From Bacteriovorax stolpii (lineage in GTDB: Bacteria > Bdellovibrionota > UBA1018): a stretch of 64,000 bases of DNA. The stretch lies in NCBI GenBank assembly GCA_945860415.1, contig CAMAQA010000006.1, positions 959 through 64,958 of the forward strand. The letters are read 5' to 3'. The notes under the pieces are model-generated. The model did no database searches and had not been told where the DNA came from. It saw only the letters and a program-made list of their open reading frames with translations. The stretch's first letter is position 1. Every line of letters starts with the position of its first letter. Of the stretch, positions 1 through 64,000 are shown one piece after another. The position numbers and the translations under genes are program-made.

Positions 1-304
1 TATCGACCGTTTTCTGACCGAGAATTCGTTCAAGTCTTCGGATCTTGGCTTCGAGCTCACGAACCTGGCTTTCCGGAATCACCTTTTCTTCAGAGCCAAC
101 AGCAGTCAGTGCGCCTTCTTCCATTCTTCGCCTCCAGTAAAATAACTGGCTTGGCGGAATACCATGCCTACGCGCAACCAGGGAAACAGTTACTCCTGGC
201 TCGTAAGTCTCCTGAACGATGTGCTTTTTCTCGGCAGGAGCCCACCGCCGGCGTCGTTCCTTGGAGGTCATCACCTCGATTTGTTCCCGCTTATTACTAG
301 TCAT
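1..304 (-). CDS. IS3/IS66-family transposase accessory protein OrfA (Transposase_8-type HTH), 5' part only. The gene runs off the window start.
   Basis: Minus-strand translation from the ATG at 304 gives MTSNKREQIEVMTSKERRRRWAPAEKKHIVQETYEPGVTVSLVARRHGIPPSQLFYWRRRMEEGAL...ELEAKIRRLERILGQKTVD. The RRRW..EK..IV....G.SV..VARRHG....LF.WRR motif plus a C-terminal leucine-zipper-like coiled coil is typical of IS OrfA/TnpA. It is missing from the ORF track because it is truncated by the window edge. Confidence 0.7.
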   Translation of the reverse strand, partial: MTSNKREQIEVMTSKERRRRWAPAEKKHIVQETYEPGVTVSLVARRHGIPPSQLFYWRRRMEEGALTAVGSEEKVIPESQVRELEAKIRRLERILGQKTVD

Positions 305-330
305 ATTCCTAGTCTTATTCCTATGTCTTA
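1..330 (-). mobile_element. Edge of an insertion sequence whose body lies beyond the window start. The putative IS end is in the AT-rich stretch 305-330.
   Basis: Transposase OrfA fragment; local drop in GC; an imperfect direct repeat TTCCTAGTCTTA / TTCCTATGTCTTA at 305-330 abuts the stop of the neighbouring DUF2442 gene. Confidence 0.45.
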
Positions 331-594
331 GCGACTCAGACTGGGCCGGTCGAAAGCGGGGCTACTACAAAACCAAAGCGAATCTGCACAAAATTCTACT
401 TCACCGGGCCATTCGATAGCGCGCCCATCCCTGGTAATCTTCACTTGTTTAAAGACATCGGGGTTAGCGAGAGACTCCGTAACGGTATCTTTTTCAATTT
501 TGTTCGTAAAATCGATCTCTATGGTTTTTCCGTCGTCGTAATTGATCTTTATTCGAAAGTTAGAAAGGACCTCACAGGATAGGATCTTTCTCAT
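328..594 (-). CDS. DUF2442 family protein
   Basis: MRKILSCEVLSNFRIKINYDDGKTIEIDF...ITRDGRAIEWPGEVEFCADSLW matches the DUF2442 pattern. AAGGAG lies 8 nt upstream of the ATG at 594. The internal Met was chosen rather than the 702 start of the ORF track. Confidence 0.7.
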   Translation of the reverse strand: MRKILSCEVLSNFRIKINYDDGKTIEIDFTNKIEKDTVTESLANPDVFKQVKITRDGRAIEWPGEVEFCADSLWFCSSPAFDRPSLSR

Positions 595-611
595 GGTGCA
601 CTCCTTAAAAT

Positions 612-872
612 TTATTCTAGCGGAGCAATATCGACCGGTTTTTGCTTTTTCACGCAAAGGTCCCAATCGACCATCAGCTCGACCTAGTGAAGAGCCGCCC
701 ATTCAAACACGAGCGACTTTACCCGGTTTGGAAGATTCCCCTCGAGAATCTGAATGGGTGAGATCCCTACAAGAGCCTCAAAATCACCGTAAACGGCGTG
801 AAAATGCGGCGGGTTGTGATCACTGTAAAACATATGAATCGTGATTCCGAAAAATGTCGAAATAGTCGGCAT
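612..872 (-). pseudogene. DUF4160 family gene interrupted by an in-frame TAG (amber) at 684-686. The conserved C-terminal coding sequence continues in frame to a TAA at 612-614.
   Basis: The N-terminus MPTISTFFGITIHMFYSDHNPPHFHAVYGDFEALVGISPIQILEGNLPNRVKSLVFEWAALH has the DUF4160 hallmark HNPPHFHA. Directly after the TAG, the same frame reads VELMVDWDLCVKKQKPVDIAPLE*, which resembles the usual DUF4160 C-terminus (..ELLENWELA....IEPLE). Confidence 0.6.
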
Positions 873-1396
873 TAGACTTGGCCTCTTTTGAGCGATTGCT
901 CGATCTGGTGAGAGATCTCGGCTTGCTCGTTCTTGGAAAAGCCAGGAACCCCACCCCGAACCTCAGGCCAGACCGCCTCGTTGAAGTGACTCCGCAGGGA
1001 GCTTTCACGGGCGCTCGCGATATGACGAACCACTTCAGGAACCAGGGTGCCAAGCTGCTCGGAACTTAACCCCCTCCTCCACTCTGCAAACTCCAGTTCC
1101 ATGAGTTCCCGCTCCTCGGCCTGCCGGCGCTCCTCGATACGTCGTTTGCTTTCGACGTAAAGACGTCTGGCTGCCTCTACAGGGATCTCAAAGTTCTCGG
1201 GTGGGGCATAGAGTACCCCTTTTCGTAAAATGCCCATGAAGAAGCTTATAGGCGGTCCCTTGAGGTTCTGACCCTTCCCGTTCTGCTTCAGGTCAAAGGC
1301 GAAGTGGTGGATGGAATCTTGGACCTCGTCAGGGGTGAGCTTGCCATGACGGGCGAGTTGAACCAGGTGCGCGGGACCGAACCCCACATCGGCCAA
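872..1396 (-). CDS. Hypothetical protein (174 aa), translationally coupled (TAATG overlap) to the downstream DUF4160/DUF2442 pair.
   Basis: Long ORF whose stop overlaps the DUF4160 start by 1 nt. I recognise no domain. Confidence 0.5.
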   Translation of the reverse strand: MADVGFGPAHLVQLARHGKLTPDEVQDSIHHFAFDLKQNGKGQNLKGPPISFFMGILRKGVLYAPPENFEIPVEAARRLYVESKRRIEERRQAEERELMELEFAEWRRGLSSEQLGTLVPEVVRHIASARESSLRSHFNEAVWPEVRGGVPGFSKNEQAEISHQIEQSLKRGQV

Positions 1397-1501
1397 TGGG
1401 GTCAGGTCGACCTCCGCCCATGCGCCGGAAAGTTGTGCAGGCGCGTCATGGAAAAACTCCGGTTCGCCAGTAGTAGTAGTTTTTGAATTCCCTAAATCTA
1501 A

Positions 1502-2173
1502 ATGATTTCCATGCTTCGATCATTGCCGCTGACCGTATGGCTGATTGGCATCATCAGCCTCGTCAATGATAGCGGCAGCGAGCTGCTTTATCCTTTGATT
1601 CCGATTTACCTGTCTTCGGTTCTCATGGCCGGTCCCCGTGCGATGGGCCTCATTGAAGGCGTCGCAGAGTCGACCGAAAGCATCCTGAAGCTCTTCTCGG
1701 GGGTGATCGTGGATCGCTTCCATCGCTTCAAGCCCTGGTTCGTTTTTGGCTACGGTATTGCCGGCGTTGGTCGCCCATTGATTGCTTTCATCACCTCCTG
1801 GCCGATGCTGCTAGTGATTCGATTTGCGGATCGTGTCGGAAAGGAGCTCAGAACATCGCCCCGCGATGCCCTGCTGGCTTCAAGCGTTCCTCCAGAGAGG
1901 CATGGGCTGGCCTTCGGCTTTCACCGTGCCATGGACAATGCCGGAGCAGTGGTTGGTCCTATTACAGCAGCATTCCTTCTCTCGCGCGGCGTTGCACTCC
2001 GAGATCTGTTTCTCTGGTCGGCCATTCCGGCCGCAATCTGCATCATGCTCGCCGTCCTGATTCGAGAAGAGAAGCCGGCGCTCGCGCAGCATCCTGCGCC
2101 GCTGTTTCGCCAGTATGTCGATTCAGCCGGAATCACGGCCGATGATCGACTGGGGGTGCAGGGGATCGGCTAG
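1502..2173 (+). CDS. MFS-type transporter, N-terminal six-helix half only (223 aa). Possibly a truncated remnant.
   Basis: Hydrophobic segments plus MFS motif A (GVIVDRFHRFKPWFVFG). The ORF stops in the central loop and sodB begins 45 nt later, with no continuation in another frame. Confidence 0.55.
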   Translation: MISMLRSLPLTVWLIGIISLVNDSGSELLYPLIPIYLSSVLMAGPRAMGLIEGVAESTESILKLFSGVIVDRFHRFKPWFVFGYGIAGVGRPLIAFITSWPMLLVIRFADRVGKELRTSPRDALLASSVPPERHGLAFGFHRAMDNAGAVVGPITAAFLLSRGVALRDLFLWSAIPAAICIMLAVLIREEKPALAQHPAPLFRQYVDSAGITADDRLGVQGIG

Positions 2174-2217
2174 CCGCTTGCCGGGCGAATGGAGGAGGAC
2201 TTGCAGCACGATACTTC

Positions 2218-2817
2218 ATGAAGCTGCACCAGCTGCCGGAGCTGAAGTATTCGCTTTCCGCGCTCGAGGCCATGGAGTTCCACTATGGGCGCCATCACCA
2301 GGGCTATGTCGACAAGTTGAATGAACTAGTCCGCGGAACGCCGCAGGGCGAGATGAGCCTGACGGAGCTGGTGCGTTCGGCTCCAGAGGGGCCTCTGTAC
2401 AATAATGCCGGCCAGCATTGGAACCACTCCTTCTTCTGGAACAGCCTGACTCCTCGAGCGGCAGTAATTCCTCGAGGTGAACTGCTCCAGGCCATGGAGC
2501 GGGATTTCGGATCGGTTGAGGAGTTCCAGAAGGAGTTTGAACGTCAGGGCGTGGCTCACTTTGGTTCGGGTTGGGTGTGGCTCGTTCGCGAGGATGAAGG
2601 GGGCGGGCTTTCGATCCGGACGACTCACGATGCCGGAAACCCACTCCGTGACGGAGGGGGGCGACCCCTGCTCGTGTGCGACCTTTGGGAGCACGCCTAT
2701 TACATCGACTATCGGAATGAGCGCGCCCGGTACCTCCGGACGTACTGGAGCTTCGTGAACTGGTCCTTTGCACAGGCCTGCTATGAATCGGAGCGCATCC
2801 ATCCTGCCGTGGCTTGA
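2218..2817 (+). CDS. sodB: Fe/Mn superoxide dismutase
   Basis: ELPELKYSLSALE, HHQGYV, NNAGQHWNHSFFW, GSGWVWLV and DLWEHAYYIDYRNERARYL are all classic Fe/Mn-SOD motifs. Confidence 0.95.
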   Translation: MKLHQLPELKYSLSALEAMEFHYGRHHQGYVDKLNELVRGTPQGEMSLTELVRSAPEGPLYNNAGQHWNHSFFWNSLTPRAAVIPRGELLQAMERDFGSVEEFQKEFERQGVAHFGSGWVWLVREDEGGGLSIRTTHDAGNPLRDGGGRPLLVCDLWEHAYYIDYRNERARYLRTYWSFVNWSFAQACYESERIHPAVA

Positions 2818-3727
2818 GCTCTTCGCAGGCCTTCTGGCTGCTGCAGTGCTTGCGCCCGAGTTGAAGCCTGTGCCTGCCTGGCAGGCATCGAAGGGAATCG
2901 CGTATCGACTGAGGAGCCCACCCACATCGACAGGGCAGTCAGGCACCGACTCGGAGCTTCCAGCGCGATCTGTGGCAATCCAAGCGTCAGCCGAAACTGA
3001 TTCCGCACTTCGCGAGGTGCAGGACCGAATCGCTGCCGCCAGCCTGAAGCAGTTCAGTGATGAAAATGAACTTGCACGAATCGAAGACTCTCGCCGGCAG
3101 GACATGGACCGCGCTGCGGAGCTCCGCGCTCGGATCAGCCGGATTTCGCGAGACTTGCTGATCGCCCGCGAGGAGCGTGATTCGGCCTCGCGAGACGTCC
3201 TTGCCAGGCAGGAGCAGAAAGATGCCGTGGTGGAAGCGCAAAGAGTTCGCAGCCAGGGATTGCTGGCAACACTTCAGGCTGATCTGGCCGACAAGAATCT
3301 GGAGCACCGGGTGACCGTCCAGAAGGTCAGAGATCTCGAGTCACAGAACTTCGAGAGCGATGAGCTCGTCTCGGCTCGTGAAAGAGAACGAGTCGTTTCG
3401 GGGGAGCGCGCTCAGCTTGCGGCCCGCGTGGAGGAGCTGCGCACCGAGTTGAGGACGCAGGAGCTCGCGGTCAGTGAGTCGCGGAACTGGGCGCTCGAGC
3501 AGCAAAAGGACGACATCTATCGACAGTATGAGTCCAGGGTCCGAGAGCTCCAGTCGCAGTACGCGGCACTTCAGGAAGAGCTCGATACGATCGAGCTTCG
3601 TCAGGACCAGAGTCGAAGCCAGCTTGCGGAAGTGGATGAGCGTCTGCAGCTCGGACAACAGCAGATCGACGAACTGGAACAGCGCCGAAACGAGATCCTG
3701 ACCCGGATTGCCAACCGGGCTTCCTGA
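2783..3727 (+). CDS. Secreted coiled-coil protein (hypothetical)
   Basis: Signal-peptide-like N-terminus (MNRSASILPWLELFAGLLAAAVLA) followed by a long heptad-rich, E/R/Q-rich sequence. The start is uncertain and overlaps the sodB 3' end. Confidence 0.5.
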   Translation: MNRSASILPWLELFAGLLAAAVLAPELKPVPAWQASKGIAYRLRSPPTSTGQSGTDSELPARSVAIQASAETDSALREVQDRIAAASLKQFSDENELARIEDSRRQDMDRAAELRARISRISRDLLIAREERDSASRDVLARQEQKDAVVEAQRVRSQGLLATLQADLADKNLEHRVTVQKVRDLESQNFESDELVSARERERVVSGERAQLAARVEELRTELRTQELAVSESRNWALEQQKDDIYRQYESRVRELQSQYAALQEELDTIELRQDQSRSQLAEVDERLQLGQQQIDELEQRRNEILTRIANRAS

Positions 3728-3763
3728 TTGCCTTTGCCAGTCTGGCGGCAGAGAATCGGGTCC

Positions 3764-4681
3764 ATGAAATCTCGTTCCTGGATGCTCCTCTCGGCAGTAG
3801 CCTGCTCACTCTTCGCGACCAGCGCTCATGCGCAGCCCCCCGGATATCAGGCCCGCACGGATCGCAGGTACCCGCAGGTCGTGGAATTCCTGAAACGGCT
3901 CGAGTCGAAGCATCCGGGACGAGTGTCGCGATTCGTGCTGGGGAGATCGGATTCCGGGGCGGACATCGAAGGCCTTCGGATTGGAAGTGGGCCGGGCCGT
4001 GGTATGATCGTTGCCACCCACCACGGCAACGAATACGGATCCTCCGAAGTGGCACTTGCCGCGGCTGCCGATCTCTCGGAACAGCCGATCTCGACGATGA
4101 CGGTTTATGTCGTTCCTGTGCTCAATGTCGGTGGCTACAACTCACGATCGCGTGAAGAGAAGGCGTCAGGAAGGTCTCATGATCCGAATCGCGATTATCC
4201 AGGCCCATGCGGCAGCGACAGCGAGTTTGCGCTTCGGTCCACTCGTGCCTTGGCTGAATTCGTTGCACGTGAATCGATCGTGAGCGTGGCCACCCTTCAT
4301 ACCCATTATCCCGCGGTCGTCTACCCCTGGGGCTTCAGTACTCGCGATCTCGAAACCGCGCACCAGGCCGAGTTCGTGAAACTGGTCGAAGCGTCCGTGG
4401 TCGAGAGCCGGTATGAGACGGGCAATTCCAGTACGGTCATTTATCCCGCAAACGGAACCTTCGAGGACTTCGCCTTCTGGAAGCATGGAATCTGGTCGCT
4501 GCTCTTCGAGCTCGGCTTCTCGCACTCTCCTCGGGTTGCCGAAATCGAGGAAATGGTCCGCGTGAATTTTCCTGGGCTCAGATCCCTGATCGAAACTGCG
4601 CCGAAGAGGCGGGCTTCGCGGCATGCGTTCACCGGCAAGTGTGACGACTCGCTTCGGATTCTCGATCGTCGCGACGAATGA
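3764..4681 (+). CDS. M14-family zinc carboxypeptidase, secreted
   Basis: Signal peptide MKSRSWMLLSAVACSLFATSAHA, then VATHHGNEYGS and HDPNRDY motifs typical of M14 metallocarboxypeptidases. Confidence 0.7.
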   Translation: MKSRSWMLLSAVACSLFATSAHAQPPGYQARTDRRYPQVVEFLKRLESKHPGRVSRFVLGRSDSGADIEGLRIGSGPGRGMIVATHHGNEYGSSEVALAAAADLSEQPISTMTVYVVPVLNVGGYNSRSREEKASGRSHDPNRDYPGPCGSDSEFALRSTRALAEFVARESIVSVATLHTHYPAVVYPWGFSTRDLETAHQAEFVKLVEASVVESRYETGNSSTVIYPANGTFEDFAFWKHGIWSLLFELGFSHSPRVAEIEEMVRVNFPGLRSLIETAPKRRASRHAFTGKCDDSLRILDRRDE

Positions 4682-4693
4682 TCGGCGGGATGA

Positions 4694-6088
4694 TCACCCC
4701 TGGTCGTGCGCGAGCGTTCCTCGCGGCGACCTGAGGTACACGAACGGAGTTGCCTCCAGGAAGTGCCCGACCCGCGAAGTGTACACGTCGGCATAGCGCT
4801 CGAGCTGAAACGCCAGGTGACTCTTGTCGTTACCCGCGCGCATCAGGGGCCCCCAGATGGGGTGTCCCAGCTCGGTCGACTGGCGCGCCAATGGGGCAAT
4901 CTTTCGGTCGACCTCTTCGAGCTGGAGCTTCAGCTGCTGCATGCTTGCCTGAGTGGAGGCAGGGTCGCCAACCTGAGGCCCATAGCCCTTTTGGATGCGC
5001 TGCAGATTCAGCCGGAGCGCCGAGTACTGGGCCTCGAGCCGTTCCTTCTCCTTCATCAGTTCCGCCAGGAGCAGCTGGCTGGCGTGAAACGCCTCGGCAG
5101 CGACAATCTCCTCCTCGAGTTCGTTGACGATCAGGGCCGTGCGCCAGCGCAGGATGCTTTTGGTCACCTGGACATCACCAAAGACATGGTCGCCCACATA
5201 GAGAAGCTCGTCGCCGGAAAGCCCCAGGTGGCGTTCCACGGCGCGTGCGCTGCCGCCGAAATACACCGCGCCTTCCTTCAGGTCTCCAACGAAGGGTCGG
5301 AGCAGCCCCTCGCCGTTGACAACCTCAAAGAAGGAATTAGTGGTGGTGAAGAAGTCGGGCTTGCGGGCACTCACGATCACCACGTCAAAGAGCGATCGCC
5401 AGCCCATTCCTTCCGGAAGGAATCGGTCGAAGGCAAAGCTCATCATGTGCTGCGTGTAGCTCCACTCGGAGTTCGTGATCAGGAGAAGCTTCTTTCCGGA
5501 GTGCTTCTGATCGAGAAGCGCGAGCGGGACATCCGGATCAAGCCGGACGAAGTGCTCGGGATGGGCCATGATCTCAGCTTTCAGGCGGCCCTCGGCGTGG
5601 ACGGCATCGAGCGTCCGGCGTACGCGGTGGTAGAGGTCGACATAGCCCAGATGCTCGGGAATCTTTCCTTCGTCGAGAAGGTCGACGAGCTGCGCGTAGA
5701 AGCAGCCTTCTGAGAGCGAGAAAAAAGTATTCAGGAAGATCCATCGCGTTTCATTGAGGTCGACGATCGTGCGTTGATACGCTTCGCGAAGTCCGTCGTA
5801 CTCCAGCAGTTTGGTGCCATGCACGGCACGCTTCACGAAACCAAAGCGATTGGTCTTGAGGATGTTTCCCTTGTGGGCGTCGATGACCAGTCCTCGTCGC
5901 ACGAGGTTCGGATCGAACTGAAGGTGGTCGACCGGCCAGCCTTCCTGGACGAATCGTTCCTTGAGGTACTTGTAGGCGCGCTCCTCCCACTGGTGCACGT
6001 CGTAGTGGATGAGGGTGTAATCCATGTCGTAGCCGACGGCCTGGATGGAGCGCAGATTCAGGGTACGGTTGCAGTAGAGGTGCATCAC
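4694..6088 (-). CDS. HAD-superfamily 5'-nucleotidase (cN-II / PF05761-like)
   Basis: N-terminal NRTLNLRSIQAVGYDMDYTLIHY (DxDxT HAD motif in a cN-II context); 464 aa. Confidence 0.8.
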   Translation of the reverse strand: MMHLYCNRTLNLRSIQAVGYDMDYTLIHYDVHQWEERAYKYLKERFVQEGWPVDHLQFDPNLVRRGLVIDAHKGNILKTNRFGFVKRAVHGTKLLEYDGLREAYQRTIVDLNETRWIFLNTFFSLSEGCFYAQLVDLLDEGKIPEHLGYVDLYHRVRRTLDAVHAEGRLKAEIMAHPEHFVRLDPDVPLALLDQKHSGKKLLLITNSEWSYTQHMMSFAFDRFLPEGMGWRSLFDVVIVSARKPDFFTTTNSFFEVVNGEGLLRPFVGDLKEGAVYFGGSARAVERHLGLSGDELLYVGDHVFGDVQVTKSILRWRTALIVNELEEEIVAAEAFHASQLLLAELMKEKERLEAQYSALRLNLQRIQKGYGPQVGDPASTQASMQQLKLQLEEVDRKIAPLARQSTELGHPIWGPLMRAGNDKSHLAFQLERYADVYTSRVGHFLEATPFVYLRSPRGTLAHDQG

Positions 6089-6144
6089 TGCCGATTCTAG
6101 CGAGAATTTGCGGCCCGGACGAGGACCGTTTTGTCAGGATCGAG

Positions 6145-6705
6145 TCAGTTCTGGAGCTTGAAGACGAAGGATAGATTGAGCTTGCGGTCGGGCAGGGTCC
6201 CCGGTGGCACGTCGAGTCGTGTGGATTCTAGAAAGTTCAGAGCGGCATTGTCCAGGCGAGTGTGGCCGCTGGAGCGGGCGATGGCCACCTCGGCAGCCCT
6301 GCCATCGCCTCTCAGCATGAATTCCAGTGTCACAGTGCCTTCTTCTCCCGCACGACGTGAGAGTGGAGGGTACTGCGGCGCACCCTGTGGTGCCACGAGC
6401 GTTCCTGCGGGCAGGAGTTGTTCTCCGTGCTGACCCACGGTCGCCGCAGGTGGCGATGCGGCAGCTCCTGTTGACTGCGGTGTGCTCATCGAGGGGCGTG
6501 CCCTTTGCCGAGCTTTCCTGGGGGGCGAGTCTGTGCCGCTCGGACCGCTCCATCGCATCTCGACCACTGCCGACGGGTGGGCGGACCCGAGGCGAAACCG
6601 TTGTTCGATCCATCCCCCGCCCAGACCGAGTCCCAGCACCACCACACCTGCGATGAGCAGGTGAGTGATGGCGGATCGGACCAGCGCGAGGGTGAATGGT
6701 TTCAT
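6145..6705 (-). CDS. tonB: Energy transducer TonB
   Basis: N-terminal TM helix, Pro-rich spacer, and a C-terminal TonB_C-like segment (YPPLSRRAGEEGTVTLEFML...DGRAAEVAIARSSGHTRLDNAALNFLE). It lies immediately downstream of the TonB-dependent receptor. Confidence 0.8.
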   Translation of the reverse strand: MKPFTLALVRSAITHLLIAGVVVLGLGLGGGWIEQRFRLGSAHPSAVVEMRWSGPSGTDSPPRKARQRARPSMSTPQSTGAAASPPAATVGQHGEQLLPAGTLVAPQGAPQYPPLSRRAGEEGTVTLEFMLRGDGRAAEVAIARSSGHTRLDNAALNFLESTRLDVPPGTLPDRKLNLSFVFKLQN

Positions 6706-6711
6706 TCGAAC

Positions 6712-8601
6712 TCAGATTTCCTTCTGCAGGCCGACGTACAGCGATCGCCTTGCTGTGCCATATCCGGCGACCTCCTCGTACTCGCGATCCAGCACGTTGT
6801 CGAGCCTTCCGAAGGCCTTGTATCCTCCGCCAATCGTGTAGGAAGCATCAGCATTGAAGACGGTGTAGGAGGGCATGCGGATGGTACTAAAACCCGGGTC
6901 GGTGTCGTTTCTGATGCCGACATAACGGGCATTGATCCCGAAATCGAGGCTCTGGAGTAGCTTGCGGCGAGCGCTCAGGTGCAGGCTTTGTCTGGGACGC
7001 CTGATAAGATCCTCGTTCTTGTCATTGTTCCTCGCCATTAGAAATGTGTGTTGGATCGTCAGGCTGGAGCCCGAGGGTGATGAGTAGCTGAAACTGGTTT
7101 CAAGGCCCTTGTTTGTTGCGGAACCGATGTTCTTGTACTTGAACATATCCGTCGGATCGCCAAGGATGAGATTCGAGAACTGGGATTGGAACCATGTGGT
7201 CTGGAGAGTGAGACCTGGGCCCAAATCCTGTTGCATCGACAGATCATAGCTGAAGCTGGTTTCTGATGAGAGTGAAGGATTGCCGTAAATTGGGGCGTAA
7301 ATCTGATCGAGGCTGGGGATCTTGAATCCTCTTCCCAGGCTTCCCTTGAGCGTTGTCCCAGTACTCTCGAATCGATGCCCCGGGCCCAGTCGGTAAGTCA
7401 GTTGGTTCCCAAAACCGTGAAACCGATCTCCGCGCAGTGCCACGCTGGCGAAGCTGCTTCCTGATTTCCACCTATTCTCGGAAAAAATTCCTGTTACGGA
7501 TTGGCTTACTGACGGCATCGCGCTGATGTAGGCGCCGTACTGGTCGTAAATCGAACCTCGGTCAATTTGGCTGTCGATTCCGATAGTCAGGGTGTTTGAG
7601 TCATTCAGGATGAATTGGTTCAGCTGCTCGAGACGGAATCGAGCGCCATGATAGCGCCCGGTAGCCGAATCGGCATGGATAAGGTCCGGTGCGTTATCAG
7701 TCTTTCGAAAGGTCTTGAAAAAAGAGAGCGCGATCGTCGGTTCCCAGTTGGAGTTTCCTTGGTAGCTCACTTCGGCCCGAGCAGTTCCTTGTGTCTCAAA
7801 CTGAACGTGATTGGGATCATCTCCGCCGCTTCCCCCTGAGAAAGGAAGTTCAGAGCGCGCCTGATATGCCCTTGCCGTGGTCCGAAGGTGCCACGCGTCT
7901 TTCAATTTGGTCTCGGTGGATACAGTTCCTGAAAAGTTTCGGTACCCGCTATTGATGGAGTTGCCGTACCTCGAGGAAGCGGCTGGAAATCCTTCACTCT
8001 CATCGTATCCGAAGTTGAGATTGACTGTACTTAATCCCACCTCTCTCGCTGCGAGTATTGATCCACGTCGAGTATCGAAGGCACCATATTCTCCGAAAAT
8101 CGACGCAGAGTTGCTTTGCTGGCGGCGGGTGATGATGTTGATCACGCCTCCGATGGCATTCGCACCGTGCACTCCGCTCTGTGATCCACTAAGGACTTCA
8201 ATTCGGTCCACCTGTCGAGCGTTGAGCCTGCCAAAGTCATAGCCTCTAGCCGGGCTGGATGGATCGTTCATCACCACTCCGTCGACCATGACGAGTGTCT
8301 GCTGGTATCCTGATCCCCGGATATAAACTTCGGTGAGTCTACCCGGCCCTCCGGAATTCATCACGCTCACTCCAGGGGCCGAACGTAGGAGCTCGAAGAT
8401 CGGTTTGCCGGACTGGCGGTCCGACTCGGTCGGTTCGATTACTGCGATGGACTGAGCAACCTCATCCTGGGGAGTCGTAATGCGGCTTGCCGTAATCACC
8501 ACCGGCTCGAGATTTTCGGTCTCTTCACCGTATGCCTGGGAAAGGGTCGCACAGACCGTGACCGCGCTGATGATGCAGAGCCTGTAGAGAGATCGTTGCA
8601 C
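6712..8601 (-). CDS. btuB: TonB-dependent outer-membrane receptor, inferred cobalamin transporter because a B12 riboswitch sits upstream
   Basis: Signal peptide, plug domain (VVITASRITTPQDEVAQSIAVIE... TEVYIRGSG), 629 aa barrel. GTG start. A cobalamin riboswitch lies in the 5' leader. Confidence 0.8.
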   Translation of the reverse strand: MQRSLYRLCIISAVTVCATLSQAYGEETENLEPVVITASRITTPQDEVAQSIAVIEPTESDRQSGKPIFELLRSAPGVSVMNSGGPGRLTEVYIRGSGYQQTLVMVDGVVMNDPSSPARGYDFGRLNARQVDRIEVLSGSQSGVHGANAIGGVINIITRRQQSNSASIFGEYGAFDTRRGSILAAREVGLSTVNLNFGYDESEGFPAASSRYGNSINSGYRNFSGTVSTETKLKDAWHLRTTARAYQARSELPFSGGSGGDDPNHVQFETQGTARAEVSYQGNSNWEPTIALSFFKTFRKTDNAPDLIHADSATGRYHGARFRLEQLNQFILNDSNTLTIGIDSQIDRGSIYDQYGAYISAMPSVSQSVTGIFSENRWKSGSSFASVALRGDRFHGFGNQLTYRLGPGHRFESTGTTLKGSLGRGFKIPSLDQIYAPIYGNPSLSSETSFSYDLSMQQDLGPGLTLQTTWFQSQFSNLILGDPTDMFKYKNIGSATNKGLETSFSYSSPSGSSLTIQHTFLMARNNDKNEDLIRRPRQSLHLSARRKLLQSLDFGINARYVGIRNDTDPGFSTIRMPSYTVFNADASYTIGGGYKAFGRLDNVLDREYEEVAGYGTARRSLYVGLQKEI

Positions 8602-8609
8602 GCCGTTGC

Positions 8610-8805
8610 CTTTCGTCGTTGCCAGTCACGACGAAAGGAGGTCGAGCGACCTAAAGACGAGGCTCGGTTCCCGGATCCAGAATCCCTTTTCCACGAGGAT
8701 TCGACCCCTGACGTCATTCTGGCAGTGGACCCTGGAGGGCGATCGGACTTTCACCGTTGCGGGCCAGCGCCGGAATTTCACCGGACTTCAGCCGTTCCAG
8801 GACAT
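8610..8805 (-). promoter_or_regulatory. Cobalamin (B12) riboswitch with an RBS-sequestering expression platform, in the btuB leader
   Basis: The minus strand reads ...CCGGTGAAATTCCGGCGCTGGCCCGCAACGGTGAAAGTCCG (8783-8743), matching the conserved GGUGAAAUUCC...GCUGCCCCCGCAACGGUAA core. The B12 box GTCCACTGCC is at 8730-8721. A 10-bp hairpin (CCTTTCGTCG / CGACGAAAGG, forward 8609-8638) can occlude the GAAAGG Shine-Dalgarno 9 nt before the GTG start. Confidence 0.8.
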
Positions 8806-8842
8806 TTCCTCAAGGGTAGGCACGCAAGAAGTCGAAGTCAAA

Positions 8843-9322
8843 TCAGCCGAGCAGTGCCTCGACCTGTTTCTCGAGTTTTTCAGGAGCGGTCTGCGGGGCA
8901 AAGCGCTCGACGACATTTCCCTGACGGTCGACGAGGAACTTCGTGAAGTTCCACTTGATGGCTTCCGTCCCGAAAAGCCCTTTTTCCTCGCTTTTGAGGT
9001 GCTGGAAAAGCGGATGGGCTCCGGGACCGTTGACCTCGATTTTCGACAACATCGGAAAGGTCACGTCATATTTGAGTTTGCAGAACTGCTGGATTTCCTT
9101 CTCGTCGCCGGGCTCTTGGGCGCCGAACTGATTGCACGGAAAGCCGAGAACGACGAGTCCACGATCCTTGTACTTGCGATGCAGTTTTTCCAGTCCGTCG
9201 TACTGCGGCGTGAATCCGCAGGCGCTCGCAACATTGACGATCAGCAACACCTTGCCTTGGTGCTGCTTCAACGATGTCAGATTTCCGTCGATGTCCTTCA
9301 GTTCAAAATCGTAGATCTGCAT
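8843..9322 (-). CDS. gpx: Glutathione peroxidase (BtuE-like)
   Basis: LLIVNVASACGFTPQY, LGFPCNQFGAQEPG and WNFTKFLV are GPx family motifs. Confidence 0.9.
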   Translation of the reverse strand: MQIYDFELKDIDGNLTSLKQHQGKVLLIVNVASACGFTPQYDGLEKLHRKYKDRGLVVLGFPCNQFGAQEPGDEKEIQQFCKLKYDVTFPMLSKIEVNGPGAHPLFQHLKSEEKGLFGTEAIKWNFTKFLVDRQGNVVERFAPQTAPEKLEKQVEALLG

Positions 9323-9342
9323 GTCCTCACCCTAGTGGATCC

Positions 9343-9399
9343 TCGTGAAGATTGACAAGGTTTCGCGCACACCGAACACTGATCTTTGGAGGAGTGCTC
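9343..9399 (+). promoter_or_regulatory. Divergent promoter region between gpx and the lipoprotein gene, with a TTGACA -35-like hexamer and a GGAGG RBS
   Basis: ATTGACAAGG at about 9343-9352. GGAGG at 9388-9392, 7 nt before the GTG at 9400. Confidence 0.25.
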
Positions 9400-10605
9400 G
9401 TGTCGAGATCGATCCTGCGTCACACCCTGATTCGTCCCGTCACGGCGGCGATCCTGCTCTCGAGCCTGCTCGCGTGCGGTGGTGGAACAGGAAACGTGGC
9501 TCTTCGCTTCATTCGCGTCACGTCGGAAGTTCCGATCATCGAAGACCCTCTTCCGGATCCGAGCGATACGCCGAGCGATACGCCAACTCCCGAACCGAGC
9601 GTCACTCCGACGCCCCTGCCCACACCGACCTTCAGCCCGCTGGAGCTGAGTTCGACCTTCTATTACGACTCGTTCAAGATTCCGGTTCGTGCCGTCGAGC
9701 TCGTCGGTTCGGCGGTTTCGTCCGAGGTCTACTATTGCGATGCCGATACGAACGATTCCTGCCTCGTCGAGTGGAACCAGGAAGTGGGGATGGACAGCCT
9801 CACTGGCCGAGCAATCGAAGTGGACGCTGGAACCTACCAGGAGATGGTAGTTCACACGTGCTTTGACGAGGGTTCCTACACCCTGACTGTCCAGGGTTCT
9901 GTAGATATCGGTCTAGCAACTTATGTCACGCAGAGCGACGGTGTGCCCGTGATCGATTCCTTTCCGCAGGAATCGAGAATCGAGGTGTCCTCGTGCCAGT
10001 ACACCATTCCGCTTCCGACACCCATCACCGTGGAGAAGGGCTCATCCACTTCGCTGAACGTCTTTTATGATCTCCGAAACATGGTCTGGATCGGCCTTCG
10101 TTCCTCCGCGCTTGCGTCGCAGACTCCTGCGCCCTGGAGCACTTCTGGATGTACTGGAAAGCTGAATGGCCAATATGATGTGGGCGCGGATGCCTATGTT
10201 TGTGCTTCCTTTCCGCTCCTTCATCCCAAGCTGGGCGATGCGCCGGTGCTCGAGCGATACCGAATCAATAATCGTGCGATCGTCGGCGTCTACTTCGAGG
10301 CCTCGGACTATTACGTCGGAACCAAGACACCGATCGGAGGCTACCTTCGCCGGTATTATGGTGCTGAAACCACGGCCGGAGCAGATTTCGGGTTTGATGT
10401 TCCCTTGAAGACGATCACGAAAAACATCGACGGAACCTATTCCATCGACAGCTACGGAGCCAGCGCCACTGGGGCGCCGTACTTCAGCTCACTCGACTTT
10501 CCAGGAGACCTCACGACAACGGACAAGCCGGTCGGCAGCGGCACCTTCATCGGAGTGCTCTCGGGTCCGACCAGCAATGCCTTTCTGGCCGAACGGCTCG
10601 AGTAG
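9400..10605 (+). CDS. Lipoprotein with a Pro/Thr-rich linker (hypothetical)
   Basis: GGAGG lies 7 nt before the GTG at 9400. Lipobox LLACGG. Linker PDPSDTPSDTPTPEPSVTPTPLPTPT. No domain recognised. Confidence 0.55.
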   Translation: MSRSILRHTLIRPVTAAILLSSLLACGGGTGNVALRFIRVTSEVPIIEDPLPDPSDTPSDTPTPEPSVTPTPLPTPTFSPLELSSTFYYDSFKIPVRAVELVGSAVSSEVYYCDADTNDSCLVEWNQEVGMDSLTGRAIEVDAGTYQEMVVHTCFDEGSYTLTVQGSVDIGLATYVTQSDGVPVIDSFPQESRIEVSSCQYTIPLPTPITVEKGSSTSLNVFYDLRNMVWIGLRSSALASQTPAPWSTSGCTGKLNGQYDVGADAYVCASFPLLHPKLGDAPVLERYRINNRAIVGVYFEASDYYVGTKTPIGGYLRRYYGAETTAGADFGFDVPLKTITKNIDGTYSIDSYGASATGAPYFSSLDFPGDLTTTDKPVGSGTFIGVLSGPTSNAFLAERLE

Positions 10606-10617
10606 TCGGCGCAGGTC

Positions 10618-13600
10618 CTACATGTTTCTGCGATACTGGCCGCCCACTTCAAAGAGGGCCTGGGTGATCTGGCCGAGCGAACAGACCTTCGTGGCCTGCA
10701 TGAGCTGGTCGAAGATGTTTCGCCCCTGGGCCGCCGCCGAGCGAAGCTCGATGAGCGATTGGCCACACTCCTCCGAGCGGAAGCGATGAAGCGCCTTCAG
10801 CATGGAGATCTGGTACTCCTTTTCGTCGTTGGTTGCTCGGATGACCTCGCGTGGAATCACCGTGGGTGAACCCTCCGACGAGAGGAATGTGTTCACGCCG
10901 ATGATCGGGTATTCGCCCGTGTGCTTGAGCATCTCGTAATGGAGCGACTCTTCCTGGATCTTGCCGCGCTGATACATCGTTTCCATCGCGCCCAGCACGC
11001 CACCGCGTTCGGTGATCCGGTCGAACTCCGCCATGACGGCCTGCTCGACGAGATCTGTGAGCTCCTCGATGATGAAGGATCCCTGGTTCGGGTTCTGGTT
11101 CTTGGCGAGGCCCAGCTCGTGGTTGATGATCAGCTGAATCGCCATCGCACGGCGCACAGAAGCCTCTGTCGGGGTCGTGATGGCCTCGTCATAGGCATTC
11201 GTGTGCAGCGAGTTGCAGTTGTCGTAGATGGCGTACAGGGCCTGCAGCGTCGTGCGGATGTCGTTGAAGTCGATCTCCTGGGCGTGGAGCGAACGTCCGG
11301 AGGTCTGGATATGGTACTTGAGCATCTGCGAGCGCGAGTCGGCACCATACTTGTGCTTGAGTGCCTTGGCCCAGATTCGTCGCGCCACGCGTCCGATGAC
11401 CGAGTACTCCGGATCGACGCCGTTCGAGAAGAAGAACGATAGGTTCGGCGCGAACTGGTTGATGTCCATGCCGCGCGAGACGTAGTACTCGACGAAGGTA
11501 AAGCCGTTGGCGAGGGTGAAGGCCAGCTGCGTGATCGGGTTCGCGCCGGCTTCGGCGATATGGTAGCCCGAGATCGACACCGAGTAGAAATTCTTGACCT
11601 GGCTTCGGATGAAGTAGTCCTGGATGTCGCCCATCATGCGCAGGGCAAACTCCGTCGAGAAGATGCAGGTGTTCTGGGCCTGGTCTTCCTTGAGGATGTC
11701 GGCCTGGACGGTGCCGCGCACCTGGCTCAGGGTGTGCGCCCGGATCTTTTCGTAGACATCCTTCGGCAAAACCTCGTCACCCGTCACTCCCAGCAGCATC
11801 AGTCCGAGGCCGTCATTTCCGGGGGGCAGCTCTCCCTGATACCGTGGGCGTGGCAGGCCCTTGGCCTGGAATAGCCCATCGATGCGCGCGTTCACTTCGT
11901 CCGTGAGACCGTTCTGGCGAATGTAGCGCTCGCACTGCTGGTCAATCGCGGCGTTCATGAAGAAGCCCACGAGCATCGGCGCGGGCCCGTTGATCGTCAT
12001 CGAGACCGAAGTCTTCGGGTCGCAGAGGTTGAAGCCCGAGTAGAGCTTCTTGGCGTCATCCAGGCAGCAGATGGATACGCCGGCGTTGCCGATCTTGCCG
12101 TAGATGTCCGGCCGTCGATCCGGGTCAAAGCCGTAAAGCGTGACCGAGTCAAAAGCGGTGGAGAGGCGCTTGGCTGGCATCGCGCGCGAGACGTAGTGGA
12201 AGCGTCGGTTCGTGCGCTCCGGGCCGCCTTCGCCAGCGAACATGCGCGTCGGGTCTTCTCCCTCGCGCTTGAACGGAAACACGCCGGCCGTGTACGGAAA
12301 TTCTCCCGGAACGTTCTCCTGAAGGCTCCAGCGCAGGATGTCTCCCCAGGCGCGGTAGCGGGGGAGGGACACCTTGGGAATCATCAGGTGCGACAGGGAT
12401 TTCGTGTGCGTCTCGACGCGAACATCCTTGCCGCGGACCTGGTAGATGAACACCGGATCGCGATAGGCCTTCACTTTTTCGGGCCATTTCGCGAGAAGGT
12501 TTCTGCATTCAGCATCGAGCTTCAGCTCGAGCTCGGAAGCCTGCTTCGCAAGGGCGTCGCGGGCTGGCTTCAGTTCAGCGCTCTCCGGAAGGACCGCCAG
12601 TGATTCACGAAGCGACTGAAGCTGGTGAGCGAGTTCCGCCTGTTTTGACGTCCACTCGTCGTAACGGCGGATGGTTTCGGTGATCTCCGAGAGGTAGCGC
12701 GTGCGCTCCGGCGGTATGATGTGGATCTTGCGCGACTCCTCGCGCGTGGCTGCCACGGATGAGGTGAACGGACTTCCGGTCTTGTTGACGATCGTGTCAA
12801 TGAGCGTCCGGTAGAGGCGGTTCATTCCAGGATCATTGAACTGCGAGGCGATGCTGCCGACCACCGGCAGGTCCTCATCGCTGCCTTCAAAGAGCTTGTG
12901 GTTGCGGCGGTACTGCTTGCGCACGTCGCGAAGCGCGTCCTGGCCTCCTCGCTTGTCGAACTTGTTGAGCGCGATCACGTCGGCAAAATCGAGCATGTCG
13001 ATTTTTTCGAGCTGGGTCGCGGCGCCATATTCCGGAGTCATCACGTAAAGCGACACATCCGAATGCTCAGTGATTTCGGTATCGCTCTGGCCGATGCCCG
13101 ACGTCTCGAGAACGATGAGATCGAAGCCTGCGGCCTGCGCGATGGTGAGCGCCTCCTTGACGTGCTTCGAGAGCGCAAGGTTCGCCTGGCGCGTGGCGAG
13201 CGAGCGCATGTACACGCCCTGGTGGTGGACGGAGTTCATGCGGATGCGATCGCCGAGGAGCGCGCCGCCGGTCTTTCGCTTCGAGGGGTCGACCGAGATG
13301 ACGGCAATGCTCTTGTTTGGAAAGTCCGTGATGAAACGACGGACGAATTCATCGATCAGCGAGGATTTTCCTGCGCCGCCAGTTCCGGTGATTCCGAGTA
13401 CGGGTGCCTTTTTTGTGCGCTTCTCCGCCGTCGCGTGAATGGCTCCGATCAGGCCCGTGTTCTGTTCTGGGGCATTTTCTGCGGCCGAGATGGCATTCCC
13501 GATGATGCGTGATTCGCGCGACTTCAGGCGCGATAGAAACTGATCCAGCTCCTTGCCGGACTGGGGCAGGCCCGAGCCCGTGGCGAAGTCGCTATTTTCG

Positions 13601-14028
13601 ATCAGGTGATTGATCATCCCCTGGAGGCCCATCGCGCGGCCATCATCGGGAGAGTAGATGCGGGTGACTCCCGCAGCATGAAGCTCCTCGATCTCCGAGG
13701 GCAGAATCACGCCGCCACCCCCGCCGAAGATTCGGATATGGCCGCAGCCGCGCTCTTTCAGCAGCTCGACCATGTACTTGAAGTACTCGACATGGCCGCC
13801 CTGATAGGAGGTCATGGCGATGGCCTGGGCGTCTTCCTGGATGGCGCAGTCCACTACCTCGGCAACCGAGCGGTTATGGCCCAGATGGATGACCTCGGCG
13901 CCGGTCGACTGCAGGATTCGCCGCATGATATTGATCGCGGCGTCGTGCCCGTCAAAGAGCGAGGCAGCCGTCACGATGCGGATCTTGTTTTTTGCCGGGT
14001 AAGCTGAGACTTCAGGGTTCTGAGCCAT
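10618..14028 (-). CDS. icmF: Fused isobutyryl-CoA mutase IcmF (B12-binding domain, MeaB-like GTPase, mutase catalytic domain)
   Basis: N-terminal B12-binding DGHDAAIN (DxHxxG) motif, P-loop [13 protein letters not shown]-terminal methylmalonyl/isobutyryl-CoA mutase TIM-barrel region; 1136 aa. Confidence 0.85.
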
Positions 14029-14266
14029 GACGACCGACGTACCAAAAAACCAGCAAAACAGCGAGCATAGCGAAATCGCGGCCCTTCACGAAGTGGCCTG
14101 TCGAAAGGGCGAGCGCTTTTACCTGGATCCCGCCACCCAGTATTGGGTGACCACACGCTGTGCCCACCTGGAGCGCGGGTATTGCTGTGGAAATGGCTGC
14201 CGTCACTGTCCCTGGAACCACGAGGCTGTCCGCAATCCCTCGGCAGGCCGGATCGGTCGCAAGTGA
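14027..14266 (+). CDS. Small Cys-rich protein ([10 protein letters not shown] motif, DUF5522-like)
   Basis: 79 aa with ...[36 protein letters not shown]. Its start overlaps the icmF start divergently. Its stop is 7 nt before the next start. Confidence 0.5.
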
Positions 14267-14273
14267 GTGGCGG

Positions 14274-15083
14274 ATGAGCACCAGACCCATCAGCGACATG
14301 CTGGGGCGGTCGCTGACTGTTCCCATTCAGCCCGCCCGGATCGTTTCTCTGTGTCCCTCTCAGACCGAAACGCTTTTTGACCTTGGCCTGGGGGCTCGGG
14401 TAGTGGGGTCCACCCGATATTGCATCCATCCTGCGCCTGCCGTGACCGCCACGGTCCGGGTAGGGGGTACCAAGAAGGTGGATCTGGAATTGGTCCGCGG
14501 GCTTCGTCCGGATCTGATCATTGCGGAAAAGGAAGAGAACCCTCGCGAGATGGTGGACGCTCTCTCGGAAATCAGCCCGGTCTACGTCACCGATGTCGTG
14601 GATCAGGGCAGTGCGTTTGAGATGATCCGTAAAGTGGGAAGCCTCACCGGCACTTCGGAGTGTGCGACTCGGCTGGTGTCGCAGATCGAAACCGACTGGA
14701 ACGAGATGCCGCAATTCTCGAGAAAGTTGCGCACTGGTTACCTGATCTGGCGCAAGCCGTGGATGGCGGCTGGAGCCACGACCTACATCGATGATTTGCT
14801 TCGGACGGTAGGACTCGACAATGTTTTTTCTTCCGGTAAGCCCTCGGGCAAGCGTTACCCGGACTTCTCGATCGAAGAGCTCATCGAGCGCCAGCCGGAG
14901 CTCGTGCTGCTGTCCTCCGAACCGTACCCTTTTCAGGCGAGGCATGTGGAGGAGCTTCAGGCCGCTCTTCCCGGGGCGCAGATCCTGCTCACCGACGGTG
15001 AGCCCTGGTCCTGGTACGGAAGCCGAATGCGGCTTTTTCCCAAGCTGATTCGCGACTTGCATGCACAAATCAAAACTTCCTGA
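14274..15083 (+). CDS. BtuF-like cobalamin/siderophore-type substrate-binding protein (helical-backbone PBP fold) with no recognisable signal peptide
   Basis: ARIVSLCPSQTETLFDLGLGARVVGSTRYC...VGGTKKVDLELVRGLRPDLIIAEKE... matches the BtuF/FhuD family pattern. The N-terminus MSTRPISDMLGRSLTVPIQ has no hydrophobic h-region. Confidence 0.65.
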   Translation: MSTRPISDMLGRSLTVPIQPARIVSLCPSQTETLFDLGLGARVVGSTRYCIHPAPAVTATVRVGGTKKVDLELVRGLRPDLIIAEKEENPREMVDALSEISPVYVTDVVDQGSAFEMIRKVGSLTGTSECATRLVSQIETDWNEMPQFSRKLRTGYLIWRKPWMAAGATTYIDDLLRTVGLDNVFSSGKPSGKRYPDFSIEELIERQPELVLLSSEPYPFQARHVEELQAALPGAQILLTDGEPWSWYGSRMRLFPKLIRDLHAQIKTS

Positions 15084-15139
15084 ATTGTGTCCGATGCGAC
15101 GCATTGAGGATCGACGGAATTCTGCCGATACGCCTCCAG

Positions 15140-16492
15140 ATGAGCTTCATCGTGCGACATCTGTTCATAGGGATTCTGATTTCGGGCTTTATCTGGACGC
15201 CTTTCGTCGCAGCGGCCACCCCGTTCTGCGCAAAGTACTTCGAGGCGCTTTATGACGAGCCCGTGCCGGCGTTGGCGCTGTATCGACGCTCGGGACTGCG
15301 CGGGTTGGATCGATCAGCTATCCTGGCCGTGGACGCCCACCTTCGGGCGATTCGACTGTCGCAGTACGAAGACAAGTTGCTGCTGAAGAGTGATGTTCAG
15401 GCGCTGCTTGAGATCCAGTGCCTCAGGACCAAGTCCAACTGCAATGAGCTCGTGAAGTGGTGGTCGAGGAATTCCTCACAATACGTCGACAGCCCCCAGT
15501 TTCTCGAGATTTTTGCGAACCCAAAGACGACTCTTCGTGACTTCTCGGAGCTGGCCTCGAGCCAGTTCTACCTCCAGGTGGGAAAGACCAAGGGGAGTGC
15601 GTGGAGGGAGAAGTTCGCCGTTTTCTTCAGCCCTCGAGCGATTGTTGCAACGGTTTCCGCCATTGGCGTGTCCATCGGGGTAAAGGTGCTTGCGACGCTT
15701 TATAATGCCGCCACCCTCGGCACCATGATGAAGCTCTGGAATGCGTACACGGATGCCGCAGTGGCGCCGATCGAGGCGCACCTGAAGCAGCAGGGTACGA
15801 AAGACCTCGCTGGTGTCTCCAACCACATTCAAGAGTGGCTGATTCATCGCGCTGGTGCCCAGCAGCAGCTTGCTGATCTCAAGTCCAAGCTGAACGACAC
15901 TGAGCGCCGGCTGAGCCAGGGAGTGCTTTCAAGCGAAGAGGCCAAGAGGCTCTGGGAGGAGTTTCAGGGCTACTTTTATGGCAAGTTCATGGCTTTCAAT
16001 CAGAGCCTGCCGGGCAACATGCGTGAGGGCCGGGCATTCATCTATTCGACGGAGTTTTCGGAGCCCATGTCCATCGCCAACTTCATCTCAGGGCGACATG
16101 AAAGCTATCGTGAAGGCGTGAGGCTGGTGCGTTCGCTCGAGGAAAAAGTGCTGTCGGGTTCCGCCACGGCCGTCGATCTCGAAGATTTGGAAGGCCAGAA
16201 GCGCTATCTCGAAATCCAGAAGAAGCAGATTGCTGCAGGACTAGCCGTGTTCATGATCCGAAAATACATGTACCGCGATGACGTGTATCGCACCGTTTTC
16301 GATGCCAACAAGCAGCTCGTGATCAAGCTTGACGAACTCCAGCACGATCTGGTCGAGGCCTTTGGCATCCAGTACTTCATGTCCGAGTTCATCGAGCAGC
16401 TCAAGGATGTCTTTCGCCAATATGAGCTGATCTTCCAGGCTGCCGACATCCAGGCGCATCTGGAGCTGCCGGGCGCCAAGCCAGACCGATGA
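15140..16492 (+). CDS. Hypothetical secreted protein (about 450 aa)
   Basis: Signal peptide MSFIVRHLFIGILISGFIWTPFVAAA. No motif recognised. Confidence 0.5.
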   Translation: MSFIVRHLFIGILISGFIWTPFVAAATPFCAKYFEALYDEPVPALALYRRSGLRGLDRSAILAVDAHLRAIRLSQYEDKLLLKSDVQALLEIQCLRTKSNCNELVKWWSRNSSQYVDSPQFLEIFANPKTTLRDFSELASSQFYLQVGKTKGSAWREKFAVFFSPRAIVATVSAIGVSIGVKVLATLYNAATLGTMMKLWNAYTDAAVAPIEAHLKQQGTKDLAGVSNHIQEWLIHRAGAQQQLADLKSKLNDTERRLSQGVLSSEEAKRLWEEFQGYFYGKFMAFNQSLPGNMREGRAFIYSTEFSEPMSIANFISGRHESYREGVRLVRSLEEKVLSGSATAVDLEDLEGQKRYLEIQKKQIAAGLAVFMIRKYMYRDDVYRTVFDANKQLVIKLDELQHDLVEAFGIQYFMSEFIEQLKDVFRQYELIFQAADIQAHLELPGAKPDR

Positions 16493-16501
16493 TGGTGATA
16501 T

Positions 16502-18187
16502 TCAGTTCGCGGCCATCTGCAGAAGCTCGGCTGCGTTTTCGAGGCTCTTCTTCGTCAGCACCGCGCCGCCGAGCATTCGTGCCAGCTCTTCCTTGCGGTC
16601 CTTTTTTCCGAGCTCGAGCACTTCGGTGATCGTGCGCTTGCCCTGGGCACTTTTTCGGACGACGAGGTGATGGTCGCCAAACGATGCCACCTGGGGCAGG
16701 TGGGTGATGCAGAGGACCTGGTTGTGCGAAGCGACGGCCTTGAGCTTTCGTCCGACTTGGAAAGCCGTGTGGCCGCCCATTCCTGCATCAATTTCGTCGA
16801 ACAAGTATACGCCAATGCCTCCGCGATCCGAGATCACGCGCCGAATCGAGAGCAGGATTCGCGACAGTTCTCCGCCCGACGCGATCTTTCCGATCGGATG
16901 CGCGGTTTCACCACGATTCGTTCGCACCACGAACTCGATGTCATCGGCGCCCAGCGACGTGTACTTTTCGAGGTCATCGTCCGCAGGAGTGAGCCAGATC
17001 AGGAATTCGGCATCCGCCATGTTGAGCTCGCGAAGTTCAGTCGTGACTGTGGCGGCGAGACGGGTCGAGGCCTTGGTGCGACCCTGGGAGAGCTTCGTTG
17101 CAATCGCACGGAGCTGAGTCGATTGGGATTCCAGCAGCTTCTGGATCTCCTCAATCCGCTCCTCGCTTCGCGAGAGCTCCTGGAACTCTGATTCGAGCCT
17201 CCCCTGCATCTCGAGCATTTGCGTGGTGTCATCGCCGTACTTTCGGCGCAGGTCAGCCAGCAGCGAGAGGCGCTCAAGGACCTGCTCGAGGCGATCCGGA
17301 TCCAGGTCGACGGATTTCGAATAGCGGTGCAGCGAGAGCGAGGTGTCTTCCACTTCTGCCAGGGCGCGCTCGAGTGATTCCTGAAGCGGCTTCACCCGTT
17401 CATCGAGCTGCGAGAGGTCTCCCATCTTCTGGATCGCGAGCTGAAGCAGTTGAAGCACGTTTCCGTCTTCTCCCTCCTCAAGCAGTCCACGAAGCTGATC
17501 GAGCGACTGGAGTCGACCCTGGGCCGATTGAAGGAGGATCTTTTCCTGCTGCAGTCCTGCCTCTTCTCCGGGCTTTAGGCTGGCGGCCTGGAGTTCTTCG
17601 ATCTGAAAGCTGAGAAAATCGAGCCGCTTGAGTCGGGCGGATTCATCCTGCGACAGCCTTTCGGACTCGAGCTTTAGATTTCGGACCTTCTCGAACGACT
17701 CTCGGTACTTCGCGCGCAGATCATCGAGCTTGCCGTAGCGATCGAGGAGTTCGATCTGGGTGGAGGTTTTGAGCAGCGACTGATGCTCATGCTGGCTGCA
17801 GAGATCGACGAGCCCCACGCAGAGGCTTTGGAGGTTGCCGAGGGTCGCGAGCTCTCCATTGATGGTGATCCGGTGGCGCCCGGCGTGGTGGACGGTGCGC
17901 TTGATCAGAAGCTGCCCGTCTTCGCCCGCATTCAGTCCGAGATCCGCGAGGCGCTGGCGTATTTGCGGTAGCGAAGCGAGGTCAAAGACACCTTCGACGA
18001 CGGCTTCGTCACATCCCGTTCGGATGAGCGAGCTCGTGGCCCGGCTTCCGAGCAGCAGCGAGATGGCTTCGATGACGATGGATTTGCCTGCACCGGTTTC
18101 GCCAGAGAGGACATTCAATCCTGGCTTGAACGGAATTTCCGCCGCATCAATCACGGCGAGGTTCCGGATTTTCAGGGTTTCGAGCAT
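16502..18187 (-). CDS. recN: DNA repair protein RecN
   Basis: N-terminal Walker A (LSGETGAGKSIVIEAISLLLG), long coiled coil, C-terminal SMC-like signature; 561 aa. nadK sits upstream, as in many bacteria. Confidence 0.9.
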   Translation of the reverse strand: MLETLKIRNLAVIDAAEIPFKPGLNVLSGETGAGKSIVIEAISLLLGSRATSSLIRTGCDEAVVEGVFDLASLPQIRQRLADLGLNAGEDGQLLIKRTVHHAGRHRITINGELATLGNLQSLCVGLVDLCSQHEHQSLLKTSTQIELLDRYGKLDDLRAKYRESFEKVRNLKLESERLSQDESARLKRLDFLSFQIEELQAASLKPGEEAGLQQEKILLQSAQGRLQSLDQLRGLLEEGEDGNVLQLLQLAIQKMGDLSQLDERVKPLQESLERALAEVEDTSLSLHRYSKSVDLDPDRLEQVLERLSLLADLRRKYGDDTTQMLEMQGRLESEFQELSRSEERIEEIQKLLESQSTQLRAIATKLSQGRTKASTRLAATVTTELRELNMADAEFLIWLTPADDDLEKYTSLGADDIEFVVRTNRGETAHPIGKIASGGELSRILLSIRRVISDRGGIGVYLFDEIDAGMGGHTAFQVGRKLKAVASHNQVLCITHLPQVASFGDHHLVVRKSAQGKRTITEVLELGKKDRKEELARMLGGAVLTKKSLENAAELLQMAAN

Positions 18188-18321
18188 GGGCGTCTCCTCT
18201 TTTCGGTGAACCGCAATTCCAGCGCCGTGCCAGCAGCCTAAATGCTGGACTTACGGCTGACTTACGGTATTTCAGAAATGAGGGTTTCTGGCAAGGGTCG
18301 ACCGAGGAATGTGCCGTGGAA

Positions 18322-19251
18322 TCAATCGCGATGACCGAACTTGAGTTTCTCTCGAAGCAGCCCGAAGTAGTCGCGTTCCGGCGACGACACGATCTGGAGA
18401 TCGTGCTTCTTGAACCGACGGATGGTGACAAGATCGCCCTCCTTCAGGTCCACGACATCCTGTCCATCGAGGGTCAGGAGCACGTGGCCCGGGCGATGCT
18501 GCAGGCACATCTCCACAACCGAATCATCGCTGATGACCATCGGGCGCTGGGTGAGGGCGTGCGGACAGATGGCCGTGATGACGAGAGCGGGAAGCGAAGG
18601 CTCGAGGATCGGACCTCCGGCTGCAAGCGAATAGGCGGTCGATCCGGTCGGCGTGGAGACAATCACGCCGTCGGCGCGGATCTGGTTCACGTCCTTGCCG
18701 TTGATGCAGACCTGGATGCCGATGATACGGGCGATGGCACCCTTCGAAATGACCGCATCGTTCACGACGGGTCCCTGGAAGACGAGCTTGCCCTGTCGCT
18801 TGACGGTGACTTCGAGCAGCGTGCGCCTGCTGATGATCGGCGCCTTGCCGTTGAGAATCGCCGAAATCGTGGTGGCAGCTTCCGATTTCTTGATCTCGGT
18901 CAGGAATCCGAGCTGGCCCATGTTGATGCCGAGGACCGGAACGCTACGATTCTTCATGAGGCGTGCAATGCTGAGAAAAGTACCGTCGCCACCGAGGACT
19001 ACGATCAGGTCGCAGTGATCGACGAGCTTCGCCTTCGGAATCGCCTTCACTCGCGACTTCTGGATTCCCGGAAGCTTCGAGACACGAGCGGCGAGGGGGC
19101 GGCTTTCGTCAGCGAAGAGCACTTGGCGGCTGCCCGAGCTTCGGCCGTGGGTCAGGACGAATTCGGCAAGCCGGACAGCCAGATCGGCGGCCTGCGCATG
19201 ATGGTGTTTCACGACGAAGCCGACGCGTTTTCCCACGGTTTTCAAGCTCAT
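18322..19251 (-). CDS. nadK: NAD+ kinase
   Basis: CDLIVVLGGDGTFLSIARL... GINMGQLGFLTE, the GGDG motif family. The start was moved to the internal Met (MSLKTVGKRVGFVVKHH); the upstream 140 codons of the track ORF have no homology. Confidence 0.85.
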   Translation of the reverse strand: MSLKTVGKRVGFVVKHHHAQAADLAVRLAEFVLTHGRSSGSRQVLFADESRPLAARVSKLPGIQKSRVKAIPKAKLVDHCDLIVVLGGDGTFLSIARLMKNRSVPVLGINMGQLGFLTEIKKSEAATTISAILNGKAPIISRRTLLEVTVKRQGKLVFQGPVVNDAVISKGAIARIIGIQVCINGKDVNQIRADGVIVSTPTGSTAYSLAAGGPILEPSLPALVITAICPHALTQRPMVISDDSVVEMCLQHRPGHVLLTLDGQDVVDLKEGDLVTIRRFKKHDLQIVSSPERDYFGLLREKLKFGHRD

Positions 19252-19297
19252 GACTTTTAGGATAAGCAATCGGGATCCATTTGGGGAGGGTGATTCC

Positions 19298-20611
19298 ATG
19301 GATTTGTTCATGAACTCGTCAGGCGGTGAGGACGGCGGAAGTCCGGGAAGCCACGCTCCTCTGGCCCACCGCATGCGGCCCCGCGACCTGGACGAGTGGC
19401 TCGGCCATGAGCGGTTGATTGCGCCCGGTCGCCCCCTGCGCCAGTGGATCGATGCCGACCGTGTGCCCTCACTGATCCTGTGGGGTCCTCCCGGCTGTGG
19501 AAAGACGAGTTTCGGCAAGCTCCTCGCGAAGAAGACCCAGTCGCGTTTCGTCATCCTGAGCGCCGTCACGGCCGGAGTGAAGGACCTCAAGGAGAAAGGC
19601 GAGGAGGCTCGCGCGCAGCTCGCGATGTACCGCCGCAAGACGATCGTCTTCATCGATGAAATCCACCGCTTCAACAAATCGCAGCAGGATGCCCTCCTGC
19701 CCTACGTTGAGGAGGGCGCGCTCACGCTGATCGGTGCGACAACGGAAAATCCCTCGTTCGAGCTCAACTCTGCGCTCCTGTCGCGGCTTCGCGTGATTCG
19801 GCTCGAACGGCTGGACGAAGAGGCCCTGGTGAAGCTGCTCGAGCGGGCGCTCGTCGATTCAGAGCGCGGGCTGGGGGGCATCCTGCAGGTCGAGCATGAA
19901 GGGCTCGAGTTCATCGCGAAGTGCTCCGAAGGCGACGCCCGGCGCGCGCTCACGGCGCTCGAAAGCTTGGCCCTGATGGCCGGTTCGCAGAAGCTCCCAC
20001 TCGATGATGTCGTGAAGTTCCTCGGTGACTCGTCGGCACTCACCCGTCAGCCGCTTCCGTACGACAAGTCGGGAGAGGAGCATTACAATGTCGTTTCTGC
20101 GTTCATCAAGAGCATCCGAGAGAATGATCCGCATGCAGGTCTCTACTATCTCGCCCGCATGATCGAAGGAGGCGAGGACCCGATCTTTATCGCGCGCCGG
20201 CTCGTGATCTTCGCGTCGGAGGACGTCGGCAACGCTGATCCGCGAGGTCTGCAGGTGGCGATTGCGGCCAAGGATGCCGTGGAGTTCATCGGAATGCCGG
20301 AAGGACGCATTCCTCTCGCGCAGGCGGTGACCTACCTCGCGCTCGCTCCCAAGAGCCGCGCTTCGTATGAGGGTATTGGTGCGGCGCTCTCGGAGGTGCA
20401 GTCGTCAGGCGCCCAGCCCGTCCCCATGCATCTGCGAAACGCCGTCACGAAGGTCATGAAAGAAGAGGGATACGGCGCGGGCTACGGAAAAATCCGTTCG
20501 CACCTTCCTGAAAAGCTCATTGGAAAACAGTTTTACGGACCCACGGAAAATGGGCTCGAAAGACAAATGAAGGAAAAACTCGAGCGGTTAAATCCGAGTT
20601 TTGACTCCTGA
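19298..20611 (+). CDS. rarA: Replication-associated recombination protein A (MgsA/RarA AAA+ ATPase)
   Basis: LILWGPPGCGKTSFGKLLA (Walker A), IVFIDEIHRFNKSQQDALLPYVE, and a C-terminal MgsA domain. Confidence 0.9.
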   Translation: MDLFMNSSGGEDGGSPGSHAPLAHRMRPRDLDEWLGHERLIAPGRPLRQWIDADRVPSLILWGPPGCGKTSFGKLLAKKTQSRFVILSAVTAGVKDLKEKGEEARAQLAMYRRKTIVFIDEIHRFNKSQQDALLPYVEEGALTLIGATTENPSFELNSALLSRLRVIRLERLDEEALVKLLERALVDSERGLGGILQVEHEGLEFIAKCSEGDARRALTALESLALMAGSQKLPLDDVVKFLGDSSALTRQPLPYDKSGEEHYNVVSAFIKSIRENDPHAGLYYLARMIEGGEDPIFIARRLVIFASEDVGNADPRGLQVAIAAKDAVEFIGMPEGRIPLAQAVTYLALAPKSRASYEGIGAALSEVQSSGAQPVPMHLRNAVTKVMKEEGYGAGYGKIRSHLPEKLIGKQFYGPTENGLERQMKEKLERLNPSFDS

Positions 20612-20612
20612 A

Positions 20613-22346
20613 TCAGGGAGTGGGCTGGAACGCCTCCGGAACGACCGCCATTGGCCGAGCCATCTGTAGAGTGTGCTTGAGCCAGCTTCGCATCAGCTCG
20701 GCACCACGCTCGACCTGCTGCCAGGCCACGGCGGTTTCGCGGCTGACCTCGGCGATGTGTTCGCCATCGAGATTGTGCATCATGACCTTCAGCAGCGTCG
20801 AAAAGCCTGCCAGGTGCTCGTCGGCCTTTGCGAGGCGATCGACCAGGGTCTGGAGCTCGAGGATGCGCTTGCCCCTCGACTCGAGGTCTTCACGATCCTC
20901 GATGGACATGATCTTGGACGACTTCAGCGCCACGGCCCGCTGGTGGAGCTCGCGTGCGCTTCGAACCGCCTCGCGGCTGACCCGCAGGAGTACCGACGAC
21001 GACTCATCCAGAGCGCGAAGTTCCTGCAGTAGTACCGGGCGGATCGCTGCACGCGTGAGTTCCGAACCTTCGGCTGCGGTCCAGCCGCAGTACCAGAGGC
21101 GTGCAATCTGGCCATTGACCACTGCGAGCCAGTCCCTCGGTGCAAGTGGGCGTGTGAACTCGCTCTCGTAGGTCACGCCGCCGCCGTCGTCAGATGGGCG
21201 AATTCGCGAAATACGCAGGTCGATCCAATCGGAGAGGCCGCCAAACCCGAGGCTCTGGAGGTGTTGTTCGAAATTCCGGCTGCGGCGATGAGACCATTCG
21301 AAATGCAGGTAGGACCATGCGGCGTAGGCGGCCTCCGGAACGACAGGTACCGAGAGGTCGGTTGGATGCAGAAAAAGATGGCCGTTGCCATAGGCGGCAC
21401 CGGTGAAATCCGGTGAATGCTCGCGACAGACCTGCAGTGCCCGGGTTCCGAGAATGGAAGACAGGTTTGCAGGCAGGCCGTCTCCAGTAATGATCCAGTC
21501 ACATTGCGTGATGCAGTCGACCCAGAGATCGAGATCTGTCTCACCAACGAGGTTCAGCACGCGCTTTTCGGTGATGGTTGCTCCTGCAGCCTTCATTGCG
21601 TCGCGAGCGAGCTCGCGACGGCTCTCCTCGCCGAGAAGGACAAGCTGGATCTCGGGATGCCGCTCGGTCGTCAGCTCGATCAGGCGTGCCCATTGGCGAG
21701 CGTTCCAGAAATGATCGACCTGGATTCCCACCCAGGTGCGGCTCGGATCCAGAAGCTTGTCTCCAGCGGTGCGAAGCGAAGTGAAGAAGTCCTTGCCCGT
21801 GACCGGCTGGTTTCCTGCATCGATCGGATCGCCGTGGCGGACCTGAAGGGCGGTCAGAAGCTGGGTCGTCAGGATGTCCACTAGGTGGATGTTCTGCGGA
21901 ACTCCCTGCTGGATGAAGGCATGGATGAACTGGCTCCAGCCGTCGCCACTCGAGAAGTCGAGATCGGCTCGCCGCGTGTAGCCGAGGCGGTGCTGCGCCG
22001 GAAGCAGCGCGGAGAGAAAGCTGCTCGAGTCATTGAAGGTCCAGTTGGCAAGGATGTTCCATTGGGTGCCGGCAAGGCGGGCGATGGCCTGTGCGGCTTC
22101 CGGAAGAAGGTCTTCGGTGAGCTTCGCGCCTGCGTTGATCGGGTTTGCCCAGCGAGCGATGGGCAGTGCCACGACGTCCTCGAGCCAGCTCACCTCGGCC
22201 GGAATTCCGGCATGCTCCTCGCGGCAGACCAAGGTGATTTCCATCGCGGGATACAGCTGTTTTGCAGCCTTCAGCGCGATGAGCGATTGGAGGATTTCAG
22301 TGCCCCCACCGAGCTGGAGGACCACGCAGGAAACGGGGTCTTTCAT
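20613..22346 (-). CDS. GT9-family glycosyltransferase (heptosyltransferase-like) with an extra C-terminal domain of about 250 aa
   Basis: N-terminal VLQLGGGTEILQSLIALKAAKQLYPAMEITLV and the second Rossmann half look like GT9. Residues about 330-577 have no match and include a coiled coil. GGAGG lies 7 nt upstream of the ATG. Confidence 0.6.
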   Translation of the reverse strand: MKDPVSCVVLQLGGGTEILQSLIALKAAKQLYPAMEITLVCREEHAGIPAEVSWLEDVVALPIARWANPINAGAKLTEDLLPEAAQAIARLAGTQWNILANWTFNDSSSFLSALLPAQHRLGYTRRADLDFSSGDGWSQFIHAFIQQGVPQNIHLVDILTTQLLTALQVRHGDPIDAGNQPVTGKDFFTSLRTAGDKLLDPSRTWVGIQVDHFWNARQWARLIELTTERHPEIQLVLLGEESRRELARDAMKAAGATITEKRVLNLVGETDLDLWVDCITQCDWIITGDGLPANLSSILGTRALQVCREHSPDFTGAAYGNGHLFLHPTDLSVPVVPEAAYAAWSYLHFEWSHRRSRNFEQHLQSLGFGGLSDWIDLRISRIRPSDDGGGVTYESEFTRPLAPRDWLAVVNGQIARLWYCGWTAAEGSELTRAAIRPVLLQELRALDESSSVLLRVSREAVRSARELHQRAVALKSSKIMSIEDREDLESRGKRILELQTLVDRLAKADEHLAGFSTLLKVMMHNLDGEHIAEVSRETAVAWQQVERGAELMRSWLKHTLQMARPMAVVPEAFQPTP

Positions 22347-22449
22347 TCAACCGCCTCCGTGTGTTTCGTCGCAGTCTGATTCAGGTCCTGCTCTTCCTCG
22401 GCAATCGTCCGAAGAAAGGCGAGAAGCAGTGTTTCGACGTCAGCTTCGG

Positions 22450-23484
22450 TCATGCACGACTCCTGCTGGGTTGTGCGGCATTGGACTGGGCCGTGGCATA
22501 GCGTTCAATAAGCTTGGAAAGCTCGGTGGCCCCGGTATGCGTCGGCTGAATCTGGAGGATGCGAATGACCGTGCTCCGGGCCTCGTCGATCCTGCCGAGA
22601 TGAAACTGCAGGCCGGCAAGACTGTAGAGAAGATTGGCGTTCACGGGAGCGATCTGGACGTAGTCACCCAGGATCCGAGCCGCCGTGGCGTAGCTTTTGA
22701 TCTCGTAGGCGCACTTCACGAGATGGTAGATAGCGTTGGGCTGGTCGAGCTCGATCTGGAGCGACCTCGCGAACTGATCGTGTGCCTCGCGCTTGCGTCC
22801 TTCCGCGAGATAGGCGGCACCGAGGCCCGAGAGTGCGCGCGAATTGGCCGCGTTCGCCACGAGTGCATCCTCGAAAAAACGCTGTGCATCGCGCAGGCGT
22901 CCGGCCTGGAGACACAGGGCGCCGAGATTCGAGGAGATCTGGTCGCTCGTCGGGTCAATGGCCAGTGCACGCTTGTAATGATGCTCGGCCTTTTCCGTGC
23001 GCTGGGCGCGCATCCAGCAGTTTCCACAGGCCTTGTGGATTTCAAAACGCGTGGCAGGTGGAAGTTCGCGAAGGTTCAGCGAACGTTCGAGAGCATCTGC
23101 CGCAGCGGCATCATTCTTCGAGCGGATCTCGAGCATCGCCAGGCAGCGATAGGCCTCGAGGTGGGGCTCATAGGCGATGGCATCCTGGTAGGATCTCCGG
23201 GCCTTTGCAGCCTGTCCGTCCGTTTCGTAGGTCTGTCCGAGAGTGCGAAGGGCCCAGCCAACGAAGGTTCCGCTCCGGATCATCGCAATCAGGATGTTCC
23301 TGGCCAGCATGATGTCGCCGGCGGCAATCAGCATCTCTGCGCTCGAGCGAAGCTCATCGGAATCGGGTGAAAACGGCACGGCTTCGTTGCGAGTGACGGC
23401 TCCGGGCACGCCGGCAAACGAAGTGGTCTGAATCTGCTGGAGAAGTTCATCCACGGTGGGGGTGCGATTGAAATCGAGGCTCAT
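22450..23484 (-). CDS. TPR-repeat protein
   Basis: Multiple 34-aa TPR-like repeats (AYLAEGRKREAHDQFARSLQI...). Its ATG overlaps the stop of the upstream FlgN-like gene (ATGA). Confidence 0.6.
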   Translation of the reverse strand: MSLDFNRTPTVDELLQQIQTTSFAGVPGAVTRNEAVPFSPDSDELRSSAEMLIAAGDIMLARNILIAMIRSGTFVGWALRTLGQTYETDGQAAKARRSYQDAIAYEPHLEAYRCLAMLEIRSKNDAAAADALERSLNLRELPPATRFEIHKACGNCWMRAQRTEKAEHHYKRALAIDPTSDQISSNLGALCLQAGRLRDAQRFFEDALVANAANSRALSGLGAAYLAEGRKREAHDQFARSLQIELDQPNAIYHLVKCAYEIKSYATAARILGDYVQIAPVNANLLYSLAGLQFHLGRIDEARSTVIRILQIQPTHTGATELSKLIERYATAQSNAAQPSRSRA

Positions 23485-23924
23485 AGTGTCTGGTCCAACC
23501 CTTCTCCCTGGTCGGGCATCCACTGGCTCTTGAATTTCGAGAGCTTGTCGCGAAGTCGACCATGATCCTGGATCTCGCGGGCAAGCCCCTGCCGTGCGGA
23601 ATCGATGATCAGGATGATCCTGGCATCCAGCTCTTGCAGGCTACGGGCGAGATCCTGGTGCTGCACAATGATTTCGCGAACGGAACTATTCCACTCGGGC
23701 GAGTGGGAGAGGTGCGGAGAGAGCTCGTTGATGCGGCGGTCGATCAGTTCGATGGCCCGGAATGCGTCTTCGCGCCTGCGGTCGAAGTCAGCAATGAGCC
23801 CGGGCAACGGGCCCTGGGCGGACTCCGCCAACTCGAGGAAGCTCCTCGAAATGTCCACCAGCTGCACGAGGCAGCGCGATTTGCCCCTGAGAAGGGCATG
23901 CACGTCTTTTTGCACATCCATATG
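23481..23924 (-). CDS. Hypothetical protein downstream of fliS (FlgN/FliT-like position, alpha-helical)
   Basis: Placed by synteny only (fliD-fliS-X). Internal Met start MDVQKDVHALL chosen because the TTG-extended track ORF overlaps fliS by 73 nt. Confidence 0.45.
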   Translation of the reverse strand, partial: HMDVQKDVHALLRGKSRCLVQLVDISRSFLELAESAQGPLPGLIADFDRRREDAFRAIELIDRRINELSPHLSHSPEWNSSVREIIVQHQDLARSLQELDARIILIIDSARQGLAREIQDHGRLRDKLSKFKSQWMPDQGEGLDQTL

Positions 23925-23944
23925 CAATTCCGTACGCCGTTTCG

Positions 23945-24364
23945 TCAGCCCGACAATCCATTCGGGCCATTGTTCTGGGGCTGTCCTCGGTTGACCTGAT
24001 CTACGGCCACCCGCCAACCCTCCAAAAGAGTCTCCATCAGTTTCTGGACGTGTTGCAATGGCTCTTTTTTGTTTTCGAGGTTGGCCTTGATCAGCTGTTC
24101 CGACATGAACATGTAGAGGCGCTCGAGATTCTTGGCGATTTCGCCTCCGGTCTCGAAGTCCAGCGTGTTGTTCAGCTCGTTCACGATGTCATGGGCCTTG
24201 ACGATGGCCATGCCCTTGCCTGGAACGTCATTGCGGTCGATGCACTCCGCCGCTTTTTTGACGTTCCGTATGGCTGATTCGTACAGCATGATCAGGATTT
24301 GTCCGCGGTTGGCGGTTTTGACGGAAGTCTGCTTGTATTGGTTCGCTCCAAAATTGCCTGCCAT
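23945..24364 (-). CDS. fliS: Flagellar export chaperone FliS
   Basis: YKQTSVKTANRGQILIMLYESAIRNVKKA...LERLYMFMSEQLIKAN matches the FliS family pattern. Confidence 0.9.
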   Translation of the reverse strand: MAGNFGANQYKQTSVKTANRGQILIMLYESAIRNVKKAAECIDRNDVPGKGMAIVKAHDIVNELNNTLDFETGGEIAKNLERLYMFMSEQLIKANLENKKEPLQHVQKLMETLLEGWRVAVDQVNRGQPQNNGPNGLSG

Positions 24365-24407
24365 GCTGGTTCCTTTCAGTTCGTGTTCAATGCCCCGTTA
24401 ATTCCGT

Positions 24408-25808
24408 TCATCCCAGGAGTTGTCCGATCATGCCGCCGCCGCCTCCTCCTCCGAGCGTCGCCTGGAGGTACTGCCCCTGGCGCTGCATGGAGGAGAGGGT
24501 GCCCTGCAGTCGCGAGAACTGGTCGGTCACCGCCTGGATACGGCGTTCAATGTTCCGGTTCTTCATGTCGATCTGGCCGTCGATCTGCTTGATTCGCTGG
24601 CGCATTCCCGCCTCGCGGTTCGCCAGCAGGCCATCGCCCGTCCGAATGTACCCGTCGAGTGCACGTGCCATCGACTGCCCGAAGCCATTCGGGCCCGTGA
24701 TGGCCTGGCCGAGTCCCTCGAAGTCACGCTCGAGCTCTTTCTTGAACTTGTCTTCCTTGAAGGTCAGGAGGCCGTTCTTCTCGAACTCCACCCCGATCTG
24801 GCTGAGCTGGTAGGTCTTGATGACATCGCCTTCCTCGTCCACCACGGGCAGTGGCTTGTGGATGAGGTTTCGAAGCTGGAACTCGATGTTCTGGAGCGAG
24901 GTGTCGCCCGCGAAAGTAGTCCTGGTATCGGTATTCTGGTCGACCTGGTTCTGCTTGTTGATGAACTCCAGGATCTTGTTGACCTCTTCGACCAGGCCCT
25001 TCACCTTGCCGGCCACCTTCGAGTAGTCCTCGCTGATGGTCATGGTGAACGGGGCTCCCGGCTTTGCCGCCTTGAGCTCGACGCTCACGCCCGTCAGGAA
25101 ATCCGGAACCTGGTTGCCTTCCGTCTCGATCGCGAATCCGTCGATGTACAGCATGGAATTCTGGGCGTCGTGATTGTCCTCGATATAGAAGTCCTGCTTG
25201 CCATCCAAAAAATAGAACTGGGGAAACTCGATCGCATCGTCGGCGCCGTCATTCTTGGCGGAGATCAGCAGTCTCCATGGACGATCCGGATCCGTGCCAT
25301 CCTTGACGACTGAAGCCTTCACGGGAGCTTCGCTCTGGCGATTGATCAAGGTCGCGATCCCGCGCAGGCTCGCATTGTTCTCCTCGACCAGGATCTCCGT
25401 TGTTTCTCCATTCTCGAGATTCATCCGGATATAGCCCATTCCCAGCGATTTTTCTTCGGCGTCCTCGACTGGATTCGAGATGATCGAGCTCCGTTCAGCG
25501 AGCTCCGAAACTTCCAGCGTATAGGTTCCGGGCTCGGCCTTCTCCTTGTCGAGCGAGACGCCCATCAAGTTCGCGCCTTCTCCCAGATCCACCTTCAGCT
25601 CGCGGAATTTCCTGAAGTCGGTGAACTCGCTGATGGCTTTGCTGATGCCGCCGAACTTGGACTTGAAGTCCTGGAAAAGCTTCAGGCGTGCCTCTTCGTT
25701 GGCCTTTCGTGCTTCGAGCGCCTTTACCGGCTGTTTCTCCGCCTCGATCATGGCCTGGACTGCCTGCTTGAATTGGCCTCCCCCGACGGGGTCAAAACGC
25801 AAACCCAT
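24408..25808 (-). CDS. fliD: Flagellar filament cap protein FliD
   Basis: N- and C-terminal coiled-coil FliD segments (..KQPVKALEARKANEEARLKLFQDFKSKF.. ; ..RIQAVTDQFSRLQGTLSSMQRQGQYLQ..); 466 aa. Confidence 0.85.
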   Translation of the reverse strand: MGLRFDPVGGGQFKQAVQAMIEAEKQPVKALEARKANEEARLKLFQDFKSKFGGISKAISEFTDFRKFRELKVDLGEGANLMGVSLDKEKAEPGTYTLEVSELAERSSIISNPVEDAEEKSLGMGYIRMNLENGETTEILVEENNASLRGIATLINRQSEAPVKASVVKDGTDPDRPWRLLISAKNDGADDAIEFPQFYFLDGKQDFYIEDNHDAQNSMLYIDGFAIETEGNQVPDFLTGVSVELKAAKPGAPFTMTISEDYSKVAGKVKGLVEEVNKILEFINKQNQVDQNTDTRTTFAGDTSLQNIEFQLRNLIHKPLPVVDEEGDVIKTYQLSQIGVEFEKNGLLTFKEDKFKKELERDFEGLGQAITGPNGFGQSMARALDGYIRTGDGLLANREAGMRQRIKQIDGQIDMKNRNIERRIQAVTDQFSRLQGTLSSMQRQGQYLQATLGGGGGGGMIGQLLG

Positions 25809-25843
25809 GCTCCGATCAGTATCCTACGGAGAAGAAGCCGGGT

Positions 25844-27910
25844 TCAATCGGCAGAGGTTGCCGGGGTGCCCAGCGAGGAAGTGGGCAACGGAGCGGGACT
25901 CCACTCGACCACTTCGGCGTTGCGAATGGTGAGTGCGCGAAGGTCGCGGCTCCAGGTTCCATCACGGACGGTGATCTTTCCGGTGACTCCGGCAGTGTCA
26001 CGAATTTGTCGGATCCGTGCCGCCACCTTCATGCGATCGACGCTGGAGGACGATGACTCGGCGGCGACGATCCTCGCCAGGATCGAGGTGGTATCGAAGG
26101 CCGTTGCTTCGATGCTCGATGCCTCGATGCCGAAGGTTCCTCGAAACTTTTGTGAAAAATCGCGTACCGAGGCGGAGCCGGCCTTGGAGAAGTAGGAATC
26201 CATGAAGATGGCCGACTCGCCGGACTTGTCTGCACGTTGAAGAAACTCGGACGAGTTCCAGGCGGAGATACCCAGGACCTTCAAGGAATCAATGTCTCGA
26301 TAGGCGAACGTCGGAAGCACCAGGCTTGCAGCCTTGGGCTCGTCAGGAATGAACACCGCATCGAAGTTCACGATGGGCACCAGCCCATAATACTTTTCGG
26401 TCCGACGATTGCGCTTCTTGATCTGGTCGCGCTCCCGGACGCGGGCGAGCTCCACGAGCTCGCGCTTGCGCGAGTCGGTGTAGAAGAGGCCGGCCAGTCG
26501 ATCGATGGGCTTGCGGAAATCGGTTTCGCCCGGGTCATAGGTTTCGTAGGCAGTGATCGAGCCGCCGAGCTCTTCGACGGCGTTCCAGAACTCGCGGCTG
26601 TACTCTTCACCGAAGCGGTCCCTGGGAGCGAGGATCGCGAATCTCGTCAGCCCCATCTTCTCGATGGCGTGACGGGCAAGCTCGGCCGTCTGCATCTTCG
26701 GCGTGACGGCCGCCTGCGTGCTGAATTCACCGAGAGTTCCTGACTGCTGGGCAAGAGAGACGAGCGGAATCGAAAGCTCCTCGGCGCGTTGGATGACGGC
26801 ATCAGCCCCCTTGCTGAGGATCGGCCCGAGGACAGCTGCCACGCGGTGCTCGGAATGCAGGCGCTCCAATGCGCGGACCGCCGTCTCCGCATCTTCTCCG
26901 CTGTCCTCGATCACGAGCTGAACCTTGAGGTCGGGATTCGGTCCGAATACTCCGGTGGCGAGCGAGGCGGCCTGGATGATTTTTTGGCTGATGCGTGAAA
27001 ATCGACCAGACTGGGGAATCAGCAGCCCGATCGACAGGTCTCCGCTGATCACCGCCTGTCTCATTCCACGAAGCAGGGCCTGGGCATCCGAAGCCTTGGG
27101 GCTGTTCGGATGGATCCTTAGAAAATCGCGCAGCTGATCGCGTGCTTCCATGGTCTTTCGTTGTTCGACGAGAAACTCGATAGACCTGAACTGCACGCGG
27201 TCGCTAAAGCTGGAAGGTTCGGCTGCCTTGTCGAGCTCTCTCAGCTGCTCGCGCGAATCCATCGCGGCAAGGAGCCTCTCGACATTGCTCAGGATGTTTT
27301 CCAGCGATATCCGGAGCTCGTCGCGGCGGCGATCCAGCGTGATCCAGGTGGAAAGAGCCTCGCGCAGATTGCCTTGTTTTTCGTGGCATCTGGAGCGGAG
27401 CAGGAAGTACTTGAGGCGATTGGGAGCATCCAGTGATTCCGGGTCAATCGCCTGTAGCTCGCGCGTTGCGTCCTGCAGCTTTCCGGCATCGAGCAGGGCT
27501 GCTGCAAAATTGTAGCGGACGTAGGACTTCCAGTTTCGGTCTCCGAGCAGTGCGTCCGGCGCCCGGGCCAGCGCAGCCTGGAAGCATTCGGCCGCACGAG
27601 AGGCGTCGCGGGTCAGCAGATGGGCGAGCCCCTTGAGGTTCAATACTTCGGGAAGGCGGACACTGGTCGGAAAATCCCGTTCAAAGGCAGTAGCGCGTTC
27701 AATGACCAGGGAGTAGGCTGACCGTCCGTAAAGGGACTGCACTTCGAGGAATCGTTCACGGTCACCATCCTGCACGGATGTCTTCGCCGTAGCGCCGGAA
27801 AGGACCTCGTCCGAAGGCGAGGCTGAGGTCAGTGGCGCGAAAAGGAGCAATGCAAGGTGAGTGGCCGCAAGGACCGCCACCCGGTGACTCAGGACGGGAC
27901 GAGGAACCAT
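25844..27910 (-). CDS. Periplasmic TPR plus type-I periplasmic-binding-fold protein (LpoA/LppC-like)
   Basis: Signal peptide, N-terminal TPR region, C-terminal Leu/Ile/Val-binding-protein-like fold; 688 aa, similar in architecture to LpoA. Confidence 0.5.
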   Translation of the reverse strand: MVPRPVLSHRVAVLAATHLALLLFAPLTSASPSDEVLSGATAKTSVQDGDRERFLEVQSLYGRSAYSLVIERATAFERDFPTSVRLPEVLNLKGLAHLLTRDASRAAECFQAALARAPDALLGDRNWKSYVRYNFAAALLDAGKLQDATRELQAIDPESLDAPNRLKYFLLRSRCHEKQGNLREALSTWITLDRRRDELRISLENILSNVERLLAAMDSREQLRELDKAAEPSSFSDRVQFRSIEFLVEQRKTMEARDQLRDFLRIHPNSPKASDAQALLRGMRQAVISGDLSIGLLIPQSGRFSRISQKIIQAASLATGVFGPNPDLKVQLVIEDSGEDAETAVRALERLHSEHRVAAVLGPILSKGADAVIQRAEELSIPLVSLAQQSGTLGEFSTQAAVTPKMQTAELARHAIEKMGLTRFAILAPRDRFGEEYSREFWNAVEELGGSITAYETYDPGETDFRKPIDRLAGLFYTDSRKRELVELARVRERDQIKKRNRRTEKYYGLVPIVNFDAVFIPDEPKAASLVLPTFAYRDIDSLKVLGISAWNSSEFLQRADKSGESAIFMDSYFSKAGSASVRDFSQKFRGTFGIEASSIEATAFDTTSILARIVAAESSSSSVDRMKVAARIRQIRDTAGVTGKITVRDGTWSRDLRALTIRNAEVVEWSPAPLPTSSLGTPATSAD

Positions 27911-27939
27911 ACTCCTCGTTTTCGCCCCTTTCGCAGACT

Positions 27940-29088
27940 TCAGCCAAAGAAATTTTTTACTTTCTCGAAAAACCGGTGGTGGAGCGGATTTGACGAATCG
28001 CCTCCGAGCTCGTCAAATTTCCGTAGAAGTTCCTTCTGCTCGCTCGAGAGTTTCGAGGGGGTTTCGATCAGCACTCGAACCAGCTGGTCGCCACGGCCGC
28101 GCTGGTCGAGGCGGGTGATTCCCTTGTTTTTCAGACGGAAGATCTTGTGCGACTGTGTTCCTGCCGGAACCTTCATCGTCACCTTGCCTTCGAGCGTCGG
28201 TACCTCGATCTCTGAGCCGATCGCCGCCTGGGTGAACGTGATCGGAACGTCACAGATGACGTCCGAGTCTTCGCGCGTGAAGAAATCATGCGGCAGGATA
28301 TTGACGACGACGTAGAGGTCGCCGGCCATTGCTCCGCGTTCTCCGGCTTCACCTTCTCCGGTGAGCTTGAGCTTCTGTCCTGAATCGATTCCGGCCGGAA
28401 TCTTGAGCGAGATCTGCGTTCGTTTTTTCGTCTGCCCCGTTCCGCGGCAGCTCGCGCATGGGTCTTGGATCATCTCGCCCGATCCTGCGCATCGTGGACA
28501 GGGCTGCGAGATCGCAAAAAAGCCCTGCTGGAAGCTCACCTCGCCACGGCCACCGCACTGCGAGCAGGTGACGGGCTTGGTTCCTGGCTTCGCACCCGAG
28601 CCTTCACACGTGTCGCATGCCACGGTCTTTGGAATCGTGATCACCTTTTCGGTGCCAAAGGCAGCCTCCTCGAAGGTGATGTCCACGGTGGTTCGAATGT
28701 CGTTGCCCGGGCGGCCACCTCGGCGCCTTCGGCCTCCGCGCGGACCACCGCCCATCTGGCCGAAGATGTCGCCGAAGATATCGCCAAAGATGTCGTTGAA
28801 GCCGCCGGCACCTGCGCCGAAGCCTTCAAATCCGCCGAATCCCTGTCCGCCGCCGGCTGCACCCGCGTTGGCGGCATGGCCGAACTGATCGTACATCTGC
28901 TTCTTCTTCGGGTCAGACAGAACTTCGTAGGCTTCGGAGAGCTCCTTGAACTTTTCCTCGGCAGCCTTGTCGCCCGGATTCTTATCCGGATGGAACTGGA
29001 TGGCGAGCTTGCGGTAGGCCCTCTTCAGGTCCTCCGGCGACACATTCCGGGCAACGCCCAGGACTTCGTAATAATCGCGCTTTGCCAT
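27940..29088 (-). CDS. dnaJ: Molecular chaperone DnaJ
   Basis: J-domain (YYEVLGV...HPDKN), Gly-rich linker, four CxxCxGxG zinc-finger repeats. Confidence 0.95.
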
Positions 29089-29104
29089 CGAGTTCTCCGG
29101 CTTC

Positions 29105-29170
29105 GCCTGCCTGTGCAGGCTCTACAATCGCCGAAGCGCCAGCCCGGTTCTGATCCGCGCTGGCGCTTCG
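29105..29170 (-). other. Two stem-loops in the dnaK-dnaJ spacer. One has a perfect 12-bp stem; candidate attenuator or mRNA processing/stability element.
   Basis: CGAAGCGCCAGC (29132-29143) pairs with GCTGGCGCTTCG (29159-29170) around a 15-nt loop. A smaller GCCTG/CAGGC hairpin lies at about 29105-29120. No T-tract follows, so it is not a classic intrinsic terminator. Confidence 0.4.
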
Positions 29171-29195
29171 TCCGTGTGGTCGTGTTGGATCGAGA

Positions 29196-31115
<1,920 letters not shown>

Positions 31116-31163
31116 AAAAGTCCCTCAATTCTCTTGCTGTTAAGGTGTGTTCGGTTTCGGTTT

Positions 31164-31169
31164 TGTCAA
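31164..31169 (-). promoter_or_regulatory. Candidate -35 hexamer (TTGACA) in the dnaK upstream spacer
   Basis: TTGACA on the minus strand about 50 nt upstream of the dnaK ATG. The downstream -10 is weak (CCTTAACA). Confidence 0.2.
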
Positions 31170-31195
31170 TTTTTGCGAGTTAAGCATCCGTACTT

Positions 31196-31780
31196 TCAGC
31201 CATTTACTCCGTTGCCCTGCGTTGCAGGGCCGGCGCTGATGACCACGCGGGCCGGACGAAGCAGGCGTCCATGGAGCACGTATCCCTTCTGGTGCTCTTG
31301 GATCACGATACCCGCCGGGCTTTCCGACGCCTGCTGGCCGACCGCCTCGTGGACGTTCGGGTCAAAAGGTTTGCCGCTCGCGCTGACCGCCTCGACACCG
31401 TGGCGCTGGAGAGTCTGGTTCAGCTGGTCTAGGACCATCTGGATTCCAGCGCGGAGATTTTTGTCGGTGCTTTCCGGAATGTGGTCGACGGCGCGCTGAA
31501 GATTGTCGGCCACCTGGATCACGTCTCGAGCCGCTTTTTCAAAGCCGTACTTCAGGAGCTCTTCGCGCTCGCGGGCGACGCGCTTCTTGTAGTTGTCGAA
31601 CTCAGCGTAAAGGTAGACGTATTTCTGCTGCTCGGCTTTGACCTGCTCCTCGAGCTTGGCGAGCGCGGCGGTCTCGTCCGTCTTCGGGGCCTGCTCGGCG
31701 GCTTCGGAATTCGCGGGGTTGGGAGGAAATTCTGACACGACATGCTCTCTTTCAGGATTGAGGCCCCTTACTATGGGCAC
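31196..31780 (-). CDS. grpE: Nucleotide exchange factor GrpE
   Basis: YLRLYAEFDNYKKR-type core (KYVYLYAEFDNYKKRVARERE) and the GrpE C-terminal beta domain. Confidence 0.9.
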   Translation of the reverse strand: MPIVRGLNPEREHVVSEFPPNPANSEAAEQAPKTDETAALAKLEEQVKAEQQKYVYLYAEFDNYKKRVAREREELLKYGFEKAARDVIQVADNLQRAVDHIPESTDKNLRAGIQMVLDQLNQTLQRHGVEAVSASGKPFDPNVHEAVGQQASESPAGIVIQEHQKGYVLHGRLLRPARVVISAGPATQGNGVNG

Positions 31781-31813
31781 CGGTCCAGGAACGTCAAGCG
31801 AGCGGGTGAACGA

Positions 31814-33019
31814 TTAGGCCAGCGTGGCAATGACCTGGTCGGAAACGGCAAATCCCCGGGCGGTCAACCGCAAGGTCGAGAGCTTAGCCGGGTGGCGCTC
31901 GAGGACGCCCTGTTCTTGGAGCAGGCGGGCCTTACGAAGCTTTTGGTCGCCATCCAACCAGCTCTCAGGAAATCCTTCGGATAGCCGGAGCGCGAGCATC
32001 CACTTTTCGAGCTCGGCATCCTCGGCCTTCAGCTCCTCCGTCCACTCGATCGGAAGCCGCCCCTGCTTCAGGAGTTGCGCGTACTTGTGGAGTGACGAAA
32101 CATTCTTCCACCGGATTCCGGCCGGACCGGGGTTCGGGTCGAAGGCGTGGGCCGAAGGGCCTGCCGAGAGGTAGCCCTCGCGCTTCCAGTAGGCGAGGTT
32201 GTGTCGGGCCTGCCTGCCTGACTTCGAGAAATTCGAAATTTCGTAGTGCTCGAACCCGTGCGACGCCATCCACCGGTCGATCAGCAGCAGGTGCTCGAGC
32301 TGCTGGTCCTCGTTCGGCAGCTCACGATGCATCTTGTGGGTCTTCGGAAGCGTGAGCAGGTAGCAGCTGAGGTGCGTGATCGGGTACCGCGTGAGCGTAT
32401 CGAGCGCCGCTTCGAGGTCCTGGAGCGTCTGCTGCGGAACGCCGCAGAGCAGGTCGACCGAAACATTGTCGAAACCCGCGTCGAAAATGGCATCGAGGCT
32501 TTCCAGCGCCTTGTCGCGCGAGTGCACGCGACCCAGGCGAAGGAGCAGGTCATCGCGGAGGGCCTGGACTCCCATGCTGATCCGGTTCACCCCGAGTGCG
32601 CGGTACTGCCTGAGGCGTTCGCGATCGACTGAGGAGGGATTGGCCTCCATGGTCCATTCCGTGTTGGAGGTCACGCGCGTGGCCTTCCAGAGCGGTTCGA
32701 GGGCACGTGCCATCGAGTCGGGAGGCGTCATGCTGGGTGTGCCGCCACCCATGAAGATCGTGTCGAGTTCCGGCGCGAACCGAGGGTGCGTGGGGGCTTC
32801 GGATGAGGGGCTTCCTGCGGCGACGATCGGAGCGCCCGAGACCAGGAGCTCGAGTTCCGTACGTAGCGCTTCCTCGAAAAGGGGCGCGTCAGAGTCCTTC
32901 GTCCGCTCGCGGCCGATCGAGTAGAAGTCACAATAATGACACTTCGACTCGCAAAACGGAAAGTGCAGGTAGAGTGAGCGAATGCCCGGGCTGTTCCCGG
33001 CCTGGCGTTCCATGGCCAC
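31814..33019 (-). CDS. hemW: Radical-SAM heme chaperone HemW (HemN-like, oxygen-independent coproporphyrinogen oxidase family)
   Basis: LYLHFPFCESKCHYCDFYS (CxxxCxxC radical-SAM motif). It sits in the conserved position upstream of grpE-dnaK-dnaJ. Confidence 0.85.
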   Translation of the reverse strand: MAMERQAGNSPGIRSLYLHFPFCESKCHYCDFYSIGRERTKDSDAPLFEEALRTELELLVSGAPIVAAGSPSSEAPTHPRFAPELDTIFMGGGTPSMTPPDSMARALEPLWKATRVTSNTEWTMEANPSSVDRERLRQYRALGVNRISMGVQALRDDLLLRLGRVHSRDKALESLDAIFDAGFDNVSVDLLCGVPQQTLQDLEAALDTLTRYPITHLSCYLLTLPKTHKMHRELPNEDQQLEHLLLIDRWMASHGFEHYEISNFSKSGRQARHNLAYWKREGYLSAGPSAHAFDPNPGPAGIRWKNVSSLHKYAQLLKQGRLPIEWTEELKAEDAELEKWMLALRLSEGFPESWLDGDQKLRKARLLQEQGVLERHPAKLSTLRLTARGFAVSDQVIATLA

Positions 33020-33057
33020 CTCTCTAACGCGCGAGAACTCTGGCGGTCACCCTCAAA

Positions 33058-35751
33058 ATGGGCCAAAATCGAAGGCTCATGAAAATCCCCTACGACCGGC
33101 CATTTGAAGAGCGTCTCAGTAACGGCATTCCCGTCATTTTCCAACACTTCGACGGGGCGGTGGCCTCGATCTACTGGTGGAACCAGGTCGGTAGCTGCGA
33201 CGAGCAGAAGGGCGAAGAGGGCTACGCCCACTTCCTCGAGCACATGCTTTTCAAGGATACGAGCGCGAAGGAAACGGGCGCCGCATCGAGCGGCAAGACC
33301 GCCCGCGCGATCGAGTCGCTGGGTGGCGACATCAACGCCTACACGTCCTTTGACCAGACGGTCTATCACGTCACCTGCTCCGAACATCACTGGGAGCGCG
33401 TGCTGAAGGAATTCGCCGTCCTCGCCCGTCCGCAGCGATTCCTGAAGGAGGATTTCACGCGCGAGCGCGAAGTCATCCTCGAGGAGCTGCGCAAGAACGA
33501 GGACTCTCCGGAGCGCCAGCATTTCCAGGCGCTCTTCAGCAGCACCTTCAGCCAGCACCCGTATGGACGTCCGGTCATCGGCTTCGTCAAGACGCTCAAG
33601 GCTGCCACCGTGTCGAAGCTCGAAGCCTTCTATCGTCGCAATTACATTTCCGGCCGCATGGGAATCGTCATGGTCGGCCCGATTGCCGATGTCGACGGCT
33701 CGCGCGTGAAGAACCTGATGGCGCTCCTCGAGCGCTACTTCGGATCAGCCGTGTTTCCGCGGCGCGAAGGCCTGCGTCTTCCTCGCAAGCCTGAACCCAT
33801 TCTTCAGCCGAAGATTCGCGTGATTCCTCGCGAGTTCGAAGTGCAGCTGCCGTCGGCAAATTTTGCGTTCCGGGTTCCGGAGCTGGGCCATCCTGATCTC
33901 GCGGCACTTGATCTGCTCTCCGGGGCACTGACCATGGGCGAAAGCTCGCGCCTGTACCAGAGCCTCTTCAACCAGAAGTCGCTCGTCACGGAAGTCAGTG
34001 GCGGCCTCTATGTTCCGCATGATCCCGGAATGCTCTACTTCCACGTCGATGTCGATTCGGCGGAAAAGCTGAATCCGGCGCTCGATGAGACCTTTCGCCT
34101 GCTCGAAGAAAGCCGCGAAAATCCCCCAAACAAGGTGGAGGTCGACCGCATCCTCGCACATGCGGAGAGCGATCGTTTCTACTCGCAGCAGACTGCGGAC
34201 GGCATCGCCGGACGCCTGGGCTTCCTCCGCTTCATCGTCAACGACATGGGGTATGACGAGCGGTACATTGCCGAGCTCCGCTCCGTGACGCCCGAACGCG
34301 TGCGCCATGTCGCACACGAGTACCTGAACTGTGCGCGCCTGAGTGGCGCCTACCTGATTCCGAAGTCGATGAAGGACAAGATCGACATCTCGCACCTGGA
34401 GTCTGCTGCACGCAAGGTGCTGCCGACTGCGGCCAGCGAGCCCGCGTCGCGCGTCGGGGCGAAGAAGGCGAAGGCTCCAAAGGAGAAGATTCCGTACCAG
34501 GAGTGGCAGCTCGACTCCGGCCTGACGATCCTGCATCGCGAACGCAGCCACTCGCACGTGGTCAGTACACAGATCTGCGTCCAGGGGGGCCTCAGGCTCG
34601 AAATCGGCAATCCGCTCTTCTCGAGCGAAAAGGACTGGGGAGTCAGCCAGTGCCTCGCGATGACGTGGAACAAGGGCACTGGTCTCTACTCCGCTCGTGA
34701 CATCGCCCAGAAGGTCGAAGGTCGCGCGGCAAGCCTCGATGGTTTCTCCGGTCGAAACACCATCGGCCTGCAGATGACGTCGCTTGCGCGAGACTTTGGC
34801 GACCTGCAGCCGCTCTTCGATGACGTGCTCGTCGGAGCGAGCTTTCCGGAAGAGGAAGTCGCTCACTCGAGGCGCGTGATGGAGGAATCCATCCGCACGG
34901 TCGAGGACCACTCGAGCCAGCTCTGCTCGAAGCTCTTTCTCGAGGCGCTCTATGAATATCATCCGTATCGCCGGGCTGCGCACGGATCGCTCGAAAGCGT
35001 TGCCGGGTTTGATTCGGCGAAGCTTCGGGCCTACCTCGCGCACTGGCTCAGGCCCGAGCGCGCGGTCGTTTCAGTCGTGGGCAGGATTTCCAGGCAGGCG
35101 GTCGAGGCGTGGGTCGAAGAGCTCGAGAGCCGCTGGAAGGCGGCCTTCTCCGGAGTGGCTCGTCGCCCCATCGATGAGACCCTGGCCTCCGAGCCTGCGC
35201 TCAGGGGCCCACGCTGGGTCGAAAAGCGCCTCGGCCGCGAGCAGGTGCACATCATCGTGGGCGGACTCGGCAGCACCATCGGTGGAGATGATCGCGATGC
35301 GATCCGCCTCATGCACACGCTGCTCGGAGGACAAAGTGGCAGGCTCTTCATCGAACTTCGCGAAAAGCAGGGCCTGGCGTACACCGTCTCGCCGATCGGC
35401 TTTGAGGGTGTCGAGCGCGGATACCAGGGCGTCTACATTGCCTGCTCTCCGGAAAAGGAAAAGCGCGCGATCGAAGGCATCCATGCGGTGCTGAAGAAGC
35501 TGGCCGAAAAAGGTCCGACCGCCGAAGAAATGAAACGCGCAAAGGAGTACTACCTCGGCCGCCGTGCCATGGACCTCCAGAGCGACTCCTCGCTCGCGAG
35601 CTACTATGGACTTGAGCGTGTCTATGGACTCCAGCCCAAGGGCGACGAGCAGTCACGTCGGCGCATCGAGGCCGTCACGGCAAGGCAGGTCCAGGAGACG
35701 TGCCGCAGGTACCTCGTCGATGCGAATCTCGTCACCTCGGTGGTGGGCTGA
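33058..35751 (+). CDS. Tandem-domain M16 (pitrilysin/insulinase-like) zinc peptidase
   Basis: Inverted zinc motif HFLEHM (HxxEH) followed by a second, inactive-looking M16 half; 897 aa. Confidence 0.8.
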   Translation: MGQNRRLMKIPYDRPFEERLSNGIPVIFQHFDGAVASIYWWNQVGSCDEQKGEEGYAHFLEHMLFKDTSAKETGAASSGKTARAIESLGGDINAYTSFDQTVYHVTCSEHHWERVLKEFAVLARPQRFLKEDFTREREVILEELRKNEDSPERQHFQALFSSTFSQHPYGRPVIGFVKTLKAATVSKLEAFYRRNYISGRMGIVMVGPIADVDGSRVKNLMALLERYFGSAVFPRREGLRLPRKPEPILQPKIRVIPREFEVQLPSANFAFRVPELGHPDLAALDLLSGALTMGESSRLYQSLFNQKSLVTEVSGGLYVPHDPGMLYFHVDVDSAEKLNPALDETFRLLEESRENPPNKVEVDRILAHAESDRFYSQQTADGIAGRLGFLRFIVNDMGYDERYIAELRSVTPERVRHVAHEYLNCARLSGAYLIPKSMKDKIDISHLESAARKVLPTAASEPASRVGAKKAKAPKEKIPYQEWQLDSGLTILHRERSHSHVVSTQICVQGGLRLEIGNPLFSSEKDWGVSQCLAMTWNKGTGLYSARDIAQKVEGRAASLDGFSGRNTIGLQMTSLARDFGDLQPLFDDVLVGASFPEEEVAHSRRVMEESIRTVEDHSSQLCSKLFLEALYEYHPYRRAAHGSLESVAGFDSAKLRAYLAHWLRPERAVVSVVGRISRQAVEAWVEELESRWKAAFSGVARRPIDETLASEPALRGPRWVEKRLGREQVHIIVGGLGSTIGGDDRDAIRLMHTLLGGQSGRLFIELREKQGLAYTVSPIGFEGVERGYQGVYIACSPEKEKRAIEGIHAVLKKLAEKGPTAEEMKRAKEYYLGRRAMDLQSDSSLASYYGLERVYGLQPKGDEQSRRRIEAVTARQVQETCRRYLVDANLVTSVVG

Positions 35752-35754
35752 TCG

Positions 35755-36336
35755 ATGTTCCGCAGCTGGCTCAGCTCCTTCACGGCGATCTTCGTGGCGA
35801 TGGACGTGATCGGCATGCTGCCGGTCTATTTCAAGCTCACGGAGCGCATGGAGCCCGAGGAACGGCGGAAGGTCGTCGATTTTTCGGTGATCGTGGCACT
35901 CGGTGTGGCTCTTGTCTTTGCGTTCCTCGGCCAGGCGGTCTTCCGGTTCCTCGGTATCGAGATCGCGGACTTCCGAGTCGCCGGTGGCCTGGTGCTGCTC
36001 CTGATCTCGCTCGCGGATCTTGTCGGAAAGCCCGAGCACGAGAGCCGGATCACCGGCTCCTCGGGCGTGGTGCCGCTCGCGGTGCCGCTCATCTCCGGGC
36101 CGGCCGTGCTGACGACCATTCTCCTGCATATCGAGAGCTACGGAATGATGATCGCGATCTCGGCTCTCCTGACCAATTTCGCGATCACCTGGTTCCTGAT
36201 GCGAAGGTCCGGCGCAGTTTACCGCCTCCTCGGCAAGGACGGTTCAGTCGTGGCTTCGAAGCTTGTGGCGCTTCTGCTGGCCGCGATTGCCGTCTCGATG
36301 ATCCGCGGCGGACTCCTCCAGATGATTCCGCGCTGA
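35755..36336 (+). CDS. marC: MarC-family (UPF0056) integral membrane protein
   Basis: Six predicted TM helices. The ...DVIGMLPVYFKL... and LISGPAVLTT segments match the MarC pattern. Confidence 0.7.
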   Translation: MFRSWLSSFTAIFVAMDVIGMLPVYFKLTERMEPEERRKVVDFSVIVALGVALVFAFLGQAVFRFLGIEIADFRVAGGLVLLLISLADLVGKPEHESRITGSSGVVPLAVPLISGPAVLTTILLHIESYGMMIAISALLTNFAITWFLMRRSGAVYRLLGKDGSVVASKLVALLLAAIAVSMIRGGLLQMIPR

Positions 36337-36337
36337 G

Positions 36338-36962
36338 TCAGTTTTGCTGCGCAGCCGCGTCGTTGTCTGTCGAGGGTGTCTCGTTTTCACCGCGCTCTGC
36401 TTCGAACGAGCAGTGGTACTGGATCTTCAGCCGGCGAAGCGTGCGATGAAAATCTTCTTCGCCATCGGGGCCGGAAAATTCCACGAAGTATTCGCGGACC
36501 TCATCCCAGGCGCGCTGCGAGGGGCCCGCCTTGAGAGCCGCCTGAAGTTTCTTCACTAAGGGGGGGTGTCGGCGCGAATGGATGAGACTGCGAGTAGCTT
36601 CAGAAAAGGCGTTCGCGTCGCCGCTGCGGTGGGCCTTGGCGACTGCTTCCTCGAACCTCAAACGGGCGTCCAGCCGCGACCTCCTCTGGTCGCGGTACTT
36701 CACGAAGGTCGCCGGCAGATCTCCTGCCGATTGGATTCGTTCAAGCGAAGCACGCAAGGCGGCCACACTGTCCGAGAGCGGCGTCTGCTCAGGGCTCACC
36801 TGATGGATCGAGCGGAGCTGGGAACCTGAAAATTCGGAGGGGCCGTCCAGAGAGCAGGGCTGTCCGAAGAGCATCACCTGAACCTGGGCGGCGCCTGCTT
36901 GCGAAATGAGGAGCGCCGATCCTACCAGGAGGGCGAGTGGCAAATTTTTGGCGGTTATTTTC
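36338..36962 (-). CDS. Hypothetical secreted protein
   Basis: AGGAGA lies 9 nt before the GTG at 36962. Signal peptide VKITAKNLPLALLVGSALLISQAGAA. No domain recognised. Confidence 0.5.
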
Positions 36963-37050
36963 ACGGATCTGTGTCTCCTGTGACCTGCCTGGTTTGACTC
37001 CGGATGGCTTGAGCGTAGCATAAAAAGAGGAACAGGAGGGGGCTTGCTCG

Positions 37051-37683
37051 ATGTCAAATGACGGGCCTCAAGGTAGTTCGGGCGACAAGCTTCGGCTGGT
37101 CACTGAACCGAAGGAATTTTTCTACGAACTGATTCGGGATGCGCTTGGTTCGCAGCGCCTGACTGTCCAGCCTGAGACGGAATTCTACCTCGTCCATCTC
37201 ATGGAGAGGTTCATGACGACCGGCTCGCTCTTTCCGCGATCAGGCGATGGTGGCGCGAAAGAGGAGTCGCTCGCGCTGATGATGCTTGATGCGTTCGACC
37301 AGGCTGCGCCGGAGCATCAGCGCTCGATCTTCCGCCACGTCGGAGACTTCTCTTTGTACGTCGCTGGATTTTTCCAGGACAGCCTGAATCGCAAGGTTGT
37401 CGATGTGGACTACTACATTGGCATGGGAGGCGCGGCCTACCGCGCCGTCGCCCAGCGCGAGGAGTCGCAGCAAAAGCAGCGAGTTTACGGAGAGCTTTCG
37501 GAAAAATTCCCGAAGTTCGTCGACGTGCTGGCGCTCATCAGCGACAAGACGACTCCGAAGAGCCAGACCGATTTGTTGAGGATGTATGACGTGTGGGTAC
37601 GCACGCGCAGCGAACGTGCCGCGCGTGCGCTCCAGGAAGCGGGAATCATTCCTTCGCAGTCAGCGAAGAAGACGGTCCAATAA
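37051..37683 (+). CDS. Hypothetical cytoplasmic protein (210 aa)
   Basis: Long ORF in a coding-dense context. No motif recognised. Confidence 0.45.
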   Translation: MSNDGPQGSSGDKLRLVTEPKEFFYELIRDALGSQRLTVQPETEFYLVHLMERFMTTGSLFPRSGDGGAKEESLALMMLDAFDQAAPEHQRSIFRHVGDFSLYVAGFFQDSLNRKVVDVDYYIGMGGAAYRAVAQREESQQKQRVYGELSEKFPKFVDVLALISDKTTPKSQTDLLRMYDVWVRTRSERAARALQEAGIIPSQSAKKTVQ

Positions 37684-37689
37684 CGGAGA

Positions 37690-38355
37690 TTACTCGATCG
37701 TGACGGACGTCATGCGATCGCCAACGGTGATCTGCTTGGCAACGTCCTGGCCCTCCGTGACCTGTCCGAAGACGGTGTAGGAGCGGTCCAGGTGCGGATG
37801 GCGTCCGAGCGAGATATAGAACTGCGAGTCGGCCGAGTTCGGATCGGCCGCGCGGGCCATGGCCACGGTGCCTTCGACATGGCGACGTTCATTGAATTCG
37901 GCTGGAAGCTTCTGGCCGCTGCCACCCGTGCCGTTGCCGCTCGGGTCGCCGCCCTGGATCACAAAGCCCGGAACCACGCGGTGGAAAGTCAGGCCGTTGT
38001 AAAAGCCCTGCTGGATCAGCTCGACCATTCGGGCGACCGTCTTCGGGGCGTCCTTCGAATAGAACTTGTACTTCATCACGCCCTTGGTGGTGGTGATCAC
38101 GACTGTGGAATTCGAAAGTCCGTTGGAATCAGTGTTCAGATCGGCAGCCATTTTCTTCTCCTGTTTGTTCTCGGTGAGGGAAGCGGGTGAGGACGACGGA
38201 GCCGGGCTCGCCGGAGCCAGCGCATCGGCCGCCGGAGCGGTCGTTGCCTGCGTGGCGGGAGCGGTGGTCGTCGGGGTTCGGGTGCAGGCCGCCCAGAAAG
38301 TGAGGCCCGTGGTCATTACTGCAAGCAGCATGTAGGGAACGTGACGCGCATTCAT
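37690..38355 (-). CDS. Cyclophilin-type peptidyl-prolyl cis-trans isomerase, lipoprotein
   Basis: Lipobox LTFWAAC, Ala/Pro/Thr-rich linker, then GFYNGLTFHRVVPGFVIQGGDP...FGQVTEG cyclophilin motifs. The start was moved to the internal Met (MNARH); the upstream part of the track ORF is shadow sequence. Confidence 0.85.
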   Translation of the reverse strand: MNARHVPYMLLAVMTTGLTFWAACTRTPTTTAPATQATTAPAADALAPASPAPSSSPASLTENKQEKKMAADLNTDSNGLSNSTVVITTTKGVMKYKFYSKDAPKTVARMVELIQQGFYNGLTFHRVVPGFVIQGGDPSGNGTGGSGQKLPAEFNERRHVEGTVAMARAADPNSADSQFYISLGRHPHLDRSYTVFGQVTEGQDVAKQITVGDRMTSVTIE

Positions 38356-38400
38356 GAATTGACACCTCTTTGCAACGGGCAATATGACCGACACACTTCC

Positions 38401-39243
38401 ATGGCTCAAGAACAATTGACTCCGAATCTCGCGAAAGGTCCCGTGATGGGAATCTTCGAACATGCCGATGAGCTGCGCTTGCGACTGATGCGCTGCCTGT
38501 ACATCTTCATGGCGGGTTTCGCGGTGTTCTATTTTTTGGCCGAGCCGATGCTGGCATTCCTGAGGCAGCCGCTCTTCGATGTCCTTCCCCCGGATCGCCA
38601 GAGGCTGTACTTCACGTCGCTTTTCGAGAACTTTCTGACCCATCTCAAGGTGGCGGGATATGCCTCCGCACTTTTTCTCTCTCCCGCCTACTTTCATCAG
38701 CTCTGGGGGTTTGTCGCTCCCGGGCTGTATCAAAAGGAAAAGCGCTGGGTGTTTCCATTCCTGGCCGCGGGGGCGGTGTTCTTTTTTCTGGGGGCAGGAT
38801 TCGCCTACAAGGTCCTCTTTCCGGCGGCCTTCAAGTTCTTCGTCCAGTACGGCTCTCCGACGGATGTTCCTCTGCTGACGATCAGTTCGTATTACGACAC
38901 GTGCCTGAAGCTGATGCTGCTCTTCGGACTTTCCTTTGAGCTGCCCGTCATCCTGGTGTTCATGGGATGGCTGGGGCTCCTCACTCCCGTCCAGATGCGG
39001 GTCCATCGCAGGACGGCGATCCTGATCATCACAGTCCTGTCAGCCCTGTTCGCCCCGCCGGACGCCATGTCGATGCTCCTGCTCATGGCTCCCCTGATTC
39101 TGATGTATGAGGGGTCCATTCTGGTCGTTGCGTGGATTCAAAAACGTCGGCCGCCACGGACCGCCGAATCGATGCCTGCTGTTGCGGGAGGCCCTGCACC
39201 CGAGCCTCAGGACCCTTGGAGGGGCCGCTCGATCCGGTCTTGA
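38401..39243 (+). CDS. tatC: Sec-independent (twin-arginine) translocase subunit TatC
   Basis: Six TM helices with TatC-type conserved segments (FMAGFAVFYFLAEPMLAFL ... SFELPVILVFMGWLGLL). Confidence 0.85.
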   Translation: MAQEQLTPNLAKGPVMGIFEHADELRLRLMRCLYIFMAGFAVFYFLAEPMLAFLRQPLFDVLPPDRQRLYFTSLFENFLTHLKVAGYASALFLSPAYFHQLWGFVAPGLYQKEKRWVFPFLAAGAVFFFLGAGFAYKVLFPAAFKFFVQYGSPTDVPLLTISSYYDTCLKLMLLFGLSFELPVILVFMGWLGLLTPVQMRVHRRTAILIITVLSALFAPPDAMSMLLLMAPLILMYEGSILVVAWIQKRRPPRTAESMPAVAGGPAPEPQDPWRGRSIRS

Positions 39244-39358
39244 GGTCCCCGAGCTAGCGTGATAGTCACGCTTCTCACGTCCTTGCTCGCAGGATTTTAA
39301 AAGCGGGCTTTTGGGTATTCGGGGAATTGGCCCCGCCCATCATCCATAAGGAGATACT

Positions 39359-39850
39359 ATGGCTACTCAGACCCATTCGGGCGTTCTGCCCGGATATGAA
39401 ACGACGTTCATCACCAAGTCCGAAATGTCGGACGACGCCCTCAAGGCGCTCAAGGATCGCCTGACGGCGGTTTTTGGCCAGTTCAGCGGAGAGCTCGTGC
39501 TTTCCGAAGACTGGGGCAAGCGCAAGCTGGCATACCCGATCGCGAAGGAAGTTCGCGGTCACTACACGTACTTCGTGTACACCGGCAAGGGAGATGTCGT
39601 CCACGAGCTGGAGCGCAACCTGCGTCTCAACGACCAGGTGCTACGATTCCTGAGCGTTAATCTGGACAAGGAATTCAACGCGGAGAACTTCAAGAAGTCT
39701 CGCTCGGATCAGCAGGCTGCCGCCAAGAAGCGCGAAGAAGAGCGTGAAGCTCGTCGTGAAGAGCGCGCGGGCTACAGCGATCGTCGTTACCGCCAGGACT
39801 CGGTCGAGCGCACGATCGAGCCGGCCACTGCTGCTGACGAAGAAGTTTAA
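39359..39850 (+). CDS. rpsF: 30S ribosomal protein S6
   Basis: YETTFITKSEMSDDALKALKDRL...WGKRKLAYPI...GHYTYFVY. AAGGAG RBS. Acidic C-terminal tail. Confidence 0.95.
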   Translation: MATQTHSGVLPGYETTFITKSEMSDDALKALKDRLTAVFGQFSGELVLSEDWGKRKLAYPIAKEVRGHYTYFVYTGKGDVVHELERNLRLNDQVLRFLSVNLDKEFNAENFKKSRSDQQAAAKKREEEREARREERAGYSDRRYRQDSVERTIEPATAADEEV

Positions 39851-39877
39851 TTTCCAAAGGATACTTAGAGGTTTCAC

Positions 39878-40195
39878 ATGGCTTTCAAGAGAGAAGACAA
39901 GGCTGAAATGGGCGGTCGCGAAGATCGCGGTTTCGAAGGTAAGGACGGAGATGATCGCGGCGGTCGTCGTGGTGGTGGATTCCATCGCAAGAAGGTGTGC
40001 CGCTTCTGCTCCGACAACGAATACATCATGGACTACAAGGATGTCCGCATGATGCAGTCGTTCGTCTCCGAGCACGGCAAGATCGTGCCGCGCCGGATTT
40101 CCGGCAACTGCGCGATGCACCAGCGCAAGCTGACCTCTGCGGTCAAGCGCGCTCGCAACATCGCCCTCGTTGGCTACGTTTCGTCCGGTTTCTAA
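39878..40195 (+). CDS. rpsR: 30S ribosomal protein S18
   Basis: [59 protein letters not shown]. Confidence 0.95.
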
Positions 40196-40200
40196 TCCGA

Positions 40201-41231
40201 TGTCCGTGGAACCCGGTCTGACGCCATCTCAGATCAGCGGACACGGTGTTGGACCAGAGTCCAAGACGGGGCCCGTTTCCGAACCTTCGCAGCAGCGAAG
40301 GACGGGAATGGGCCCTCGTCATTTGTCGGGAGGCGTGCTCCTCGTCCTCTCGAGTGCGTTGCTCTACCTCACGTTTTTCCTATCGGTGGTGGCCCCGCTG
40401 CCGCTGATTTTCGTGCGCCTCACGCGTGGCCGCGTGGCGGCCGCAGGAGCCACGTTCCTGAACATGGCGTTGGTTTTCGTCCTGTCCAGCTGGCCTGGGC
40501 TGGTCGGGTACGCTATTTTTACCGCCGCAACGAGTTGGCTGATTTCAGAGCTTGCGGTTCTTTTTTCCGGTCGCTCGAAAAACAAGGCGGAGGAGGCGCC
40601 TCAAGCGCTCTTTCGGCTGCTATCGAGCAGTGCCGTGGGACTTGCGGTGGTGCTCCTTGTTGCAGTGATCACTTGGGCCACGGTAGCGCAGGTGTCGCCG
40701 TGGACGGAGCTGGCGCGCGGCCTCGACTGGCTCGGCGAGCAGATGATGGCGCAGTCTCCGCCCGGAACGATGGATCCGGCAGATTGGGCGCTTCAAAAAG
40801 AAGAGTGGATTCGGAACCTGCCGTCAAGCGCATCGATTGCCATCCTGCTGCAATGCTGGGTGGCCATGACTCTGATGCTCCGACTCAACCCGGCGCGCAT
40901 CCGCGAACGGCTGGCGATTTCATCTGCTTTTCATCGGCTCTGGAAAAATCCCGAATGGCTGGTGTGGCCGACGATCGCCTCGGGCTTCGGGGCTTTGGTG
41001 CTTTCCGGAGCGGCGGCGGATGCTTCTGGCAACCTGCTCAAGATCCTTCTGGCGTTTTATGGGCTTCAGGGCCTGGCTATTCTGAGCGGGGTTTTTGACC
41101 TGTGGAAGCTTCGAGGATTGGTCCGGGCGTTGGCCTTTTTCCTCGTGTTTACCTTGATGCTTCCGCTGGTTTTGGCGCTGGGCTTTTTCGACCTGTGGTT
41201 TGACTTTCGAGCCAAACTCAGGCAGTCATGA
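40201..41231 (+). CDS. Polytopic membrane protein (YybS/DUF2232-like by synteny between rpsR and rplI)
   Basis: Multiple TM helices. It occupies the position of B. subtilis yybS upstream of rplI-dnaB; no gdpP-like gene is present. Confidence 0.5.
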
Positions 41232-41265
41232 CCATCTCAATTTACTGATAAAGGTGGACTTTCAA

Positions 41266-41712
41266 ATGCAGGTCATTCTTCGCGAAAACGTCGAAAATCT
41301 GGGTCGAGTTGGTGACATCGTCAAGGTGTCCGACGGTTATGCCCGGAATTTCCTGATTCCCCACAACCTGGTTTTCATCGCTGACGAAAGCAACGTTCGT
41401 GCGATCGAGCACAATAAGAAGCTGCTCGAAAAGCGCGCGCAGGAGATGCGCAAGTCCGCTGAAGAGCAGGCTAAGTTGCTTTCGACTGTCATCGTGTCGC
41501 TGGCCCGCAAGGTGGGCGAGCACGACAAGCTTTTCGGCTCAGTGAGTGCAGGCGACGTCGCCGACGCGCTGGCCAAGGCCGGGCACAAGGTCGAGCGTCG
41601 CTGGGTGCAGATCGTTGATCCGATCAAGACTCTCGGCACGCACAGCGTGGCCGTGAAGCTCCTTCCCGAAGTGAGCGCGACTATCAAGGTCGTCGTGACC
41701 AAGGAAGTCTGA
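41266..41712 (+). CDS. rplI: 50S ribosomal protein L9
   Basis: MQVILRENVENLGRVGDIVKVSDGYARNFLIP matches the L9 N-domain. Confidence 0.95.
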   Translation: MQVILRENVENLGRVGDIVKVSDGYARNFLIPHNLVFIADESNVRAIEHNKKLLEKRAQEMRKSAEEQAKLLSTVIVSLARKVGEHDKLFGSVSAGDVADALAKAGHKVERRWVQIVDPIKTLGTHSVAVKLLPEVSATIKVVVTKEV

Positions 41713-41745
41713 TCCGGATCGCCCGGAATCGTGTTTTGATTTGAG

Positions 41746-41783
41746 CGGGCATCTTCGAGTCCTCGGAGATGCCCGTTTTTTTG
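41746..41783 (+). terminator. Rho-independent terminator downstream of rplI
   Basis: GC-rich hairpin CGGGCATCTTCGAG / CTCGGAGATGCCCG followed by TTTTTTT. Confidence 0.7.
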
Positions 41784-41808
41784 GTGACTTGCAGTTGGGG
41801 GAAGTTCA

Positions 41809-43308
41809 ATGAATGTCGGTCATGGAAACCAGGGGAGTGGTGGGTCCTTGCCTCCATGGGACATGGGGGCCTTTCTTGGACAGGAGCAGCCGCCCGCGTA
41901 CCAACCCGGCTCTCGGCAAAGCGCGAAAATTCCTCCGCATAGCCTCGAGGCCGAGCGCTCGGTTCTGGGTGCCGTCCTTCTCAAGAACGAAGCCATCTAT
42001 CAGGTGATCGAAGTTGGCGTCGAGGCGCGCGATTTCTACCATTCAGCCCATCAGAAGATTTTTGAAGTCGTGCTGGCGCTCTCGCACCGGAATGAGCCGG
42101 TGGATCTTCTCACGCTGACGAACGGCCTCAAGGACCGCCAATGGTACGAGGCCGTCGGCGGCGCCTCGGCGCTCACCACCCTGCTCGAGGAGACCTTTGC
42201 CGTCTCCAATATCGCGCATTATGCGCAAATCATTCGCTCGAAGTCCCAGCTGCGTCGAATGATCGATACCTGCACGGATATCGTCGAGGAATCCTACGGT
42301 CCGGTCGAGGACATGGAAGCCTTCATGGACGACGCTGAAAAGCGCGTCTTCGGGGTCTCGGATACCAAGAGCAACAAGACCTTTTCGACCATGACGGAGC
42401 TTCTCGTTGGCGCGATGACTCGGATCGAGGAGCTCGCGAACCAGAAGCAGGAAGTCACTGGTGTCTCGACGGGCTTCAAGGATTTCGACCGGCTCACCAC
42501 CGGCCTTCATCCCGGTCAGATTGTCGTCCTCGCGGCCCGACCCGGAATGGGTAAGACCTCCTGGTTCCTCTCGGCGCTTCAGCATGCCGCGGTCAAGGAC
42601 AGGAAGGTGGTGGCGCTGTTCTCGCTTGAAATGTCGAAGGAAGAACTCTGCTTCAAGATGATTTCCGGACTGGCCCGGATCAACGCGCGAAACCTGAAGC
42701 AGGGCAGGCTGCTGGATCGTGACTGGCAGCGACTGGCCCAGGCCGCCGACGATCTTTCGAAATGCCGTATCGCCATTGATGACTCCGGCTCGCTCACGGT
42801 CATGGATGTGCGTGCTCGTTGTCGCCGCCTGCTGGCGATGGAAAAGCGTCTCGACCTGATCGTCATCGACTATCTGCAGCTGATGAAGGGCTCGAAATCA
42901 TCGTCGAAGGAGTCGAACCGCGAACAGGAAATTTCGGGCATCAGCCGCGGACTGAAGGAGCTCGCCAAGGAGCTCGGCGTTCCAATCATTGTCTTGTCGC
43001 AGCTGAATCGTGGCGTGGAGAACCGCCAGGACAAGCGTCCGATGCTCTCCGACCTTCGCGAATCGGGAGCCATCGAGCAGGACGCCGACATGGTCGTCTT
43101 CATTCACCGCGAAGACTACTACAACAAGGAAACCGAGCAGAAGGGCATTGCCGAGATCATCATCGCCAAGAATCGCGCGGGTGAAACGGATACCGTCAAG
43201 CTGGGCTGGGTCGGAGAATTCACGCTTTTCGTGAATCTTGCCGAAGAGTCTTCAGGTATGCCCGTTTATCCGCAAAGGACCGTGGAAAAAGGCGGACCAA
43301 GCTTCTGA
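41809..43308 (+). CDS. dnaB: Replicative DNA helicase DnaB
   Basis: PPHSLEAERSVLGAVLL (N-terminal domain), Walker A GARPGMGKTS, H4 RecA-like motifs; 499 aa. Confidence 0.95.
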   Translation: MNVGHGNQGSGGSLPPWDMGAFLGQEQPPAYQPGSRQSAKIPPHSLEAERSVLGAVLLKNEAIYQVIEVGVEARDFYHSAHQKIFEVVLALSHRNEPVDLLTLTNGLKDRQWYEAVGGASALTTLLEETFAVSNIAHYAQIIRSKSQLRRMIDTCTDIVEESYGPVEDMEAFMDDAEKRVFGVSDTKSNKTFSTMTELLVGAMTRIEELANQKQEVTGVSTGFKDFDRLTTGLHPGQIVVLAARPGMGKTSWFLSALQHAAVKDRKVVALFSLEMSKEELCFKMISGLARINARNLKQGRLLDRDWQRLAQAADDLSKCRIAIDDSGSLTVMDVRARCRRLLAMEKRLDLIVIDYLQLMKGSKSSSKESNREQEISGISRGLKELAKELGVPIIVLSQLNRGVENRQDKRPMLSDLRESGAIEQDADMVVFIHREDYYNKETEQKGIAEIIIAKNRAGETDTVKLGWVGEFTLFVNLAEESSGMPVYPQRTVEKGGPSF

Positions 43309-43389
43309 TCTAAAAGGGATTTTCCCGTTTTGTGAAGGGGCTTAAAATAGTTGACTAGTTAAGACCATTATTGGAGGGTCTGGCCGCTT

Positions 43390-46300
43390 ATGGATCTGAG
43401 CGCCGCCAACAGTCGCTTTTTCCGCCGGTTTGCGTGGATGCGTCCCCGCGCAGGCTTCCGTGCGCTCCTGGTTGTAGCGACCTCGTCGCTAGGGCTCAGC
43501 GCCTGTTCCATGGGGCTTTTTTCGGACGGCAAGGACGCTTCCGTCCTGGCTCAAAAGCCCTATCGCCCCGACAATTCACTCTGCGCGAACATCGACATCC
43601 GCTCGAGCGACGTGAGTGTTCCGCAATTTCGTGAACTCCTCGCATGCTTGAATTCCAATGGGTCTCTTTCCGAGATCCAGAAGCTCACCGATCTGATGAG
43701 TGACGAGGACCTGCTGCCGCTCGTGCGAGTTGGCAACGAGCAGTTCTTCAAGAACCCCGTCTACCTTTACCAGTTCGAGAAGACGTTTGCCCAATGGGCG
43801 GCCCAAGGTCTTCTTGCTGAAGATCTCGACCAGATCGGCGGACTGATTCGAAATGATGCGTGGATCCGAAGTGTCCTGGCGCTGATGGCAAAGGCCGACA
43901 CGAGGATCTACAGCGCACTCGAAATCATCGCGCGGGATCTGGATGCAGAAAAGCTGTCGCGCAGTTTCGAGGCACTGGTTGCCACGATTGAATCACCGGC
44001 ATTCAAGAGCCTCCAGGACCGCCTGCGCGTTCCCGGCCAGTCTCCACTGACCCTCGACGAGATGGCCGCCGCGATCATGGCTTACATTCGGGCACAGCGT
44101 GCTCCGGGAAGGGTGGACGTCGATCGTCGAGTGCTGCGCGCCATTGCCGACGGCTCTCTCTTCATGGTGCTGGATGACTTTTCGCTCAGCCTCTCTCCTG
44201 CAGGAGATCTTCGAGAAAGCGTGGCCAGGTTTTCTGCACTGTCAAACCAGCTGAGCGCGCGTGAGTCGCGGATCCTTGGAGTGGGGCCGCGCCGTGATGC
44301 CGAGCGTTTCCGTGATCTCCTGGGCCTGGTCAATGGCATGCATGCTCCGATCGCCTGCCTGAAGGGCACGCAAGTCGTTCCGAACGGAGTGATGTTCGTG
44401 CTCCGCGAGCTTTCCAGCCGATCGACGAAAGACGCGGATCACTTCCTGCGACGGGAGAATTTGCTCAACCTTTCGCTCCTGAATTCGATCTGTGAATTTC
44501 CGGATGCGCTATCGAAGCATTACTCCGCTCTCCAGTCGCTGTCGTCGACCGACACGCTCTTTACCGCAGTAGAATTTGCAAAATCCTTTTACCGGAACGG
44601 CTCGGCGGAACTTCTGGTCGACGCTCTCGGCGGAGAGGGCACCGGCGCGGGAGTGCATTCCTCGCTGCCGTCGCCGATGATCGAGCTGATGCCGATTCTC
44701 TCGGAGATGACGAGCCGCGGAGCAATGGAGGATCTCTACCTGCTGGTTTCCTCGATTCGGCAGGAGGATCGCGCCAAGTGGCAGCAGTTCTTTTCTTTCC
44801 TGGTCGAGAGCCGGCCCGAGCTGGGGGGAGCGTCGATCTACGACGTGCTTTACGATACGGTCATCCGAGCGGATGAAGGCGTGATTGCCGATCTGATGCA
44901 GGGCTTCAGCCAGTTCATGTCGCAACGGGACGATATTTTCGCCCCGGCCCTGCGAAGCATGCGCCGGGTGCTGCTCATGAACAATGTCCATCCGATCCAG
45001 GACGTGATCGTGGGCATGCTCAGGAGTCCGGAGCAGAATCGCGACTTCTTCGAGGCGATCTTCAAGACAGCCCGCAGGCACCCGGAGGAATTTGAAGGTG
45101 CCATTCGGCTCGTCGGAGAGATGACCCGCTCCGAGGATGGTCGGCTGAAGGACGTCATTGGCGCGACCGTTCGCGTCTTCTCCAAGTTTGCCGCCCAGGG
45201 CGAAGCTGCGGGCCGGGTGGAGAATCGCCAAGTCCCGGCGTTTGATCCGGCACTTTTGCGTGCGCATCACTGGAGCCGACAGGATCTGGTGGCCGTGGTT
45301 CCACAGCTCCTGCCGGACTGGAAAGGTTGCAGCGGACTTTCTCCCACCGTCAGGCTGGATCAGTATGAAAATCCCGCGCATGCCGAATCTCTGGACAACT
45401 ACCTGCAATGCCTGGATTCGGATGGAAAACACTCGGATATCGTCAGCGTCTTCCAGTACCTGCGAGGCGAAAAAACCTCGAATGGAAAGCCGCTGCTCCA
45501 TCACTGGCTGGACCAGGTTCGGTCAGTCGACCTGAGCCCGACGGCGATCCAACAGCTCATCCGAAGCTTCTTCAACCTGTATGACGAAGGAACACTCTTC
45601 CGCGGGGTGGATCTCCTTCCGTGGTGGCTCAGCTATGACTTCGCAGGCGGTCGCGGTTCGGCTCCGTCAACGCTCCTTTCGCCACTCATCGACGTGATTG
45701 GTGGCGTGGTTCGCAAGGCAGGAGATTCGCTCGTCCGGTTCCAGAAGTTCGGAGGAGAACTCGTCACCGGTGATGCCGTGCCTGGAGCGCTGGATTTCGT
45801 GAACAGCGTCACCAAGACGCTGCCTGCTGCAACGCCTTTCACCGACACGGTGGAATTTCCGGTCAAGCCCTTCCAGGCTCCGCTCTGGCAGTATGAGTGC
45901 CTGGCTCGTCCTGCCGACCAGGCGATGCGCGCGGATCAGCTCGTGCGCGATTACGGCCGGGCCATTTCAGCGTGGCAGGTCAACGCTTCAGGTCGTCCTC
46001 GCTATGGCTGGGGAAAAAGGGAGCTCCGCGACGAGCTGGCTTCCGTGGCACAGAAGTTTTCGGACCCGTCCCAGGGGCCGGTGCTGGCGAAGCTCGTCGA
46101 CTTCCTTCGGATGATGTCGCTTGGAGCGGGCGAGCGCCCGACCCAGGGGCGGCTCCACCACTGGAGCGAGCTCCGAGATTGGCTGGCCCTTCGTGCGACT
46201 GACTGGCACCTGATTCCGTATTTCTATCCGGGCGAGGAGAATCCGCGCCTCAAGATGGCAAGCACGCTCGACCTTTTCGAGATGCTCGTGATCAACGCGG

Positions 46301-47664
46301 ACTTCAACTTCATGCTGCCAGAAAACTATGCGCTGAAGTTTCTCGGACTCGTGGGCAGGGCCTGGGGTGACGAGCCCAGGAGCCTCTGGCCGGCGGATAT
46401 CCAGCAGATGTATTCGCGCGGAGGCCGGCCACAGACCCTTCGAGAAGCCTTCGAAGAAATCAAGAGCACCCAGGGATTGGCGGAAAGCATGCTGGGCTTT
46501 CCGGATCTTCCGGATTGTCCGCGAGGTCGAACCGGCCAGCGCGGCATCTCACTGATACCGCTCGACGTGAAGGCGCGTGTCTTCAACCTCAGTCAGATCG
46601 TGTCGATCATCGAGCGGAATCTTCCCGATTCGCAGGGGCCTTATCGGGGCGGCCTGAAGATTCTCCGCGACATCCTCTACCAGCTTTGGTCGAGCACTCC
46701 CGCGAGCGACCGAGGAACAAGCGATGGATGGAAGAACAATCTGTCCATCGGGCCGAAACTCGCGAGGCTCGGAGCATTCCGCCAGGTTTCGCGCGGGGTG
46801 CGCCTGGCCGTGCTTTCTGAAAATCAAGGGCCGCGCGAGGGCGACCGAGCCTTGGATTCCGCCATCCAGGGTTTGATCGCGGGCTCGATGCAGCCTGCCG
46901 CAGCGTCCGCGGCAAATGCCGTTTTCCGGAACGATCCGGGAAATCGGTTCTTTTTTTCACTCTTTGATTTCGGCTACGACCTGCTTTCGCGCCCCCAGGG
47001 ACAGGCACAGCTTCGCGAAGCGCTGCTTTACGGAGTTGCCGCGATGAGGTCGCCGGTCCTTGCCGATGGAATCGTGCACAATGCGTCGATGATCTTCTCA
47101 AGCCATCGGCCCGAGGTGCTACAGGTTCTGCCGGTTGCCGGCGATCTTCTGGTCTCCGCAGATGTTTCCTCGACGATACGGTCTTTCGAGTCGTGGCAGC
47201 CCCAGTCGCAGGAGGACCTCGATTCTCGACGCGATTTCGATGAGATCGTGCAGAAAATCCTGCGGACCAGGGTCGATGGAAAGGCGCTCAGCGTCGATGC
47301 CATCCGAATGCTCTCGGTTTTCTCGACAATCGACATGAAAGCTCCGTGGGAGGAGTTCCTTCGTCGGAAGCGCCTGCTCGAGTCGAACCCCGATTACGCA
47401 GGGCTGGGAGCATCCGAGCTCGTGGATCGGGCTTTTGAATTCCTCACCGAGAAGGATCCGAGAACGGCCCAGGCTGCTCGGGAGCTCCGTCAATATGTCG
47501 GCAGCCAGCTCTCGGCGGGTCAGTTCCATGAGTACCTGCTTTGGATTGAGCGAGATCCTGACGGCGTGCGACGGTTTCTTGCCGCTATCGGCCGGGCATC
47601 CGGCAATGGCGATCTCAAGGATCTGCTGCGCCTGGCGCGTCGAGCCCTTCCGGATCCTCGCTGA
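43390..47664 (+). CDS. Giant lipoprotein (1424 aa), mostly alpha-helical, no recognisable domain
   Basis: Lipobox LGLSACS after a basic N-terminus. One continuous ORF of 4.3 kb with high-GC third positions, ending 33 nt before moxR. Confidence 0.6.
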   Translation: MDLSAANSRFFRRFAWMRPRAGFRALLVVATSSLGLSACSMGLFSDGKDASVLAQKPYRPDNSLCANIDIRSSDVSVPQFRELLACLNSNGSLSEIQKLTDLMSDEDLLPLVRVGNEQFFKNPVYLYQFEKTFAQWAAQGLLAEDLDQIGGLIRNDAWIRSVLALMAKADTRIYSALEIIARDLDAEKLSRSFEALVATIESPAFKSLQDRLRVPGQSPLTLDEMAAAIMAYIRAQRAPGRVDVDRRVLRAIADGSLFMVLDDFSLSLSPAGDLRESVARFSALSNQLSARESRILGVGPRRDAERFRDLLGLVNGMHAPIACLKGTQVVPNGVMFVLRELSSRSTKDADHFLRRENLLNLSLLNSICEFPDALSKHYSALQSLSSTDTLFTAVEFAKSFYRNGSAELLVDALGGEGTGAGVHSSLPSPMIELMPILSEMTSRGAMEDLYLLVSSIRQEDRAKWQQFFSFLVESRPELGGASIYDVLYDTVIRADEGVIADLMQGFSQFMSQRDDIFAPALRSMRRVLLMNNVHPIQDVIVGMLRSPEQNRDFFEAIFKTARRHPEEFEGAIRLVGEMTRSEDGRLKDVIGATVRVFSKFAAQGEAAGRVENRQVPAFDPALLRAHHWSRQDLVAVVPQLLPDWKGCSGLSPTVRLDQYENPAHAESLDNYLQCLDSDGKHSDIVSVFQYLRGEKTSNGKPLLHHWLDQVRSVDLSPTAIQQLIRSFFNLYDEGTLFRGVDLLPWWLSYDFAGGRGSAPSTLLSPLIDVIGGVVRKAGDSLVRFQKFGGELVTGDAVPGALDFVNSVTKTLPAATPFTDTVEFPVKPFQAPLWQYECLARPADQAMRADQLVRDYGRAISAWQVNASGRPRYGWGKRELRDELASVAQKFSDPSQGPVLAKLVDFLRMMSLGAGERPTQGRLHHWSELRDWLALRATDWHLIPYFYPGEENPRLKMASTLDLFEMLVINADFNFMLPENYALKFLGLVGRAWGDEPRSLWPADIQQMYSRGGRPQTLREAFEEIKSTQGLAESMLGFPDLPDCPRGRTGQRGISLIPLDVKARVFNLSQIVSIIERNLPDSQGPYRGGLKILRDILYQLWSSTPASDRGTSDGWKNNLSIGPKLARLGAFRQVSRGVRLAVLSENQGPREGDRALDSAIQGLIAGSMQPAAASAANAVFRNDPGNRFFFSLFDFGYDLLSRPQGQAQLREALLYGVAAMRSPVLADGIVHNASMIFSSHRPEVLQVLPVAGDLLVSADVSSTIRSFESWQPQSQEDLDSRRDFDEIVQKILRTRVDGKALSVDAIRMLSVFSTIDMKAPWEEFLRRKRLLESNPDYAGLGASELVDRAFEFLTEKDPRTAQAARELRQYVGSQLSAGQFHEYLLWIERDPDGVRRFLAAIGRASGNGDLKDLLRLARRALPDPR

Positions 47665-47697
47665 GTTGCTTGACGGCGGTCCCGCCGGAGCCGGAAG

Positions 47698-48705
47698 ATG
47701 GGATTTATGTCCCAGATTCCAACTGATGTCCGCAGCCTCACGGAAGAAATCCGCCAACGCCGCCAGTTCGTCGATGAGCTCCTCGCGGAGACATCGAAGG
47801 TTGTCGTAGGACAACGGGTGCTTCTCGAACGACTCCTGCTCGCTCTTCTTTGCGACGGCCATGTCCTCCTTGAAGGACTTCCCGGCCTCGCGAAGACACT
47901 GACCATCAAGACGCTCGCTGATGTCATCCACGCGCAGTTTCAGCGAATCCAGTTCACGCCTGATCTCCTGCCTGCCGACCTGATCGGCACGATGATCTTC
48001 AACCCGAAAACCGGCGATTTCACGCCGAAGAAGGGCCCGATCTTCACTCAGCTCGTGCTGGCCGATGAAATCAACCGTGCTCCTGCCAAGGTGCAGAGCG
48101 CTTTGCTCGAGGCGATGGGCGAGCACCAGGTGACCATCGGTGAAACGACCTATAAGATGGCCGATCCGTTCATCGTTCTCGCTACGCAGAACCCGATCGA
48201 GCAGGAAGGCACCTATCCGTTGCCGGAAGCCCAGCTTGACCGTTTCCTCTTCAAGGTGAAGGTCGGTTATCCGAACATCTCCGAAGAGAAGAACATCCTG
48301 AACCGGATGAGCGGCGTCGATGCTCCGAAGGCCGCCAAGGTCTGCAGGCCCGAGCAGATCCTGCAGGCCCGAGAAGTGGCCTCGCGGATCTACATGGACG
48401 AGAAGATCAAGGACTACATCCTGGGCATCGTGTTTGCGAGCCGGTTTCCGGAACGCTCCGGACTGCCCCAGCTCAAGTCGATGGTCCAGGTCGGCGCCTC
48501 GCCGCGAGCGACGATTGCGCTGGCCAGGGCGGCACGCGCGCATGCGTTCATCGAACATCGTGGCTTTGTCACTCCCGAAGATGTGAAGGCGATTGCCTAC
48601 GACGTGCTCCGGCACCGCATCCTCGTGACCTTCGAAGCGGAGGCCGACGGAGTTTCGAGCGAGCAGATCATCCAGAAGATCCTCGAACGTGTTGAGGTGC
48701 CGTGA
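47698..48705 (+). CDS. moxR: MoxR-family AAA+ ATPase
   Basis: GHVLLEGLPGLAKT (Walker A), VLADEINRAPAKVQSALLEAM (Walker B / sensor 1), 335 aa. Confidence 0.9.
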   Translation: MGFMSQIPTDVRSLTEEIRQRRQFVDELLAETSKVVVGQRVLLERLLLALLCDGHVLLEGLPGLAKTLTIKTLADVIHAQFQRIQFTPDLLPADLIGTMIFNPKTGDFTPKKGPIFTQLVLADEINRAPAKVQSALLEAMGEHQVTIGETTYKMADPFIVLATQNPIEQEGTYPLPEAQLDRFLFKVKVGYPNISEEKNILNRMSGVDAPKAAKVCRPEQILQAREVASRIYMDEKIKDYILGIVFASRFPERSGLPQLKSMVQVGASPRATIALARAARAHAFIEHRGFVTPEDVKAIAYDVLRHRILVTFEAEADGVSSEQIIQKILERVEVP

Positions 48706-48721
48706 GGCACGCGGAGGAGCC

Positions 48722-49600
48722 ATGCTGGCGAGCGACCAGATCCGGAAGATCCGGGCCATCGAATTCTCGACGAGGCGCCTGCTCGACGACCTGATGAGCG
48801 GCGGCTTTCGCAGCTCGTTCAAGGGCCAGGGCGTGCAGTTTTCGGAGCACCGGGTGTATGTTCCCGGCGATGACATCCGGCACATCGACTGGAAGGTGAG
48901 CGCGCGCACGCGCGAGCCGCTCGTGAAAAAGTTCGAGGAGGAGCGAGAGCTCTCGGTCCTTCTGGTGGTCGATGCTTCGGCAAGCCTCGCATTCGGCAGC
49001 CGCGAGAAGCTCAAATCGGAGGCTGCTGCCGAGGTCGCGGGAATGCTCGCCTATGCGGCGGCAATGTCGGGCGACAAGACCGGGATGATTCTTTTTTCAG
49101 AGCAGGTCGAAAAGGTGCTGCCCCTGAAGAAGGGCAAGAACCACGTCTCGCGGATCCTCCGCGAGCTCTTCGAACATCGGCCTCGAGGTAGGAAAACCTG
49201 CCTGGCCGACGCGCTCGAGATGGCCGGAAGAGTCATGAAGCACAAGGGCATCGTGATCGTCGTGAGTGATTTCATCGATGAGGAGTACGACATCTCTCTT
49301 CGACGGCTCGCGCGCAGGCATGATGTCGTGGCCATCCATGTGTCGGATCGCCTCGAGTCCGGAATGCCGAAATCAGGGTTCCTGAAGGTGGTCGATCCGG
49401 AGGGCGGGGGCACCCAGGTGGTTGATCCGGGGTCCTACATTTTCCAGCGCTGGCTCAAGGATTTTCACGAGTCGCACCGGACCGACACGGAATCAGCGTG
49501 GAAGGCTGGAAAGGTGGAGTCGGTTCGAATTGATACGCTCCAGGACCCGGCCGACCTGCTCGTCAAGTTCTTCAATGCCCGCGCGAGGAGACGTAGATGA
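48722..49600 (+). CDS. DUF58 protein (VWA-like, MoxR partner)
   Basis: EFSTRRLLDDLMSGGFRSSFKGQGVQFSEHRVYVPGDDIRHIDWKVSAR matches the DUF58 pattern. Confidence 0.85.
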   Translation: MLASDQIRKIRAIEFSTRRLLDDLMSGGFRSSFKGQGVQFSEHRVYVPGDDIRHIDWKVSARTREPLVKKFEEERELSVLLVVDASASLAFGSREKLKSEAAAEVAGMLAYAAAMSGDKTGMILFSEQVEKVLPLKKGKNHVSRILRELFEHRPRGRKTCLADALEMAGRVMKHKGIVIVVSDFIDEEYDISLRRLARRHDVVAIHVSDRLESGMPKSGFLKVVDPEGGGTQVVDPGSYIFQRWLKDFHESHRTDTESAWKAGKVESVRIDTLQDPADLLVKFFNARARRRR

Positions 49601-50574
49601 AGATGTTGTTCGCCCTCGCACTGTTTTTCTCAGCTGCCGGCGCCGCAACTGTCGCTTGGTCCGCGTCAGATGCTGCACCCGTGTTTCTTGCGGAGCGATA
49701 CTATAGTGCGCCGCAGTCGCAGAAGGTTGACCCGCCCATTCGCGTGGGTGACATCCTGCGATTCAGATGGATCGGAGAACAAAAGCCACCCACCAGTGCC
49801 GTGGAGATCGCTCCTGCCGAGGAGGGCAGATCGCTCTCGGAGCTGGGATGGGAGGTCTATTCGCATCCCAAGGATGATGCCACGTCGGCGTTCTCGGTGA
49901 TTCCGATCCGGCCGGGAGAAGTGGAGCTGCCTGCGCTGGCTGTTCGCGATGCGGAGAAGCGCGTCCTGGGCGTCACCAGGCCCGTCAAAATGAGTGTTGC
50001 TCCGGCAGCATCGGCAGAAGAACTCTCGAAGAAGGCTCCGGACTTTCTTCCTCCGGTGGCGATGCGCCTGCCCTGGTCGTGGATCATCGCCCTGCTGGCG
50101 ATCGGAGTGATACTTGCCGGAGTGGTCGTTGCGGTCCTCTGGAGAACGAGCCGAAAACTTCGCAAGCGTCCCCCCTTGAAGGCTTCAGAGCCGTCGCGTG
50201 CACGCCTGCCTGAAGATGAAGAGGCCCTGCGCCTGCTCGAGATGCTGGAACAGCAGCGTCTCTGGGCCGAACAGCGGTTCAAGCCGCATTATTTCGGAGT
50301 TTCGGAAGCCCTGAAAAAGTACATCGAAAGGCGTTTTGGCTTCGATGCCGCTGAATCGACTACTCGCGAAATGCTGCTCGGCCTCAGCGAAAGAGGTATC
50401 GACCGCGAACGCCTTGGCGGCCTTTCATCTCTCTTCGAGAAGCTGGATCGAGTGAAATTCACCGACTTCGTTCCTGAGGAACAGGAGTGCTCCTGGATCC
50501 TGGAGGAGGCGAGGGGCTGGATCCGGGCCACGCGCCAGGCGGCACCCAAAACCGGAGGAGTGAATGCGGTTTGA
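49597..50574 (+). CDS. DUF4381-like membrane protein of the Bat operon
   Basis: Signal peptide, one internal TM helix (WIIALLAIGVILAGVVVAVLW), conserved position between DUF58 and BatA. Its ATG overlaps the DUF58 stop (ATGA). Confidence 0.5.
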   Translation: MKMLFALALFFSAAGAATVAWSASDAAPVFLAERYYSAPQSQKVDPPIRVGDILRFRWIGEQKPPTSAVEIAPAEEGRSLSELGWEVYSHPKDDATSAFSVIPIRPGEVELPALAVRDAEKRVLGVTRPVKMSVAPAASAEELSKKAPDFLPPVAMRLPWSWIIALLAIGVILAGVVVAVLWRTSRKLRKRPPLKASEPSRARLPEDEEALRLLEMLEQQRLWAEQRFKPHYFGVSEALKKYIERRFGFDAAESTTREMLLGLSERGIDRERLGGLSSLFEKLDRVKFTDFVPEEQECSWILEEARGWIRATRQAAPKTGGVNAV

Positions 50575-51547
50575 GTCCTGGCCATTCCTGCTGGCGCTGA
50601 TTCCGCTCTTCCTGCTTTTCAGGATCTGGGTTGCCCGCAATTCGCCGCCGAGCCTGGCTTTTCCGATTCCCGTTGCTGCCAAGGCCGGCGCGCGTGATCC
50701 GGTGCCCTATTCCGTGCTGCTTCGGCTCCTCGGAGTGGCGCTTCTGCTTCTGGCGCTTGCCCGTCCCCAGGCCAGCTTCACTCGCACCGATCGGTCGGTG
50801 GGGGGCATCGACATCATGATGGTGATGGACGTCTCGGCGAGCATGAACATCGAGGACCTGGCTGATCGTCCGCGGCTTGATGTCGCGAAGGAGACGATGG
50901 AGGCGTTCATCAAGGGGCGTGAGAATGATCGAATCGGTTTTCTGATCTTCTCGGGAGAGCCGCTGACGCTTGCGCCGCCGACACTCGATTATGGGCTGGT
51001 GCTCAAGGCCCTTCGAGATGCCAAGATCGGCATCCTCAAGGACGGAACGGGCATTGGTGATGGACTCTCACTGGCCATCAACCGGCTCCGGAATTCGACT
51101 GCCAAAAGTCGTGTGATCATCCTGCTGACGGATGGTGACAACAACGTAGGACAGGTGGACCCCGGAACTGCAGGCGAGCTGGCGGCAGGTTATGGAATCC
51201 GCGTGTACACCATTGCCATCGGTCGCGAAGGCCGGGTTCGGCTTCCGATCCGCACCCAGGGAGTGTTTGGCAATCCAGTCACCACCTATCAGTACTTCGA
51301 TAACGCCTTGAACCCCGAGCTGCTGAAGAAGATCGCCGAGCTGACCCGGGGCAAGTTCTATCGAGTCACCGAAGAAAGCTCGCTCGGATCCGTGTTCAAG
51401 GAAATCGACGGCCTTGAAAAGACGGTGATCCAGTCCAAGAGCGAGGTGCGCCATGAAGAGCGCTTCTCGCTGCCGCTCATCCTGGGAATCGGAGTGCTCC
51501 TGGTGGAGCTCCTGCTCTCTCGCCTGCTCTGGAGGTTTGCCCTGTGA
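50564..51547 (+). CDS. batA: VWA-domain membrane protein BatA
   Basis: Two N-terminal TM helices, then a VWA MIDAS motif DIMMVMDVSASM ... ILLTDGDNN. Confidence 0.8.
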   Translation: MRFESWPFLLALIPLFLLFRIWVARNSPPSLAFPIPVAAKAGARDPVPYSVLLRLLGVALLLLALARPQASFTRTDRSVGGIDIMMVMDVSASMNIEDLADRPRLDVAKETMEAFIKGRENDRIGFLIFSGEPLTLAPPTLDYGLVLKALRDAKIGILKDGTGIGDGLSLAINRLRNSTAKSRVIILLTDGDNNVGQVDPGTAGELAAGYGIRVYTIAIGREGRVRLPIRTQGVFGNPVTTYQYFDNALNPELLKKIAELTRGKFYRVTEESSLGSVFKEIDGLEKTVIQSKSEVRHEERFSLPLILGIGVLLVELLLSRLLWRFAL

Positions 51548-53337
51548 CCTTCGGCGCGCCGAAAAATCTGCTGCTGCTTCTGCTTCCCGCGCTGCTCTTT
51601 CTGGTCCTGCGCTGGGACCTCGCGCGTCAGACCCTGCTATTTGGATCCTGGATCGCACCGAAGTTCTGGTCGAGGCTGGTTCCGGGCTGGCGCCCACGGG
51701 CCCGGCTCCACAAGGCGACTCTCTTTTGCCTCGGCCTCGCCTTCGTGGTTCTTGCCATGGCTCGACCTCAATGGGGCCATCGCGAGGAGACCGTGCGTGC
51801 GAGCGGAGTGGACGTCATGATCGTGCTCGACGTGTCGCGGAGCATGGATGTGGAAGACGTGGTTCCGTCACGGATGAAGAAGGCCCGACACTGGATTCGG
51901 AATTTCATCGACCAGATGGCCGGAAACCGAGTAGGGGTCGTGGCATTTGCGTCGAGCAGTTACGTCGCCTGTCCGCTGACGACGGATCTGGATTACGTCG
52001 TCGAAAGCGTCGACATTCTCGGGCCCTCGTCCGTCCTGAACCAGGGCACCGACATCGGTCTTGGGCTCACGACGGCACTTGCGGCGCTCGATCGAGGAGC
52101 GGAGTCTCCGGACTCCGAGGCCGAGCGCCAGGGTCTGGCTTCGAAGGCCGTCGTCCTCATCAGTGACGGCGAGGACCACGAGGCGGCTTTTGCGGAAGCG
52201 GCATCCCAGCTGGCAAAAAAGGGAGTGAAGCTCTTCGTCCTTGGAGTGGGTACCGAAAAGGGCGGGCCCATTCCGATTCGCGATGAGATGGGTAAGCTCG
52301 AGGGTTACAAACGTCAGGGCGCCGAGCCCGTGGTGAGTCGGTTCGATTCGACGAGCCTCGAGCGTATCGCGGCCGATGGCTCAGGAAAGTACTGGAACAT
52401 GAGCCAGTCGGAGTCCGAGGTTCGCGAAGTCCTGGGGGCGCTGGGCGCTTTGGACCGAAAGCAGTTCCAGGAACGCAAGACTCGTGTGCCGATCAGCCGC
52501 TATCAGTGGCCGCTGGCGATTGCAGTCGTGCTGTTCGTGCTCGAGCTGGCCCTGCCTCTGACCACGATCGCAGGCGCGAAGAGCTACTCCGCTCTCGTTT
52601 TTCTGCTGGTAGTGCTGCTTTCAGGGCGCGCCGATGCAGCGACACCGATTGAAAGCTACGTCAAGAACCGTGAAGGACTGAAGCTTTTCTCGAAGGAAGA
52701 GGTACAGGAAGCAGAGAAGAAGTTCGGAGAAGCGCAGTCCGCGGATCCATCGAGCGTGGAGCCGCAATTCAACCTCGGAGTCGTTCAGCTCAAGAAGGGC
52801 GACGGCCGGTCCGCGATCCACAGCTTTGAAAAGGCCGCCCGGGGAGCGGGAATGGAGGGTAATGCAGCACTTTCCGCGCGTTCGCTCTACAACCTGGGTT
52901 CTGCCTATGAGTTGGACAAGCAGGAGGGAAGTGCGCTCAGGAGCTTTGCCGCCGCAGTGAGGATGGCAGAGCTGGCCAAAGACGAGGCGCTGGCAACTGA
53001 GGCGAGAAAACGAATCCAGAAAATTCAGGAACAGCAACAGCAGCAACAGAAGCAGAAGGGCCAGCAGTCGCAAGATCAAAAGGGTGGCCAGAGCGGCGAG
53101 CAGCAACAGCAGTCTGAAGGCGGCTCCCAGGACAAGAACGAGCAGAAGCAGCCACAAAATGCCCGCCAGTATGAAGACCCCTCGGTGAGCCGCCGCCGGG
53201 AGTTCAAATCCGACAAGATGAGTCCGGAAGATTCCGAACGGGTCATGTCCGAGCTCTCTGCTCGCGAAAAGCAGCTTCAGGCCAAGCTCAAGAAACAGCG
53301 TGGAGCACGACAGGCGAACAATGATAAGGACTGGTGA
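51544..53337 (+). CDS. batB: VWA plus TPR protein (BatB/BatC fusion) with a Q/K/E-rich tail
   Basis: GTG start overlapping the batA stop (GTGA). MIDAS DVMIVLDVSRSM ... VLISDGEDH, C-terminal TPR repeats, and a poly-Q tract QEQQQQQQKQKGQQSQDQ. Confidence 0.8.
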   Translation: MTFGAPKNLLLLLLPALLFLVLRWDLARQTLLFGSWIAPKFWSRLVPGWRPRARLHKATLFCLGLAFVVLAMARPQWGHREETVRASGVDVMIVLDVSRSMDVEDVVPSRMKKARHWIRNFIDQMAGNRVGVVAFASSSYVACPLTTDLDYVVESVDILGPSSVLNQGTDIGLGLTTALAALDRGAESPDSEAERQGLASKAVVLISDGEDHEAAFAEAASQLAKKGVKLFVLGVGTEKGGPIPIRDEMGKLEGYKRQGAEPVVSRFDSTSLERIAADGSGKYWNMSQSESEVREVLGALGALDRKQFQERKTRVPISRYQWPLAIAVVLFVLELALPLTTIAGAKSYSALVFLLVVLLSGRADAATPIESYVKNREGLKLFSKEEVQEAEKKFGEAQSADPSSVEPQFNLGVVQLKKGDGRSAIHSFEKAARGAGMEGNAALSARSLYNLGSAYELDKQEGSALRSFAAAVRMAELAKDEALATEARKRIQKIQEQQQQQQKQKGQQSQDQKGGQSGEQQQQSEGGSQDKNEQKQPQNARQYEDPSVSRRREFKSDKMSPEDSERVMSELSAREKQLQAKLKKQRGARQANNDKDW

Positions 53338-53340
53338 CGC

Positions 53341-55269
53341 GTGAAGACTCTCCGGACGCTCCTGCATCAGTCGGTGTTCATCGCGGTTCTGGCTTCGGCA
53401 GCGATCGCCGGCGACCCGGTTTTTCAGGCTTCCGTGGATCGCGCCACGATCGGGCAGGACGAGTCCGTCGCATTGAAGTTCCGCATCGTGACCGATGGCA
53501 TGGGGGGATCCGAGGAGCCCGAGTTTCAGGCGCCCGACTTCGACCTCGTCAACCAGTACTCGAGCGTGTTCGTCGAGTCGTATTACGAGAACGGCAAGTT
53601 TGGAGCACGAAACAACAGGCAATTCACGAAAGTCCTTCGTCCAAACCGGACCGGCGAGCTGACGATTTCGGGCATCCAGCTCAAGGCCGGTGGCCGCACA
53701 TTCTCTCATCCGCCGATTCGCGTGGTTGTCTCCGCAGGAGGTCGAGGAACTCCGCCTCCGCAGGGTTACGGCGGCAGTGGCGTGGGTCTTCGCGGCGCGG
53801 GCAAGCGCCCGCGCGGAGCGACGATTCCCTTTTTCATTCGCGCCGAGGTGGACCATGCCCGAGTGGTCAAGGGCCAGCAGATTGTCGTCAGCTACTTCCT
53901 TTACCAGCGGGTACGCGCCCACAACATCCAGGTCGACAAGTATCCGGTGCTCGATGGATTCCTTCGCGAAGATCTTGAACTTCCGATCCTCGGTCAGCGA
54001 TTGACTGATCGAGAATCGGTGGTCCTGGACGGAGTGGCGTATGAGCGCGTGCTCCTCGCGCGCTATGCCGCCTATCCACTGAAGGAGGGCAGGCTGTCCA
54101 TCGACTCGATGGCGATCAAGGGCAATTATTTTGCACCGCCCGGCGGAATTGCGGACTCTCAGGATCCGATCGAAGATGCACTGCAGAACTTCATGCAGCA
54201 GTTACAGCCGCGCGTGTGGAGCCATCGCTCCGATCCGGTGCCTGTTGAGGTACAGCCCCTGCCGCTCGATGGTCGTCCGGCAGCCTTTGCAGGTGGGGTT
54301 GGTGACTTCGAAATCACATCCACGGTCGACAAGACCACGGTCCGGGTGAATGAACCGGTCACGCTGGTACTCAAGATCGAAGGACGCGGCAACACGGCTG
54401 CCATCGGGCAACCGCCGGTGAAGTGGCCTGCTGATCTGGAGGTATACGAGACGAAGTCCAGGGTGGCCGGCTCTCCAGGCGGAGTTTCGGCAAAGATCTT
54501 CGAGATCCTGCTGATCCCGAGACGGGGGGGCAGCTTCACGCTTCCGGAGCAGGAACTCGCCTACTACTCGCCGCAGGAGGGCGCCTACCGCACGAAAAAG
54601 GCTCCCGCGCTCGACATTGTCGTGGAGGGACAGGGGGACGGTTTTGTTCCAAAGTCGAGTTCCGCCACGTCGTCGACGACATCATCCATCACGCCGGGCG
54701 GTGATGGTCTCCTCCTTCCGGAACAATGGACGGGTCGGCGTTCAATGTCATCTCCTCTCGCACAGTGGATCGTCCAGGCGCTGGTTCTTCTCAGTGGCCT
54801 CCTTCTCGCTGGAGTCGGAGCGCACAAGATCTGGCGTCGTCGACACCTGCTCGGTTCGGTTCGCTCGGCGCTGACCCGCCAACGACGCGGATCGGCGAGC
54901 ACGCCCTGGACAGCCTTGCGGAGCCAGTGTGCGCGGGCCGATCGGTTTTCCGCAGGCGAGCTCGTGGCTTTTTACCAGTCGATCGCGCAGGGATTGTATT
55001 CTGAGCTGGAATCACGCCTGTCTCTGCCGGCACGGGCATGGTCTCGTGCTGAGATTCGACGCCAGATCGAAGAGGCATCGCATGACGGCAGTTGGATGCC
55101 CGATTCGGTGCTTTGGCAGAGGATTGAGAACATCCTCGAATATTCCGAAGCACTTCAGTTCTCAGGCGCGCTCCAGGAGCAGGAGGCGCGCAGCCGGATG
55201 GAGACCACCTTGAATGAAGTGGAGCGGATCCTGGCCTTGCTTCAGAAGGAACCGGAAGGAGGGTCATGA
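53341..55269 (+). CDS. batD: BatD-like (oxygen-tolerance) protein
   Basis: Signal peptide, large periplasmic domain, C-terminal TM helix (LVLLSGLLLAGVGAHKIW) and cytoplasmic tail; 642 aa. GTG start. Confidence 0.65.
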   Translation: MKTLRTLLHQSVFIAVLASAAIAGDPVFQASVDRATIGQDESVALKFRIVTDGMGGSEEPEFQAPDFDLVNQYSSVFVESYYENGKFGARNNRQFTKVLRPNRTGELTISGIQLKAGGRTFSHPPIRVVVSAGGRGTPPPQGYGGSGVGLRGAGKRPRGATIPFFIRAEVDHARVVKGQQIVVSYFLYQRVRAHNIQVDKYPVLDGFLREDLELPILGQRLTDRESVVLDGVAYERVLLARYAAYPLKEGRLSIDSMAIKGNYFAPPGGIADSQDPIEDALQNFMQQLQPRVWSHRSDPVPVEVQPLPLDGRPAAFAGGVGDFEITSTVDKTTVRVNEPVTLVLKIEGRGNTAAIGQPPVKWPADLEVYETKSRVAGSPGGVSAKIFEILLIPRRGGSFTLPEQELAYYSPQEGAYRTKKAPALDIVVEGQGDGFVPKSSSATSSTTSSITPGGDGLLLPEQWTGRRSMSSPLAQWIVQALVLLSGLLLAGVGAHKIWRRRHLLGSVRSALTRQRRGSASTPWTALRSQCARADRFSAGELVAFYQSIAQGLYSELESRLSLPARAWSRAEIRRQIEEASHDGSWMPDSVLWQRIENILEYSEALQFSGALQEQEARSRMETTLNEVERILALLQKEPEGGS

Positions 55270-56561
55270 AAACCGGAAGCAGGATTGCCGTTGTCGGAAG
55301 TGGAATTGCCGGGATGTCGTGCGCCTATTTTCTGGGCCGCTCACATGAGGTCACGCTGTTCGAGAAGGACTCGAGAATCGGCGGGCACTCCAACACGATC
55401 ACGGTGAATGCTCCGCGCGGCCAGGCGATCTTCGATACGGGCTTCATGGTCTACAACGAGGTGACTTACCCTTGCCTGACTCGCTTGTTTGGTGAGCTCG
55501 AGGTTGCCACCCAGCCGACCGACATGTCCTTCAGCGTCCAGTATCGTCCTGCCCGACTCGAGTACTGCGGGTCAGGGTGGAACGAGCTCTTTGCCCAGAG
55601 GCGGAACCTCTTCAGCCCGCGCCATTGGCGAATGCTGCTGGCGATCGATCGATTCAACACCGAAGCGGTGAGGCACCTGCGCGATGCTGCGCTCGAGCGT
55701 CGAATCGAGGCGATGACTGTTCGCGAGTTCGTGGATCATCATCGGCTCGGCGAGGATTTTCTTGATCGCTTCCTGGTGCCGATGAGCTCGGCCGTGTGGA
55801 GCACTCCCCGCGACCGGATGCTGGAGTTTCCGGCCCTGACCTTGATCCGGTTCTTTCATAACCATGGTTTTCTGGGTCTGCACACGCAGCACCCCTGGCG
55901 AACGGTGACGGGCGGATCCCGCTCCTATGTGAGCAGGATCACCGCCGGGTTCGCCGACCGTATTCGGAGCGGAGACGCCGTGCTCAGGGTCGCGCGCTCG
56001 GATGAAGGAGTCACCCTTCGCACCGCCTCAGGCACTGAGTCGCGATTTGATGCGGTCGTGCTGGCCTGCCATGCTGACCAGTCTCTTTCACTTCTGGATT
56101 CGCCGACAGCCCGAGAGTCAGCACTTCTCGGCACTTTTCGGTACCAGCCCAATCCGACGGTCGTCCACACCGATACCTCGGTGCTTCCGCGAAGTCGCCG
56201 TGCCTGGTCCTCATGGAATTATCGCGTCGAGAAGGATGGGGCAGCATCGACGCATTACTGGATGAATCGGCTCCAGTCGCTGCCCGGCGAAGAGCAGGGA
56301 AGACACGAGTTCATCGTGAGCCTGAATGATCCCGGAAAAATCGATGAATCGAAGGTGCTTCAGCGCATTGGTTATGACCATCCGCTATTCAGCCTGGATG
56401 CAGTCCGCGCGCAGTCGGAGCTGCCTGGACTGAACCGCGAAGGGGCGAGCACTCGAACGTACTTTTGCGGCAGCTATTTTCGATACGGTTTCCACGAGGA
56501 TGCCCTGATGTCTTCCGTCGGGCTGTGCCGGCAGCTGCTGGGAGCGGACTTTTGGAACTGA
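55266..56561 (+). CDS. FAD/NAD(P)-binding oxidoreductase (amine-oxidase-like) of the DUF1365/CFA-synthase cassette
   Basis: Dinucleotide-binding IAVVGSGIAGMSCAYFL...LFEKDSRIGGH. GGAGG RBS. Its ATG overlaps the batD stop (ATGA). Confidence 0.8.
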   Translation: MKTGSRIAVVGSGIAGMSCAYFLGRSHEVTLFEKDSRIGGHSNTITVNAPRGQAIFDTGFMVYNEVTYPCLTRLFGELEVATQPTDMSFSVQYRPARLEYCGSGWNELFAQRRNLFSPRHWRMLLAIDRFNTEAVRHLRDAALERRIEAMTVREFVDHHRLGEDFLDRFLVPMSSAVWSTPRDRMLEFPALTLIRFFHNHGFLGLHTQHPWRTVTGGSRSYVSRITAGFADRIRSGDAVLRVARSDEGVTLRTASGTESRFDAVVLACHADQSLSLLDSPTARESALLGTFRYQPNPTVVHTDTSVLPRSRRAWSSWNYRVEKDGAASTHYWMNRLQSLPGEEQGRHEFIVSLNDPGKIDESKVLQRIGYDHPLFSLDAVRAQSELPGLNREGASTRTYFCGSYFRYGFHEDALMSSVGLCRQLLGADFWN

Positions 56562-57343
56562 AGCAGTCATCACTCTATGACTGCAGCATCCTGCATGTGC
56601 GGCTCTGGCCGAGACGCCACCGCCTGAAGTACCGATTCTTCTGGTTCGCGCTCGATCTCGACGAGGCCGCCAGTCTACCTCGAGCCGGAATTCTCGGAAC
56701 GGGACGATGGAGTCTTTATCGTTTCCTCGAGTCCGACCACCTGGACCTGCGAGGCAGGGCAATTCTCCCGGGAAGCCTCAAGCGCGAACTTCTGGCCCTC
56801 GTTCGGAATTCCGCAGTGGAGTGGGATGGATCTCGGGCGATCCTGCTCACTCAGGCCCGATTTCTTGGCTACGTTTTCAATCCGGTATCGTTCTATTTCA
56901 TGTGGAACTCTGATGGCACACGCGCCGCGGTGGTCGCAGAGGTCGGAAATACATTTGGAGAATTGAAACCCTACGTCCTGGGACCAGTGACCGACAACGG
57001 CGGAGACTGGTGCCTGCGGGTACCCAAGCACTTTTATGTCTCGCCCTTCACCGACCTCGAGACGGAATTTGAGTTTCGAGTCGAATGGCCGGCGGATCGA
57101 CTCCTGATCGATGTTGATGATTTCAAGGCAGGCGAAAAGATCCTGGTTTCTCGGATGGAGGGATCGCGAACCGCCTGTGCGACTGGTTCCTTGCTCTGGA
57201 GGACGCTTCGGTTTCCATTCGTCACCCTGCAGATCATTTTCCTCATCCATTGGCATGCGCTCTTGCTCTTTCTCAAGCGGGTGCCGTACTTTGCCAAAAA
57301 TGACAGGAAAGACCTTCAACGCGGGGTGATGAGGCCCCACTGA
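56552..57343 (+). CDS. DUF1365 family protein
   Basis: SSLYDCSILHVRLWPRRHRLKYRFFWFALDLDE matches the DUF1365 N-terminal pattern. No ATG is available, so the start is a TTG at 56552 or a GTG at 56525; either overlaps the upstream gene. Confidence 0.65.
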   Translation: MELKQSSLYDCSILHVRLWPRRHRLKYRFFWFALDLDEAASLPRAGILGTGRWSLYRFLESDHLDLRGRAILPGSLKRELLALVRNSAVEWDGSRAILLTQARFLGYVFNPVSFYFMWNSDGTRAAVVAEVGNTFGELKPYVLGPVTDNGGDWCLRVPKHFYVSPFTDLETEFEFRVEWPADRLLIDVDDFKAGEKILVSRMEGSRTACATGSLLWRTLRFPFVTLQIIFLIHWHALLLFLKRVPYFAKNDRKDLQRGVMRPH

Positions 57344-57344
57344 C

Positions 57345-58625
57345 ATGGCTCTTCAAAAGGCTCAAGTCCGCGCCGTGCAACCCAAGGCAACGATCTATCA
57401 AAGGCTGCTCATTCATGCGCTGACAGGAATGCGCCGGGGTCGCCTCTCGATCGAGCTTCCGGACGGCGGCAATCTGGTCATCGGAGCAGGCGAGCCGGGA
57501 GGTGTCGATGCCTCAATGAAGGTCGTGGATGGGAATTTTTTTCGACGGTGCGTGCTTTTCGGCGACATCGGTTTCGGTGAAGCCTTCACCGAGAACGAGT
57601 GGATCTCTGAATATCCATCGCAGGTGGTGGAGTTCTTCATCGCCAATGTCGAGGATGCCCCCGGCCTTTCTGGCAGTCGCCGCAAGTGGGCGCCAACGAA
57701 TTTGATGGGCTGGGTCAATCGTTTTCGGCATCTCGCACGCCCCAATCACCTGTCCGGGTCGCGGCAGAATATCCGCGAGCATTACGATTTTTCGAACGAT
57801 TTCTTCAAGCTCTGGCTCGATCCGACGATGACGTACTCCTCGGCTTATTTCAGCTCTCCGGAGGTCTCGCTCGAGGACGCACAGCTGGCGAAGATCGACC
57901 GCCTCCTCGAGCGGCTCGAAGTCCGTCCGGGCCTCCATATTCTGGAGATCGGATCCGGCTGGGGCGCCTGCAGCATGCGTGCTGCAGAGAAGTACGGATG
58001 CAAGGTCACCACTCTCACGCTTTCAGAAGAGCAGCGCGCAGAGGCCATGAAGCGGATTGCCGAGCGCGGGCTGTCTGATCTCGTCGAGGTCCGCCTCGAG
58101 GACTATCGAAAGACCGAAGGACGCTTTGATCGAATCGTCTCGATCGAGATGATCGAGGCGGTCGGCCATGAGTTTTTCGAAGACTATTTCTTCCAGTGCC
58201 ATCGCCTCCTCAAGCCGGACGGTCTTCTTGGAATCCAGGGCATCCTGTGCCCGGATGCGCGGTACGAGGAGTTCCGGAAACGGGTGGACTGGATCCAGAA
58301 GCATATTTTTCCAGGAAGCCTGCTTCCTTCCTTCGGAAGGATCCAGGAGGCGTTGCGCAAGACCGGAGACCTGGGGCTCCATTCGTTCGAGGACATGGGG
58401 CTTCACTATGTCGAGACGCTCGAACGCTGGAATCGTTCTCTGCTATCTAAGCAGGCGGAGATCCGTGCGTTGGGATATGATGATCGGGAGATCCGCCGCT
58501 GGAGCTACTACTTCAACTACTGTGCGGCAGCCTTTGCGATGAGGAACATCACCGTGGCGCAGATGGTCTTTACTCGTCCCAACAATCGCAATCTTTGCCG
58601 TCTTTCGAGGGCGGGCCAGGCATGA
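57345..58625 (+). CDS. Cyclopropane-fatty-acyl-phospholipid synthase-family SAM methyltransferase (paralog 1)
   Basis: HYDFSNDFFKLWLDPTMTYSSAYF...LEIGSGWGACSMRAAEKYGCKVTTLTLSEEQ...RLEDYR matches the CMAS/PF02353 pattern. Confidence 0.85.
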   Translation: MALQKAQVRAVQPKATIYQRLLIHALTGMRRGRLSIELPDGGNLVIGAGEPGGVDASMKVVDGNFFRRCVLFGDIGFGEAFTENEWISEYPSQVVEFFIANVEDAPGLSGSRRKWAPTNLMGWVNRFRHLARPNHLSGSRQNIREHYDFSNDFFKLWLDPTMTYSSAYFSSPEVSLEDAQLAKIDRLLERLEVRPGLHILEIGSGWGACSMRAAEKYGCKVTTLTLSEEQRAEAMKRIAERGLSDLVEVRLEDYRKTEGRFDRIVSIEMIEAVGHEFFEDYFFQCHRLLKPDGLLGIQGILCPDARYEEFRKRVDWIQKHIFPGSLLPSFGRIQEALRKTGDLGLHSFEDMGLHYVETLERWNRSLLSKQAEIRALGYDDREIRRWSYYFNYCAAAFAMRNITVAQMVFTRPNNRNLCRLSRAGQA

Positions 58626-59656
58626 GCTGGGTGGATGCTGCTCTCGAGAAGGATCTTCTTCCGGACTGGATGATCCGGCTCGGCATTCGCAGGCTATTGC
58701 GAGAGCGCCTTGTCGAGATCGATTCGGGAGAGGCCGAGAGGAATCGCCAGCGTTACAGCGAGTACGTTCGGATGCTCAAGAGCAGTCCTCTGGCAGTCCA
58801 CACGCGCGCGGCCAATGAGCAGCACTATGAGGTTCCGACCGAATTCTTCAGGTACTGTCTCGGGCCGCGAATGAAATACAGCTGCGCTCTCTATGACACA
58901 GGCAGCGAGACGCTGGCGGAAGCCGAAGAAAAGATGCTCGCCCTCACCTGTGAGCGCGCCCGTCTGAAGGATGGCCAGGACGTCCTGGAGCTGGGATGCG
59001 GCTGGGGCTCGCTGACTCTCTGGATGGCGGAAAAGTATCCGAACTCGCGGATCACCGCCGTTTCGAACTCGCGAACCCAGAAGCAGTGGATTGATTCGCA
59101 GCTTGAAAAACGCGGATGGAAGCATGTCCGGATCATCACCCGCGACATGAATGATTTCGAGGCCGATGCGTCGGCCTACGACCGTGTGGTGTCGGTCGAG
59201 ATGTTTGAGCACATGCGGAACTACGAGCTGCTGCTTGAAAAGATCTCTCGCTGGCTGCGTCCCGGAGGGCATCTTTTCGTGCACATCTTCGTCCATGCGC
59301 GATTTCCGTACCTGTTCGAGGCGAAGAGCGATTCTGATTGGATGTCGCGGTACTTTTTCACCGGGGGCCAGATGCCTTCCGATGATCTTTTGGGTCAGTT
59401 TCAGTCGCATCTCCGACTGACGGAGCAGTGGCGTGTCAATGGTCGCCACTACGAGCTCACGGCGGAGGACTGGCTTCGGAATATGGACAAAAACAGTCAG
59501 GAGATCGAGCCTCTTCTGGCCTCGGCCTACGGGTCTGGCCAAATGCGCAAGTGGCGCGTCTACTGGCGGGTGTTCTACATGGCCTGCGCCGAGCTCTGGG
59601 GTTTTGCAAAAGGCCAGGAGTGGTTCGTTTCGCACTACCTTTTTACGAAGCCTTAG
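58622..59656 (+). CDS. Cyclopropane-fatty-acyl-phospholipid synthase-family SAM methyltransferase (paralog 2)
   Basis: HYEVPTEFFRYCLGPRMKYSCALY...LELGCGWGSLTLWMAEKYPNSRITAVSNSRTQ... Its ATG overlaps the stop of paralog 1 (ATGA). Confidence 0.85.
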   Translation: MSWVDAALEKDLLPDWMIRLGIRRLLRERLVEIDSGEAERNRQRYSEYVRMLKSSPLAVHTRAANEQHYEVPTEFFRYCLGPRMKYSCALYDTGSETLAEAEEKMLALTCERARLKDGQDVLELGCGWGSLTLWMAEKYPNSRITAVSNSRTQKQWIDSQLEKRGWKHVRIITRDMNDFEADASAYDRVVSVEMFEHMRNYELLLEKISRWLRPGGHLFVHIFVHARFPYLFEAKSDSDWMSRYFFTGGQMPSDDLLGQFQSHLRLTEQWRVNGRHYELTAEDWLRNMDKNSQEIEPLLASAYGSGQMRKWRVYWRVFYMACAELWGFAKGQEWFVSHYLFTKP

Positions 59657-59684
59657 CTAATGTGTTCGCCAAAGGGGTGAGTGC

Positions 59685-61913
59685 ATGGCGAACGGCGAGT
59701 GGGGATCTTCGGCAAGGTTTCAGGCAATTCGCGAAATTCAGGCGAGGAGCCCGCGGAAAATCGCTTTTCCGACGGATGAGGCGGGCCGCCCGCTCCGCAT
59801 CTCGGAGTACTTCGGACAAAACACTTTCAATCTCGAGCAGATGAAGCGAAGGCTTCCGAAGGAAGTCTTTCAAAAGCTCCAGTCCACGATCGAAGCGGGC
59901 AAAAAGCTCGATTTGGAAATCGCCAATACCGTCGCGCAGTCGATCAAGGAGTGGGCTCTTGAGCGTGGTGTCACCCACTTCTGCCACTGGTTCCAGCCGC
60001 AGACCGGATCGACCGCCGAGAAGCATGACGCCTTCGTGTCCTTCGATGGCCAGCAGCGCGTGATTGAAAAGTTTTCGGGATCGCAGCTGATTCAAAGCGA
60101 GCCCGACGCATCGAGTTTTCCTTCTGGCGGAATGCGGACGACCTTTGAGGCGCGAGGCTACACGGCGTGGGATCCTTCGAGCCCAGTGTTCGTGATGGAG
60201 TCGACGAACGGAAAGACCCTGTGCATTCCCTCGGTCTTTCTTTCGTATCACGGTGATGCCCTCGACGAGAAAACCGCACTGATCCGAAGCATGGAAGTTC
60301 TCTCCGAAAAGGCCCGAGACCTTCTTCACCTGATCGGCGACTCGGCCGTGGCGCGTGTGACACCGACCCTCGGCGTGGAGCAGGAGTATTTCCTGATCGA
60401 CCGTGCCTTCGTGGCCCATCGTCCGGATCTGATCATGACCGGACGTTCGCTGGTCGGAGGGCAGCCCCCGAAGGGCCAGCAGCTCGAAGACCATTATTTC
60501 GGCAGCATTCCTTCGCGCGTTCAGGCCTTCATGAGCGAAATGGAGCTCGAGCTGTACAAGCTCGGCGTGCCGGTGAAGACCCGGCACAACGAGGTTGCGC
60601 CGAGTCAGTTCGAGACTGCTCCGATTTTCGAGGAGGCCAATGTTGCGGTCGACCACAACCAGCTGACGATGGAGGTGCTGCGCAAGGTCTCTCTTCGCCA
60701 CCAGTTCCAGGTGCTCCTGCACGAAAAGCCTTTTGCCGGAGTCAACGGCAGCGGAAAGCACTGCAACTGGTCCATGGGCGTATCGGGGCCGGGCTCTGAT
60801 GAAGGAGAAAACCTCCTCGAGCCAGGACGCACTCCGCACGAAAACCTGAGGTTCCTGCTCGTGCTGGTATCGGTGCTTCGGGGTGTCCAGAAGCACGGCG
60901 GCCTGCTTCGCGCCGCGATCGCCTCGTCGGGCAATGACCATCGACTGGGCGCCAACGAAGCTCCTCCGGCGATCATCTCGGTATTCCTGGGTGAGCAGCT
61001 CACGCGGATCCTCGATTCGATCGAGCGGGGAGAGGCCAGCGGAAAGAATACGGACGCTGCCGTATTGAAGCTCGGCGTGAACAAGCTTCCTGAGGTGATG
61101 AAGGACAACACGGATCGAAACCGCACCTCTCCGTTTGCGTTCACCGGAAACAAATTCGAGTTTCGAGCCGTCGGATCCTCCGCCTCGCCGGCATTTCCGG
61201 TGACTGTGCTGAATTCCGCGGTGGCGGAAGCCATGGCTGAAGTCAGCGGGCGCCTGAGGGCCGAAATGGCGGCTGGAAAGGACCGAGACGAGGCAATCCT
61301 CGACGTGGTTCGAGAAATCGCGATCGAAACGAAGGCCATCCGCTTCGAGGGCAACGGCTATAGCGAGGAGTGGGTGAAGGAGGCTGAAAAGCGCGGACTC
61401 CTGAACCTGCGCAAGAGCCCCGAGGCCCTGCTGCAGATGGTATCCGAGTCCTCCAGAAAGCTGATGAGCGGAATGGGGGTGCTCAGTGAAGCCGAGCTGG
61501 TCTCGCGCTGCCATGTGCGCACCGAAAGATACATCAAAAACCTGCTGATCGAGGTGGATACCATCCGCCAGATGGTCGACACTCAGATCCTTCCCGCGGG
61601 ATTCGGTTATCACGGCAGGCTTGCAGGTGAGGTGGCTGCCTGCAGGGCTGCCGGTGTCGATGCTCCCCAGGCGGAAGCACTCCAGAAAATGACCTCGTTG
61701 CTGAACTCTCTCAAGCTCAAGCGCGAAGAGCTCGAGTCCGCCTTCCAGCGTGCAGAGTCGCTGGCAACGGAGGAAGAAAAGGCTGCTGCGCTGGCGGGTC
61801 CGGTGAGCACTCGAATGGCCGAGCTTCGCCGCTCCTGCGACGATCTCGAAGCGGTGATGGCCGACGAGTACTGGCCCCTTCCCAAGTATCGCGAGATGTT
61901 GTTTATCTCGTGA
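59685..61913 (+). CDS. glnN: Type III glutamine synthetase (GlnN-like)
   Basis: 742 aa, the GS-III size. It shows GS catalytic segments in the GS-III arrangement (…GVEQEYFLID…, …KPFAGVNGSGKHCNWS…). Confidence 0.85.
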   Translation: MANGEWGSSARFQAIREIQARSPRKIAFPTDEAGRPLRISEYFGQNTFNLEQMKRRLPKEVFQKLQSTIEAGKKLDLEIANTVAQSIKEWALERGVTHFCHWFQPQTGSTAEKHDAFVSFDGQQRVIEKFSGSQLIQSEPDASSFPSGGMRTTFEARGYTAWDPSSPVFVMESTNGKTLCIPSVFLSYHGDALDEKTALIRSMEVLSEKARDLLHLIGDSAVARVTPTLGVEQEYFLIDRAFVAHRPDLIMTGRSLVGGQPPKGQQLEDHYFGSIPSRVQAFMSEMELELYKLGVPVKTRHNEVAPSQFETAPIFEEANVAVDHNQLTMEVLRKVSLRHQFQVLLHEKPFAGVNGSGKHCNWSMGVSGPGSDEGENLLEPGRTPHENLRFLLVLVSVLRGVQKHGGLLRAAIASSGNDHRLGANEAPPAIISVFLGEQLTRILDSIERGEASGKNTDAAVLKLGVNKLPEVMKDNTDRNRTSPFAFTGNKFEFRAVGSSASPAFPVTVLNSAVAEAMAEVSGRLRAEMAAGKDRDEAILDVVREIAIETKAIRFEGNGYSEEWVKEAEKRGLLNLRKSPEALLQMVSESSRKLMSGMGVLSEAELVSRCHVRTERYIKNLLIEVDTIRQMVDTQILPAGFGYHGRLAGEVAACRAAGVDAPQAEALQKMTSLLNSLKLKREELESAFQRAESLATEEEKAAALAGPVSTRMAELRRSCDDLEAVMADEYWPLPKYREMLFIS

Positions 61914-62839
61914 GCATGGCGCCAGGCGCAAAAGATCAAGGTTCGGTGGTCACCATCGGAAACTTCGATGGTGTCCACCTCGGACATCAGCAGATCATCC
62001 AGGAATGCATTCGTCAGGCTCGCTCGCGCGGGCTTGTGGCCCTGGCCTTCACTTTCTGCCCGCACCCGCAGTCGGTGCTCCGTCCGGAGCGGGCTCCTCC
62101 CCTGTTGCTGGATTACTCCGAAAAAAAGGAGATCCTGCTGTCGCTGGGGCTGGACGATGTGGTGGAGCAGCGCTTTGACGCTGAGTTTGCAGCAACACCT
62201 CCAGAGGAATTCTTCCGCTCGATCCTCCGTAGGTCTCTTCAGGCCAGTTCGATTGTCGTCGGCTATGACTTCAGCTTCGGCCGCGCTCGTTCAGGACATT
62301 TGCAGGTTCTCGAAAATCTCTGTGCTTCGGAGGGCGTGACCCTGACCGTCGTGCCGCCCCAGCGTGTTTCCTCCGAAATCGTCAGCAGTTCGGTGATTCG
62401 AACCCATCTGGGGCAGGGCAGGGTTGCCGATGCCTGTTTGGGCATGGGGCGACCGTTTTTTTATCGCGGTTTCGTTCAGCCGGGGGATCGCCGAGGGCGG
62501 ACCATGGGATTTCCAACGGCCAATCTGGCTTTGGAGAGTCCAGGAAAGCTGACCCTGCCCTTCGGGGTTTATGCCACCCGTTTGACGGCGGATGGGCTGG
62601 AGCGGGCGGCTGCCGTCACGAATATCGGTGTTCGTCCGACATTCCATTCCGGTGGCGACCATCCGGCGCCAGTGCTCGTGGAAACCCATGTGCTGGAGGG
62701 GGCTCCTGATCTTTACGGCCGTGAAGTGAAGGTGGAGTTCATCGATAGGATTCGCAGCGAGCAGAAGTTTTCATCCTTCGCGGAGCTGCAGTCGCAGATT
62801 GCGGCGGACGTTGCCCGAGCTCGTCAAATTCTTGTCTAA
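61910..62839 (+). CDS. ribF: Bifunctional riboflavin kinase / FMN adenylyltransferase
   Basis: VTIGNFDGVHLGHQQII (nucleotidyltransferase HxGH), C-terminal flavokinase GFPTANL...PTFH. The start overlaps the glnN stop. Confidence 0.9.
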   Translation: MSMAPGAKDQGSVVTIGNFDGVHLGHQQIIQECIRQARSRGLVALAFTFCPHPQSVLRPERAPPLLLDYSEKKEILLSLGLDDVVEQRFDAEFAATPPEEFFRSILRRSLQASSIVVGYDFSFGRARSGHLQVLENLCASEGVTLTVVPPQRVSSEIVSSSVIRTHLGQGRVADACLGMGRPFFYRGFVQPGDRRGRTMGFPTANLALESPGKLTLPFGVYATRLTADGLERAAAVTNIGVRPTFHSGGDHPAPVLVETHVLEGAPDLYGREVKVEFIDRIRSEQKFSSFAELQSQIAADVARARQILV

Positions 62840-62905
62840 ACGCCGATTTGCGCAGCATTCCAGCATGCGTTGACACGATTTATCCGGCCCCTCACACTGG
62901 AAGTC

Positions 62906-64000
62906 ATGTCGCGGCAGCTTGCTGAAATTCTTGCGAAAGATCGCATCATCACTCCAGCTCAGTTGAATGATGCAGTAGAGGCCGCGAAGACCGGGCGAAG
63001 CCATGTCCAGCACCTCATTGATTCGAAGGTGATCGACGAGGTTCGCCTCGTCCAGTACCTCAGCCAGAAGTTCGGGTTGCCCAGCATCAACCTTGCCAAG
63101 TTCGAGATCTCACCCGAGGTGATCAAGCTGGTTCCCGTGGAAATCGTCCGGCGCTCGAGGGCAATTCCGATTCAGGCCAACCAGGGAGTCCTCGTCGTCG
63201 CGATCTGTGATCCGTCGCAGCTCCAGAAGCTCGACGAGATTCGTTTTGCCACCAAGCTCACTGTCGAGGCCGTGATCACCAGCTTTTCGGCCTTTGAGAC
63301 GGCCCTTTCCAAGCATTATAGCGGTGTTGCGATGGCGAGCGTGGCGATCGAGAGCTTCAAGAAGGACTCGACTGCCGAGGGCGCCTCTTCCGCCGTCGAG
63401 CAGGTTCAGATCCATGATGCGGAAGGTGACGCGAACATCGATGGACCGGTCATCTCGTTCGTGAACAGCATCCTTGTGGAGTCGGTCAGGCGCGGAGCCA
63501 GTGATATCCACGTCGAGCCCTACGAAAGGCGCTTTCGAATCCGAATGCGCGTCGATGGCACCATGCTCGAGGTTTCGCAGGCGCCACTCGAAATGAGGCG
63601 CGCCGTGGTGGCCCGGCTCAAGGTCATGTCTCGAATGGACATCGCCGAGTCGCGAATTCCACAGGACGGCCGAATCAAGTTAAGGGTCGGTGGAACCGAA
63701 GTGGATTTTCGAGTGAGCACGCTTCCCACACTCTATGGAGAGAAGGTCGTGCTTCGTCTCCTGAATAACAGGAACCTGCAGCTCGATCTTACCAAGATCG
63801 GTTTTGAATCCTCTCAGCTCGAGATTTTCAAGAAGGGCATCTATGCTCCGAACGGCATGGTGCTCGTCACAGGCCCCACGGGCAGTGGAAAGACGACCAC
63901 GCTCTATTCCGCGCTGGCCGAGTTGAACAAGATCCAGGACAACCTGAGCACGGTCGAGGATCCGGTGGAGTACAACCTGGAAGGCATCAACCAGGTGCAG
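62906..64000 (+). CDS. pilB: Type IV pilus assembly / type II secretion ATPase (PilB/GspE family). 3' partial; it runs off the window end.
   Basis: My own translation from the ATG at 62906 gives N-terminal T2SSE_N-like domains, then ...DIAESRIPQDGRIKLRV..., and Walker A VLVTGPTGSGKTTTLYSAL. It is not in the ORF track because no stop codon falls inside the window. Confidence 0.85.
   Translation, partial: MSRQLAEILAKDRIITPAQLNDAVEAAKTGRSHVQHLIDSKVIDEVRLVQYLSQKFGLPSINLAKFEISPEVIKLVPVEIVRRSRAIPIQANQGVLVVAICDPSQLQKLDEIRFATKLTVEAVITSFSAFETALSKHYSGVAMASVAIESFKKDSTAEGASSAVEQVQIHDAEGDANIDGPVISFVNSILVESVRRGASDIHVEPYERRFRIRMRVDGTMLEVSQAPLEMRRAVVARLKVMSRMDIAESRIPQDGRIKLRVGGTEVDFRVSTLPTLYGEKVVLRLLNNRNLQLDLTKIGFESSQLEIFKKGIYAPNGMVLVTGPTGSGKTTTLYSALAELNKIQDNLSTVEDPVEYNLEGINQVQ

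Follow-up and report, generated by a model that had tools for sequence, protein, structure and literature searches.

The dhiTA pair of Dickeya dadantii, which encodes a DUF4160 and a DUF2442 protein, has been shown experimentally to be an autoregulated type II toxin–antitoxin (TA) system in which the toxin gene comes first (PMC8198452). Another DUF4160/DUF2442 pair (87 and 92 aa), carried by a Thermus plasmid, raises plasmid persistence and does not tolerate the deletion of its second gene, the antitoxin (PMC12724237). The C-terminus of the Thermus toxin is predicted to change upon antitoxin binding (PMC12724237). DUF4160 also occurs as an effector domain in NsnC-like proteins of the Menshen systems, and the study describing them reports no confident structural homologue (PMC12065111).

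The window analysed here, a stretch of 64,000 nucleotides from Bacteriovorax stolpii, carries on its minus strand a DUF4160 frame (872-612) followed by a DUF2442 gene (594-328), with 17 nt between them. This succession on the same strand is that of a DhiTA-type module, and the pairing is also found in the related loci L161-L167 and L169. The module has the same two Pfam domains as DhiT/DhiA of D. dadantii 3937, with the toxin gene first and the genes closely spaced. It differs from DhiTA by the premature stop in its toxin gene and by the foreign C-terminal tail of its antitoxin, and antitoxins of the window type have 88-91 aa against the 160 positions of the DhiA model. The NCBIfam model toxin_DhiT (NF048015) is the best one for the intact relative P0001, with 84.4 bits against an equivalog cut-off of 100, and the antitoxin scores 21 bits with the DhiA model (NF048016, positions 1-67 of 160, cut-off 200). 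Because both scores fall below the equivalog cut-offs, the module should be regarded as a distant homologue of DhiTA, not as an equivalog. Growth inhibition by such a toxin and its neutralisation by the antitoxin have been demonstrated only in the Dickeya and Thermus homologues (PMC8198452, PMC12724237). PADLOC gave no match in the window.

The proteins of the Thermus thermophilus Persistence-Enhancing Module are nearly equal in size to those of the intact relatives of our module (86 and 91 aa). Both this module and the close relatives of the window copy are plasmid-borne, the former beside replication or partition genes, the latter in a backbone with ParA, resolvase, KfrA, and relaxase genes. 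In contrast, the window copy appears to have lost both its plasmid backbone and its activity, and no role in persistence can be ascribed to it. The Menshen proteins share the Pfam domain with the window gene, which differs from them in being stand-alone, 86 codons long, and paired with DUF2442.

TA loci commonly decay by mutations that inactivate the toxin. The window resembles such cases in that it has a nonsense codon in the toxin gene, an antitoxin gene with its own ribosome-binding site, and a patch of low G+C content beside an insertion sequence (IS). It departs from them in that both partners are decaying, the antitoxin having had its tail replaced and a proline changed to serine.

An amber codon within a conserved 86-codon frame

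The DUF4160 frame starts on the minus strand with an ATG at 872-870 and runs for 62 codons (MPTIST...EWAALH) to a TAG at 686-684 (Table 1). Past the TAG, the same frame continues for 23 codons, VELMVDWDLCVKKQKPVDIAPLE, up to a TAA at 614-612. The original prediction had described this arrangement accurately to the base. The 62-aa product matches positions 1-56 of the 65 positions of the Pfam profile of DUF4160 (PF13711) with 57.7 bits, above the gathering cut-off of 23, and the read-through product matches positions 1-64 with 70 bits. The window therefore lacks an uninterrupted DUF4160 frame of about 86 codons, the TAG falling at position 57 of the profile. The 62-aa product is on record as P0130, whose contig of 65,303 bp can be found in NCBI, ENA, and Logan alike, and it is a called gene on L168, a separate assembly of the same locus, too.

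Table 1. Features of the locus and of the related loci mentioned in the text; positions refer to the window unless a locus is named.
Feature	Position	Strand	Basis or remark
End of IS3-family element	1..369	-	HTH_Tnp_1 orfA, junction with L169
DUF2442 (DhiA-like antitoxin), 88 codons, chimeric 3' end	328..594	-	PF10387, 37.2 bits (cut-off 23.9)
Relic of a plasmid, 1,133 bp; 98.4% identity with L169	370..1502	-	homology with L169 breaks off abruptly at 369/370 and 1502/1503
AAGGAG resembling a Shine-Dalgarno sequence, 6 nt ahead of the DUF2442 ATG	601..606	-	read from the sequence
Original TAA stop of the 86-codon gene	612..614	-	148 of 155 homologue loci end the frame after 86 codons
23 retained DUF4160 C-terminal codons (helix a2 and ordered tail), now probably untranslated	615..683	-	homology, structure model
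In-frame amber TAG, codon 63; ancestral CAG (Gln)	684..686	-	Gln in all close homologues; C in L169
DUF4160 (DhiT-like toxin), first 62 codons	687..872	-	ORF; Pfam PF13711; model of P0001, an intact relative
3' fragment of the 461-506-aa backbone gene, no start codon	875..1501	-	tblastn; homology with L169 ends at 1502
Half MFS transporter gene, 223 codons, abutting the relic	1502..2173	+	MFS_1 profile 3-184 of 347
Stop-carrying DUF4160 relative	L138:2775-3032		
Stop-carrying DUF4160 relative	L067:789-1046		
Stop-carrying DUF4160 relative	L151:145-402		
Relative plasmid backbone	L161:196-6896		
Relative plasmid backbone	L165:3-4238		
Relative plasmid backbone	L166:3-6268		

The search of a large protein collection resulted in 365 matches, the best 120 of which were analysed. 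Exactly 86 aa, the length of the read-through product, is the size of 110 of these best 120 homologues. In the 23-codon tail, L66, W70, and L85 are invariant, and E65, I82, and P84 are nearly so. The lengths of the homologues and the invariant residues of the tail indicate that the codons downstream of the TAG are there by homology and not by chance. The proposal that they form the C-terminus of DUF4160 is thus confirmed, both by the 86-aa homologues and by the extension of the PF13711 match, and the converse possibility, that DUF4160 proteins would normally end where the TAG stands, is contradicted by the same homologues.

The column of the TAG contains Q in 71 and R in 45 of the best 120 homologues, and Q in all close relatives. 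At the DNA level, 57 of the 155 full-length loci have CAG at codon 63 and 36 have CAA (93 together); the closest lineages (L081 and L161-L164) use CAG, and L165-L167 use CAA. Hence, the homologue alignment, which had been proposed as a way to identify the replaced sense codon, shows that the TAG stands for CAG (Gln63). Scans of genomes and metagenome contigs found nothing above 60% identity except L081 (85%).

Three of 167 other DUF4160 loci carry in-frame stops, all at other codons: a TAG at W58 in L138, a TAG at Y28 in L067, and a TAA at Y28 in L151. DUF2442 is intact downstream in L067, and none is visible after L138 or L151. The occurrence of two independent stops at the invariant Y28 may be a coincidence, 22 of the 86 codons being one step away from a stop. 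These three cases look like sporadic knock-outs rather than a conserved signal.

What the stop removes was assessed on a model of P0001, used as a stand-in that has two residue differences from the window toxin, plus Q63. The AlphaFold2 model (pLDDT 95.1, pTM 0.87) has five strands (residues 3-46), a helix a1 (49-61), a helix a2 (63-74), and an ordered tail (75-86); the PDB contains no solved structure resembling this fold, in agreement with PMC12065111. The invariant motif H19-x-P21-P22-H23-F24-H25 belongs to the 62-codon part, which encodes strands b1-b5 and helix a1. According to the model, the stop lies at the a1/a2 junction and removes 24 of the 86 residues, namely helix a2 and the ordered tail.

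The N-terminal β-sheet with its invariant HxPPHFH motif remains in the 62-aa product, which is a point against a complete loss of toxicity. One could thus envisage that the shortened protein is functional, either as an attenuated or antitoxin-independent toxin or as a decoy, or that it is complemented by a 20-aa peptide starting at the ATG at 674-672. The preservation of the β-sheet core would fit this reading, as would the in-frame ATG (M67) close behind the stop, and the predicted change of the C-terminus of the Thermus toxin on antitoxin binding (PMC12724237) means that the tail may serve regulation, not activity. Yet the lost part holds the invariant and near-invariant tail residues listed above, it is modelled with pLDDT >90 within the fold, and the 86-codon frame is kept in 148 of the 155 homologue loci. 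Moreover, an active toxin unable to bind its antitoxin would be lethal, and no comparable 62-aa form was found among the relatives. We therefore consider a functional 62-aa protein very unlikely.

The Met67 ATG (674-672, minus strand) is in frame, 9 nt past the TAG, and opens a 20-codon ORF, MVDWDLCVKKQKPVDIAPLE. Termination followed by reinitiation at this codon could in principle give a separate C-terminal peptide.

Origin and reading of the TAG

The cluster of the toxin at 90% identity contains, besides P0130, five full-length members of 86 aa (P0001, P0126-P0128, and P0131), all of them intact with Q63. The locus of P0128, L169 (Logan run SRR24319167), is 98.4% identical to positions 370-1502 of the window over 1,133 bp, with 18 mismatches and no gaps. 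At position 686, on the minus strand, L169 reads C and the window reads T, giving CAG in one and TAG in the other, so that the change amounts to one C>T. The comparison with close relatives that had been suggested thus finds the TAG in none of those with at least 90% identity, including this nearly identical allele.

No window-specific amino-acid change is present in codons 64-86; at F72 and L79, where the window and L169 differ, P0001, P0126, and P0131 share the residues of the window, which makes L169 the derived one. We computed dN/dS against L081 and L161-L167 and obtained 0.05-0.16 for codons 64-86 and 0.02-0.04 for codons 1-62, values that can be used only qualitatively (dN far below dS in both parts) given that synonymous sites are saturated. 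The tail thus appears to have been under purifying selection until very recently. Three readings of the interrupted frame had been put forward, and the CAG-to-TAG change together with the unchanged tail supports the first of them, a recent nonsense mutation by which one partner of a DUF4160/DUF2442 pair has started to become a pseudogene. The other two, an error of sequencing and a stop codon that is read through, are disfavoured by the evidence that follows.

If the TAG were an error of sequencing or assembly, the true genome would have CAG and the gene would be intact. Such an error would look much like what we observe, namely one base that differs from an intact allele with 98.4% identity, with no other change accumulated in the tail of the toxin. 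However, the TAG is also present in L168, a Logan assembly that was built separately (run ERR5863100) and has 100% identity with positions 340-6817 of the window, i.e., over 6,478 bases. The presence of the TAG in this second assembly makes an assembly artefact unlikely; the agreement counts against an artefact of the assembler or of polishing, and it is compatible with a shared read set, in which case only an assembler artefact would be excluded, or with a minority CAG allele. In addition, substitution errors seldom reach the consensus, and the relic is otherwise degenerate, with a truncated upstream gene, a chimeric antitoxin, and three more substitutions at invariant positions, so that a damaged toxin fits its context. 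Altogether, an error has very little to recommend it as the source of the TAG.

The TAG could also be genuine and yet be passed by some ribosomes, through programmed or leaky read-through or through suppression by a supE-like tRNA-Gln(CUA), in which case the dose of toxin would be tuned down, not abolished. The downstream frame is indeed fully intact, and an amber suppressor inserting glutamine would give the exact wild-type protein. The RNA fold around the TAG is also marginally better than that of shuffled sequences (z = -2.1; 7 of 200). However, codon 63 is a stop in none of the 155 full-length homologue loci (the three known stops are at codons 28, 28, and 58), and programmed read-through is left without support from the family. 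The flanks of base 686 are identical to those of the intact L169 over 85 nt upstream and 26 nt downstream, which means that no stimulatory element was gained, and we found no stimulatory sequence or structure specific to the allele with the TAG. The other parts of the module are damaged too.

The use of TAG elsewhere in the window bears on the same question. This codon terminates 13 of the 80 ORFs of at least 200 aa, among them the gene of an IcmF-type mutase (10618-14028), which has its TAG behind a complete Pfam domain (511 of 512 positions) and whose cluster mates also have 1,136 aa. Hence, TAG is a working stop in the host genome. The window contains no tRNA genes. We regard read-through or suppression at codon 63 as highly improbable. 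A role of pyrrolysine or a reassignment of the code was considered as well and rejected because TAG ends complete genes in the window.

A plasmid relic between an insertion sequence and half a transporter gene

The layout of this end of the window consists of an IS, the 1,133-bp plasmid relic, half an MFS gene, and then the conserved core. In the close relatives, the module is part of a plasmid-type backbone whose gene order, read in L161, L162, L165-L167, and the P0127 contig, is relaxase, NikA-like, a 169-aa protein, ParA, a 461-506-aa protein, DUF4160, DUF2442, resolvase, and KfrA. Neither the resolvase nor KfrA is present in the window's copy. The search of the PLSDB plasmids with the relic, by blastn in distant mode, gave no match.

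The gene upstream of the toxin is a remnant of the one encoding the 461-506-aa protein. Its last 200-209 codons or so are left, and the region 890-1489 aligns by tblastn to residues 257-456 of 461. The full protein has no Pfam family, only sub-threshold MarR/winged-helix matches in its middle. The TAA of the fragment (874-872) overlaps the ATG of the toxin as TAATG, an arrangement which suggests, on sequence grounds, that the toxin was translationally coupled to a partition- or replication-type gene.

Downstream of the toxin, the AAGGAG ahead of the DUF2442 ATG provides the antitoxin gene with a ribosome-binding site of its own. The end of this gene has been overwritten: below position 369, 13 IS-derived codons, CSSPAFDRPSLSR, and a stop replace a tail of 16 codons, EGSGEGNPYVNSEKAS. 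The latter is conserved in L161, L164, L165, and L169, with the subfamily pattern EGSGE.NP..SE[KR]AS. The P>S change at 474 is specific to the window and affects a proline that is invariant in the relatives. No exact record of the 88-aa DUF2442 product was found by a look-up that also missed the recorded 62-aa product (P0130).

At the IS end, the minus strand reads TGTAGTAGCCCC... from 369, and the end of the element, with a terminal repeat that starts with TG, is TGTAGTAGCC. The orfA of the element (HTH_Tnp_1, PF01527, 71.8 bits) has its ATG at 304, 65 nt past the element end, and runs off the window. Its best NCBIfam model is IS2 TnpA-like, and models of the IS3 family match as well, all of them below their cut-offs. 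The vicinity of an HTH_Tnp_1 orfA and a TG-starting terminal repeat assigns the element to the IS3 family. A second copy was found neither in the window nor in the compared loci, except for L168, a separate assembly of the window locus itself. The L168 contig ends at position 340 of the window, 30 nt inside the IS junction, as would be expected of an assembler with k=31 (an inferred value) on meeting a repeat.

On its other side, the relic abuts an ORF with a TAG as its stop, which covers the MFS_1 profile over its N-terminal half only. This ORF (1502-2173) is probably another gene fragment. Synteny with the sister genome L170 (77% DNA identity) begins only at 2173, and upstream of SOD this genome has a histidine kinase where the window has the MFS gene. 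The comparison with L170 thus places the start of synteny at 2173; it does not establish what the patch was like ancestrally. The original prediction had placed the toxin in an IS-flanked patch of lower G+C content. The composition agrees with this, with 46-50% G+C over positions 200-1000 against 59.3% for the window, and so does the first boundary, where an IS3-type element extends to 369, but not the second, which is formed by half an MFS gene.

We polarised the differences between the window and L169 with four outgroups. The changes that are clearly derived in the window are P>L (1212) and S>I (1185) in the upstream fragment, Q>stop (686) in the toxin, and P>S (474) in the antitoxin, and all four hit positions that are invariant in the outgroups. 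This distribution would fit a fragment that evolves free of selection and, with so few events, is only indicative. The view that damage concerns one member of the pair is therefore correct as to the stop in the toxin and too narrow otherwise, the upstream gene and the 3' end of the antitoxin gene being damaged as well.

Three of the four window-derived changes (474, 686, and 1212) are C>T on the minus strand, a count too low to claim a mutational bias. A promoter scan of positions 250-2300 found no sigma-70-like promoter, the sigma-70 consensus being possibly not that of the host.

Probable decay of the module away from its plasmid

The explanation that we consider very probable is that the toxin gene of a DhiTA-type module, stranded and decaying in a plasmid relic, was inactivated by a genuine C>T transition. 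A plasmid stability region would have been cut down to a relic of 1,133 bp and joined to an IS3-family element and to half an MFS gene, and the change from CAG to TAG at Gln63 would end the 86-aa toxin at 62 aa. The shortened product is presumably non-toxic, since a toxin that remained active while lacking its antitoxin-responsive C-terminus would be hard to tolerate, and the module would then be functionally dead. The loss of the toxin would be a tolerated route of decay for a TA pair, since a cell that lost the antitoxin first would die.

As the IS has taken the place of the antitoxin tail and the operon upstream is gone, the toxin null was possibly selected to relieve an unbalanced module. 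It may equally have spread by neutral drift, and the data do not separate the two. The stronger version of the former, in which the null was a selected rescue of a module unbalanced by the IS-clipped antitoxin and the lost operon, leaving an antitoxin relic that protects the host, is one that we consider possible but rather unlikely. If true, a relic that expresses the antitoxin could shield the host from addiction by the intact plasmid family, which circulates in other samples at ~98% identity. In a rarer variant of this reading, low-level amber suppression or reinitiation at M67 would keep a trace of toxin activity.

For annotation, the gene is best described as a DhiT-like toxin pseudogene in a plasmid relic, and neither as a 62-aa protein (P0130) nor as a candidate for recoding. 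As a pseudogene it is unremarkable: its family is known, it lies in the scar of a mobile element, and it matters little beyond annotation. Its value is that of a clean and datable example of TA decay off its plasmid, with the toxin probably lost to one transition, the antitoxin clipped by an IS, and the neighbours truncated. The conserved backbone of relaxase, ParA, the 461-506-aa protein, the TA pair, resolvase, and KfrA, with its TAATG overlap, is perhaps more useful, for research on plasmid stability.

Farther into the window, an AdoCbl-II (B12) riboswitch lies at 8729-8803 on the minus strand (39.9 bits, above the gathering score). It is ~1.8 kb from the mutase gene mentioned above (10618-14028, minus strand), which encodes an IcmF-type fused B12-binding/MeaB GTPase/methylmalonyl-CoA mutase of 1,136 aa.

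Follow-up and report, generated by a model that had tools for sequence, protein, structure and literature searches.

Described Systems of Corrinoid Binding and Handling

By fold, the closest described relatives of the protein reported below are BtuF, which binds vitamin B12 in the periplasm for the BtuCD-F importer (structures 1N2Z/1N4A from E. coli and 5YSC from V. cholerae) and in which we take W66 and W85 to be the tryptophans stacking on the B12 corrin, and the periplasmic heme-binding proteins, the axial ligand of which is a tyrosine. Their class III binding-protein fold shares a superfamily with the class II chelatases CbiK, CbiX, and HemH (Pfam clan CL0043). Regarding corrinoids bound via cysteine, HgcA features a Cys-ligated cobalt, and HgcB is a small Cys-rich ferredoxin. 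To our knowledge, no dedicated upstream carrier or reductant has been identified for the bacterial PduO/MeaB/mutase loading system. The model of cofactor loading by PduO/MMAB, MeaB/MMAA, and the mutase has been reviewed (PMC11672702), and precedents for cysteine thiolate-cobalt chemistry in B12 handling are BtuM (PMC6072759) as well as MMACHC-MMADHC (PMC12501144).

At the locus described here, two genes adjoin icmF, encoding a Cys-rich mini-protein of the DUF5522/C1orf53 type and a signal-less protein with a class III solute-binding fold (TroA_like, BtuF/heme-SBP-like), termed BtuF-like in the following. Independent gene-order and gene-fusion clues suggest, rather than prove, that both take part in intracellular B12 handling. 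A published function of the module was not found in the literature searched.

Gene Arrangement around icmF

In the window, i.e., the whole stretch of 64,000 nucleotides that was analysed, icmF (10618..14028, minus strand) encodes an AdoCbl-dependent fused isobutyryl-CoA mutase of 1136 aa with a MeaB-type G domain. This identity, including the G domain, had been proposed by an earlier sequence-only reading and agrees with the NCBIfam equivalog IcmF (NF045497; 1770.8 bits vs. a cutoff of 1500) and the Pfam domain order (B12-binding 17-121, MeaB 182-381, MM_CoA_mutase 765-1129); the FDGHDAA His-loop and the GTGGAGKS P-loop are both present. The mini-protein (79 aa) is encoded at 14027..14266 of the plus strand, and the ATG of the BtuF-like gene (14274..15083, plus strand, 269 aa) follows 7 nt past its TGA, a spacing which, like the ORF coordinates, holds as first read. 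Likewise, the overlap of the opposite-strand starts noticed at that time (14028/14027) is exact to the base: the palindromic CATG at 14026..14029 contains the icmF ATG on the minus strand and the DUF5522 ATG on the plus strand, the two codons overlapping by 2 nt. Both starts are the earliest possible in their ORFs, and the only later candidates, GTG at V19 of IcmF and GTG at V23 of the mini-protein, would remove conserved domain residues. As there is zero intergenic DNA, the promoter/5' region of each gene must sit within the other one; a sigma-70 consensus was not found at the shared-start region. The overlapping starts are kept in loci L002/L003 (7739/7738) and L004 (7967/7966), with the flanking DNA (13979-14066) being almost invariant in three lineages.

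Judged by its annotated genes and RNA elements, the neighbourhood is a B12 island. An AdoCbl-II (cobalamin) riboswitch aptamer (8729..8803, minus strand; Rfam RF01689, 39.9 bits, gathering threshold 36.5, E 4.9e-6) precedes the gene of a BtuB-like TonB-dependent receptor with plug and barrel domains (6712..8601, minus strand), whose best NCBIfam matches are TonB-B12 (TIGR01779, 296 bits) and BtuB (233 bits), each under its equivalog cutoff. A TonB_C gene is located downstream of the receptor in L001, and this riboswitch-btuB-tonB unit lies 5.4 kb from the gene pair. Neither riboswitch nor receptor had been mentioned in the sequence-only reading. Just upstream of the riboswitch, a glutathione peroxidase is encoded (8843..9322, minus strand; Pfam GSHPx 1.6e-46); its synteny is preserved in L001-L004, including a 4-nt overlap with the receptor gene in L004, and its membership in the module is uncertain. 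Whether the unit extends to a third gene is equally uncertain; the candidate (15140..16492, plus strand), separated by 57 nt from the end of the BtuF-like gene, occurs at the same position in L001-L004 and encodes a conserved 450-aa protein with a hydrophobic N-terminus that yielded no match in Pfam, NCBIfam, or PDB. Genes for BtuCD, already missed in the vicinity before, were not found by tblastn within the 64-kb window.

The Cys-Rich Mini-Protein and Its Partner

The 79-aa ORF is a real member of Pfam DUF5522 (PF17653), as shown by an E-value of 1.3e-22 and 80 bits vs. a cutoff of 25. Its predicted structure (AF2 pLDDT 74) consists of a helix (residues 10-27), a beta-hairpin (31-42), and a second helix (44-50), followed by the Cys-rich loop (residues 50-63). 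G51, C53, C54, G57, C58, H60, and C61 are invariant in an alignment of 118 sequences. The protein represents the long C1orf53-type form, being ~50% identical to algal copies fused to an MMAB/PduO-type adenosyltransferase: the algal P0131 carries a complete Cob_adeno_trans domain (E 7.7e-50), P0130 (Bigelowiella natans) and P0206 partial ones. Other fusion partners are Dph6-like ATPases and a GNAT, and stand-alone DUF5522 genes elsewhere have trmB, tlyA, fmt, or DHO_dh as neighbours, not B12 genes. Due to these varied neighbours and partners, DUF5522 is probably a general-purpose domain and not specific to B12.

The supposed coupling of the Cys-rich protein to the BtuF-like protein has gained support from sister lineages. 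In the Bdellovibrionales MAGs P0017 and P0018, DUF5522 and the TroA-like domain are fused in one protein with the Cys-rich domain at the N-terminus, and in L003 the two genes overlap by 4 nt. Fusion and apparent translational coupling support the mini-protein as a true partner of the BtuF-like protein. In addition, a diatom gene family is labelled both 'C1orf53' and 'ABC' (PMC3237598). DUF5522 adjoins a BtuF-like gene in the window lineage only, and the full triad with IcmF, for which co-occurrence across genomes had been envisaged, is limited to this lineage as well.

Fold and Cleft of the BtuF-Like Protein

The BtuF-like protein matches Pfam Peripla_BP_2 (1e-23) and NCBIfam TroA_like (147.5 bits vs. 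a cutoff of 30), the latter being named just 'helical backbone metal receptor'. Foldseek matches of its AF2 model (pLDDT 96.6) are headed by BtuF (5ysc, 1n2z, 1n4a), followed by the heme binders BhuT, RhuT, and ShuT (all at TM 0.7-0.8), and hhalign relates it to E. coli BtuF with 98.7% probability. Still, it fails the BtuF orthologue test with 56.5 bits vs. an equivalog cutoff of 234; of the BtuF-family label given earlier, the fold stands and the orthology does not. The family comprises more than 7000 matches with ~47% mean identity across phyla. At this identity, 30 alignment columns are invariant and concentrated in the cleft, including C50, H52 (115 of 118 sequences), E87, E88, E216, H224, and E227; fully conserved residues further comprise T66, K67, Y156, W159, M164, Y195, W247, and Y248. 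The invariant positions fall on those cleft loops which touch B12 in BtuF, but Trp66 and Trp85 of BtuF are replaced by the invariant T66 and by Glu/Asn at position 85. With EKEEN, K67, R160, and R194, the cleft carries unusually many charges. The transporter-docking Glu positions are conserved in just 50-74%, with an acidic residue at the Glu72 position in 74% of the members.

Gene Neighbourhoods across the Family

About 166 loci of the BtuF-like family were surveyed, about 150 of them from Bacteroidota. IcmF directly adjoins the BtuF-like gene in three further proteobacterial loci: in L005, the two are divergent with a 33-nt gap and a PduO adenosyltransferase gene is 0.7 kb off, while in L036 and L071 the BtuF-like gene lies immediately upstream of IcmF. 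Together with the window, this gives three arrangements: two divergent ones, with overlapping starts or with a gap of 33 nt, and a tandem one. IcmF is further found 4.4 kb upstream in the same orientation (L171), MCM at 2.3 kb (L137), and PduO adenosyltransferase at 1.1 kb (L073); in L090, a cobalamin riboswitch controls the operon divergent from the BtuF-like gene, and the genes of MCM and methylmalonyl-CoA epimerase are 5-6 kb off. The family is thus accompanied by B12-dependent enzymes in other genomes too, whose absence would have spoken against the original proposal. Mutase or adenosyltransferase genes within 10 kb were observed in 7-8 lineages vs. ~2 expected by a rough estimate, which is significant, not overwhelming, and acyl-CoA mutases are the sole enzyme class recurring across phyla. 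Most loci, belonging to Bacteroidota, have no B12 gene within 10 kb, and a cobalamin riboswitch was detected in one of 38 loci scanned (L090). The Bacteroidota loci feature housekeeping neighbours, HscB and a carboxyltransferase among the recurrent ones, and the gene of a CBS/cysteate-synthase-like (cystathionine-beta-synthase-like) PLP enzyme recurs in 51 of the 166 loci. In L087, an acyl-CoA dehydrogenase gene lies 8-10 nt upstream of the BtuF-like gene.

Alternative Explanations

These contexts allow for an explanation, somewhat less probable than the one preferred below, by which the family does a housekeeping job with a non-corrinoid ligand, be it heme or a different tetrapyrrole, a metal ion coordinated by Cys/His/Glu, a sulfur metabolite, or one related to acyl-CoA. 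The icmF adjacency would then result from a metabolism in common (branched-chain or acyl-CoA catabolism) or from local synteny, with DUF5522 as a general metal/redox adaptor. The fold matches heme-binding proteins about as well as BtuF, and the charged cleft, having lost both tryptophans, presents invariant Cys, His, and Glu typical of metal sites. The noncommittal NCBIfam name, the dominant CBS-like and other housekeeping neighbours, the acyl-CoA dehydrogenase of L087, and the mostly B12-unrelated contexts of DUF5522 are in line with this. Nevertheless, it leaves unexplained why L005 and L073 have adenosyltransferase genes 0.7-1.1 kb away, why L090 has a neighbour under riboswitch control, and why DUF5522::adenosyltransferase fusions exist. 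It also has to face the recurrence of IcmF in three different arrangements and of acyl-CoA mutases, alone among enzyme classes, across phyla.

An enzyme instead of a carrier is an unlikely explanation, in which the invariant Cys/His/Glu would catalyse a tetrapyrrole or corrinoid step (removal of a ligand, (de)metalation, or remodelling), with DUF5522 serving as redox subunit. The cleft-concentrated conservation is enzyme-like, and the fused Cys4His domain has a core CX3CX2C spacing like that of the radical-SAM cluster motif, P0131 being weakly matched by the Radical_SAM profile. However, neither Pfam nor NCBIfam gave a match to a chelatase family, the top structural matches are all binding proteins, and a defined candidate substrate is missing; if the substrate were B12, this explanation would merge with the one preferred below.

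The lack of a signal peptide, reported earlier for the called start, extends to every start in the ORF. The frame is closed upstream by a stop at 14148-14150, and the stretch added by the alternative starts (GTG 14160, GTG 14187, ATG 14193) has no basic n-region, contains a Glu where it is most hydrophobic, and coincides in part with the Cys motif conserved in the DUF5522 gene. Among the matches listed, none of the 117 unfused homologues, which begin 5-50 residues ahead of the first beta-strand, has a signal-peptide-like N-terminus, although true BtuF proteins are clearly picked out by that measure. A cytoplasmic location across the whole family is thus supported by the predicted N-termini. 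FecCD/BtuC adjoins the BtuF-like gene in none of the ~166 loci, nor does any other permease or ATPase gene, and the one BtuFCD set, located with a receptor 3.5-6 kb away in L005, comes with a separate binding protein of 295 aa that bears a signal, in keeping with the previous view that an ABC-importer role is unlikely. An ordinary periplasmic BtuF with a mis-called start or non-classical export, serving an importer encoded elsewhere, is therefore highly improbable despite the Peripla_BP_2 family, the acidic residue at the docking position, and the BtuB-type receptor nearby, considering also the N-terminal Cys-rich fusions and the far too low equivalog score.

Proposed Function in Cobalamin Handling

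Among the candidate ligands of the putative intracellular module, the corrinoid cofactor ranks first. Tentatively, and at somewhat less than even odds, the DUF5522 and BtuF-like proteins are proposed to form a cytosolic corrinoid-handling module, combining an invariant Cys/His cleft with a Cys4His redox or metal mini-domain and dedicated to IcmF in this lineage. B12 would enter via the nearby riboswitch-controlled BtuB route and be caught in the cytoplasm by the BtuF-like cleft, where Cys50, next to the counterpart of BtuF Tyr50, may act as thiolate ligand to cobalt, assisted by His52. The DUF5522 domain (CC-X3-C-X2-C plus His) might hold a metal or Fe-S centre or work as a dithiol, providing electrons or thiol chemistry for removal of the upper ligand or for keeping cobalamin reduced. 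The processed cofactor could then pass to a PduO-type adenosyltransferase, which would load IcmF under control of the G domain of IcmF itself. The cytosolic B12 carrier or chaperone for IcmF envisaged in the sequence-only reading is thereby retained in part: cytoplasmic location, fused partner, IcmF/MCM/PduO neighbours, and Cob_adeno_trans fusions speak for it, whereas missing BtuF orthology, the absent tryptophans, the CBS-like and housekeeping neighbours, and DUF5522 beside trmB, tlyA, or fmt do not.

Comparison with Known Systems

With BtuF, its best structural and profile match, the BtuF-like protein shares the two-lobed class III fold with a single backbone helix and several cleft positions (BtuF to here: P31/A32 to P28/S29, Y50 to Y/F49, W196 to Y195, P166 to P162). 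In contrast, it is only ~20% identical, has neither signal peptide nor BtuCD partner, and, besides exchanging W66 and W85, has gained the invariant C50, H52, K67, E87, and E88; it is also far more conserved across phyla than usual for transport binding proteins. The heme-binding ShuT, PhuT, HmuT, BhuT, and RhuT equal BtuF as fold match (TM 0.72-0.77), are of similar size (255-270 aa), and hold a tetrapyrrole between their lobes by an axial protein ligand. However, these are exported proteins docking on ABC permeases, while the cytoplasmic BtuF-like protein offers Cys/His as candidate ligands and has no heme genes nearby.

BtuM of Thiobacillus denitrificans (PMC6072759) and human MMACHC-MMADHC (PMC12501144) are functional analogues, in which a Cys thiolate on cobalt serves decyanation or hand-over. 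The module likewise combines a B12-type cleft containing an invariant Cys and His with a thiol-rich partner beside a B12 enzyme, though sequence and fold are unrelated and Co-S ligation would be hypothetical here. A comparable pairing of a Cys-ligated corrinoid protein with a small Cys-rich redox partner is that of HgcA/HgcB (PMC7305189), with unrelated folds and a methyl transfer to Hg as chemistry. The PduO/MMAB, MeaB/MMAA, and mutase system, including IcmF, is linked to the module by its position on icmF, the adenosyltransferase genes near the family in L005 and L073, and the algal fusions; neither module protein is homologous to adenosyltransferase or MeaB, and it is presumed that the module acts ahead of the adenosyltransferase. 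Human C1orf53, an unstudied protein to which the literature searched assigns no function and which appears there solely in expression lists, has in the mini-protein of this locus a bacterial relative from the same Pfam family. Compared with arthropod 'C1orf53-like' proteins, the N-terminal helix and the CCGxGCRHCP loop are shared (51% identity over 69 aa with the horseshoe-crab protein).

Arrangement of the Three Genes and Their B12 Surroundings

The two genes that diverge from icmF are tentatively assigned to corrinoid handling, with B12 binding as a putative property, a reading which sequence comparisons place somewhat short of an even chance. The ORF map and the sequence agree exactly with the layout given by the sequence-only reading. 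The icmF gene runs from 14028 to 10618 on the reverse strand (1136 aa), the DUF5522 ORF from 14027 to 14266 on the forward strand (79 aa), and the BtuF-like ORF (269 aa, forward strand) from an ATG at 14274, 7 nt past the TGA of the DUF5522 ORF, to its end at 15083. The ATG codons of icmF and the DUF5522 ORF have the palindrome CATG (14026-14029) in common. Judged by their profile matches, all three ORFs are genuine family members: IcmF reaches 1770.8 bits against a cutoff of 1500 for the NCBIfam equivalog NF045497 and features the Pfam domains B12-binding, MeaB, and MM_CoA_mutase in the expected order, and the DUF5522 ORF matches PF17653 (E 1.3e-22, 80 bits against a cutoff of 25). A spurious small ORF was ruled out by this Pfam E value, by fusions and by thousands of DUF5522 homologues. 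Likewise, a single frameshifted gene was rejected, as the DUF5522 and BtuF-like ORFs lie in different frames with stop and start intact.

In four loci of the window's own lineage (L001-L004, metagenomic relatives including one Bdellovibrionales MAG), the gene order of receptor, gpx, lipoprotein-like unknown, icmF, DUF5522, BtuF-like, 450-aa unknown, and recN is kept, with identity to the window dropping to 85% for IcmF and 61% for the BtuF-like protein. All four loci preserve the CATG start overlap, and the DNA of 13979-14066 is nearly invariant among the window, L002, and L004, synonymous sites included; an 8-nt inverted repeat lies within it, GTTTTTTG (13987-13994) and CAAAAAAC (14043-14050). 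Since the start codons overlap and leave no intergenic promoter space, both promoters must sit inside the partner gene. A sigma-70 promoter scan around the shared start yielded no consensus site, and it is possible that the mRNAs at the CATG junction are leaderless or antisense-overlapping. Such a conserved head-to-head overlap of start codons is an unusual gene arrangement. The junction of the DUF5522 and BtuF-like genes is a 4-nt overlap in L003 and a true fusion in L004, and the DUF5522 domain is fused directly ahead of the BtuF-like protein in two proteins from sister lineages (P0017, P0018). The two proteins are physically coupled, either as a fusion or through translational coupling. Each of the four related loci has the module flanked by the lipoprotein-like protein (9352-10605, +; 401-417 aa with a Pro/Thr-rich linker) and the 450-aa protein with a hydrophobic N-terminus (15140-16492, +); searches of Pfam, NCBIfam, and PDB gave no match for the flanking 417-aa and 450-aa proteins.

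On the reverse strand, an AdoCbl-II riboswitch (8729-8803) precedes the gene of a BtuB-like TonB-dependent receptor (6712-8601), whose best matches are B12 receptors and which is followed by a gene with a TonB C-terminal domain (TonB_C). Just upstream of the riboswitch lies a glutathione peroxidase gene, gpx (8843-9322, -). The region 6712-9322 (-) is a B12 uptake unit, and the DUF5522/BtuF-like pair is tightly coupled in the genome to icmF within this neighborhood. A glutathione peroxidase, BtuE, is also carried by the btuCED operon of E. coli. In L004, gpx shares 4 nt with the receptor gene, and a riboswitch scoring above threshold is lacking. The earlier statement that btuCD genes are missing nearby was upheld: tblastn with BtuC and BtuD queries from L005, a locus probably of a gammaproteobacterium, detected neither gene in the 64-kb window, and no PduO adenosyltransferase was found in it.

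Gene Context of the BtuF-Like Family

Gene context was analyzed for about 166 loci of the BtuF-like family, at none of which a cognate BtuC/BtuD (FecCD permease and ABC ATPase) adjoins the BtuF-like gene. Outside the Bacteroidota, B12 genes recur nearby. In L005, the BtuF-like gene is divergent from IcmF across a 33-nt gap, with a PduO adenosyltransferase at 0.7 kb and a conventional receptor-BtuFCD set 3.5-6 kb off; in L036 and L071 (Lysobacterales/Pseudomonadota) it and IcmF lie in tandem, with the BtuF-like gene about 650 bp ahead; in L090 (Caldilineales) it is divergent from an operon headed by a cobalamin riboswitch, with MCM and methylmalonyl-CoA epimerase 5-6 kb away. Altogether, 7-8 independent co-localizations with mutase-system genes were observed, 3-4 of them immediately adjacent, against about 2 expected by chance within 10 kb (a rough estimate, assuming about 5 mutase-system genes per 4.5 Mb). 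The enrichment is significant but not overwhelming. A co-occurrence of the DUF5522/BtuF-like/IcmF triad across genomes, as raised by the sequence-only reading, was not borne out, for a motif and tblastn search of the approximately 166 loci located DUF5522 beside the BtuF-like gene in the window lineage only.

At 6503-7867 (-) of L090, the riboswitch (7728-7867) directly governs the first gene of the operon, which encodes a different, 262-aa Peripla_BP_2 protein without signal peptide; the gene of a 137-aa membrane protein comes next. The 262-aa protein is another type of BtuF-like protein lacking a signal peptide, one tied directly to B12 regulation. Among 38 loci scanned for a cobalamin riboswitch ahead of family members, L090 was the only one to feature it, and there it belongs to the divergent neighbor gene.

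Part of the comparative evidence points away from B12 binding by the BtuF-like protein. At most Bacteroidota loci a B12 gene is absent within 10 kb, the exceptions being L171 (IcmF 4.4 kb upstream on the same strand), L137 (MCM at 2.3 kb), and L073 (PduO at 1.1 kb). L087, where the neighbors are an acyl-CoA dehydrogenase and a Dph6-like ATPase, as well as L092, L098, L114, and L138, hold no B12 gene at the BtuF-like locus. The commonest neighbor (51 of 166 loci, mostly directly upstream on the same strand in Bacteroidota) is a PALP+CBS protein, e.g., L011 5677-7047 and L171 7610-8980, which narrowly misses the cutoffs for cystathionine beta-synthase (477 against 510) as well as cysteate synthase (CapA). 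The B12 hypothesis gives no account of this link. The main rival, only somewhat less probable than the corrinoid-handling reading, is that the family binds another ligand and that the linkage to icmF reflects something else; the Bacteroidota loci favor it, and the recurrent adjacency to IcmF disfavors it. Several further Bacteroidota neighbors (EPSP synthase, DAHP synthase, DHQ synthase, aldolases, patatin, KpsF-like, AccD) were set aside as partners, representing conserved housekeeping synteny. A plasmid collection gave five weak matches, whose contexts were uninformative.

Fold, Cleft and Location of the BtuF-Like Protein

The BtuF-like protein scores 147.5 bits against a cutoff of 30 for the TroA_like 'helical backbone metal receptor' family NF038402 and 84.4 bits against 27.5 for Peripla_BP_2 (PF01497). 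It is BtuF-like in fold and no BtuF orthologue, because it attains only 56.5 bits against the cutoff of 234 of the BtuF equivalog NF002894. A word-indexed protein search gave 7176 matches, the best 120 of which are 248-301 aa long, two fusions excepted; at least 600 matches each came from a one-genome-per-species scan and from JGI metagenomes. Members belong mostly to the Bacteroidota, and also to Gammaproteobacteria (Nevskiales, Lysobacterales), Chloroflexota (Caldilineales), and Bdellovibrionales. An alignment of 118 sequences has a mean column identity of 47% and 30 invariant columns. The AF2 model (pLDDT 96.6) displays the class-III binding-protein fold, i.e., two Rossmann-like lobes joined by a single long helix, the backbone helix at 128-143. 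Foldseek returned E values of 2.6e-18 to 5ysc and 4e-18 to 1n2z; V. cholerae and E. coli BtuF are nearest among the solved structures, together with an uncharacterized binding protein from a staphylococcus and the heme-binding BhuT, RhuT, and ShuT, with TM scores of 0.7-0.8 at about 20% identity.

For comparison of the clefts, residues of E. coli BtuF were mapped onto the family by hhalign, with attention to P31, A32, Y50, W66, W85, F162, F168, and W196, through which BtuF reportedly contacts B12. The profile alignment puts invariant family residues on the cleft loops. Kept or similar are P31/A32 (P28/S29 in the family), Y50 (Y/F49), and W196 (Y195). S51 is replaced by C50 (118/118 sequences) and Y53 by H52 (115/118), and W66, W85, G87/G88, F162, and F168 correspond to T66, E/N85, E87/E88, I158, and M164, respectively. 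The docking positions Glu72 and Glu202 of BtuF are acidic in only 74% and about 50% of the family, so the cleft, rather than a permease interface, is what selection acts on. The model and the alignment together establish a predicted BtuF/heme-binding-type fold with conservation centered on the cleft.

The kinship of this fold to chelatases favors an enzymatic version, in which the BtuF-like protein itself would act as an enzyme; it is decidedly unlikely, and Pfam and NCBIfam scans of the BtuF-like and DUF5522 proteins returned only Peripla_BP_2/TroA_like and DUF5522. The same scans revealed no homology of either small protein to B12 chaperones or processing proteins (MMACHC/CblC, MMADHC/CblD, BtuM, PduO, MeaB). 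Even if the B12 reading is wrong, a strictly cytoplasmic member of a 'periplasmic' binding fold with enzyme-like conservation would be a clear target for characterization.

The claimed absence of a signal peptide holds under all starts. An in-frame stop at 14148-14150 bounds the ORF upstream, and the alternative starts at 14160, 14187, and 14193 add a segment that features no basic n-region, carries a Glu in its hydrophobic part and overlaps the conserved Cys motif of the DUF5522 gene; a signal peptide gained through them was ruled out. On the same measure, the positive controls, E. coli BtuF and the 295-aa BtuF of L005, score clearly. Among the matches listed, none of 117 unfused homologues has a signal-peptide-like N-terminus, and these proteins begin 5-50 residues ahead of the first beta-strand. 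Taken together, the protein is firmly predicted to be cytoplasmic. A mis-annotated periplasmic BtuF, which the fold might suggest, has a close to negligible probability given that stop and the lack of a signal peptide from any start.

The DUF5522/C1orf53 Family

A full HMM search recovered 4423 representative DUF5522 clusters, mostly stand-alone proteins of 50-90 aa. In 118 sequences the residues G51, C53, C54, G57, C58, H60, and C61 are invariant, forming a CC-X3-C-X2-C pattern with a His, and the window protein contains the conserved CCGxGCRHCP loop. In the AF2 model, a helix is followed by a hairpin, a second helix, and a Cys loop without structure, the loop as expected for a site that would need a metal; no PDB sequence match and no significant Foldseek match were obtained. 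The spacing C54-X3-C58-X2-C61 fits the CX3CX2C motif of radical SAM enzymes, but this identity was rejected, as the domain comprises about 48 aa and has no barrel. The Radical_SAM Pfam match on P0131, a DUF5522 fusion, is sub-threshold (20.3 against 29.5 bits).

About a dozen of the top matches are longer proteins; Pfam scans covered ten of them, and the sequences of others were read. Three proteins, including ones from Bigelowiella natans and MMETSP algal transcripts, are fusions of DUF5522 to a PduO/MMAB-type adenosyltransferase, with P0131 featuring a complete Cob_adeno_trans domain (E 7.7e-50). Further forms are one GNAT fusion, tandem DUF5522 repeats, one fusion to an apparent CWC-type Cys-rich domain (from reading the sequence), and several fusions to Dph6-like (Diphthami_syn_2) PP-loop ATPases (P0266, P0268, P0277), one cluster of which has 122 members. 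Two unrelated loci also have a stand-alone Dph6-like gene in the vicinity of the BtuF-like one (L087, 5489-6166; L014, about 3.4 kb downstream of it). The Dph6-like ATPase is a third recurrent partner.

Human C1orf53 belongs to this family, and its animal proteins carry the name 'C1orf53-like'. Over 69 aa, the window protein shares 51% identity with a horseshoe-crab protein, and its identity to the copies fused to an adenosyltransferase is about 50%; an N-terminal ALHxxAC helix is common to all of these and absent from the short Bacteroidota forms. In a survey of diatoms from 2011, one gene family of prokaryotic origin has C1orf53 as best Swiss-Prot hit and 'ABC' as transporter class (PMC3237598), which suggests that diatoms may carry the same fusion of DUF5522 to a binding protein.

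Stand-alone bacterial DUF5522 genes reside in non-B12 contexts, where they sit between DHO_dh and fmt or run into the end of trmB or of tlyA, which suggests translational coupling to non-B12 partners. In L094-L097 and L178-L181 they are found at RNA-modification genes or fmt. They overlap the 3' end of trmB (Chitinophagaceae) and of tlyA/FtsJ (Blastocatellia) by about 10 nt; in Marinilabiliales-like genomes fmt is the next gene downstream of them, with no gap in L094 and one of about 30 nt in L095-L097. In L181 and L182, Cys_Met_Meta_PP genes occur 0.5-3 kb away. Because of the varied fusions and non-B12 contexts, DUF5522 is best seen as a portable metal/redox module, probably recruited to B12-related partners in the window lineage and in algae.

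Proposed Mechanism and Significance

According to the corrinoid-handling reading, the cleft of the BtuF-like protein would hold a corrinoid, Cys50 and His52 would ligate or process the cobalt center, and DUF5522 would supply electrons or thiol chemistry. The product could then pass to an adenosyltransferase and on to IcmF, whose own G domain would gate loading. Four independent kinds of evidence appear to link the two families to the B12 pathway: their mutual fusion, the DUF5522-adenosyltransferase fusion in algae, the repeated adjacency to IcmF, and the riboswitch neighborhood. A more specific version, itself unlikely, regards DUF5522 as a small metal/thiol redox domain in B12 processing that would feed PduO/MMAB, either by reducing cob(II)alamin to cob(I)alamin or by removing the upper ligand, and the BtuF-like protein as a cytosolic corrinoid escort via a Cys50-Co bond. 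Jointly they would be the bacterial counterpart of the human CblC/CblD step and, if so, a B12 role would be predicted for human C1orf53. A confirmed B12 role of DUF5522 would bear on inherited methylmalonic acidurias without an identified gene.

The literature searched contained nothing on DUF5522, PF17653 or a BtuF-like protein without signal peptide, and no characterized member of either family. In it, C1orf53 occurs in expression lists only, no paper ties it to cobalamin, and a link of DUF5522/C1orf53 to an adenosyltransferase appears unreported. We know of no dedicated bacterial cytosolic B12 carrier. The findings bear on the route of B12 from the inner-membrane importer to the enzymes and on its reduction or stripping before adenosylation, and they tentatively tie two large families (more than 7000 BtuF-like matches and 4423 representative DUF5522 clusters) to the B12 pathway. 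The module is worth experimental follow-up.

Precedents for Co-S chemistry exist in BtuM (PMC6072759) and MMACHC-MMADHC (PMC12501144), and the cofactor-loading model of adenosyltransferase, G protein, and mutase has been reviewed (PMC11672702). With respect to BtuF, the hhalign residue mapping places the putative pocket in the same position yet with a different chemistry, as the family loses two Trp and gains a Cys/His pair together with several charged residues. The fold is known; its cytoplasmic, Cys/His-bearing and IcmF-linked version is new.

Follow-up and report, generated by a model that had tools for sequence, protein, structure and literature searches.

A candidate non-catalytic glycosyltransferase-fold protein encoded in the fliD-fliS operon of Bacteriovorax stolpii, and its extended-GT9 relatives

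On the minus strand of a 64,000-nt stretch of Bacteriovorax stolpii DNA (hereafter the window), fliD and fliS are followed by orfX, a TPR gene, a small ORF (sORF) and GT9x, which encodes a GT9-fold protein with an additional C-terminal domain (Table 1). On balance, we favour a model whereby this string represents an ancestral flagellar-filament glycosyltransferase module, of which GT9x has here been kept as a non-catalytic component acting with the TPR protein and the microprotein encoded by the sORF.

Table 1. Features of the fliD-GT9x gene string, with positions counted from the first letter of the window
Feature	Coordinates	Strand	Evidence or remarks
fliD, filament cap, 466 aa, first in string	24408..25808	-	Pfam FliD_C 134 bits, FliD_N 43.6 bits; NCBIfam FliD
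fliS, flagellin export chaperone, 139 aa	23945..24364	-	Pfam FliS 136.5 bits; TIGR00208 99.5 bits, over cut-off
orfX, helical, 146 aa, FliT position	23481..23921	-	ATG 23921, stop at 23481
TPR protein, 344 aa	22450..23484	-	TPR_2 85 bits, TPR_19 73 bits, others
sORF, 36-aa microprotein MTEADVETLLLAFLRTIAEEEQDLNQTATKHTEAVE	22343..22453	-	ATGA overlaps both ends
GGAGG ribosome-binding site of GT9x, within sORF 3' end	22354..22358	-	read directly
GT9x gene, 577 aa	20613..22346	-	GT9-fold protein + C-terminal extension
GT9x GT-B (GT9-like) body, aa 1-350	21297..22346	-	AF2 model, Foldseek, WaaC profile alignment
GT9x C-terminal extension, aa 351-577 + stop	20613..21296	-	model: beta-hairpin + four-helix bundle

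A preliminary description of this DNA had proposed the order fliD, fliS, a helical protein in the FlgN/FliT position, a TPR protein and a GT9 enzyme. This order is correct, and direct reading confirmed that the TPR start codon (23484-23482) overlaps the preceding stop codon of orfX (23483-23481) as ATGA. The end of the block had been placed at 24017; this is the TTG of the longest ORF, which overlaps fliS, and the likely start of orfX is the ATG at 23921. GT9x had also been credited with a strong ribosome-binding site of its own after a 100-nt gap. The GGAGG is indeed there, 7 nt upstream of the ATG at 22346, but the gap holds a coupled 36-codon ORF, the sORF. The sORF shares an ATGA, read directly, with each neighbour: its start codon lies across the TPR stop, and its stop codon across the start of GT9x. 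It is translationally coupled at both ends. Stop/start overlaps join orfX, TPR, sORF and GT9x, and the stop of GT9x lies directly against rarA, a convergent gene. In the window, the neighbours of GT9x are flagellar and housekeeping genes. Sugar-nucleotide biosynthesis genes were absent both from the window and from 14 related loci inspected downstream; the window contains no Pse/Leg genes, a Maf gene is present neither in the window nor in the Bdellovibrionota operon, and no flagellin gene adjoins the operon.

The small proteins of the operon are conserved. Almost every related locus has, in the sORF position, a small ORF that carries the core motif (D/N)VE.LL.GFL.AL..EQ, and in most of these loci the stop of this ORF overlaps the GT9x start. 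Orthologues of the TPR protein, which lacks a signal peptide, are encoded upstream of GT9x in all related loci with flanking sequence, and its 245 homologues are standalone proteins, none being fused to a transferase. The translational coupling and co-conservation suggest that the TPR protein, the microprotein and GT9x may form a complex. The orfX product of the window has no Pfam or NCBIfam match. Among 18 orthologues, however, 10 match the Pfam FliT family (PF05400) below threshold (best E 7.7e-5) and three match FlgN, and a C-terminal tail, KFKSxW...GEGLDxxL, is kept; hhalign comparisons with individual FliT or FlgN-like proteins gave no significant match. Its location after fliS is that expected of FliT, and orfX probably encodes a divergent FliT-family chaperone.

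The order fliD-fliS-orfX-TPR-GT9x is present in every related locus with enough flank (77 Bdellovibrionota loci, 30-96% identity), a count inflated by shared ancestry since these close loci form one phylum-level lineage. The operon is fixed across this large, mostly uncultured Bdellovibrionota lineage. Could TPR, sORF and GT9x be passengers without flagellar function, left beside fliD-fliS by chance or by inheritance of the neighbourhood? The single lineage behind the 77 loci would fit such an idea, as would the frequent conservation of other neighbours, namely lppC upstream and rarA, nadK and recN downstream. However, the block has stayed intact while the downstream neighbours were repeatedly rearranged, with insertions of 0.5-8 kb; the overlaps described above tie orfX, TPR, sORF and GT9x into one translational unit; and independent, very distant relatives at 25-30% identity again adjoin flagellin, FliD, FliS and FliT, although the genes are arranged differently. 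We therefore regard the passenger idea as very improbable indeed.

By sequence, the GT9 likeness of GT9x is real but weak. The Pfam GT9 family (PF01075) matches at 31.5 bits, above the gathering score of 22, over aa 213-317 only (model positions 120-219 of 247), and identity to WaaC/WaaF is 14-17%. By predicted fold, the likeness is strong: the AF2 model (pLDDT 90.6, pTM 0.89) matched 2gt1, 2h1h, 6dfe, 3tov and 1psw in Foldseek searches (E 1e-10 to 7e-9), with WaaC, RfaF and 3tov at E 1e-10 to 1e-8 and the WaaC structures 2gt1/2h1h reaching E 1e-10 and a TM-score of 0.77 of target. The model opens with a Rossmann strand at residue 6, with no beta-barrel ahead of it.

The C-terminal extension (about 352-577) had been described earlier as 250 aa without a match and containing a coiled coil. 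We found it to be about 225 aa long, and it does lack any Pfam match or PDB sequence match; no PDB fold matched it at E<0.05 either, the best hits (E 0.05) being designed helix bundles. The coiled coil did not hold up. Instead of a free coiled coil, the AF2 model predicts a compact bundle of four long helices (403-420, 437-473, 482-524 and 531-562) and a beta-hairpin (375-395), packed against the GT-B body at the overall pLDDT of 90.6; modelled by itself, the extension gave a pLDDT of 88.5. The motifs RIR..DGGGV.YE and ARxW(Y/F)CGW are invariant in alignments of 41 and 24 sequences that include the window. At E<1e-30, a profile search recovered 373 representatives. We place GT9x in a previously undescribed superfamily, whose members have a WaaC-like GT-B body followed by a C-terminal helical domain (about 225 aa).

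Distant relatives of this extended-GT9 type have intact motifs and the C-terminal domain. In 8 of the 10 distant contexts that we looked up, the setting was one of flagellar filament and glycosylation genes, with genes for flagellin, FliD, FliS, FliT, FlgK/L, Maf (PF01973), PF13524 and GT2-TPR transferases, as well as genes of the nonulosonic-acid type (NeuB, CTP_transf_3, DegT). In all 10 contexts, the GT9x gene or GT9 pair is closely followed by a gene whose product is of the DUF8042/TP0873_N type, and in 40 Bdellovibrionota loci the gene 3' of GT9x proved homologous to DUF8042 (hhalign 99.6%, E 5e-24). The window (by tblastn) and its clade lack a DUF8042 gene.

Because of the recurring fliD-operon synteny and the flagellar contexts of the distant relatives, the extended-GT9 family is to be regarded as flagellar, not as an LPS-core enzyme family. 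Since the related loci show this synteny and more distant relatives lie in flagellin glycosylation islands, we did not observe the combination that would have spoken against a flagellar role, namely clustering with WaaC/WaaF, an extension common among those enzymes and relatives devoid of flagellar linkage, and the link to the flagellum suggested in the preliminary description is borne out. That description had also raised modification of flagellar-sheath LPS, for which we found nothing in favour. More generally, GT9x might be an LPS or lipid-linked heptosyltransferase that tailors either the LPS core or the membrane sheath of the flagellum; being encoded in the fliD operon would then serve co-expression with sheath formation. 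The closest solved structures are indeed LPS heptosyltransferases (WaaC, RfaF), and some Bdellovibrionota have sheathed flagella. However, GT9x scored only 18-20 bits against the WaaC/WaaF/WaaQ NCBIfam equivalogs, whose cut-offs are 134-569; its relatives adjoin Maf, PF13524, GT2-TPR, flagellin, FliT and FliS genes, not LPS core genes; it is consistently accompanied by small helical proteins and by a TPR protein that is soluble, no membrane segment being present; and the window GT9x has lost its donor site. Such an LPS role is improbable.

The donor site of the family can be placed by a family-wide profile, which aligns to WaaC D13, K192 and D261/H266. Most extended-GT9 members retain the corresponding motifs RLGD, GAGxxxK(T)W and DTAxxHLA. 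In the window, the catalytic-base position of the N-terminal G-D motif (WaaC D13, TibC D110) is Glu17 (GGGTEILQS), and either D or E is found across its clade. The G-x-x-x-x-K-x-W loop with the donor phosphate-binding Lys (WaaC K192, TibC K230) is deleted in this clade by 5-7 residues (QV-----DHF--WNA, compared with QLGAGxxxKTW). The D(T/S)GxxH(L)A motif (WaaC D261, H266) reads GDGLPANLS in the window, the His being replaced and the Asp of GDG kept; throughout the clade the His is lost in every member and the Asp in most, and the site is variable (HRPLPAMM, FQALPAQL, CSPLPAQL). The positions vary freely, as if constraint on donor binding had been relaxed. In addition, many intact relatives carry a CxxC...HxC or CxxC..C..C insertion late in the C-lobe; the window GT9x has no Cys finger. 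Motif loss and DUF8042 loss are tied in one direction only: about 15 intact-motif members have no detectable downstream DUF8042 gene, and some partly degenerate members keep it.

GT9x has nevertheless been under strong purifying selection. Its dN/dS is 0.031 (0.025-0.042 in each of three segments; 0.025 in the C-terminal extension), as low as that of fliD (0.047) and fliS (0.021). Strong purifying selection also applies to the TPR protein (0.043) and the microprotein (0.136 vs L001); the value for orfX was 0.086 vs L001. With the donor-binding residues missing and the DUF8042 partner absent, active sugar transfer by the window GT9x appears doubtful from its sequence, and sugar modification of filament proteins, as proposed in the preliminary description, agrees with the flagellar link of the family but not with what this copy has lost. 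Loss of canonical residues is no strict proof that all catalysis is lost, and GT9x could still act on flagellin or FliD through a remodelled donor pocket or with another donor. Selection extends over the whole GT-B body, C-lobe included; Glu17 and the Asp of GDG persist; the family-specific motifs H154, D157, TTQLLT and YGNGH are invariant in both clades; and the flagellar glycosylation context of the relatives is clear. Nonetheless, we think continued activity unlikely, as the Lys loop is deleted outright and TibC activity requires both the equivalent Lys230 and Asp110 (PMC4358343), the D..H positions vary freely, and DUF8042 was lost in parallel. Since the donor site and DUF8042 are gone and yet purifying selection is strong, the window GT9x is most likely a pseudo-glycosyltransferase, which would have been retained because it serves filament assembly in a non-catalytic way.

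Comparison with known systems places the family among several precedents. Maf proteins (PF01973), the nonulosonic-acid transferases that act on flagellin before export, share islands with distant extended-GT9 relatives and have a fold unrelated to that of GT9x. In structure, aa 1-350 match WaaC/WaaF (RfaC/RfaF, CAZy GT9) best, and the family-level motifs align, but GT9x differs by its extra 225-aa domain, its flagellar rather than LPS gene context and, in the window, the lost Lys loop and D..H motif. FlmG of Caulobacter crescentus is a flagellin O-glycosyltransferase with a TPR domain and a GT-B domain. Its TPR part binds flagellins and is needed for their modification (PMC7591256). Our operon, too, pairs a TPR module and a cytoplasmic GT-B protein among genes for the flagellar filament, and PF13524 transferases, which we assume to be FlmG-like, adjoin extended-GT9 genes in distant relatives. 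Here, however, the TPR protein and the transferase are encoded separately, on either side of the microprotein gene, GT9x is GT9-like with an extra helical domain and does not belong to PF13524, the operon has no nearby pseudaminic-acid genes, and the window GT9x lacks donor-site residues.

TibC/AAH enzymes (BAHT) are GT9-related GT-B proteins that O-heptosylate proteins in the cytoplasm with ADP-heptose (PMC4358343). The catalytic Asp and the Lys of TibC are equivalent to WaaC D13 and K192, and the Cys insertion of intact GT9x relatives is reminiscent of the TibC iron finger. GT9x differs in having no N-terminal beta-barrel and, in the window, no Cys finger; its hairpin (375-395) belongs to the extension and does not correspond in position to the beta-hairpin thumb in the TibC C-lobe; its C-terminal helical bundle is absent from TibC; and its genomic context and presumed substrates are flagellar rather than of the autotransporter kind.

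These parallels suggest how the ancestral module might have worked. A filament protein (flagellin or FliD) still in the cytoplasm and awaiting export would have been recruited by the TPR protein and given a sugar by GT9x. By analogy with GT9 enzymes and TibC/AAH, ADP-heptose is our default guess for the donor, and O-heptose has been found on FliC of ETEC (PMC5000012). FliD and flagellin are candidate acceptors, although the sugar may go to something else, and the microprotein and DUF8042 would be accessory subunits. In the window, a complex of GT9x, the TPR protein and the microprotein might instead bind or escort a filament protein, or serve as a checkpoint or regulator.

There is precedent for such a change of role. 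GmaR of Listeria monocytogenes comes from the Firmicutes and is a GT2 enzyme with a TPR region of its own. It is reported to be both a flagellin O-GlcNAc transferase and an anti-repressor of MogR (PMC3150276, PMC9638930). GmaR offers an example of a flagellin transferase that also helps to control flagella in a non-catalytic way, although no MogR-like partner was seen in our system. A second role of this kind could keep GT9x under selection after catalysis is lost. Finally, we put forward, more tentatively, a two-part proposal: that the pseudo-glycosyltransferase has been co-opted as a filament-stage assembly or checkpoint factor, its acceptor surface and helical domain holding or sensing flagellin or FliD with the TPR protein and the microprotein, independently of sugar; and that extended-GT9 proteins with DUF8042 may constitute an unrecognised, widespread branch of flagellar glycosylation that would use a GT9-type, possibly heptose, transferase.

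On the minus strand, fliD and fliS are followed by genes for orfX (a helical protein in the FliT position), a TPR protein, a microprotein (sORF) and the GT9-like protein GT9x, and together these form a late-flagellar, translationally coupled operon. Direct reading of the DNA bore out two details of the preliminary description, namely the overlap of the TPR ATG with the orfX stop (ATGA) and a ribosome-binding site belonging to GT9x itself (GGAGG, 7 nt ahead of its ATG). The 100-nt gap that it had placed before GT9x proved on the same reading to be occupied by the sORF, the ATG of which overlaps the TPR stop and the stop of which overlaps the GT9x ATG, with ATGA at both ends. Prediction on the window proteins gave neither a signal peptide nor a membrane segment in orfX, the sORF product or GT9x; an N-terminal signal peptide is missing from the TPR protein, in which hydrophobicity peaks at aa 51-69, a segment that includes Asp and Arg. 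No match to the sigma-28-like promoter TAAA-N13-17-CCGATA was found, scans of 20300-26300 for sigma-70 promoters and terminators did not rise above chance, and an Rfam scan detected no RNA family inside the operon. Since the promoter and terminator scans were empty, we infer the transcription unit from the gene overlaps only.

Coordinates of the operon genes and of other features mentioned in the text
Feature	Coordinates	Strand	Remarks
PBP/LppC-like protein	25844-27910	-	signal peptide; first of the minus-strand series
fliD	24408-25808	-	Pfam and NCBIfam, unambiguous
fliS	23945-24364	-	Pfam and NCBIfam, unambiguous
orfX	ATG 23921 to stop 23481	-	ORF; 146 aa, helical
orfX conserved tail	23481-23540	-	alignment A5
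TPR protein	22450-23484	-	344 aa; Pfam/NCBIfam, unambiguous
sORF	22343-22453	-	36 codons
GT9x	20613-22346	-	577 aa; last gene of the series
rarA/mgsA	19250-20611		converges on the 3' end of the GT9x operon
orfY, locus L050	11902-12495		absent from the window
orfY, locus L069	11785-12399		absent from the window
AdoCbl-II riboswitch	8729-8803	-	Rfam RF01689, 39.9 bits
TonB-dependent receptor	6712-8601	-	downstream of the riboswitch
IcmF-like fusion protein	10618-14028	-	1136 aa
ORF of 1424 aa	43390-47664	+	GC3 0.70
Bat-like cluster	47698-55269		MoxR-DUF58-vWA-vWA/TPR-BatD

The signal-peptide protein with PBP, LppC and TPR domains lies 35 nt upstream of fliD, after dnaK-dnaJ; in most related loci, too, such a protein comes immediately before fliD, although at times 1-3 kb separate the two.

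Searching for homologues of GT9x yielded 88 clusters of relatives matched over their full length (570-650 aa, coverage 98-100%), and every one came from metagenome bins of Bdellovibrionota/Oligoflexia. Scanning one genome per species gave 77 loci, with identities of 30-96%; almost all of them carry the label Bdellovibrionota, the exceptions being a few bins; the nearest (L001, 96% identity) is in a freshwater Bdellovibrionia bin. The survey proposed for the arrangement, made by tblastn with the window proteins, showed that it recurs, with fliD-fliS-orfX-TPR-GT9x present in every locus with enough upstream sequence. Downstream, insertions of 0.5-8 kb repeatedly come between GT9x and rarA, nadK and recN. 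Otherwise the window is housekeeping in character (dnaK, dnaJ, recN, nadK, ribosomal proteins, dnaB, the Bat/MoxR cluster and others), and no further flagellar genes occur elsewhere in its 64 kb. We are confident that fliD-fliS-orfX-TPR-sORF-GT9x is a flagellar module, and regard as extremely improbable the alternative that it carries passenger genes lacking flagellar function.

Sugar-nucleotide biosynthesis genes were found neither downstream of GT9x in 14 loci nor in the window, and the window contains no flagellin gene. Flagellins do occur at distances of up to 10 kb from the operon in 17 related loci (including L011, L015, L019, L020, L025, L033, L036, L044, L055, L060, L071, L073 and L075), as one or two tandem genes of about 275 aa that are never adjacent to it. 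No fusion of the TPR protein to a transferase was present among the best 120 of its 245 homologues.

The sORF is a real gene. Nearly all related loci hold a small ORF of about 22-95 codons (with one longer outlier) in the TPR-GT9x interval, its stop overlapping the GT9x start in most of them. The encoded peptides align to the consensus M.(A)D...L.GE(V).E.P.....DVE.LL.GFL.AL..EQ, with the core motif (D/N)VE.LL.GFL.AL..EQ, and even the very distant GT9x at locus L078 is preceded by a similar small ORF (...IFLLLDELLKEQLSEIN). The window clade retains only the amphipathic helical core, the N-terminal MA.D..LLQGEV.E.P part having gone, and dN/dS between the window and L001 is 0.136. The sORF clearly illustrates how a microprotein gene that is conserved and translationally coupled can lie concealed in an apparent intergenic gap.

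By sequence, GT9x is only marginally a GT9 protein: PF01075 matches at 31.5 bits over aa 213-317 only, and RfaF (1psw) at E 0.004. An AlphaFold model built on an alignment of 41 homologues (pLDDT 90.6, pTM 0.89) nevertheless predicts a GT-B fold for residues 1 to about 350. The PDB structures closest in fold to this body are WaaC, RfaF and 3tov, a GT9 protein of Veillonella (E from 1e-10 to 7e-9, with TM reaching 0.77 of target). Residues from about 352 to 577 are predicted to form a beta-hairpin (375-395) and a bundle of four long helices. Modelling this part alone, as had been proposed, also gave a confident prediction (pLDDT 88.5). The extension does indeed lack a match, with no significant PDB fold (best E 0.05, to designed bundles) and no Pfam family, newer precomputed annotation included; the coiled coil ascribed to it is modelled instead as part of a compact helical domain, with no free coiled coil. 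GT9x combines the GT9 fold with a novel helical domain.

A profile search of 1.84 billion representatives recovered 373 proteins below an E-value of 1e-30, and 2382 below 1e-10. Those outside the Bdellovibrionota family include proteins 480-585 aa long in which the GT9 motifs are intact and which have a helical C-terminal domain and a Cys-rich insertion (CxxC..C..C). In all ten distant contexts examined, a DUF8042 (PF26154)/TP0873_N-type protein is encoded just downstream, that is, after the GT9x gene, a GT9 pair or a further transferase, and in eight of them the GT9x-DUF8042 pair lies amid genes for flagellin, FliD, FliS, FliT, FlgK/FlgL, FliW/CsrA, FlgM and MotAB. The flagellar islands of these distant relatives also hold genes typical of flagellin glycosylation, for Maf (PF01973), PF13524 transferases, GT2-TPR fusions, NeuB, CMP-sugar synthetase, DegT aminotransferase and asparagine-synthase-like enzymes. 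Within Bdellovibrionota, 40 of the 77 loci have, directly after GT9x, a gene of about 200 aa (190-206), orfY, whose homology to DUF8042 is supported by hhalign (99.6%, E 4.9e-24). Conserved partners of GT9x are the TPR protein, the microprotein and DUF8042.

GT9x is structurally nearest to WaaC, and a role in sheath or LPS modification might be entertained on that account. GT9x fails the membership tests for the LPS heptosyltransferase equivalogs (about 20 bits against the WaaC/WaaF models, with cut-offs of 134-569) and for BAHT. The proposed flagellar linkage is clearly supported, because the relatives sit among flagellar and flagellin-glycosylation genes with DUF8042, rather than clustering with LPS enzymes away from flagellar genes. 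We consider a role in sheath or LPS modification very unlikely.

In many of the intact relatives, YGNGH is followed by an insertion rich in Cys and His (CxxC-x9-15-HxC; columns about 425-450 of alignment A1, for instance P0019, P0023, P0029, P0049, P0067, P0070, P0079, P0084, and also P0178, P0206 and P0222), which takes the form CxxC..C..C in distant relatives and is missing from the window GT9x. It looks like a metal finger and recalls the iron finger of TibC.

Aligning the family profile with WaaC equates D13 with RLGD of the family, K192 with the Lys of GAGxxxK(T)W, and D261/H266 with DTAxxHLA. Most family members retain all three motifs. In the window clade (P0001-P0012; L001-L004, L062), the first site is D or E (Glu17 in the window), the Lys loop is removed by a deletion of 5-7 residues, and the third motif has degenerated and varies between members (GDGLPANLS, HRPLPAMM, FQALPAQL, CSPLPAQL), such that the window GT9x fails two of three tests for active-GT9 catalytic motifs. 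In TibC, the corresponding residues Asp110 and Lys230 are required for heptosylation (PMC4358343). Another group, made up of low-identity loci (L045, L056, L060, L061, L064-L067, L070), is similarly degenerate. Since the outgroups and basal branches of a rough neighbour-joining tree are intact, loss of the donor motifs is derived. Full degeneracy always goes with absence of orfY/DUF8042, but not the other way round: no downstream copy is detectable in about 15 intact members either, and some partly degenerate members keep one.

The window GT9x is probably inactive as a GT9-type transferase. It is not decaying: between the window and L001, dN/dS is 0.031 for the whole protein (0.027 for aa 1-200, 0.042 for aa 201-350 and 0.025 for the C-terminal domain), alongside 0.021 for fliS, 0.043 for TPR, 0.047 for fliD and 0.086 for orfX. 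The family-specific invariant residues, retained by intact and degenerate clades alike, comprise H154, D157, T160-T165 (TTQLLT) and YGN.H (319-323), and, in the extension, I382-R383, GGG (388-390), R416, W418 and CGW (420-422). Such constraint might be expected of an enzyme still active through a remodelled pocket; with the Lys loop deleted and the third motif variable, we think this unlikely. Selection on GT9x in the window clade acts on something other than canonical donor binding.

orfX is probably a divergent FliT-family chaperone. The window protein itself has no match; a consistent sub-threshold FliT signal came only from a per-member Pfam scan, in which 10 of 18 orthologues matched FliT (best E 7.7e-5) and three of 18 FlgN. 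Its profile matched only designed coiled coils and TM0693 in the PDB (E 0.012), and hhalign comparisons with single FliT, FlgN-like and FlgM-like proteins of distant loci were not significant. In distant relatives a FliT gene comes after the GT9x-DUF8042 pair. The tail of the orfX orthologues is strikingly conserved (KFKSxW...GEGLDxxL, with F130, S132, G139 and D143 invariant); such a tail is not known from FliT, and it might be a docking motif.

Flagellin glycosylation is known to rely on a small number of transferases, among them Maf, FlmG and GmaR. In the ancestral or common form of the present module, the soluble TPR protein would recruit a filament protein before export, and GT9x would then glycosylate it. 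Because the Bdellovibrionota operon lacks sugar-biosynthesis genes, an economical guess is that the donor would be a sugar already made for LPS, such as ADP-heptose. Such a module would work like a split FlmG, as a TPR adaptor plus a GT-B transferase, and the TPR domain of FlmG recruits flagellins (PMC7591256). Conceptually, GT9x is nearest to TibC/AAH, GT9-like enzymes that provide a precedent for protein O-heptosylation (PMC4358343); heptose on flagellin also has a precedent, in ETEC FliC (PMC5000012). On balance we favour, with some reserve, an ancestral function of the family as a filament-protein glycosyltransferase. In the window clade, catalysis has probably been lost and the TPR-microprotein-GT9x set probably persists for a non-catalytic role, such as regulation or the binding or escorting of a filament protein (flagellin or FliD), although we would give little weight to any specific one. 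GmaR, which serves as flagellin transferase and anti-repressor in one, offers a precedent for such dual use (PMC3150276, PMC9638930).

Elsewhere in the window, an AdoCbl-II cobalamin riboswitch precedes the gene of a TonB-dependent receptor that presumably takes up B12, and lies near a fused B12-binding/MeaB/methylmalonyl-CoA-mutase protein. An ORF of 1424 aa with coding-like GC3 and no Pfam match at E<1e-5 is situated just upstream of the Bat-like cluster.

Full-text literature searches found nothing on a GT9-type enzyme in flagellin glycosylation, nothing on transferases linked to Bdellovibrio fliD/fliS, and no earlier account of any GT9-type enzyme that has a helical domain of its own and is fixed to partners such as DUF8042, the TPR protein and the microprotein. 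The module is worth following because the family as a whole is linked to flagellar glycosylation, because the microprotein is conserved, and because intact and degenerate members offer a natural contrast. If the family glycosylates filament proteins, it would represent a new, apparently widespread enzyme class, and heptose might be a new sugar for flagellar biology. The window lineage amounts to a natural experiment, in which GT9x remained under tight selection although its donor site and one of its partners had gone; this sets a non-catalytic function apart from catalysis, and comparing organisms with intact and degenerate motifs makes that function directly testable.

Follow-up and report, generated by a model that had tools for sequence, protein, structure and literature searches.

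The window analysed here, a 64,000-nt stretch of Bacteriovorax stolpii DNA, carries directly 5' of a moxR-headed Bat operon the gene for a large lipoprotein, which we regard as a candidate periplasmic partner of the poorly understood Bat system. The reading we favour, to which we give slightly less than an even chance, is that the protein is a periplasmic scaffold or docking partner and a lineage-specific accessory subunit of Bat. Its gene and the Bat genes would form two adjoining transcription units, possibly joined by read-through, with one envelope function. In the periplasm, the lipoprotein would form a long helical scaffold on which the parts of the Bat complex located there could dock, namely BatD, the VWA/MIDAS domains of BatA and BatB, and the N-domain of the operon's transmembrane (TM) protein. 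Acting from inside the cell, the cytoplasmic MoxR-DUF58 ATPase module would power the complex or control it. The lipoprotein would be a subunit of this complex and not a substrate unfolded by MoxR. A sequence-only reading of the same DNA had suggested a scaffold or an unrecognised envelope structure, which is still plausible; overall, the observation behind that reading is partly confirmed and its interpretation partly supported.

The lipoprotein is encoded on the plus strand by a single, genuine ORF (43390..47664, 1424 aa), whose codon-position GC agrees with that of the adjoining genes. The signal peptide (residues 1-38) and the lipobox L-S-A-C lie at 43390..43506, with the putatively lipidated Cys39 at 43504-43506 and Ser at +2. 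By hydropathy, residues 25-44 are the sole hydrophobic stretch of the protein and correspond to this signal peptide. Translation, composition and hydropathy describe a mature protein of ~1385 aa and a pI of 5.8. The product is probably a Sec-exported, lipid-anchored, all-alpha protein of ~155 kDa, its helicity being read from low-confidence AF2 models in which DSSP assigned helices almost exclusively. Searches of the 1424-aa protein against Pfam, NCBIfam, PADLOC and PDB sequences gave no match, and none of the Bat models of Pfam or NCBIfam matched it. The earlier description of a single 4.3-kb ORF for a largely helical lipobox protein with no recognisable motif was borne out.

The protein had also been called an orphan, which does not hold. 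A word-indexed search found only seven relatives; an exhaustive HMMER profile search, counted as representatives of clusters at 50% identity, recovered 278 family members, of which 162 scored E<=1e-30. Most are 1300-1650 aa long, and the lipobox, an N-terminal signature and nine conserved cysteines are common to all. All named members come from Bdellovibrionota, Bdellovibrionales or Oligoflexia MAGs and are annotated as "hypothetical protein". Judged by sequence, the lipoprotein is a member of a large unnamed family, so far known only from Bdellovibrionota. The aligned lipobox Cys is present in 99/99 N-terminally complete members, with Gly or Ala at -1 (Ser in two members) and Ser at +2 in 86%, never Asp. 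Ser at +2 and the lack of Asp suggest outer-membrane sorting by a rule that was established for E. coli and may not be that of this phylum.

The genes of the Bat operon follow on the plus strand. moxR (47707..48705) encodes a cytoplasmic AAA+ ATPase of the MRP type (Pfam AAA_3, 1.2e-64, and AAA_lid_2) with neither TM segment nor signal peptide. The next product, a DUF58/VWA-like protein (48689..49600, start codon uncertain; Pfam DUF58, 8.8e-68), lacks a hydrophobic segment and is predicted to be cytoplasmic as well. A gene kept in every bat locus (49597..50574) encodes a membrane protein with a weak DUF4381 match; hydropathy indicates a signal peptide and a single TM segment at residues 153-186, with the N-terminal domain expected in the periplasm. 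For BatA (50564..51547; Pfam VWA, NCBIfam BatA), the layout of the three TM segments and positive-inside reasoning place the VWA domain in the periplasm, and the VWFA domain of the Borrelia homologue BB0173 is periplasmic by experiment (PMC5700661). BatB (51544..53337; Pfam VWA and TPR, NCBIfam BatB and BatC) is fused to BatC-like TPR repeats; NCBIfam PrsT matched this TPR region as well, and not the lipoprotein. BatD (53341..55269; Pfam BatD, 1.4e-26), for which hydropathy shows a signal peptide and a TM segment at the C-terminus, closes the conserved core of genes. The BatA topology and the signal peptides of BatD and the TM protein thus put these Bat parts in the same compartment as the lipoprotein.

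The order moxR-DUF58-TM protein-BatA-BatB/TPR-BatD is found directly 3' of the lipoprotein gene in 22 of 25 distinct loci, with lipoprotein-to-moxR gaps of -20 to 124 nt, and the adjacency holds from 90% down to ~23% identity to the window protein. The link to the MoxR/VWA Bat genes that the sequence-only reading had drawn is upheld by these loci. Co-occurrence with moxR-DUF58 is not universal, since a minority of family members have no moxR nearby (L023, L033 and L034, three loci from two lineages, the last a divergent subfamily). The 5' neighbour of the lipoprotein gene varies and lies on the opposite strand in some loci, while the moxR side is kept. A radical-SAM gene is inserted upstream in L012 and dnaB is 7.8 kb off in L018, both with the moxR adjacency intact. 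Immediately or nearly 5' of the lipoprotein gene, an opposite-strand M28 peptidase gene is found in L030 and L035 and an opposite-strand gene of unknown kind in L032; in L029 an opposite-strand phasin-like gene is followed by a small same-strand ORF. This retention in 22 of 25 loci beside a variable 5' neighbour supports a functional link between lipoprotein and Bat. At the most distant loci identity is ~80% for MoxR, ~65% for BatA, 33-43% for BatD, ~35% for the TM protein and ~25% for the lipoprotein, whose rate of divergence exceeds even that of the extracytoplasmic Bat parts, themselves the fastest-evolving Bat proteins.

The adjacency could also mean less. Gene order from rpsF through GSIII is broadly shared in the phylum, the block rpsF-rpsR-DUF2232-rplI-dnaB ... 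GSIII recurring in many loci, so that part of the lipoprotein-moxR adjacency may be inherited gene order. The lipoprotein might then be a phylum-specific envelope protein unrelated to Bat, its position perhaps stabilised by a bat promoter that overlaps the 3' end of its gene. Indeed, the -35 or even the -10 of moxR extends into the stop codon or coding sequence of the lipoprotein gene in L002, L013, L021, L026, L030 and L035, and the separate promoters of the two genes (see below) and the members lacking moxR fit this reading too. However, the moxR junction is kept where the dnaB-side junction is repeatedly broken by insertions and inversions, the adjacency survives at ~23-25% identity, where neutral gene order usually decays, and the lipoprotein shares its compartment with the periplasmic Bat domains. 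We therefore consider a lipoprotein unrelated to Bat rather unlikely, and prefer an accessory subunit of Bat.

Both genes seem to be equipped for their own transcription. Upstream of the lipoprotein gene, a promoter-like element and ribosome-binding region (43351..43379, plus strand) has TTGACT (43351-43356) separated by 17 nt from GAGGGT (43374-43379). The latter overlaps a Shine-Dalgarno-like GGAGG run (43373-43377) located 10-12 nt 5' of the ATG, and is a candidate for either -10 or Shine-Dalgarno sequence. Four relatives with protein identities of only 48-81% keep GTTGAC and TTATT.GAGGGT unchanged, and other family members carry separate, clear promoters upstream of the gene. moxR in turn appears to have its own conserved sigma70-type promoter (47670..47699, plus strand), with TTGACG (47670-47675) as -35, an 18-nt spacer and GAAGAT (47694-47699) as -10, ending 7 nt before ATG 47707. 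GCTTGAC is kept in the alignment of the lipoprotein-moxR intergenic regions. The pattern TTGACN, 16-18 nt, nAnnnT, ending 6-9 nt before the conserved moxR ATG, occurs in 17/21 loci compared with 0.99% of 6700 control ATGs; counted by lineage group it is present in 12/16 (binomial p 1.5e-21). A promoter scan picked it out independently in L014 and L018, and L035 reads TTGACG-17-GAAGAT-8-ATG. A stricter scan of the window misses the element, as GAAGAT fits just 3/6 positions. The distance of 6-9 nt implies a leaderless or near-leaderless moxR mRNA, and a Shine-Dalgarno sequence is absent 5' of the conserved ATG in most loci. With a promoter of its own before moxR, expression of the two genes need not be coupled.

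These data bear on the earlier proposal that a single ~19-kb transcript (43390 to ~62800) begins with the lipoprotein gene and that the lipoprotein is a client of the MoxR/DUF58/VWA chaperone for export, folding or insertion. The genes share a strand, and the lipoprotein stop ends at 47664, 33 nt before the first moxR ATG (47698), as had been noted. TATGTCCCA is invariant at the moxR start and ATG 47698 is absent in L002, so that the conserved start is ATG 47707 and the gap 42 nt. The in-frame, non-conserved ATG 47698 has GGAG (47687-47690) 7 nt before it and could serve moxR translation from read-through transcripts. No terminator-like site was found in the gap in the window, L014 or L018, in agreement with the sequence-only reading, and read-through into moxR is therefore possible. 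From moxR to ribF the genes are tightly packed or overlapping, with terminator-like sites merely at background frequency. On the other hand, a conserved promoter lies where its absence had been implied, which makes the first-gene assignment doubtful, and an amine oxidase-DUF1365-CFA synthase block within the proposed unit is missing from many relatives. Mycobacteria offer a precedent, in that a secreted envelope protein gene is conserved directly 5' of the moxR1-DUF58-VWA operon (ripA-ripB), and RipA is reported, in the account of PMC12067865 citing Bhuwan 2016, to depend on MoxR1 for Tat export. RipA is, however, an NlpC/P60 peptidase exported folded via Tat; the lipoprotein here is about three times its size, predicted all-helical, has no peptidase domain and would take the Sec route. 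Just 3 of 97 family signal peptides checked are loosely Tat-like and no conserved twin-arginine motif was found among them, so the RipA-MoxR1-Tat mechanism is not transferable. Being a Sec/SPII substrate, the lipoprotein would cross the membrane unfolded, and MoxR and DUF58, which lack export signals, would stay in the cytoplasm. This topology is awkward for a MoxR client and favours a role in the periplasm as partner or scaffold of the Bat VWA/BatD parts. Taken together, we regard the single transcript with a client at its head as improbable.

A scaffold role is also consistent with the architecture of the lipoprotein. An N-terminal Cys-pair helical module (residues 64-154, 43579..43851, plus strand; C65 and C86) bears the family signature C..DLS..L.V..FR.L..C(L/F)N.NG and belongs to the two regions with the highest conservation. 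Profile-profile alignment by hhalign revealed a second copy (residues 646-748, 45325..45633, plus strand; C647 and C674), pointing to an internal duplication (probability 93.8%, E 1.8e-7) in which C65 is aligned with C647 and C86 with C674. The nine Cys all rank with the best-conserved positions, in keeping with folding in an oxidising periplasm. The most conserved core (residues 931-1140, 46180..46809, plus strand), delimited by conservation profiling and motif alignment across 121 full-length members, contains the motifs YPGE..PR.K/R....LD..E...NADF, AWGDEP..WP and NLP....GG.K.LRD.L and the near-invariant residues D994, P1001, N1066, R1093 and G1128. Near-invariant polar residues in or near this core (E836, D961, D994, N1066 and R1093, at a family mean column identity of 13%), of which E836, D994, N1066 and R1093 resemble an active or ligand-binding site more than a passive scaffold, would suit a periplasmic enzyme, such as an all-alpha toroid or solenoid active on glycans or lipids with any Bat link through substrate or regulation, but this is less probable still, as no catalytic family matched in Pfam (33 diverse members), NCBIfam or PDB sequences and a subfamily without AWGDEP keeps the moxR neighbourhood (P0139 in L029).

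For the scaffold, a PDB profile search gave weak matches only, to idealised helical-repeat proteins (designed PPR and DHR), which fit a solenoid-like form; the TPR, PPR and HEAT models of Pfam matched none of the 33 members. AF2 models built with 7-8 sequences reached pLDDT 45 and 38, at which Foldseek comparison is meaningless. Long helical-repeat envelope lipoproteins that span the periplasm are known in LpoA and the PrsT-type TPR lipoproteins. The protein described here resembles them as a lipid-anchored, predicted all-alpha, repeat-containing periplasmic protein, with which the module duplication and the helical-repeat profile matches agree; no homology to LpoA or PrsT was detected, and the likeness is one of architecture only.

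RavA-ViaA of E. coli is similar in that a MoxR-class AAA+ ATPase and a VWA protein act together on dedicated complexes associated with the membrane or envelope. RavA belongs to another MoxR subfamily that comes without DUF58, BatA or BatD; the enzymes it partners with are located in the cytoplasm or inner membrane, and no lipoprotein is involved. Closer are the Bat operons of Bacteroides, Riemerella, Leptospira, Borrelia and Francisella, with their canonical set of MoxR (AAA_3), DUF58, a small membrane protein, BatA, BatB, TPR and BatD. We know of no established biochemical function for the Bat system, and the comparison says little on mechanism. Unlike in the canonical operons, BatB and the BatC-like TPR form one fusion protein here, and the locus yielded no BatE (TPR/SH3) gene. 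As here, moxR heads the operon in MRP-type/Bat systems (PMC11834572). The published descriptions of the canonical Bat operons of Bacteroides, Leptospira and Borrelia (PMC11834572, PMC5700661) are without the giant lipoprotein that is present here.

A single uninterrupted ORF of 1424 codons (43390-47664, +) encodes the giant lipoprotein. Its GC3 is 0.70, and its codon-position GC is the same as in the neighbouring genes. The N-terminus, MDLSAANSRFFRRFAWMRPRAGFRALLVVATSSLGLSA-C39-SMG, combines a charged n-region, a hydrophobic core and a lipobox, L-S-A-C39, that matches the pattern [LVI][ASTVI][GAS]-C. The signal peptide comprises residues 1-38 with an Arg-rich n-region, and residues 25-44 are the sole segment of the protein with KD>1.6. 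The lipobox cysteine is aligned in 99 of 99 N-terminally complete family members and is preceded by Gly, Ala or Ser at -1, while the +2 residue is Ser in 86% of members and Asp in none. By these sequence features the window protein qualifies as a bacterial lipoprotein and is a predicted Sec/SPII substrate. A conserved twin-arginine motif was not found in the family: RR occurs in 13 of 97 signal peptides, 3 of 97 are loosely Tat-like, and the RR of the window protein sits 12 residues ahead of the h-region. Long antisense ORFs overlap the lipoprotein and moxR genes, among them 47119-49014 (-) and 44509-45504 (-), and one of these is 631 aa long. They are not genes but a usual by-product of coding sequence with 60% GC; the proteins on the sense strand are backed by strong family matches or by hundreds of homologues.

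The window lipoprotein has no match in Pfam, NCBIfam, PADLOC or PDB sequences. When 33 diverse members were compared with Pfam, scattered single matches and no consistent family were obtained; an EAD1 match in 2 of the 33 (E 0.005) was treated as noise. A word-indexed search of 5.8 billion proteins returned 7 relatives only (48-90% identity), and the same 7 close relatives were recovered when it was repeated with 8- and 121-sequence profiles. This search alone would have wrongly confirmed the sequence-only reading, which had regarded the protein as an orphan. The exhaustive HMMER search, using a profile of residues 40-1230, corrected this view: at E<=1e-3 it revealed 278 cluster representatives (50% identity), of which 230 reach E<=1e-10 and 162 reach E<=1e-30. 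Most of them are full-length, with 1300-1650 aa, and align over their entire length. In N-terminally complete members the lipobox leads into the signature GCSxGxFxG..D....YR..N..C..DLS..L.V..FR.L..C(L/F)N.NG. All source-named members are annotated as "hypothetical protein" of Bdellovibrionota, Bdellovibrionales, Oligoflexia or "uncultured Bacteriovorax" MAGs, and the nearest relative of the window lipoprotein comes from a Bdellovibrionia MAG (89-90% identity). Literature searches on Bdellovibrio and MoxR, or on MoxR/DUF58 and lipoproteins, yielded nothing on this family. It is undescribed, lying outside any described Bat family and any curated family tested, and with at least 278 clusters at 50% identity, in neither Pfam nor NCBIfam, it merits a family definition.

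The genes downstream are an ordinary Bat operon with the canonical Bat/MRP set: MoxR (AAA_3, 1.2e-64), DUF58, a signal-peptide protein with one TM segment, BatA, BatB fused to a BatC-like TPR part, and BatD. Bat/MRP-type MoxR operons occur widely, in Bacteroidota, Spirochaetes, Francisella and numerous further groups, and affect stress tolerance and virulence. To our knowledge, their biochemical function and physiological targets have remained unclear for decades. The lipoprotein shares the conserved neighbourhood of the Bat components (BatA-E, MoxR, DUF58), yet it matches no Bat, MoxR, DUF58, VWA or TPR model, and a comparable component is not mentioned in the literature we found on Bat and MoxR systems. 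Hence, the ORF, its lipobox, the missing family match, the gap to moxR and the downstream genes had all been read correctly from the sequence. The fused BatB (VWA) and BatC-like TPR protein (51544-53337, 597 aa) has hydrophobic segments between its parts; the fusion was observed in all related loci, and no BatE (TPR/SH3) gene was seen alongside it. A MoxR-vWA-beta-propeller ternary conflict or anti-phage defence system was also considered and rejected: bpMoxR scored 46 versus 216 bits for AAA_3, no beta-propeller gene is present at the locus, and none of the seven proteins matched a PADLOC defence model.

Loci from other genomes (L001-L035) were recovered for close and distant family members, in part with a 10-sequence subset of the alignment, and the window neighbour proteins were placed in them by tblastn. 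In 22 of the 25 distinct loci with enough downstream sequence, moxR, DUF58, the TM-protein gene, batA, batB and batD follow directly 3' of the lipoprotein gene on the same strand, with a gap to moxR of -20 to 124 nt (33-42 nt in the window). This adjacency is kept even where the lipoprotein is 23-25% identical to that of the window and MoxR about 80%. The upstream side behaves differently. Here, the window carries rpsF, rpsR, DUF2232, rplI and dnaB, and in the window and near relatives dnaB is next to the lipoprotein gene; beyond these, the junction is not conserved. A B12-binding radical-SAM/DUF4080 gene lies between dnaB and the lipoprotein gene in L012 (8296-9906; a relative with 39% identity), which shows that the dnaB junction is not fixed. 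In L018 dnaB is 7.8 kb away, and no upstream dnaB was detected in L014-L016. L030, L032 and L035 have an upstream neighbour on the opposite strand; L029 has a small same-strand ORF next to the lipoprotein gene and, beyond it, an opposite-strand phasin-like gene. That one junction is retained while the other decays is our main evidence, drawn from gene order, for a probable functional link between lipoprotein and Bat.

The linkage is strong, not absolute, as three loci (L023, L033 and L034) have no moxR neighbour. L023 and L033 represent one lineage, being 79% identical to each other, and have unrelated genes downstream. The L034 member comes from a divergent subfamily without the AWGDEP motif and resides in a leuS/trypsin neighbourhood. 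The occurrence of the lipoprotein elsewhere without MoxR had been named as evidence against the link; it counts against it in these three loci, and the other 22 keep moxR. The regions 3' of these three members (L023 2758-5466, L033 14274-15744, L034 9148-12200) hold uncharacterised genes; the L023 product has 902 aa, a Pro/Ser-rich N-terminal region and no Pfam match.

The last nucleotide of the lipoprotein stop codon is 47664, and 33 nt separate it from the first moxR ATG (47698). Since ATG 47698 is absent from L002 and L009, the conserved moxR start is ATG 47707. A terminator scan reported no site in this gap in the window, nor in L014 and L018. In an intergenic alignment of four relatives, GCTTGAC and TATGTCCCA are invariant. 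Across 21 loci a layout recurs before moxR, in which TTGACN or TTGTCA is followed after 16-18 nt by a -10-like hexamer whose second base is A and whose sixth is T (TATGAT, TATAGT, TAGAAT, GATTAT, GAGAAT, GAAAAT, GAAGAT, GAAACT or GAGAGT), and after another 6-9 nt by the ATG. TTGACN-N16-18-nAnnnT was found in 17 of the 21 loci, compared with 0.99% of 6700 ATGs elsewhere in these loci; with close relatives collapsed, it is present in 12 of 16 lineage groups (binomial p 1.5e-21). The predicted moxR promoter of the window consists of a -35 TTGACG (47670-47675) and a -10 GAAGAT (47694-47699) ahead of ATG 47707. The promoter scan, whose criteria are stricter, reported nothing in the window because GAAGAT matches the consensus at 3 of 6 positions only, and it independently located the site in L014 (14065-14092) and L018 (14240-14268). 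Sigma70-like moxR promoters are seen in the window (47670-47709) and in L012, L013, L014, L015, L017, L018, L021, L024, L026, L028, L032 and L035. In several loci the lipoprotein gene shares sequence with this promoter, its stop codon or coding sequence overlapping the -35 or -10, as in L035 (TTGACG-17-GAAGAT-8-ATG), where the -35 overlaps the stop codon. In L002 and L009 (14255-14326; relatives with 48-49% identity) no stop follows the conserved ...RRALPDPR C-terminus, and the lipoprotein ORF reads on through the moxR promoter, gaining 23 codons and entering moxR by 20 nt.

Because the -10 ends about 7 nt before the ATG, the transcript is predicted to begin at the start codon, and most loci have no Shine-Dalgarno sequence ahead of the moxR ATG. 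We infer that the Bat operon would be expressed as a leaderless mRNA across the phylum. In the window, a longer RNA could be translated from ATG 47698 by way of the GGAG 7 nt ahead of it. The lipoprotein gene is preceded by elements of its own, a conserved TTGACT, 17 nt, GAGGGT/GGAGG in the window clade and recognisable promoters in distant relatives. Rfam revealed no known riboswitch or sRNA in either intergenic region (43000-48200). The most economical reading of these sequence features is that the lipoprotein gene and the Bat operon form two adjacent transcription units, and read-through could still occur since no terminator separates them. One operon including moxR, a possibility raised in the sequence-only reading, agrees with the shared strand, the short gap and the missing terminator, and conflicts with the conserved internal promoter. 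A promoter in such a short gap cautions against inferring operons from gap length alone, and the conserved leaderless-type promoter is in itself a testable observation on how Bat operons are expressed. A short G+C hairpin was observed directly 3' of the dnaB stop in the window (43309-43345; GGGA-TTTT-CCC), with a different one at the equivalent place in L003 (CAAGG...CCTTG) and in L001 (GGGGA-ATCG-TCCCC). These sequences are unalignable and have no clear T-run; the hairpin may be a weak terminator, below the scan threshold, that separates dnaB from the lipoprotein gene.

Mean column identity in an alignment of 121 full-length members is 13%. All nine cysteines present in the window protein rank with the most conserved positions: the lipobox C39, and C65, C86, C323, C368, C647, C674, C837 and C1043. 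Four conserved cysteine pairs together with a signal peptide would agree with a protein that folds in the oxidising periplasm. The two peaks of conservation are residues 61-120 and residues 931-1140, the latter with the motifs YPGE..PR....LD..E...NADF, AWGDEP..WP and NLP....GG...LRD.L; E836, D994, N1066, R1093 and G1128 are near-invariant in the family. Using hhalign, residues 64-154 (43579-43851) were found homologous to residues 646-748 (45325-45633; probability 93.8%, E 1.8e-7), with C65 paired to C647 and C86 to C674 in register, which indicates that a Cys-pair helical module was duplicated internally. This single duplication of about 90-100 residues is the repeat content observed. AF2 models of the two halves, based on a shallow alignment of 7-8 close relatives, are nearly all helical but not trustworthy (pLDDT 45.1 and 37.6), and Foldseek against the PDB with the low-confidence N-terminal model gave noise (TM<0.1). 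PDB sequence searches with shallow and deep profiles found designed repeat proteins only and no real homologue; the deep family profile matched a designed PPR at E 1.5e-7 and designed helical repeats at 5e-5, idealised sequences that are prone to compositional matching. The Pfam TPR, PPR and HEAT repeat models matched neither the window protein nor the 33 members. We take the designed-repeat matches as a hint of possible solenoid-like repeats and do not read homology into them.

Export signals are absent from MoxR and DUF58. Signal peptides were identified in BatD and the small TM protein. In BatA the VWA domain stands between two N-terminal TM segments and a C-terminal one, and the positively charged loop between TM1 and TM2 places the VWA domain in the periplasm by prediction. 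This topology matches that determined experimentally for the Borrelia homologue BB0173 (PMC5700661). The lipoprotein would therefore share its compartment with the VWA/MIDAS domains, BatD and the TM-protein ectodomain, and not with the ATPase. With this topology in mind, we tentatively favour the view that the lipoprotein serves the Bat complex in the periplasm, as a lineage-specific accessory subunit or scaffold. That it is an unrelated neighbour, kept beside Bat through inherited synteny or through the overlap of the moxR promoter with its 3' end, seems to us rather unlikely; the overlaps in several loci agree with such an explanation, and the decay of the upstream junction beside a retained downstream one speaks for a link. 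Going beyond an accessory role, the protein might be a true structural subunit of a Bdellovibrionota-specific trans-envelope Bat machine, a disulfide-braced helical arm of 155 kDa that is fixed in the outer membrane and docks on the BatA/BatB VWA/MIDAS domains and BatD. Such an arm would link the cytoplasmic MoxR-DUF58 ATPase mechanically, across the inner membrane, with the outer membrane. We consider this improbable; if true, it would be the first identifiable periplasmic target of the Bat system, in a phylum with predatory cultured members. The near-invariant polar residues could instead point to an enzyme, which would be compatible with a link to Bat and appears more doubtful still. In mycobacteria, ripAB is found upstream of moxR1-DUF58-VWA, and Tat export of RipA is reported to depend on MoxR1 (PMC12067865). 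This is a real precedent for a client of MoxR, but a RipA-type, Tat-dependent client is rejected here, as the mechanism needs cytoplasmic folding and a Tat signal, and the lipoprotein family has no conserved twin-arginine motif. The Bat/MRP MoxR system of these bacteria has a conserved, phylum-restricted giant lipoprotein neighbour, and its retention beside the Bat operon across deep divergence within one phylum makes it a concrete, testable candidate partner.

Between batD and the type III glutamine synthetase gene (GSIII), the window holds a cassette (55266-59656) whose first gene overlaps the batD stop by 4 nt. It encodes an FAD amine-oxidase-like oxidoreductase, a DUF1365 protein and two CMAS-family cyclopropane-fatty-acid-synthase-like methyltransferases. 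The cassette is present in the window, L001, L002 and L009, whereas GSIII follows batD in L003, L010, L012, L013, L015, L024, L029 and others. The transcription unit of about 19 kb suggested earlier is consequently not conserved, as the amine oxidase-DUF1365-CFA synthase genes occur only in the window and some relatives. The cassette may resemble lipid-modification clusters linked to oxidative stress.
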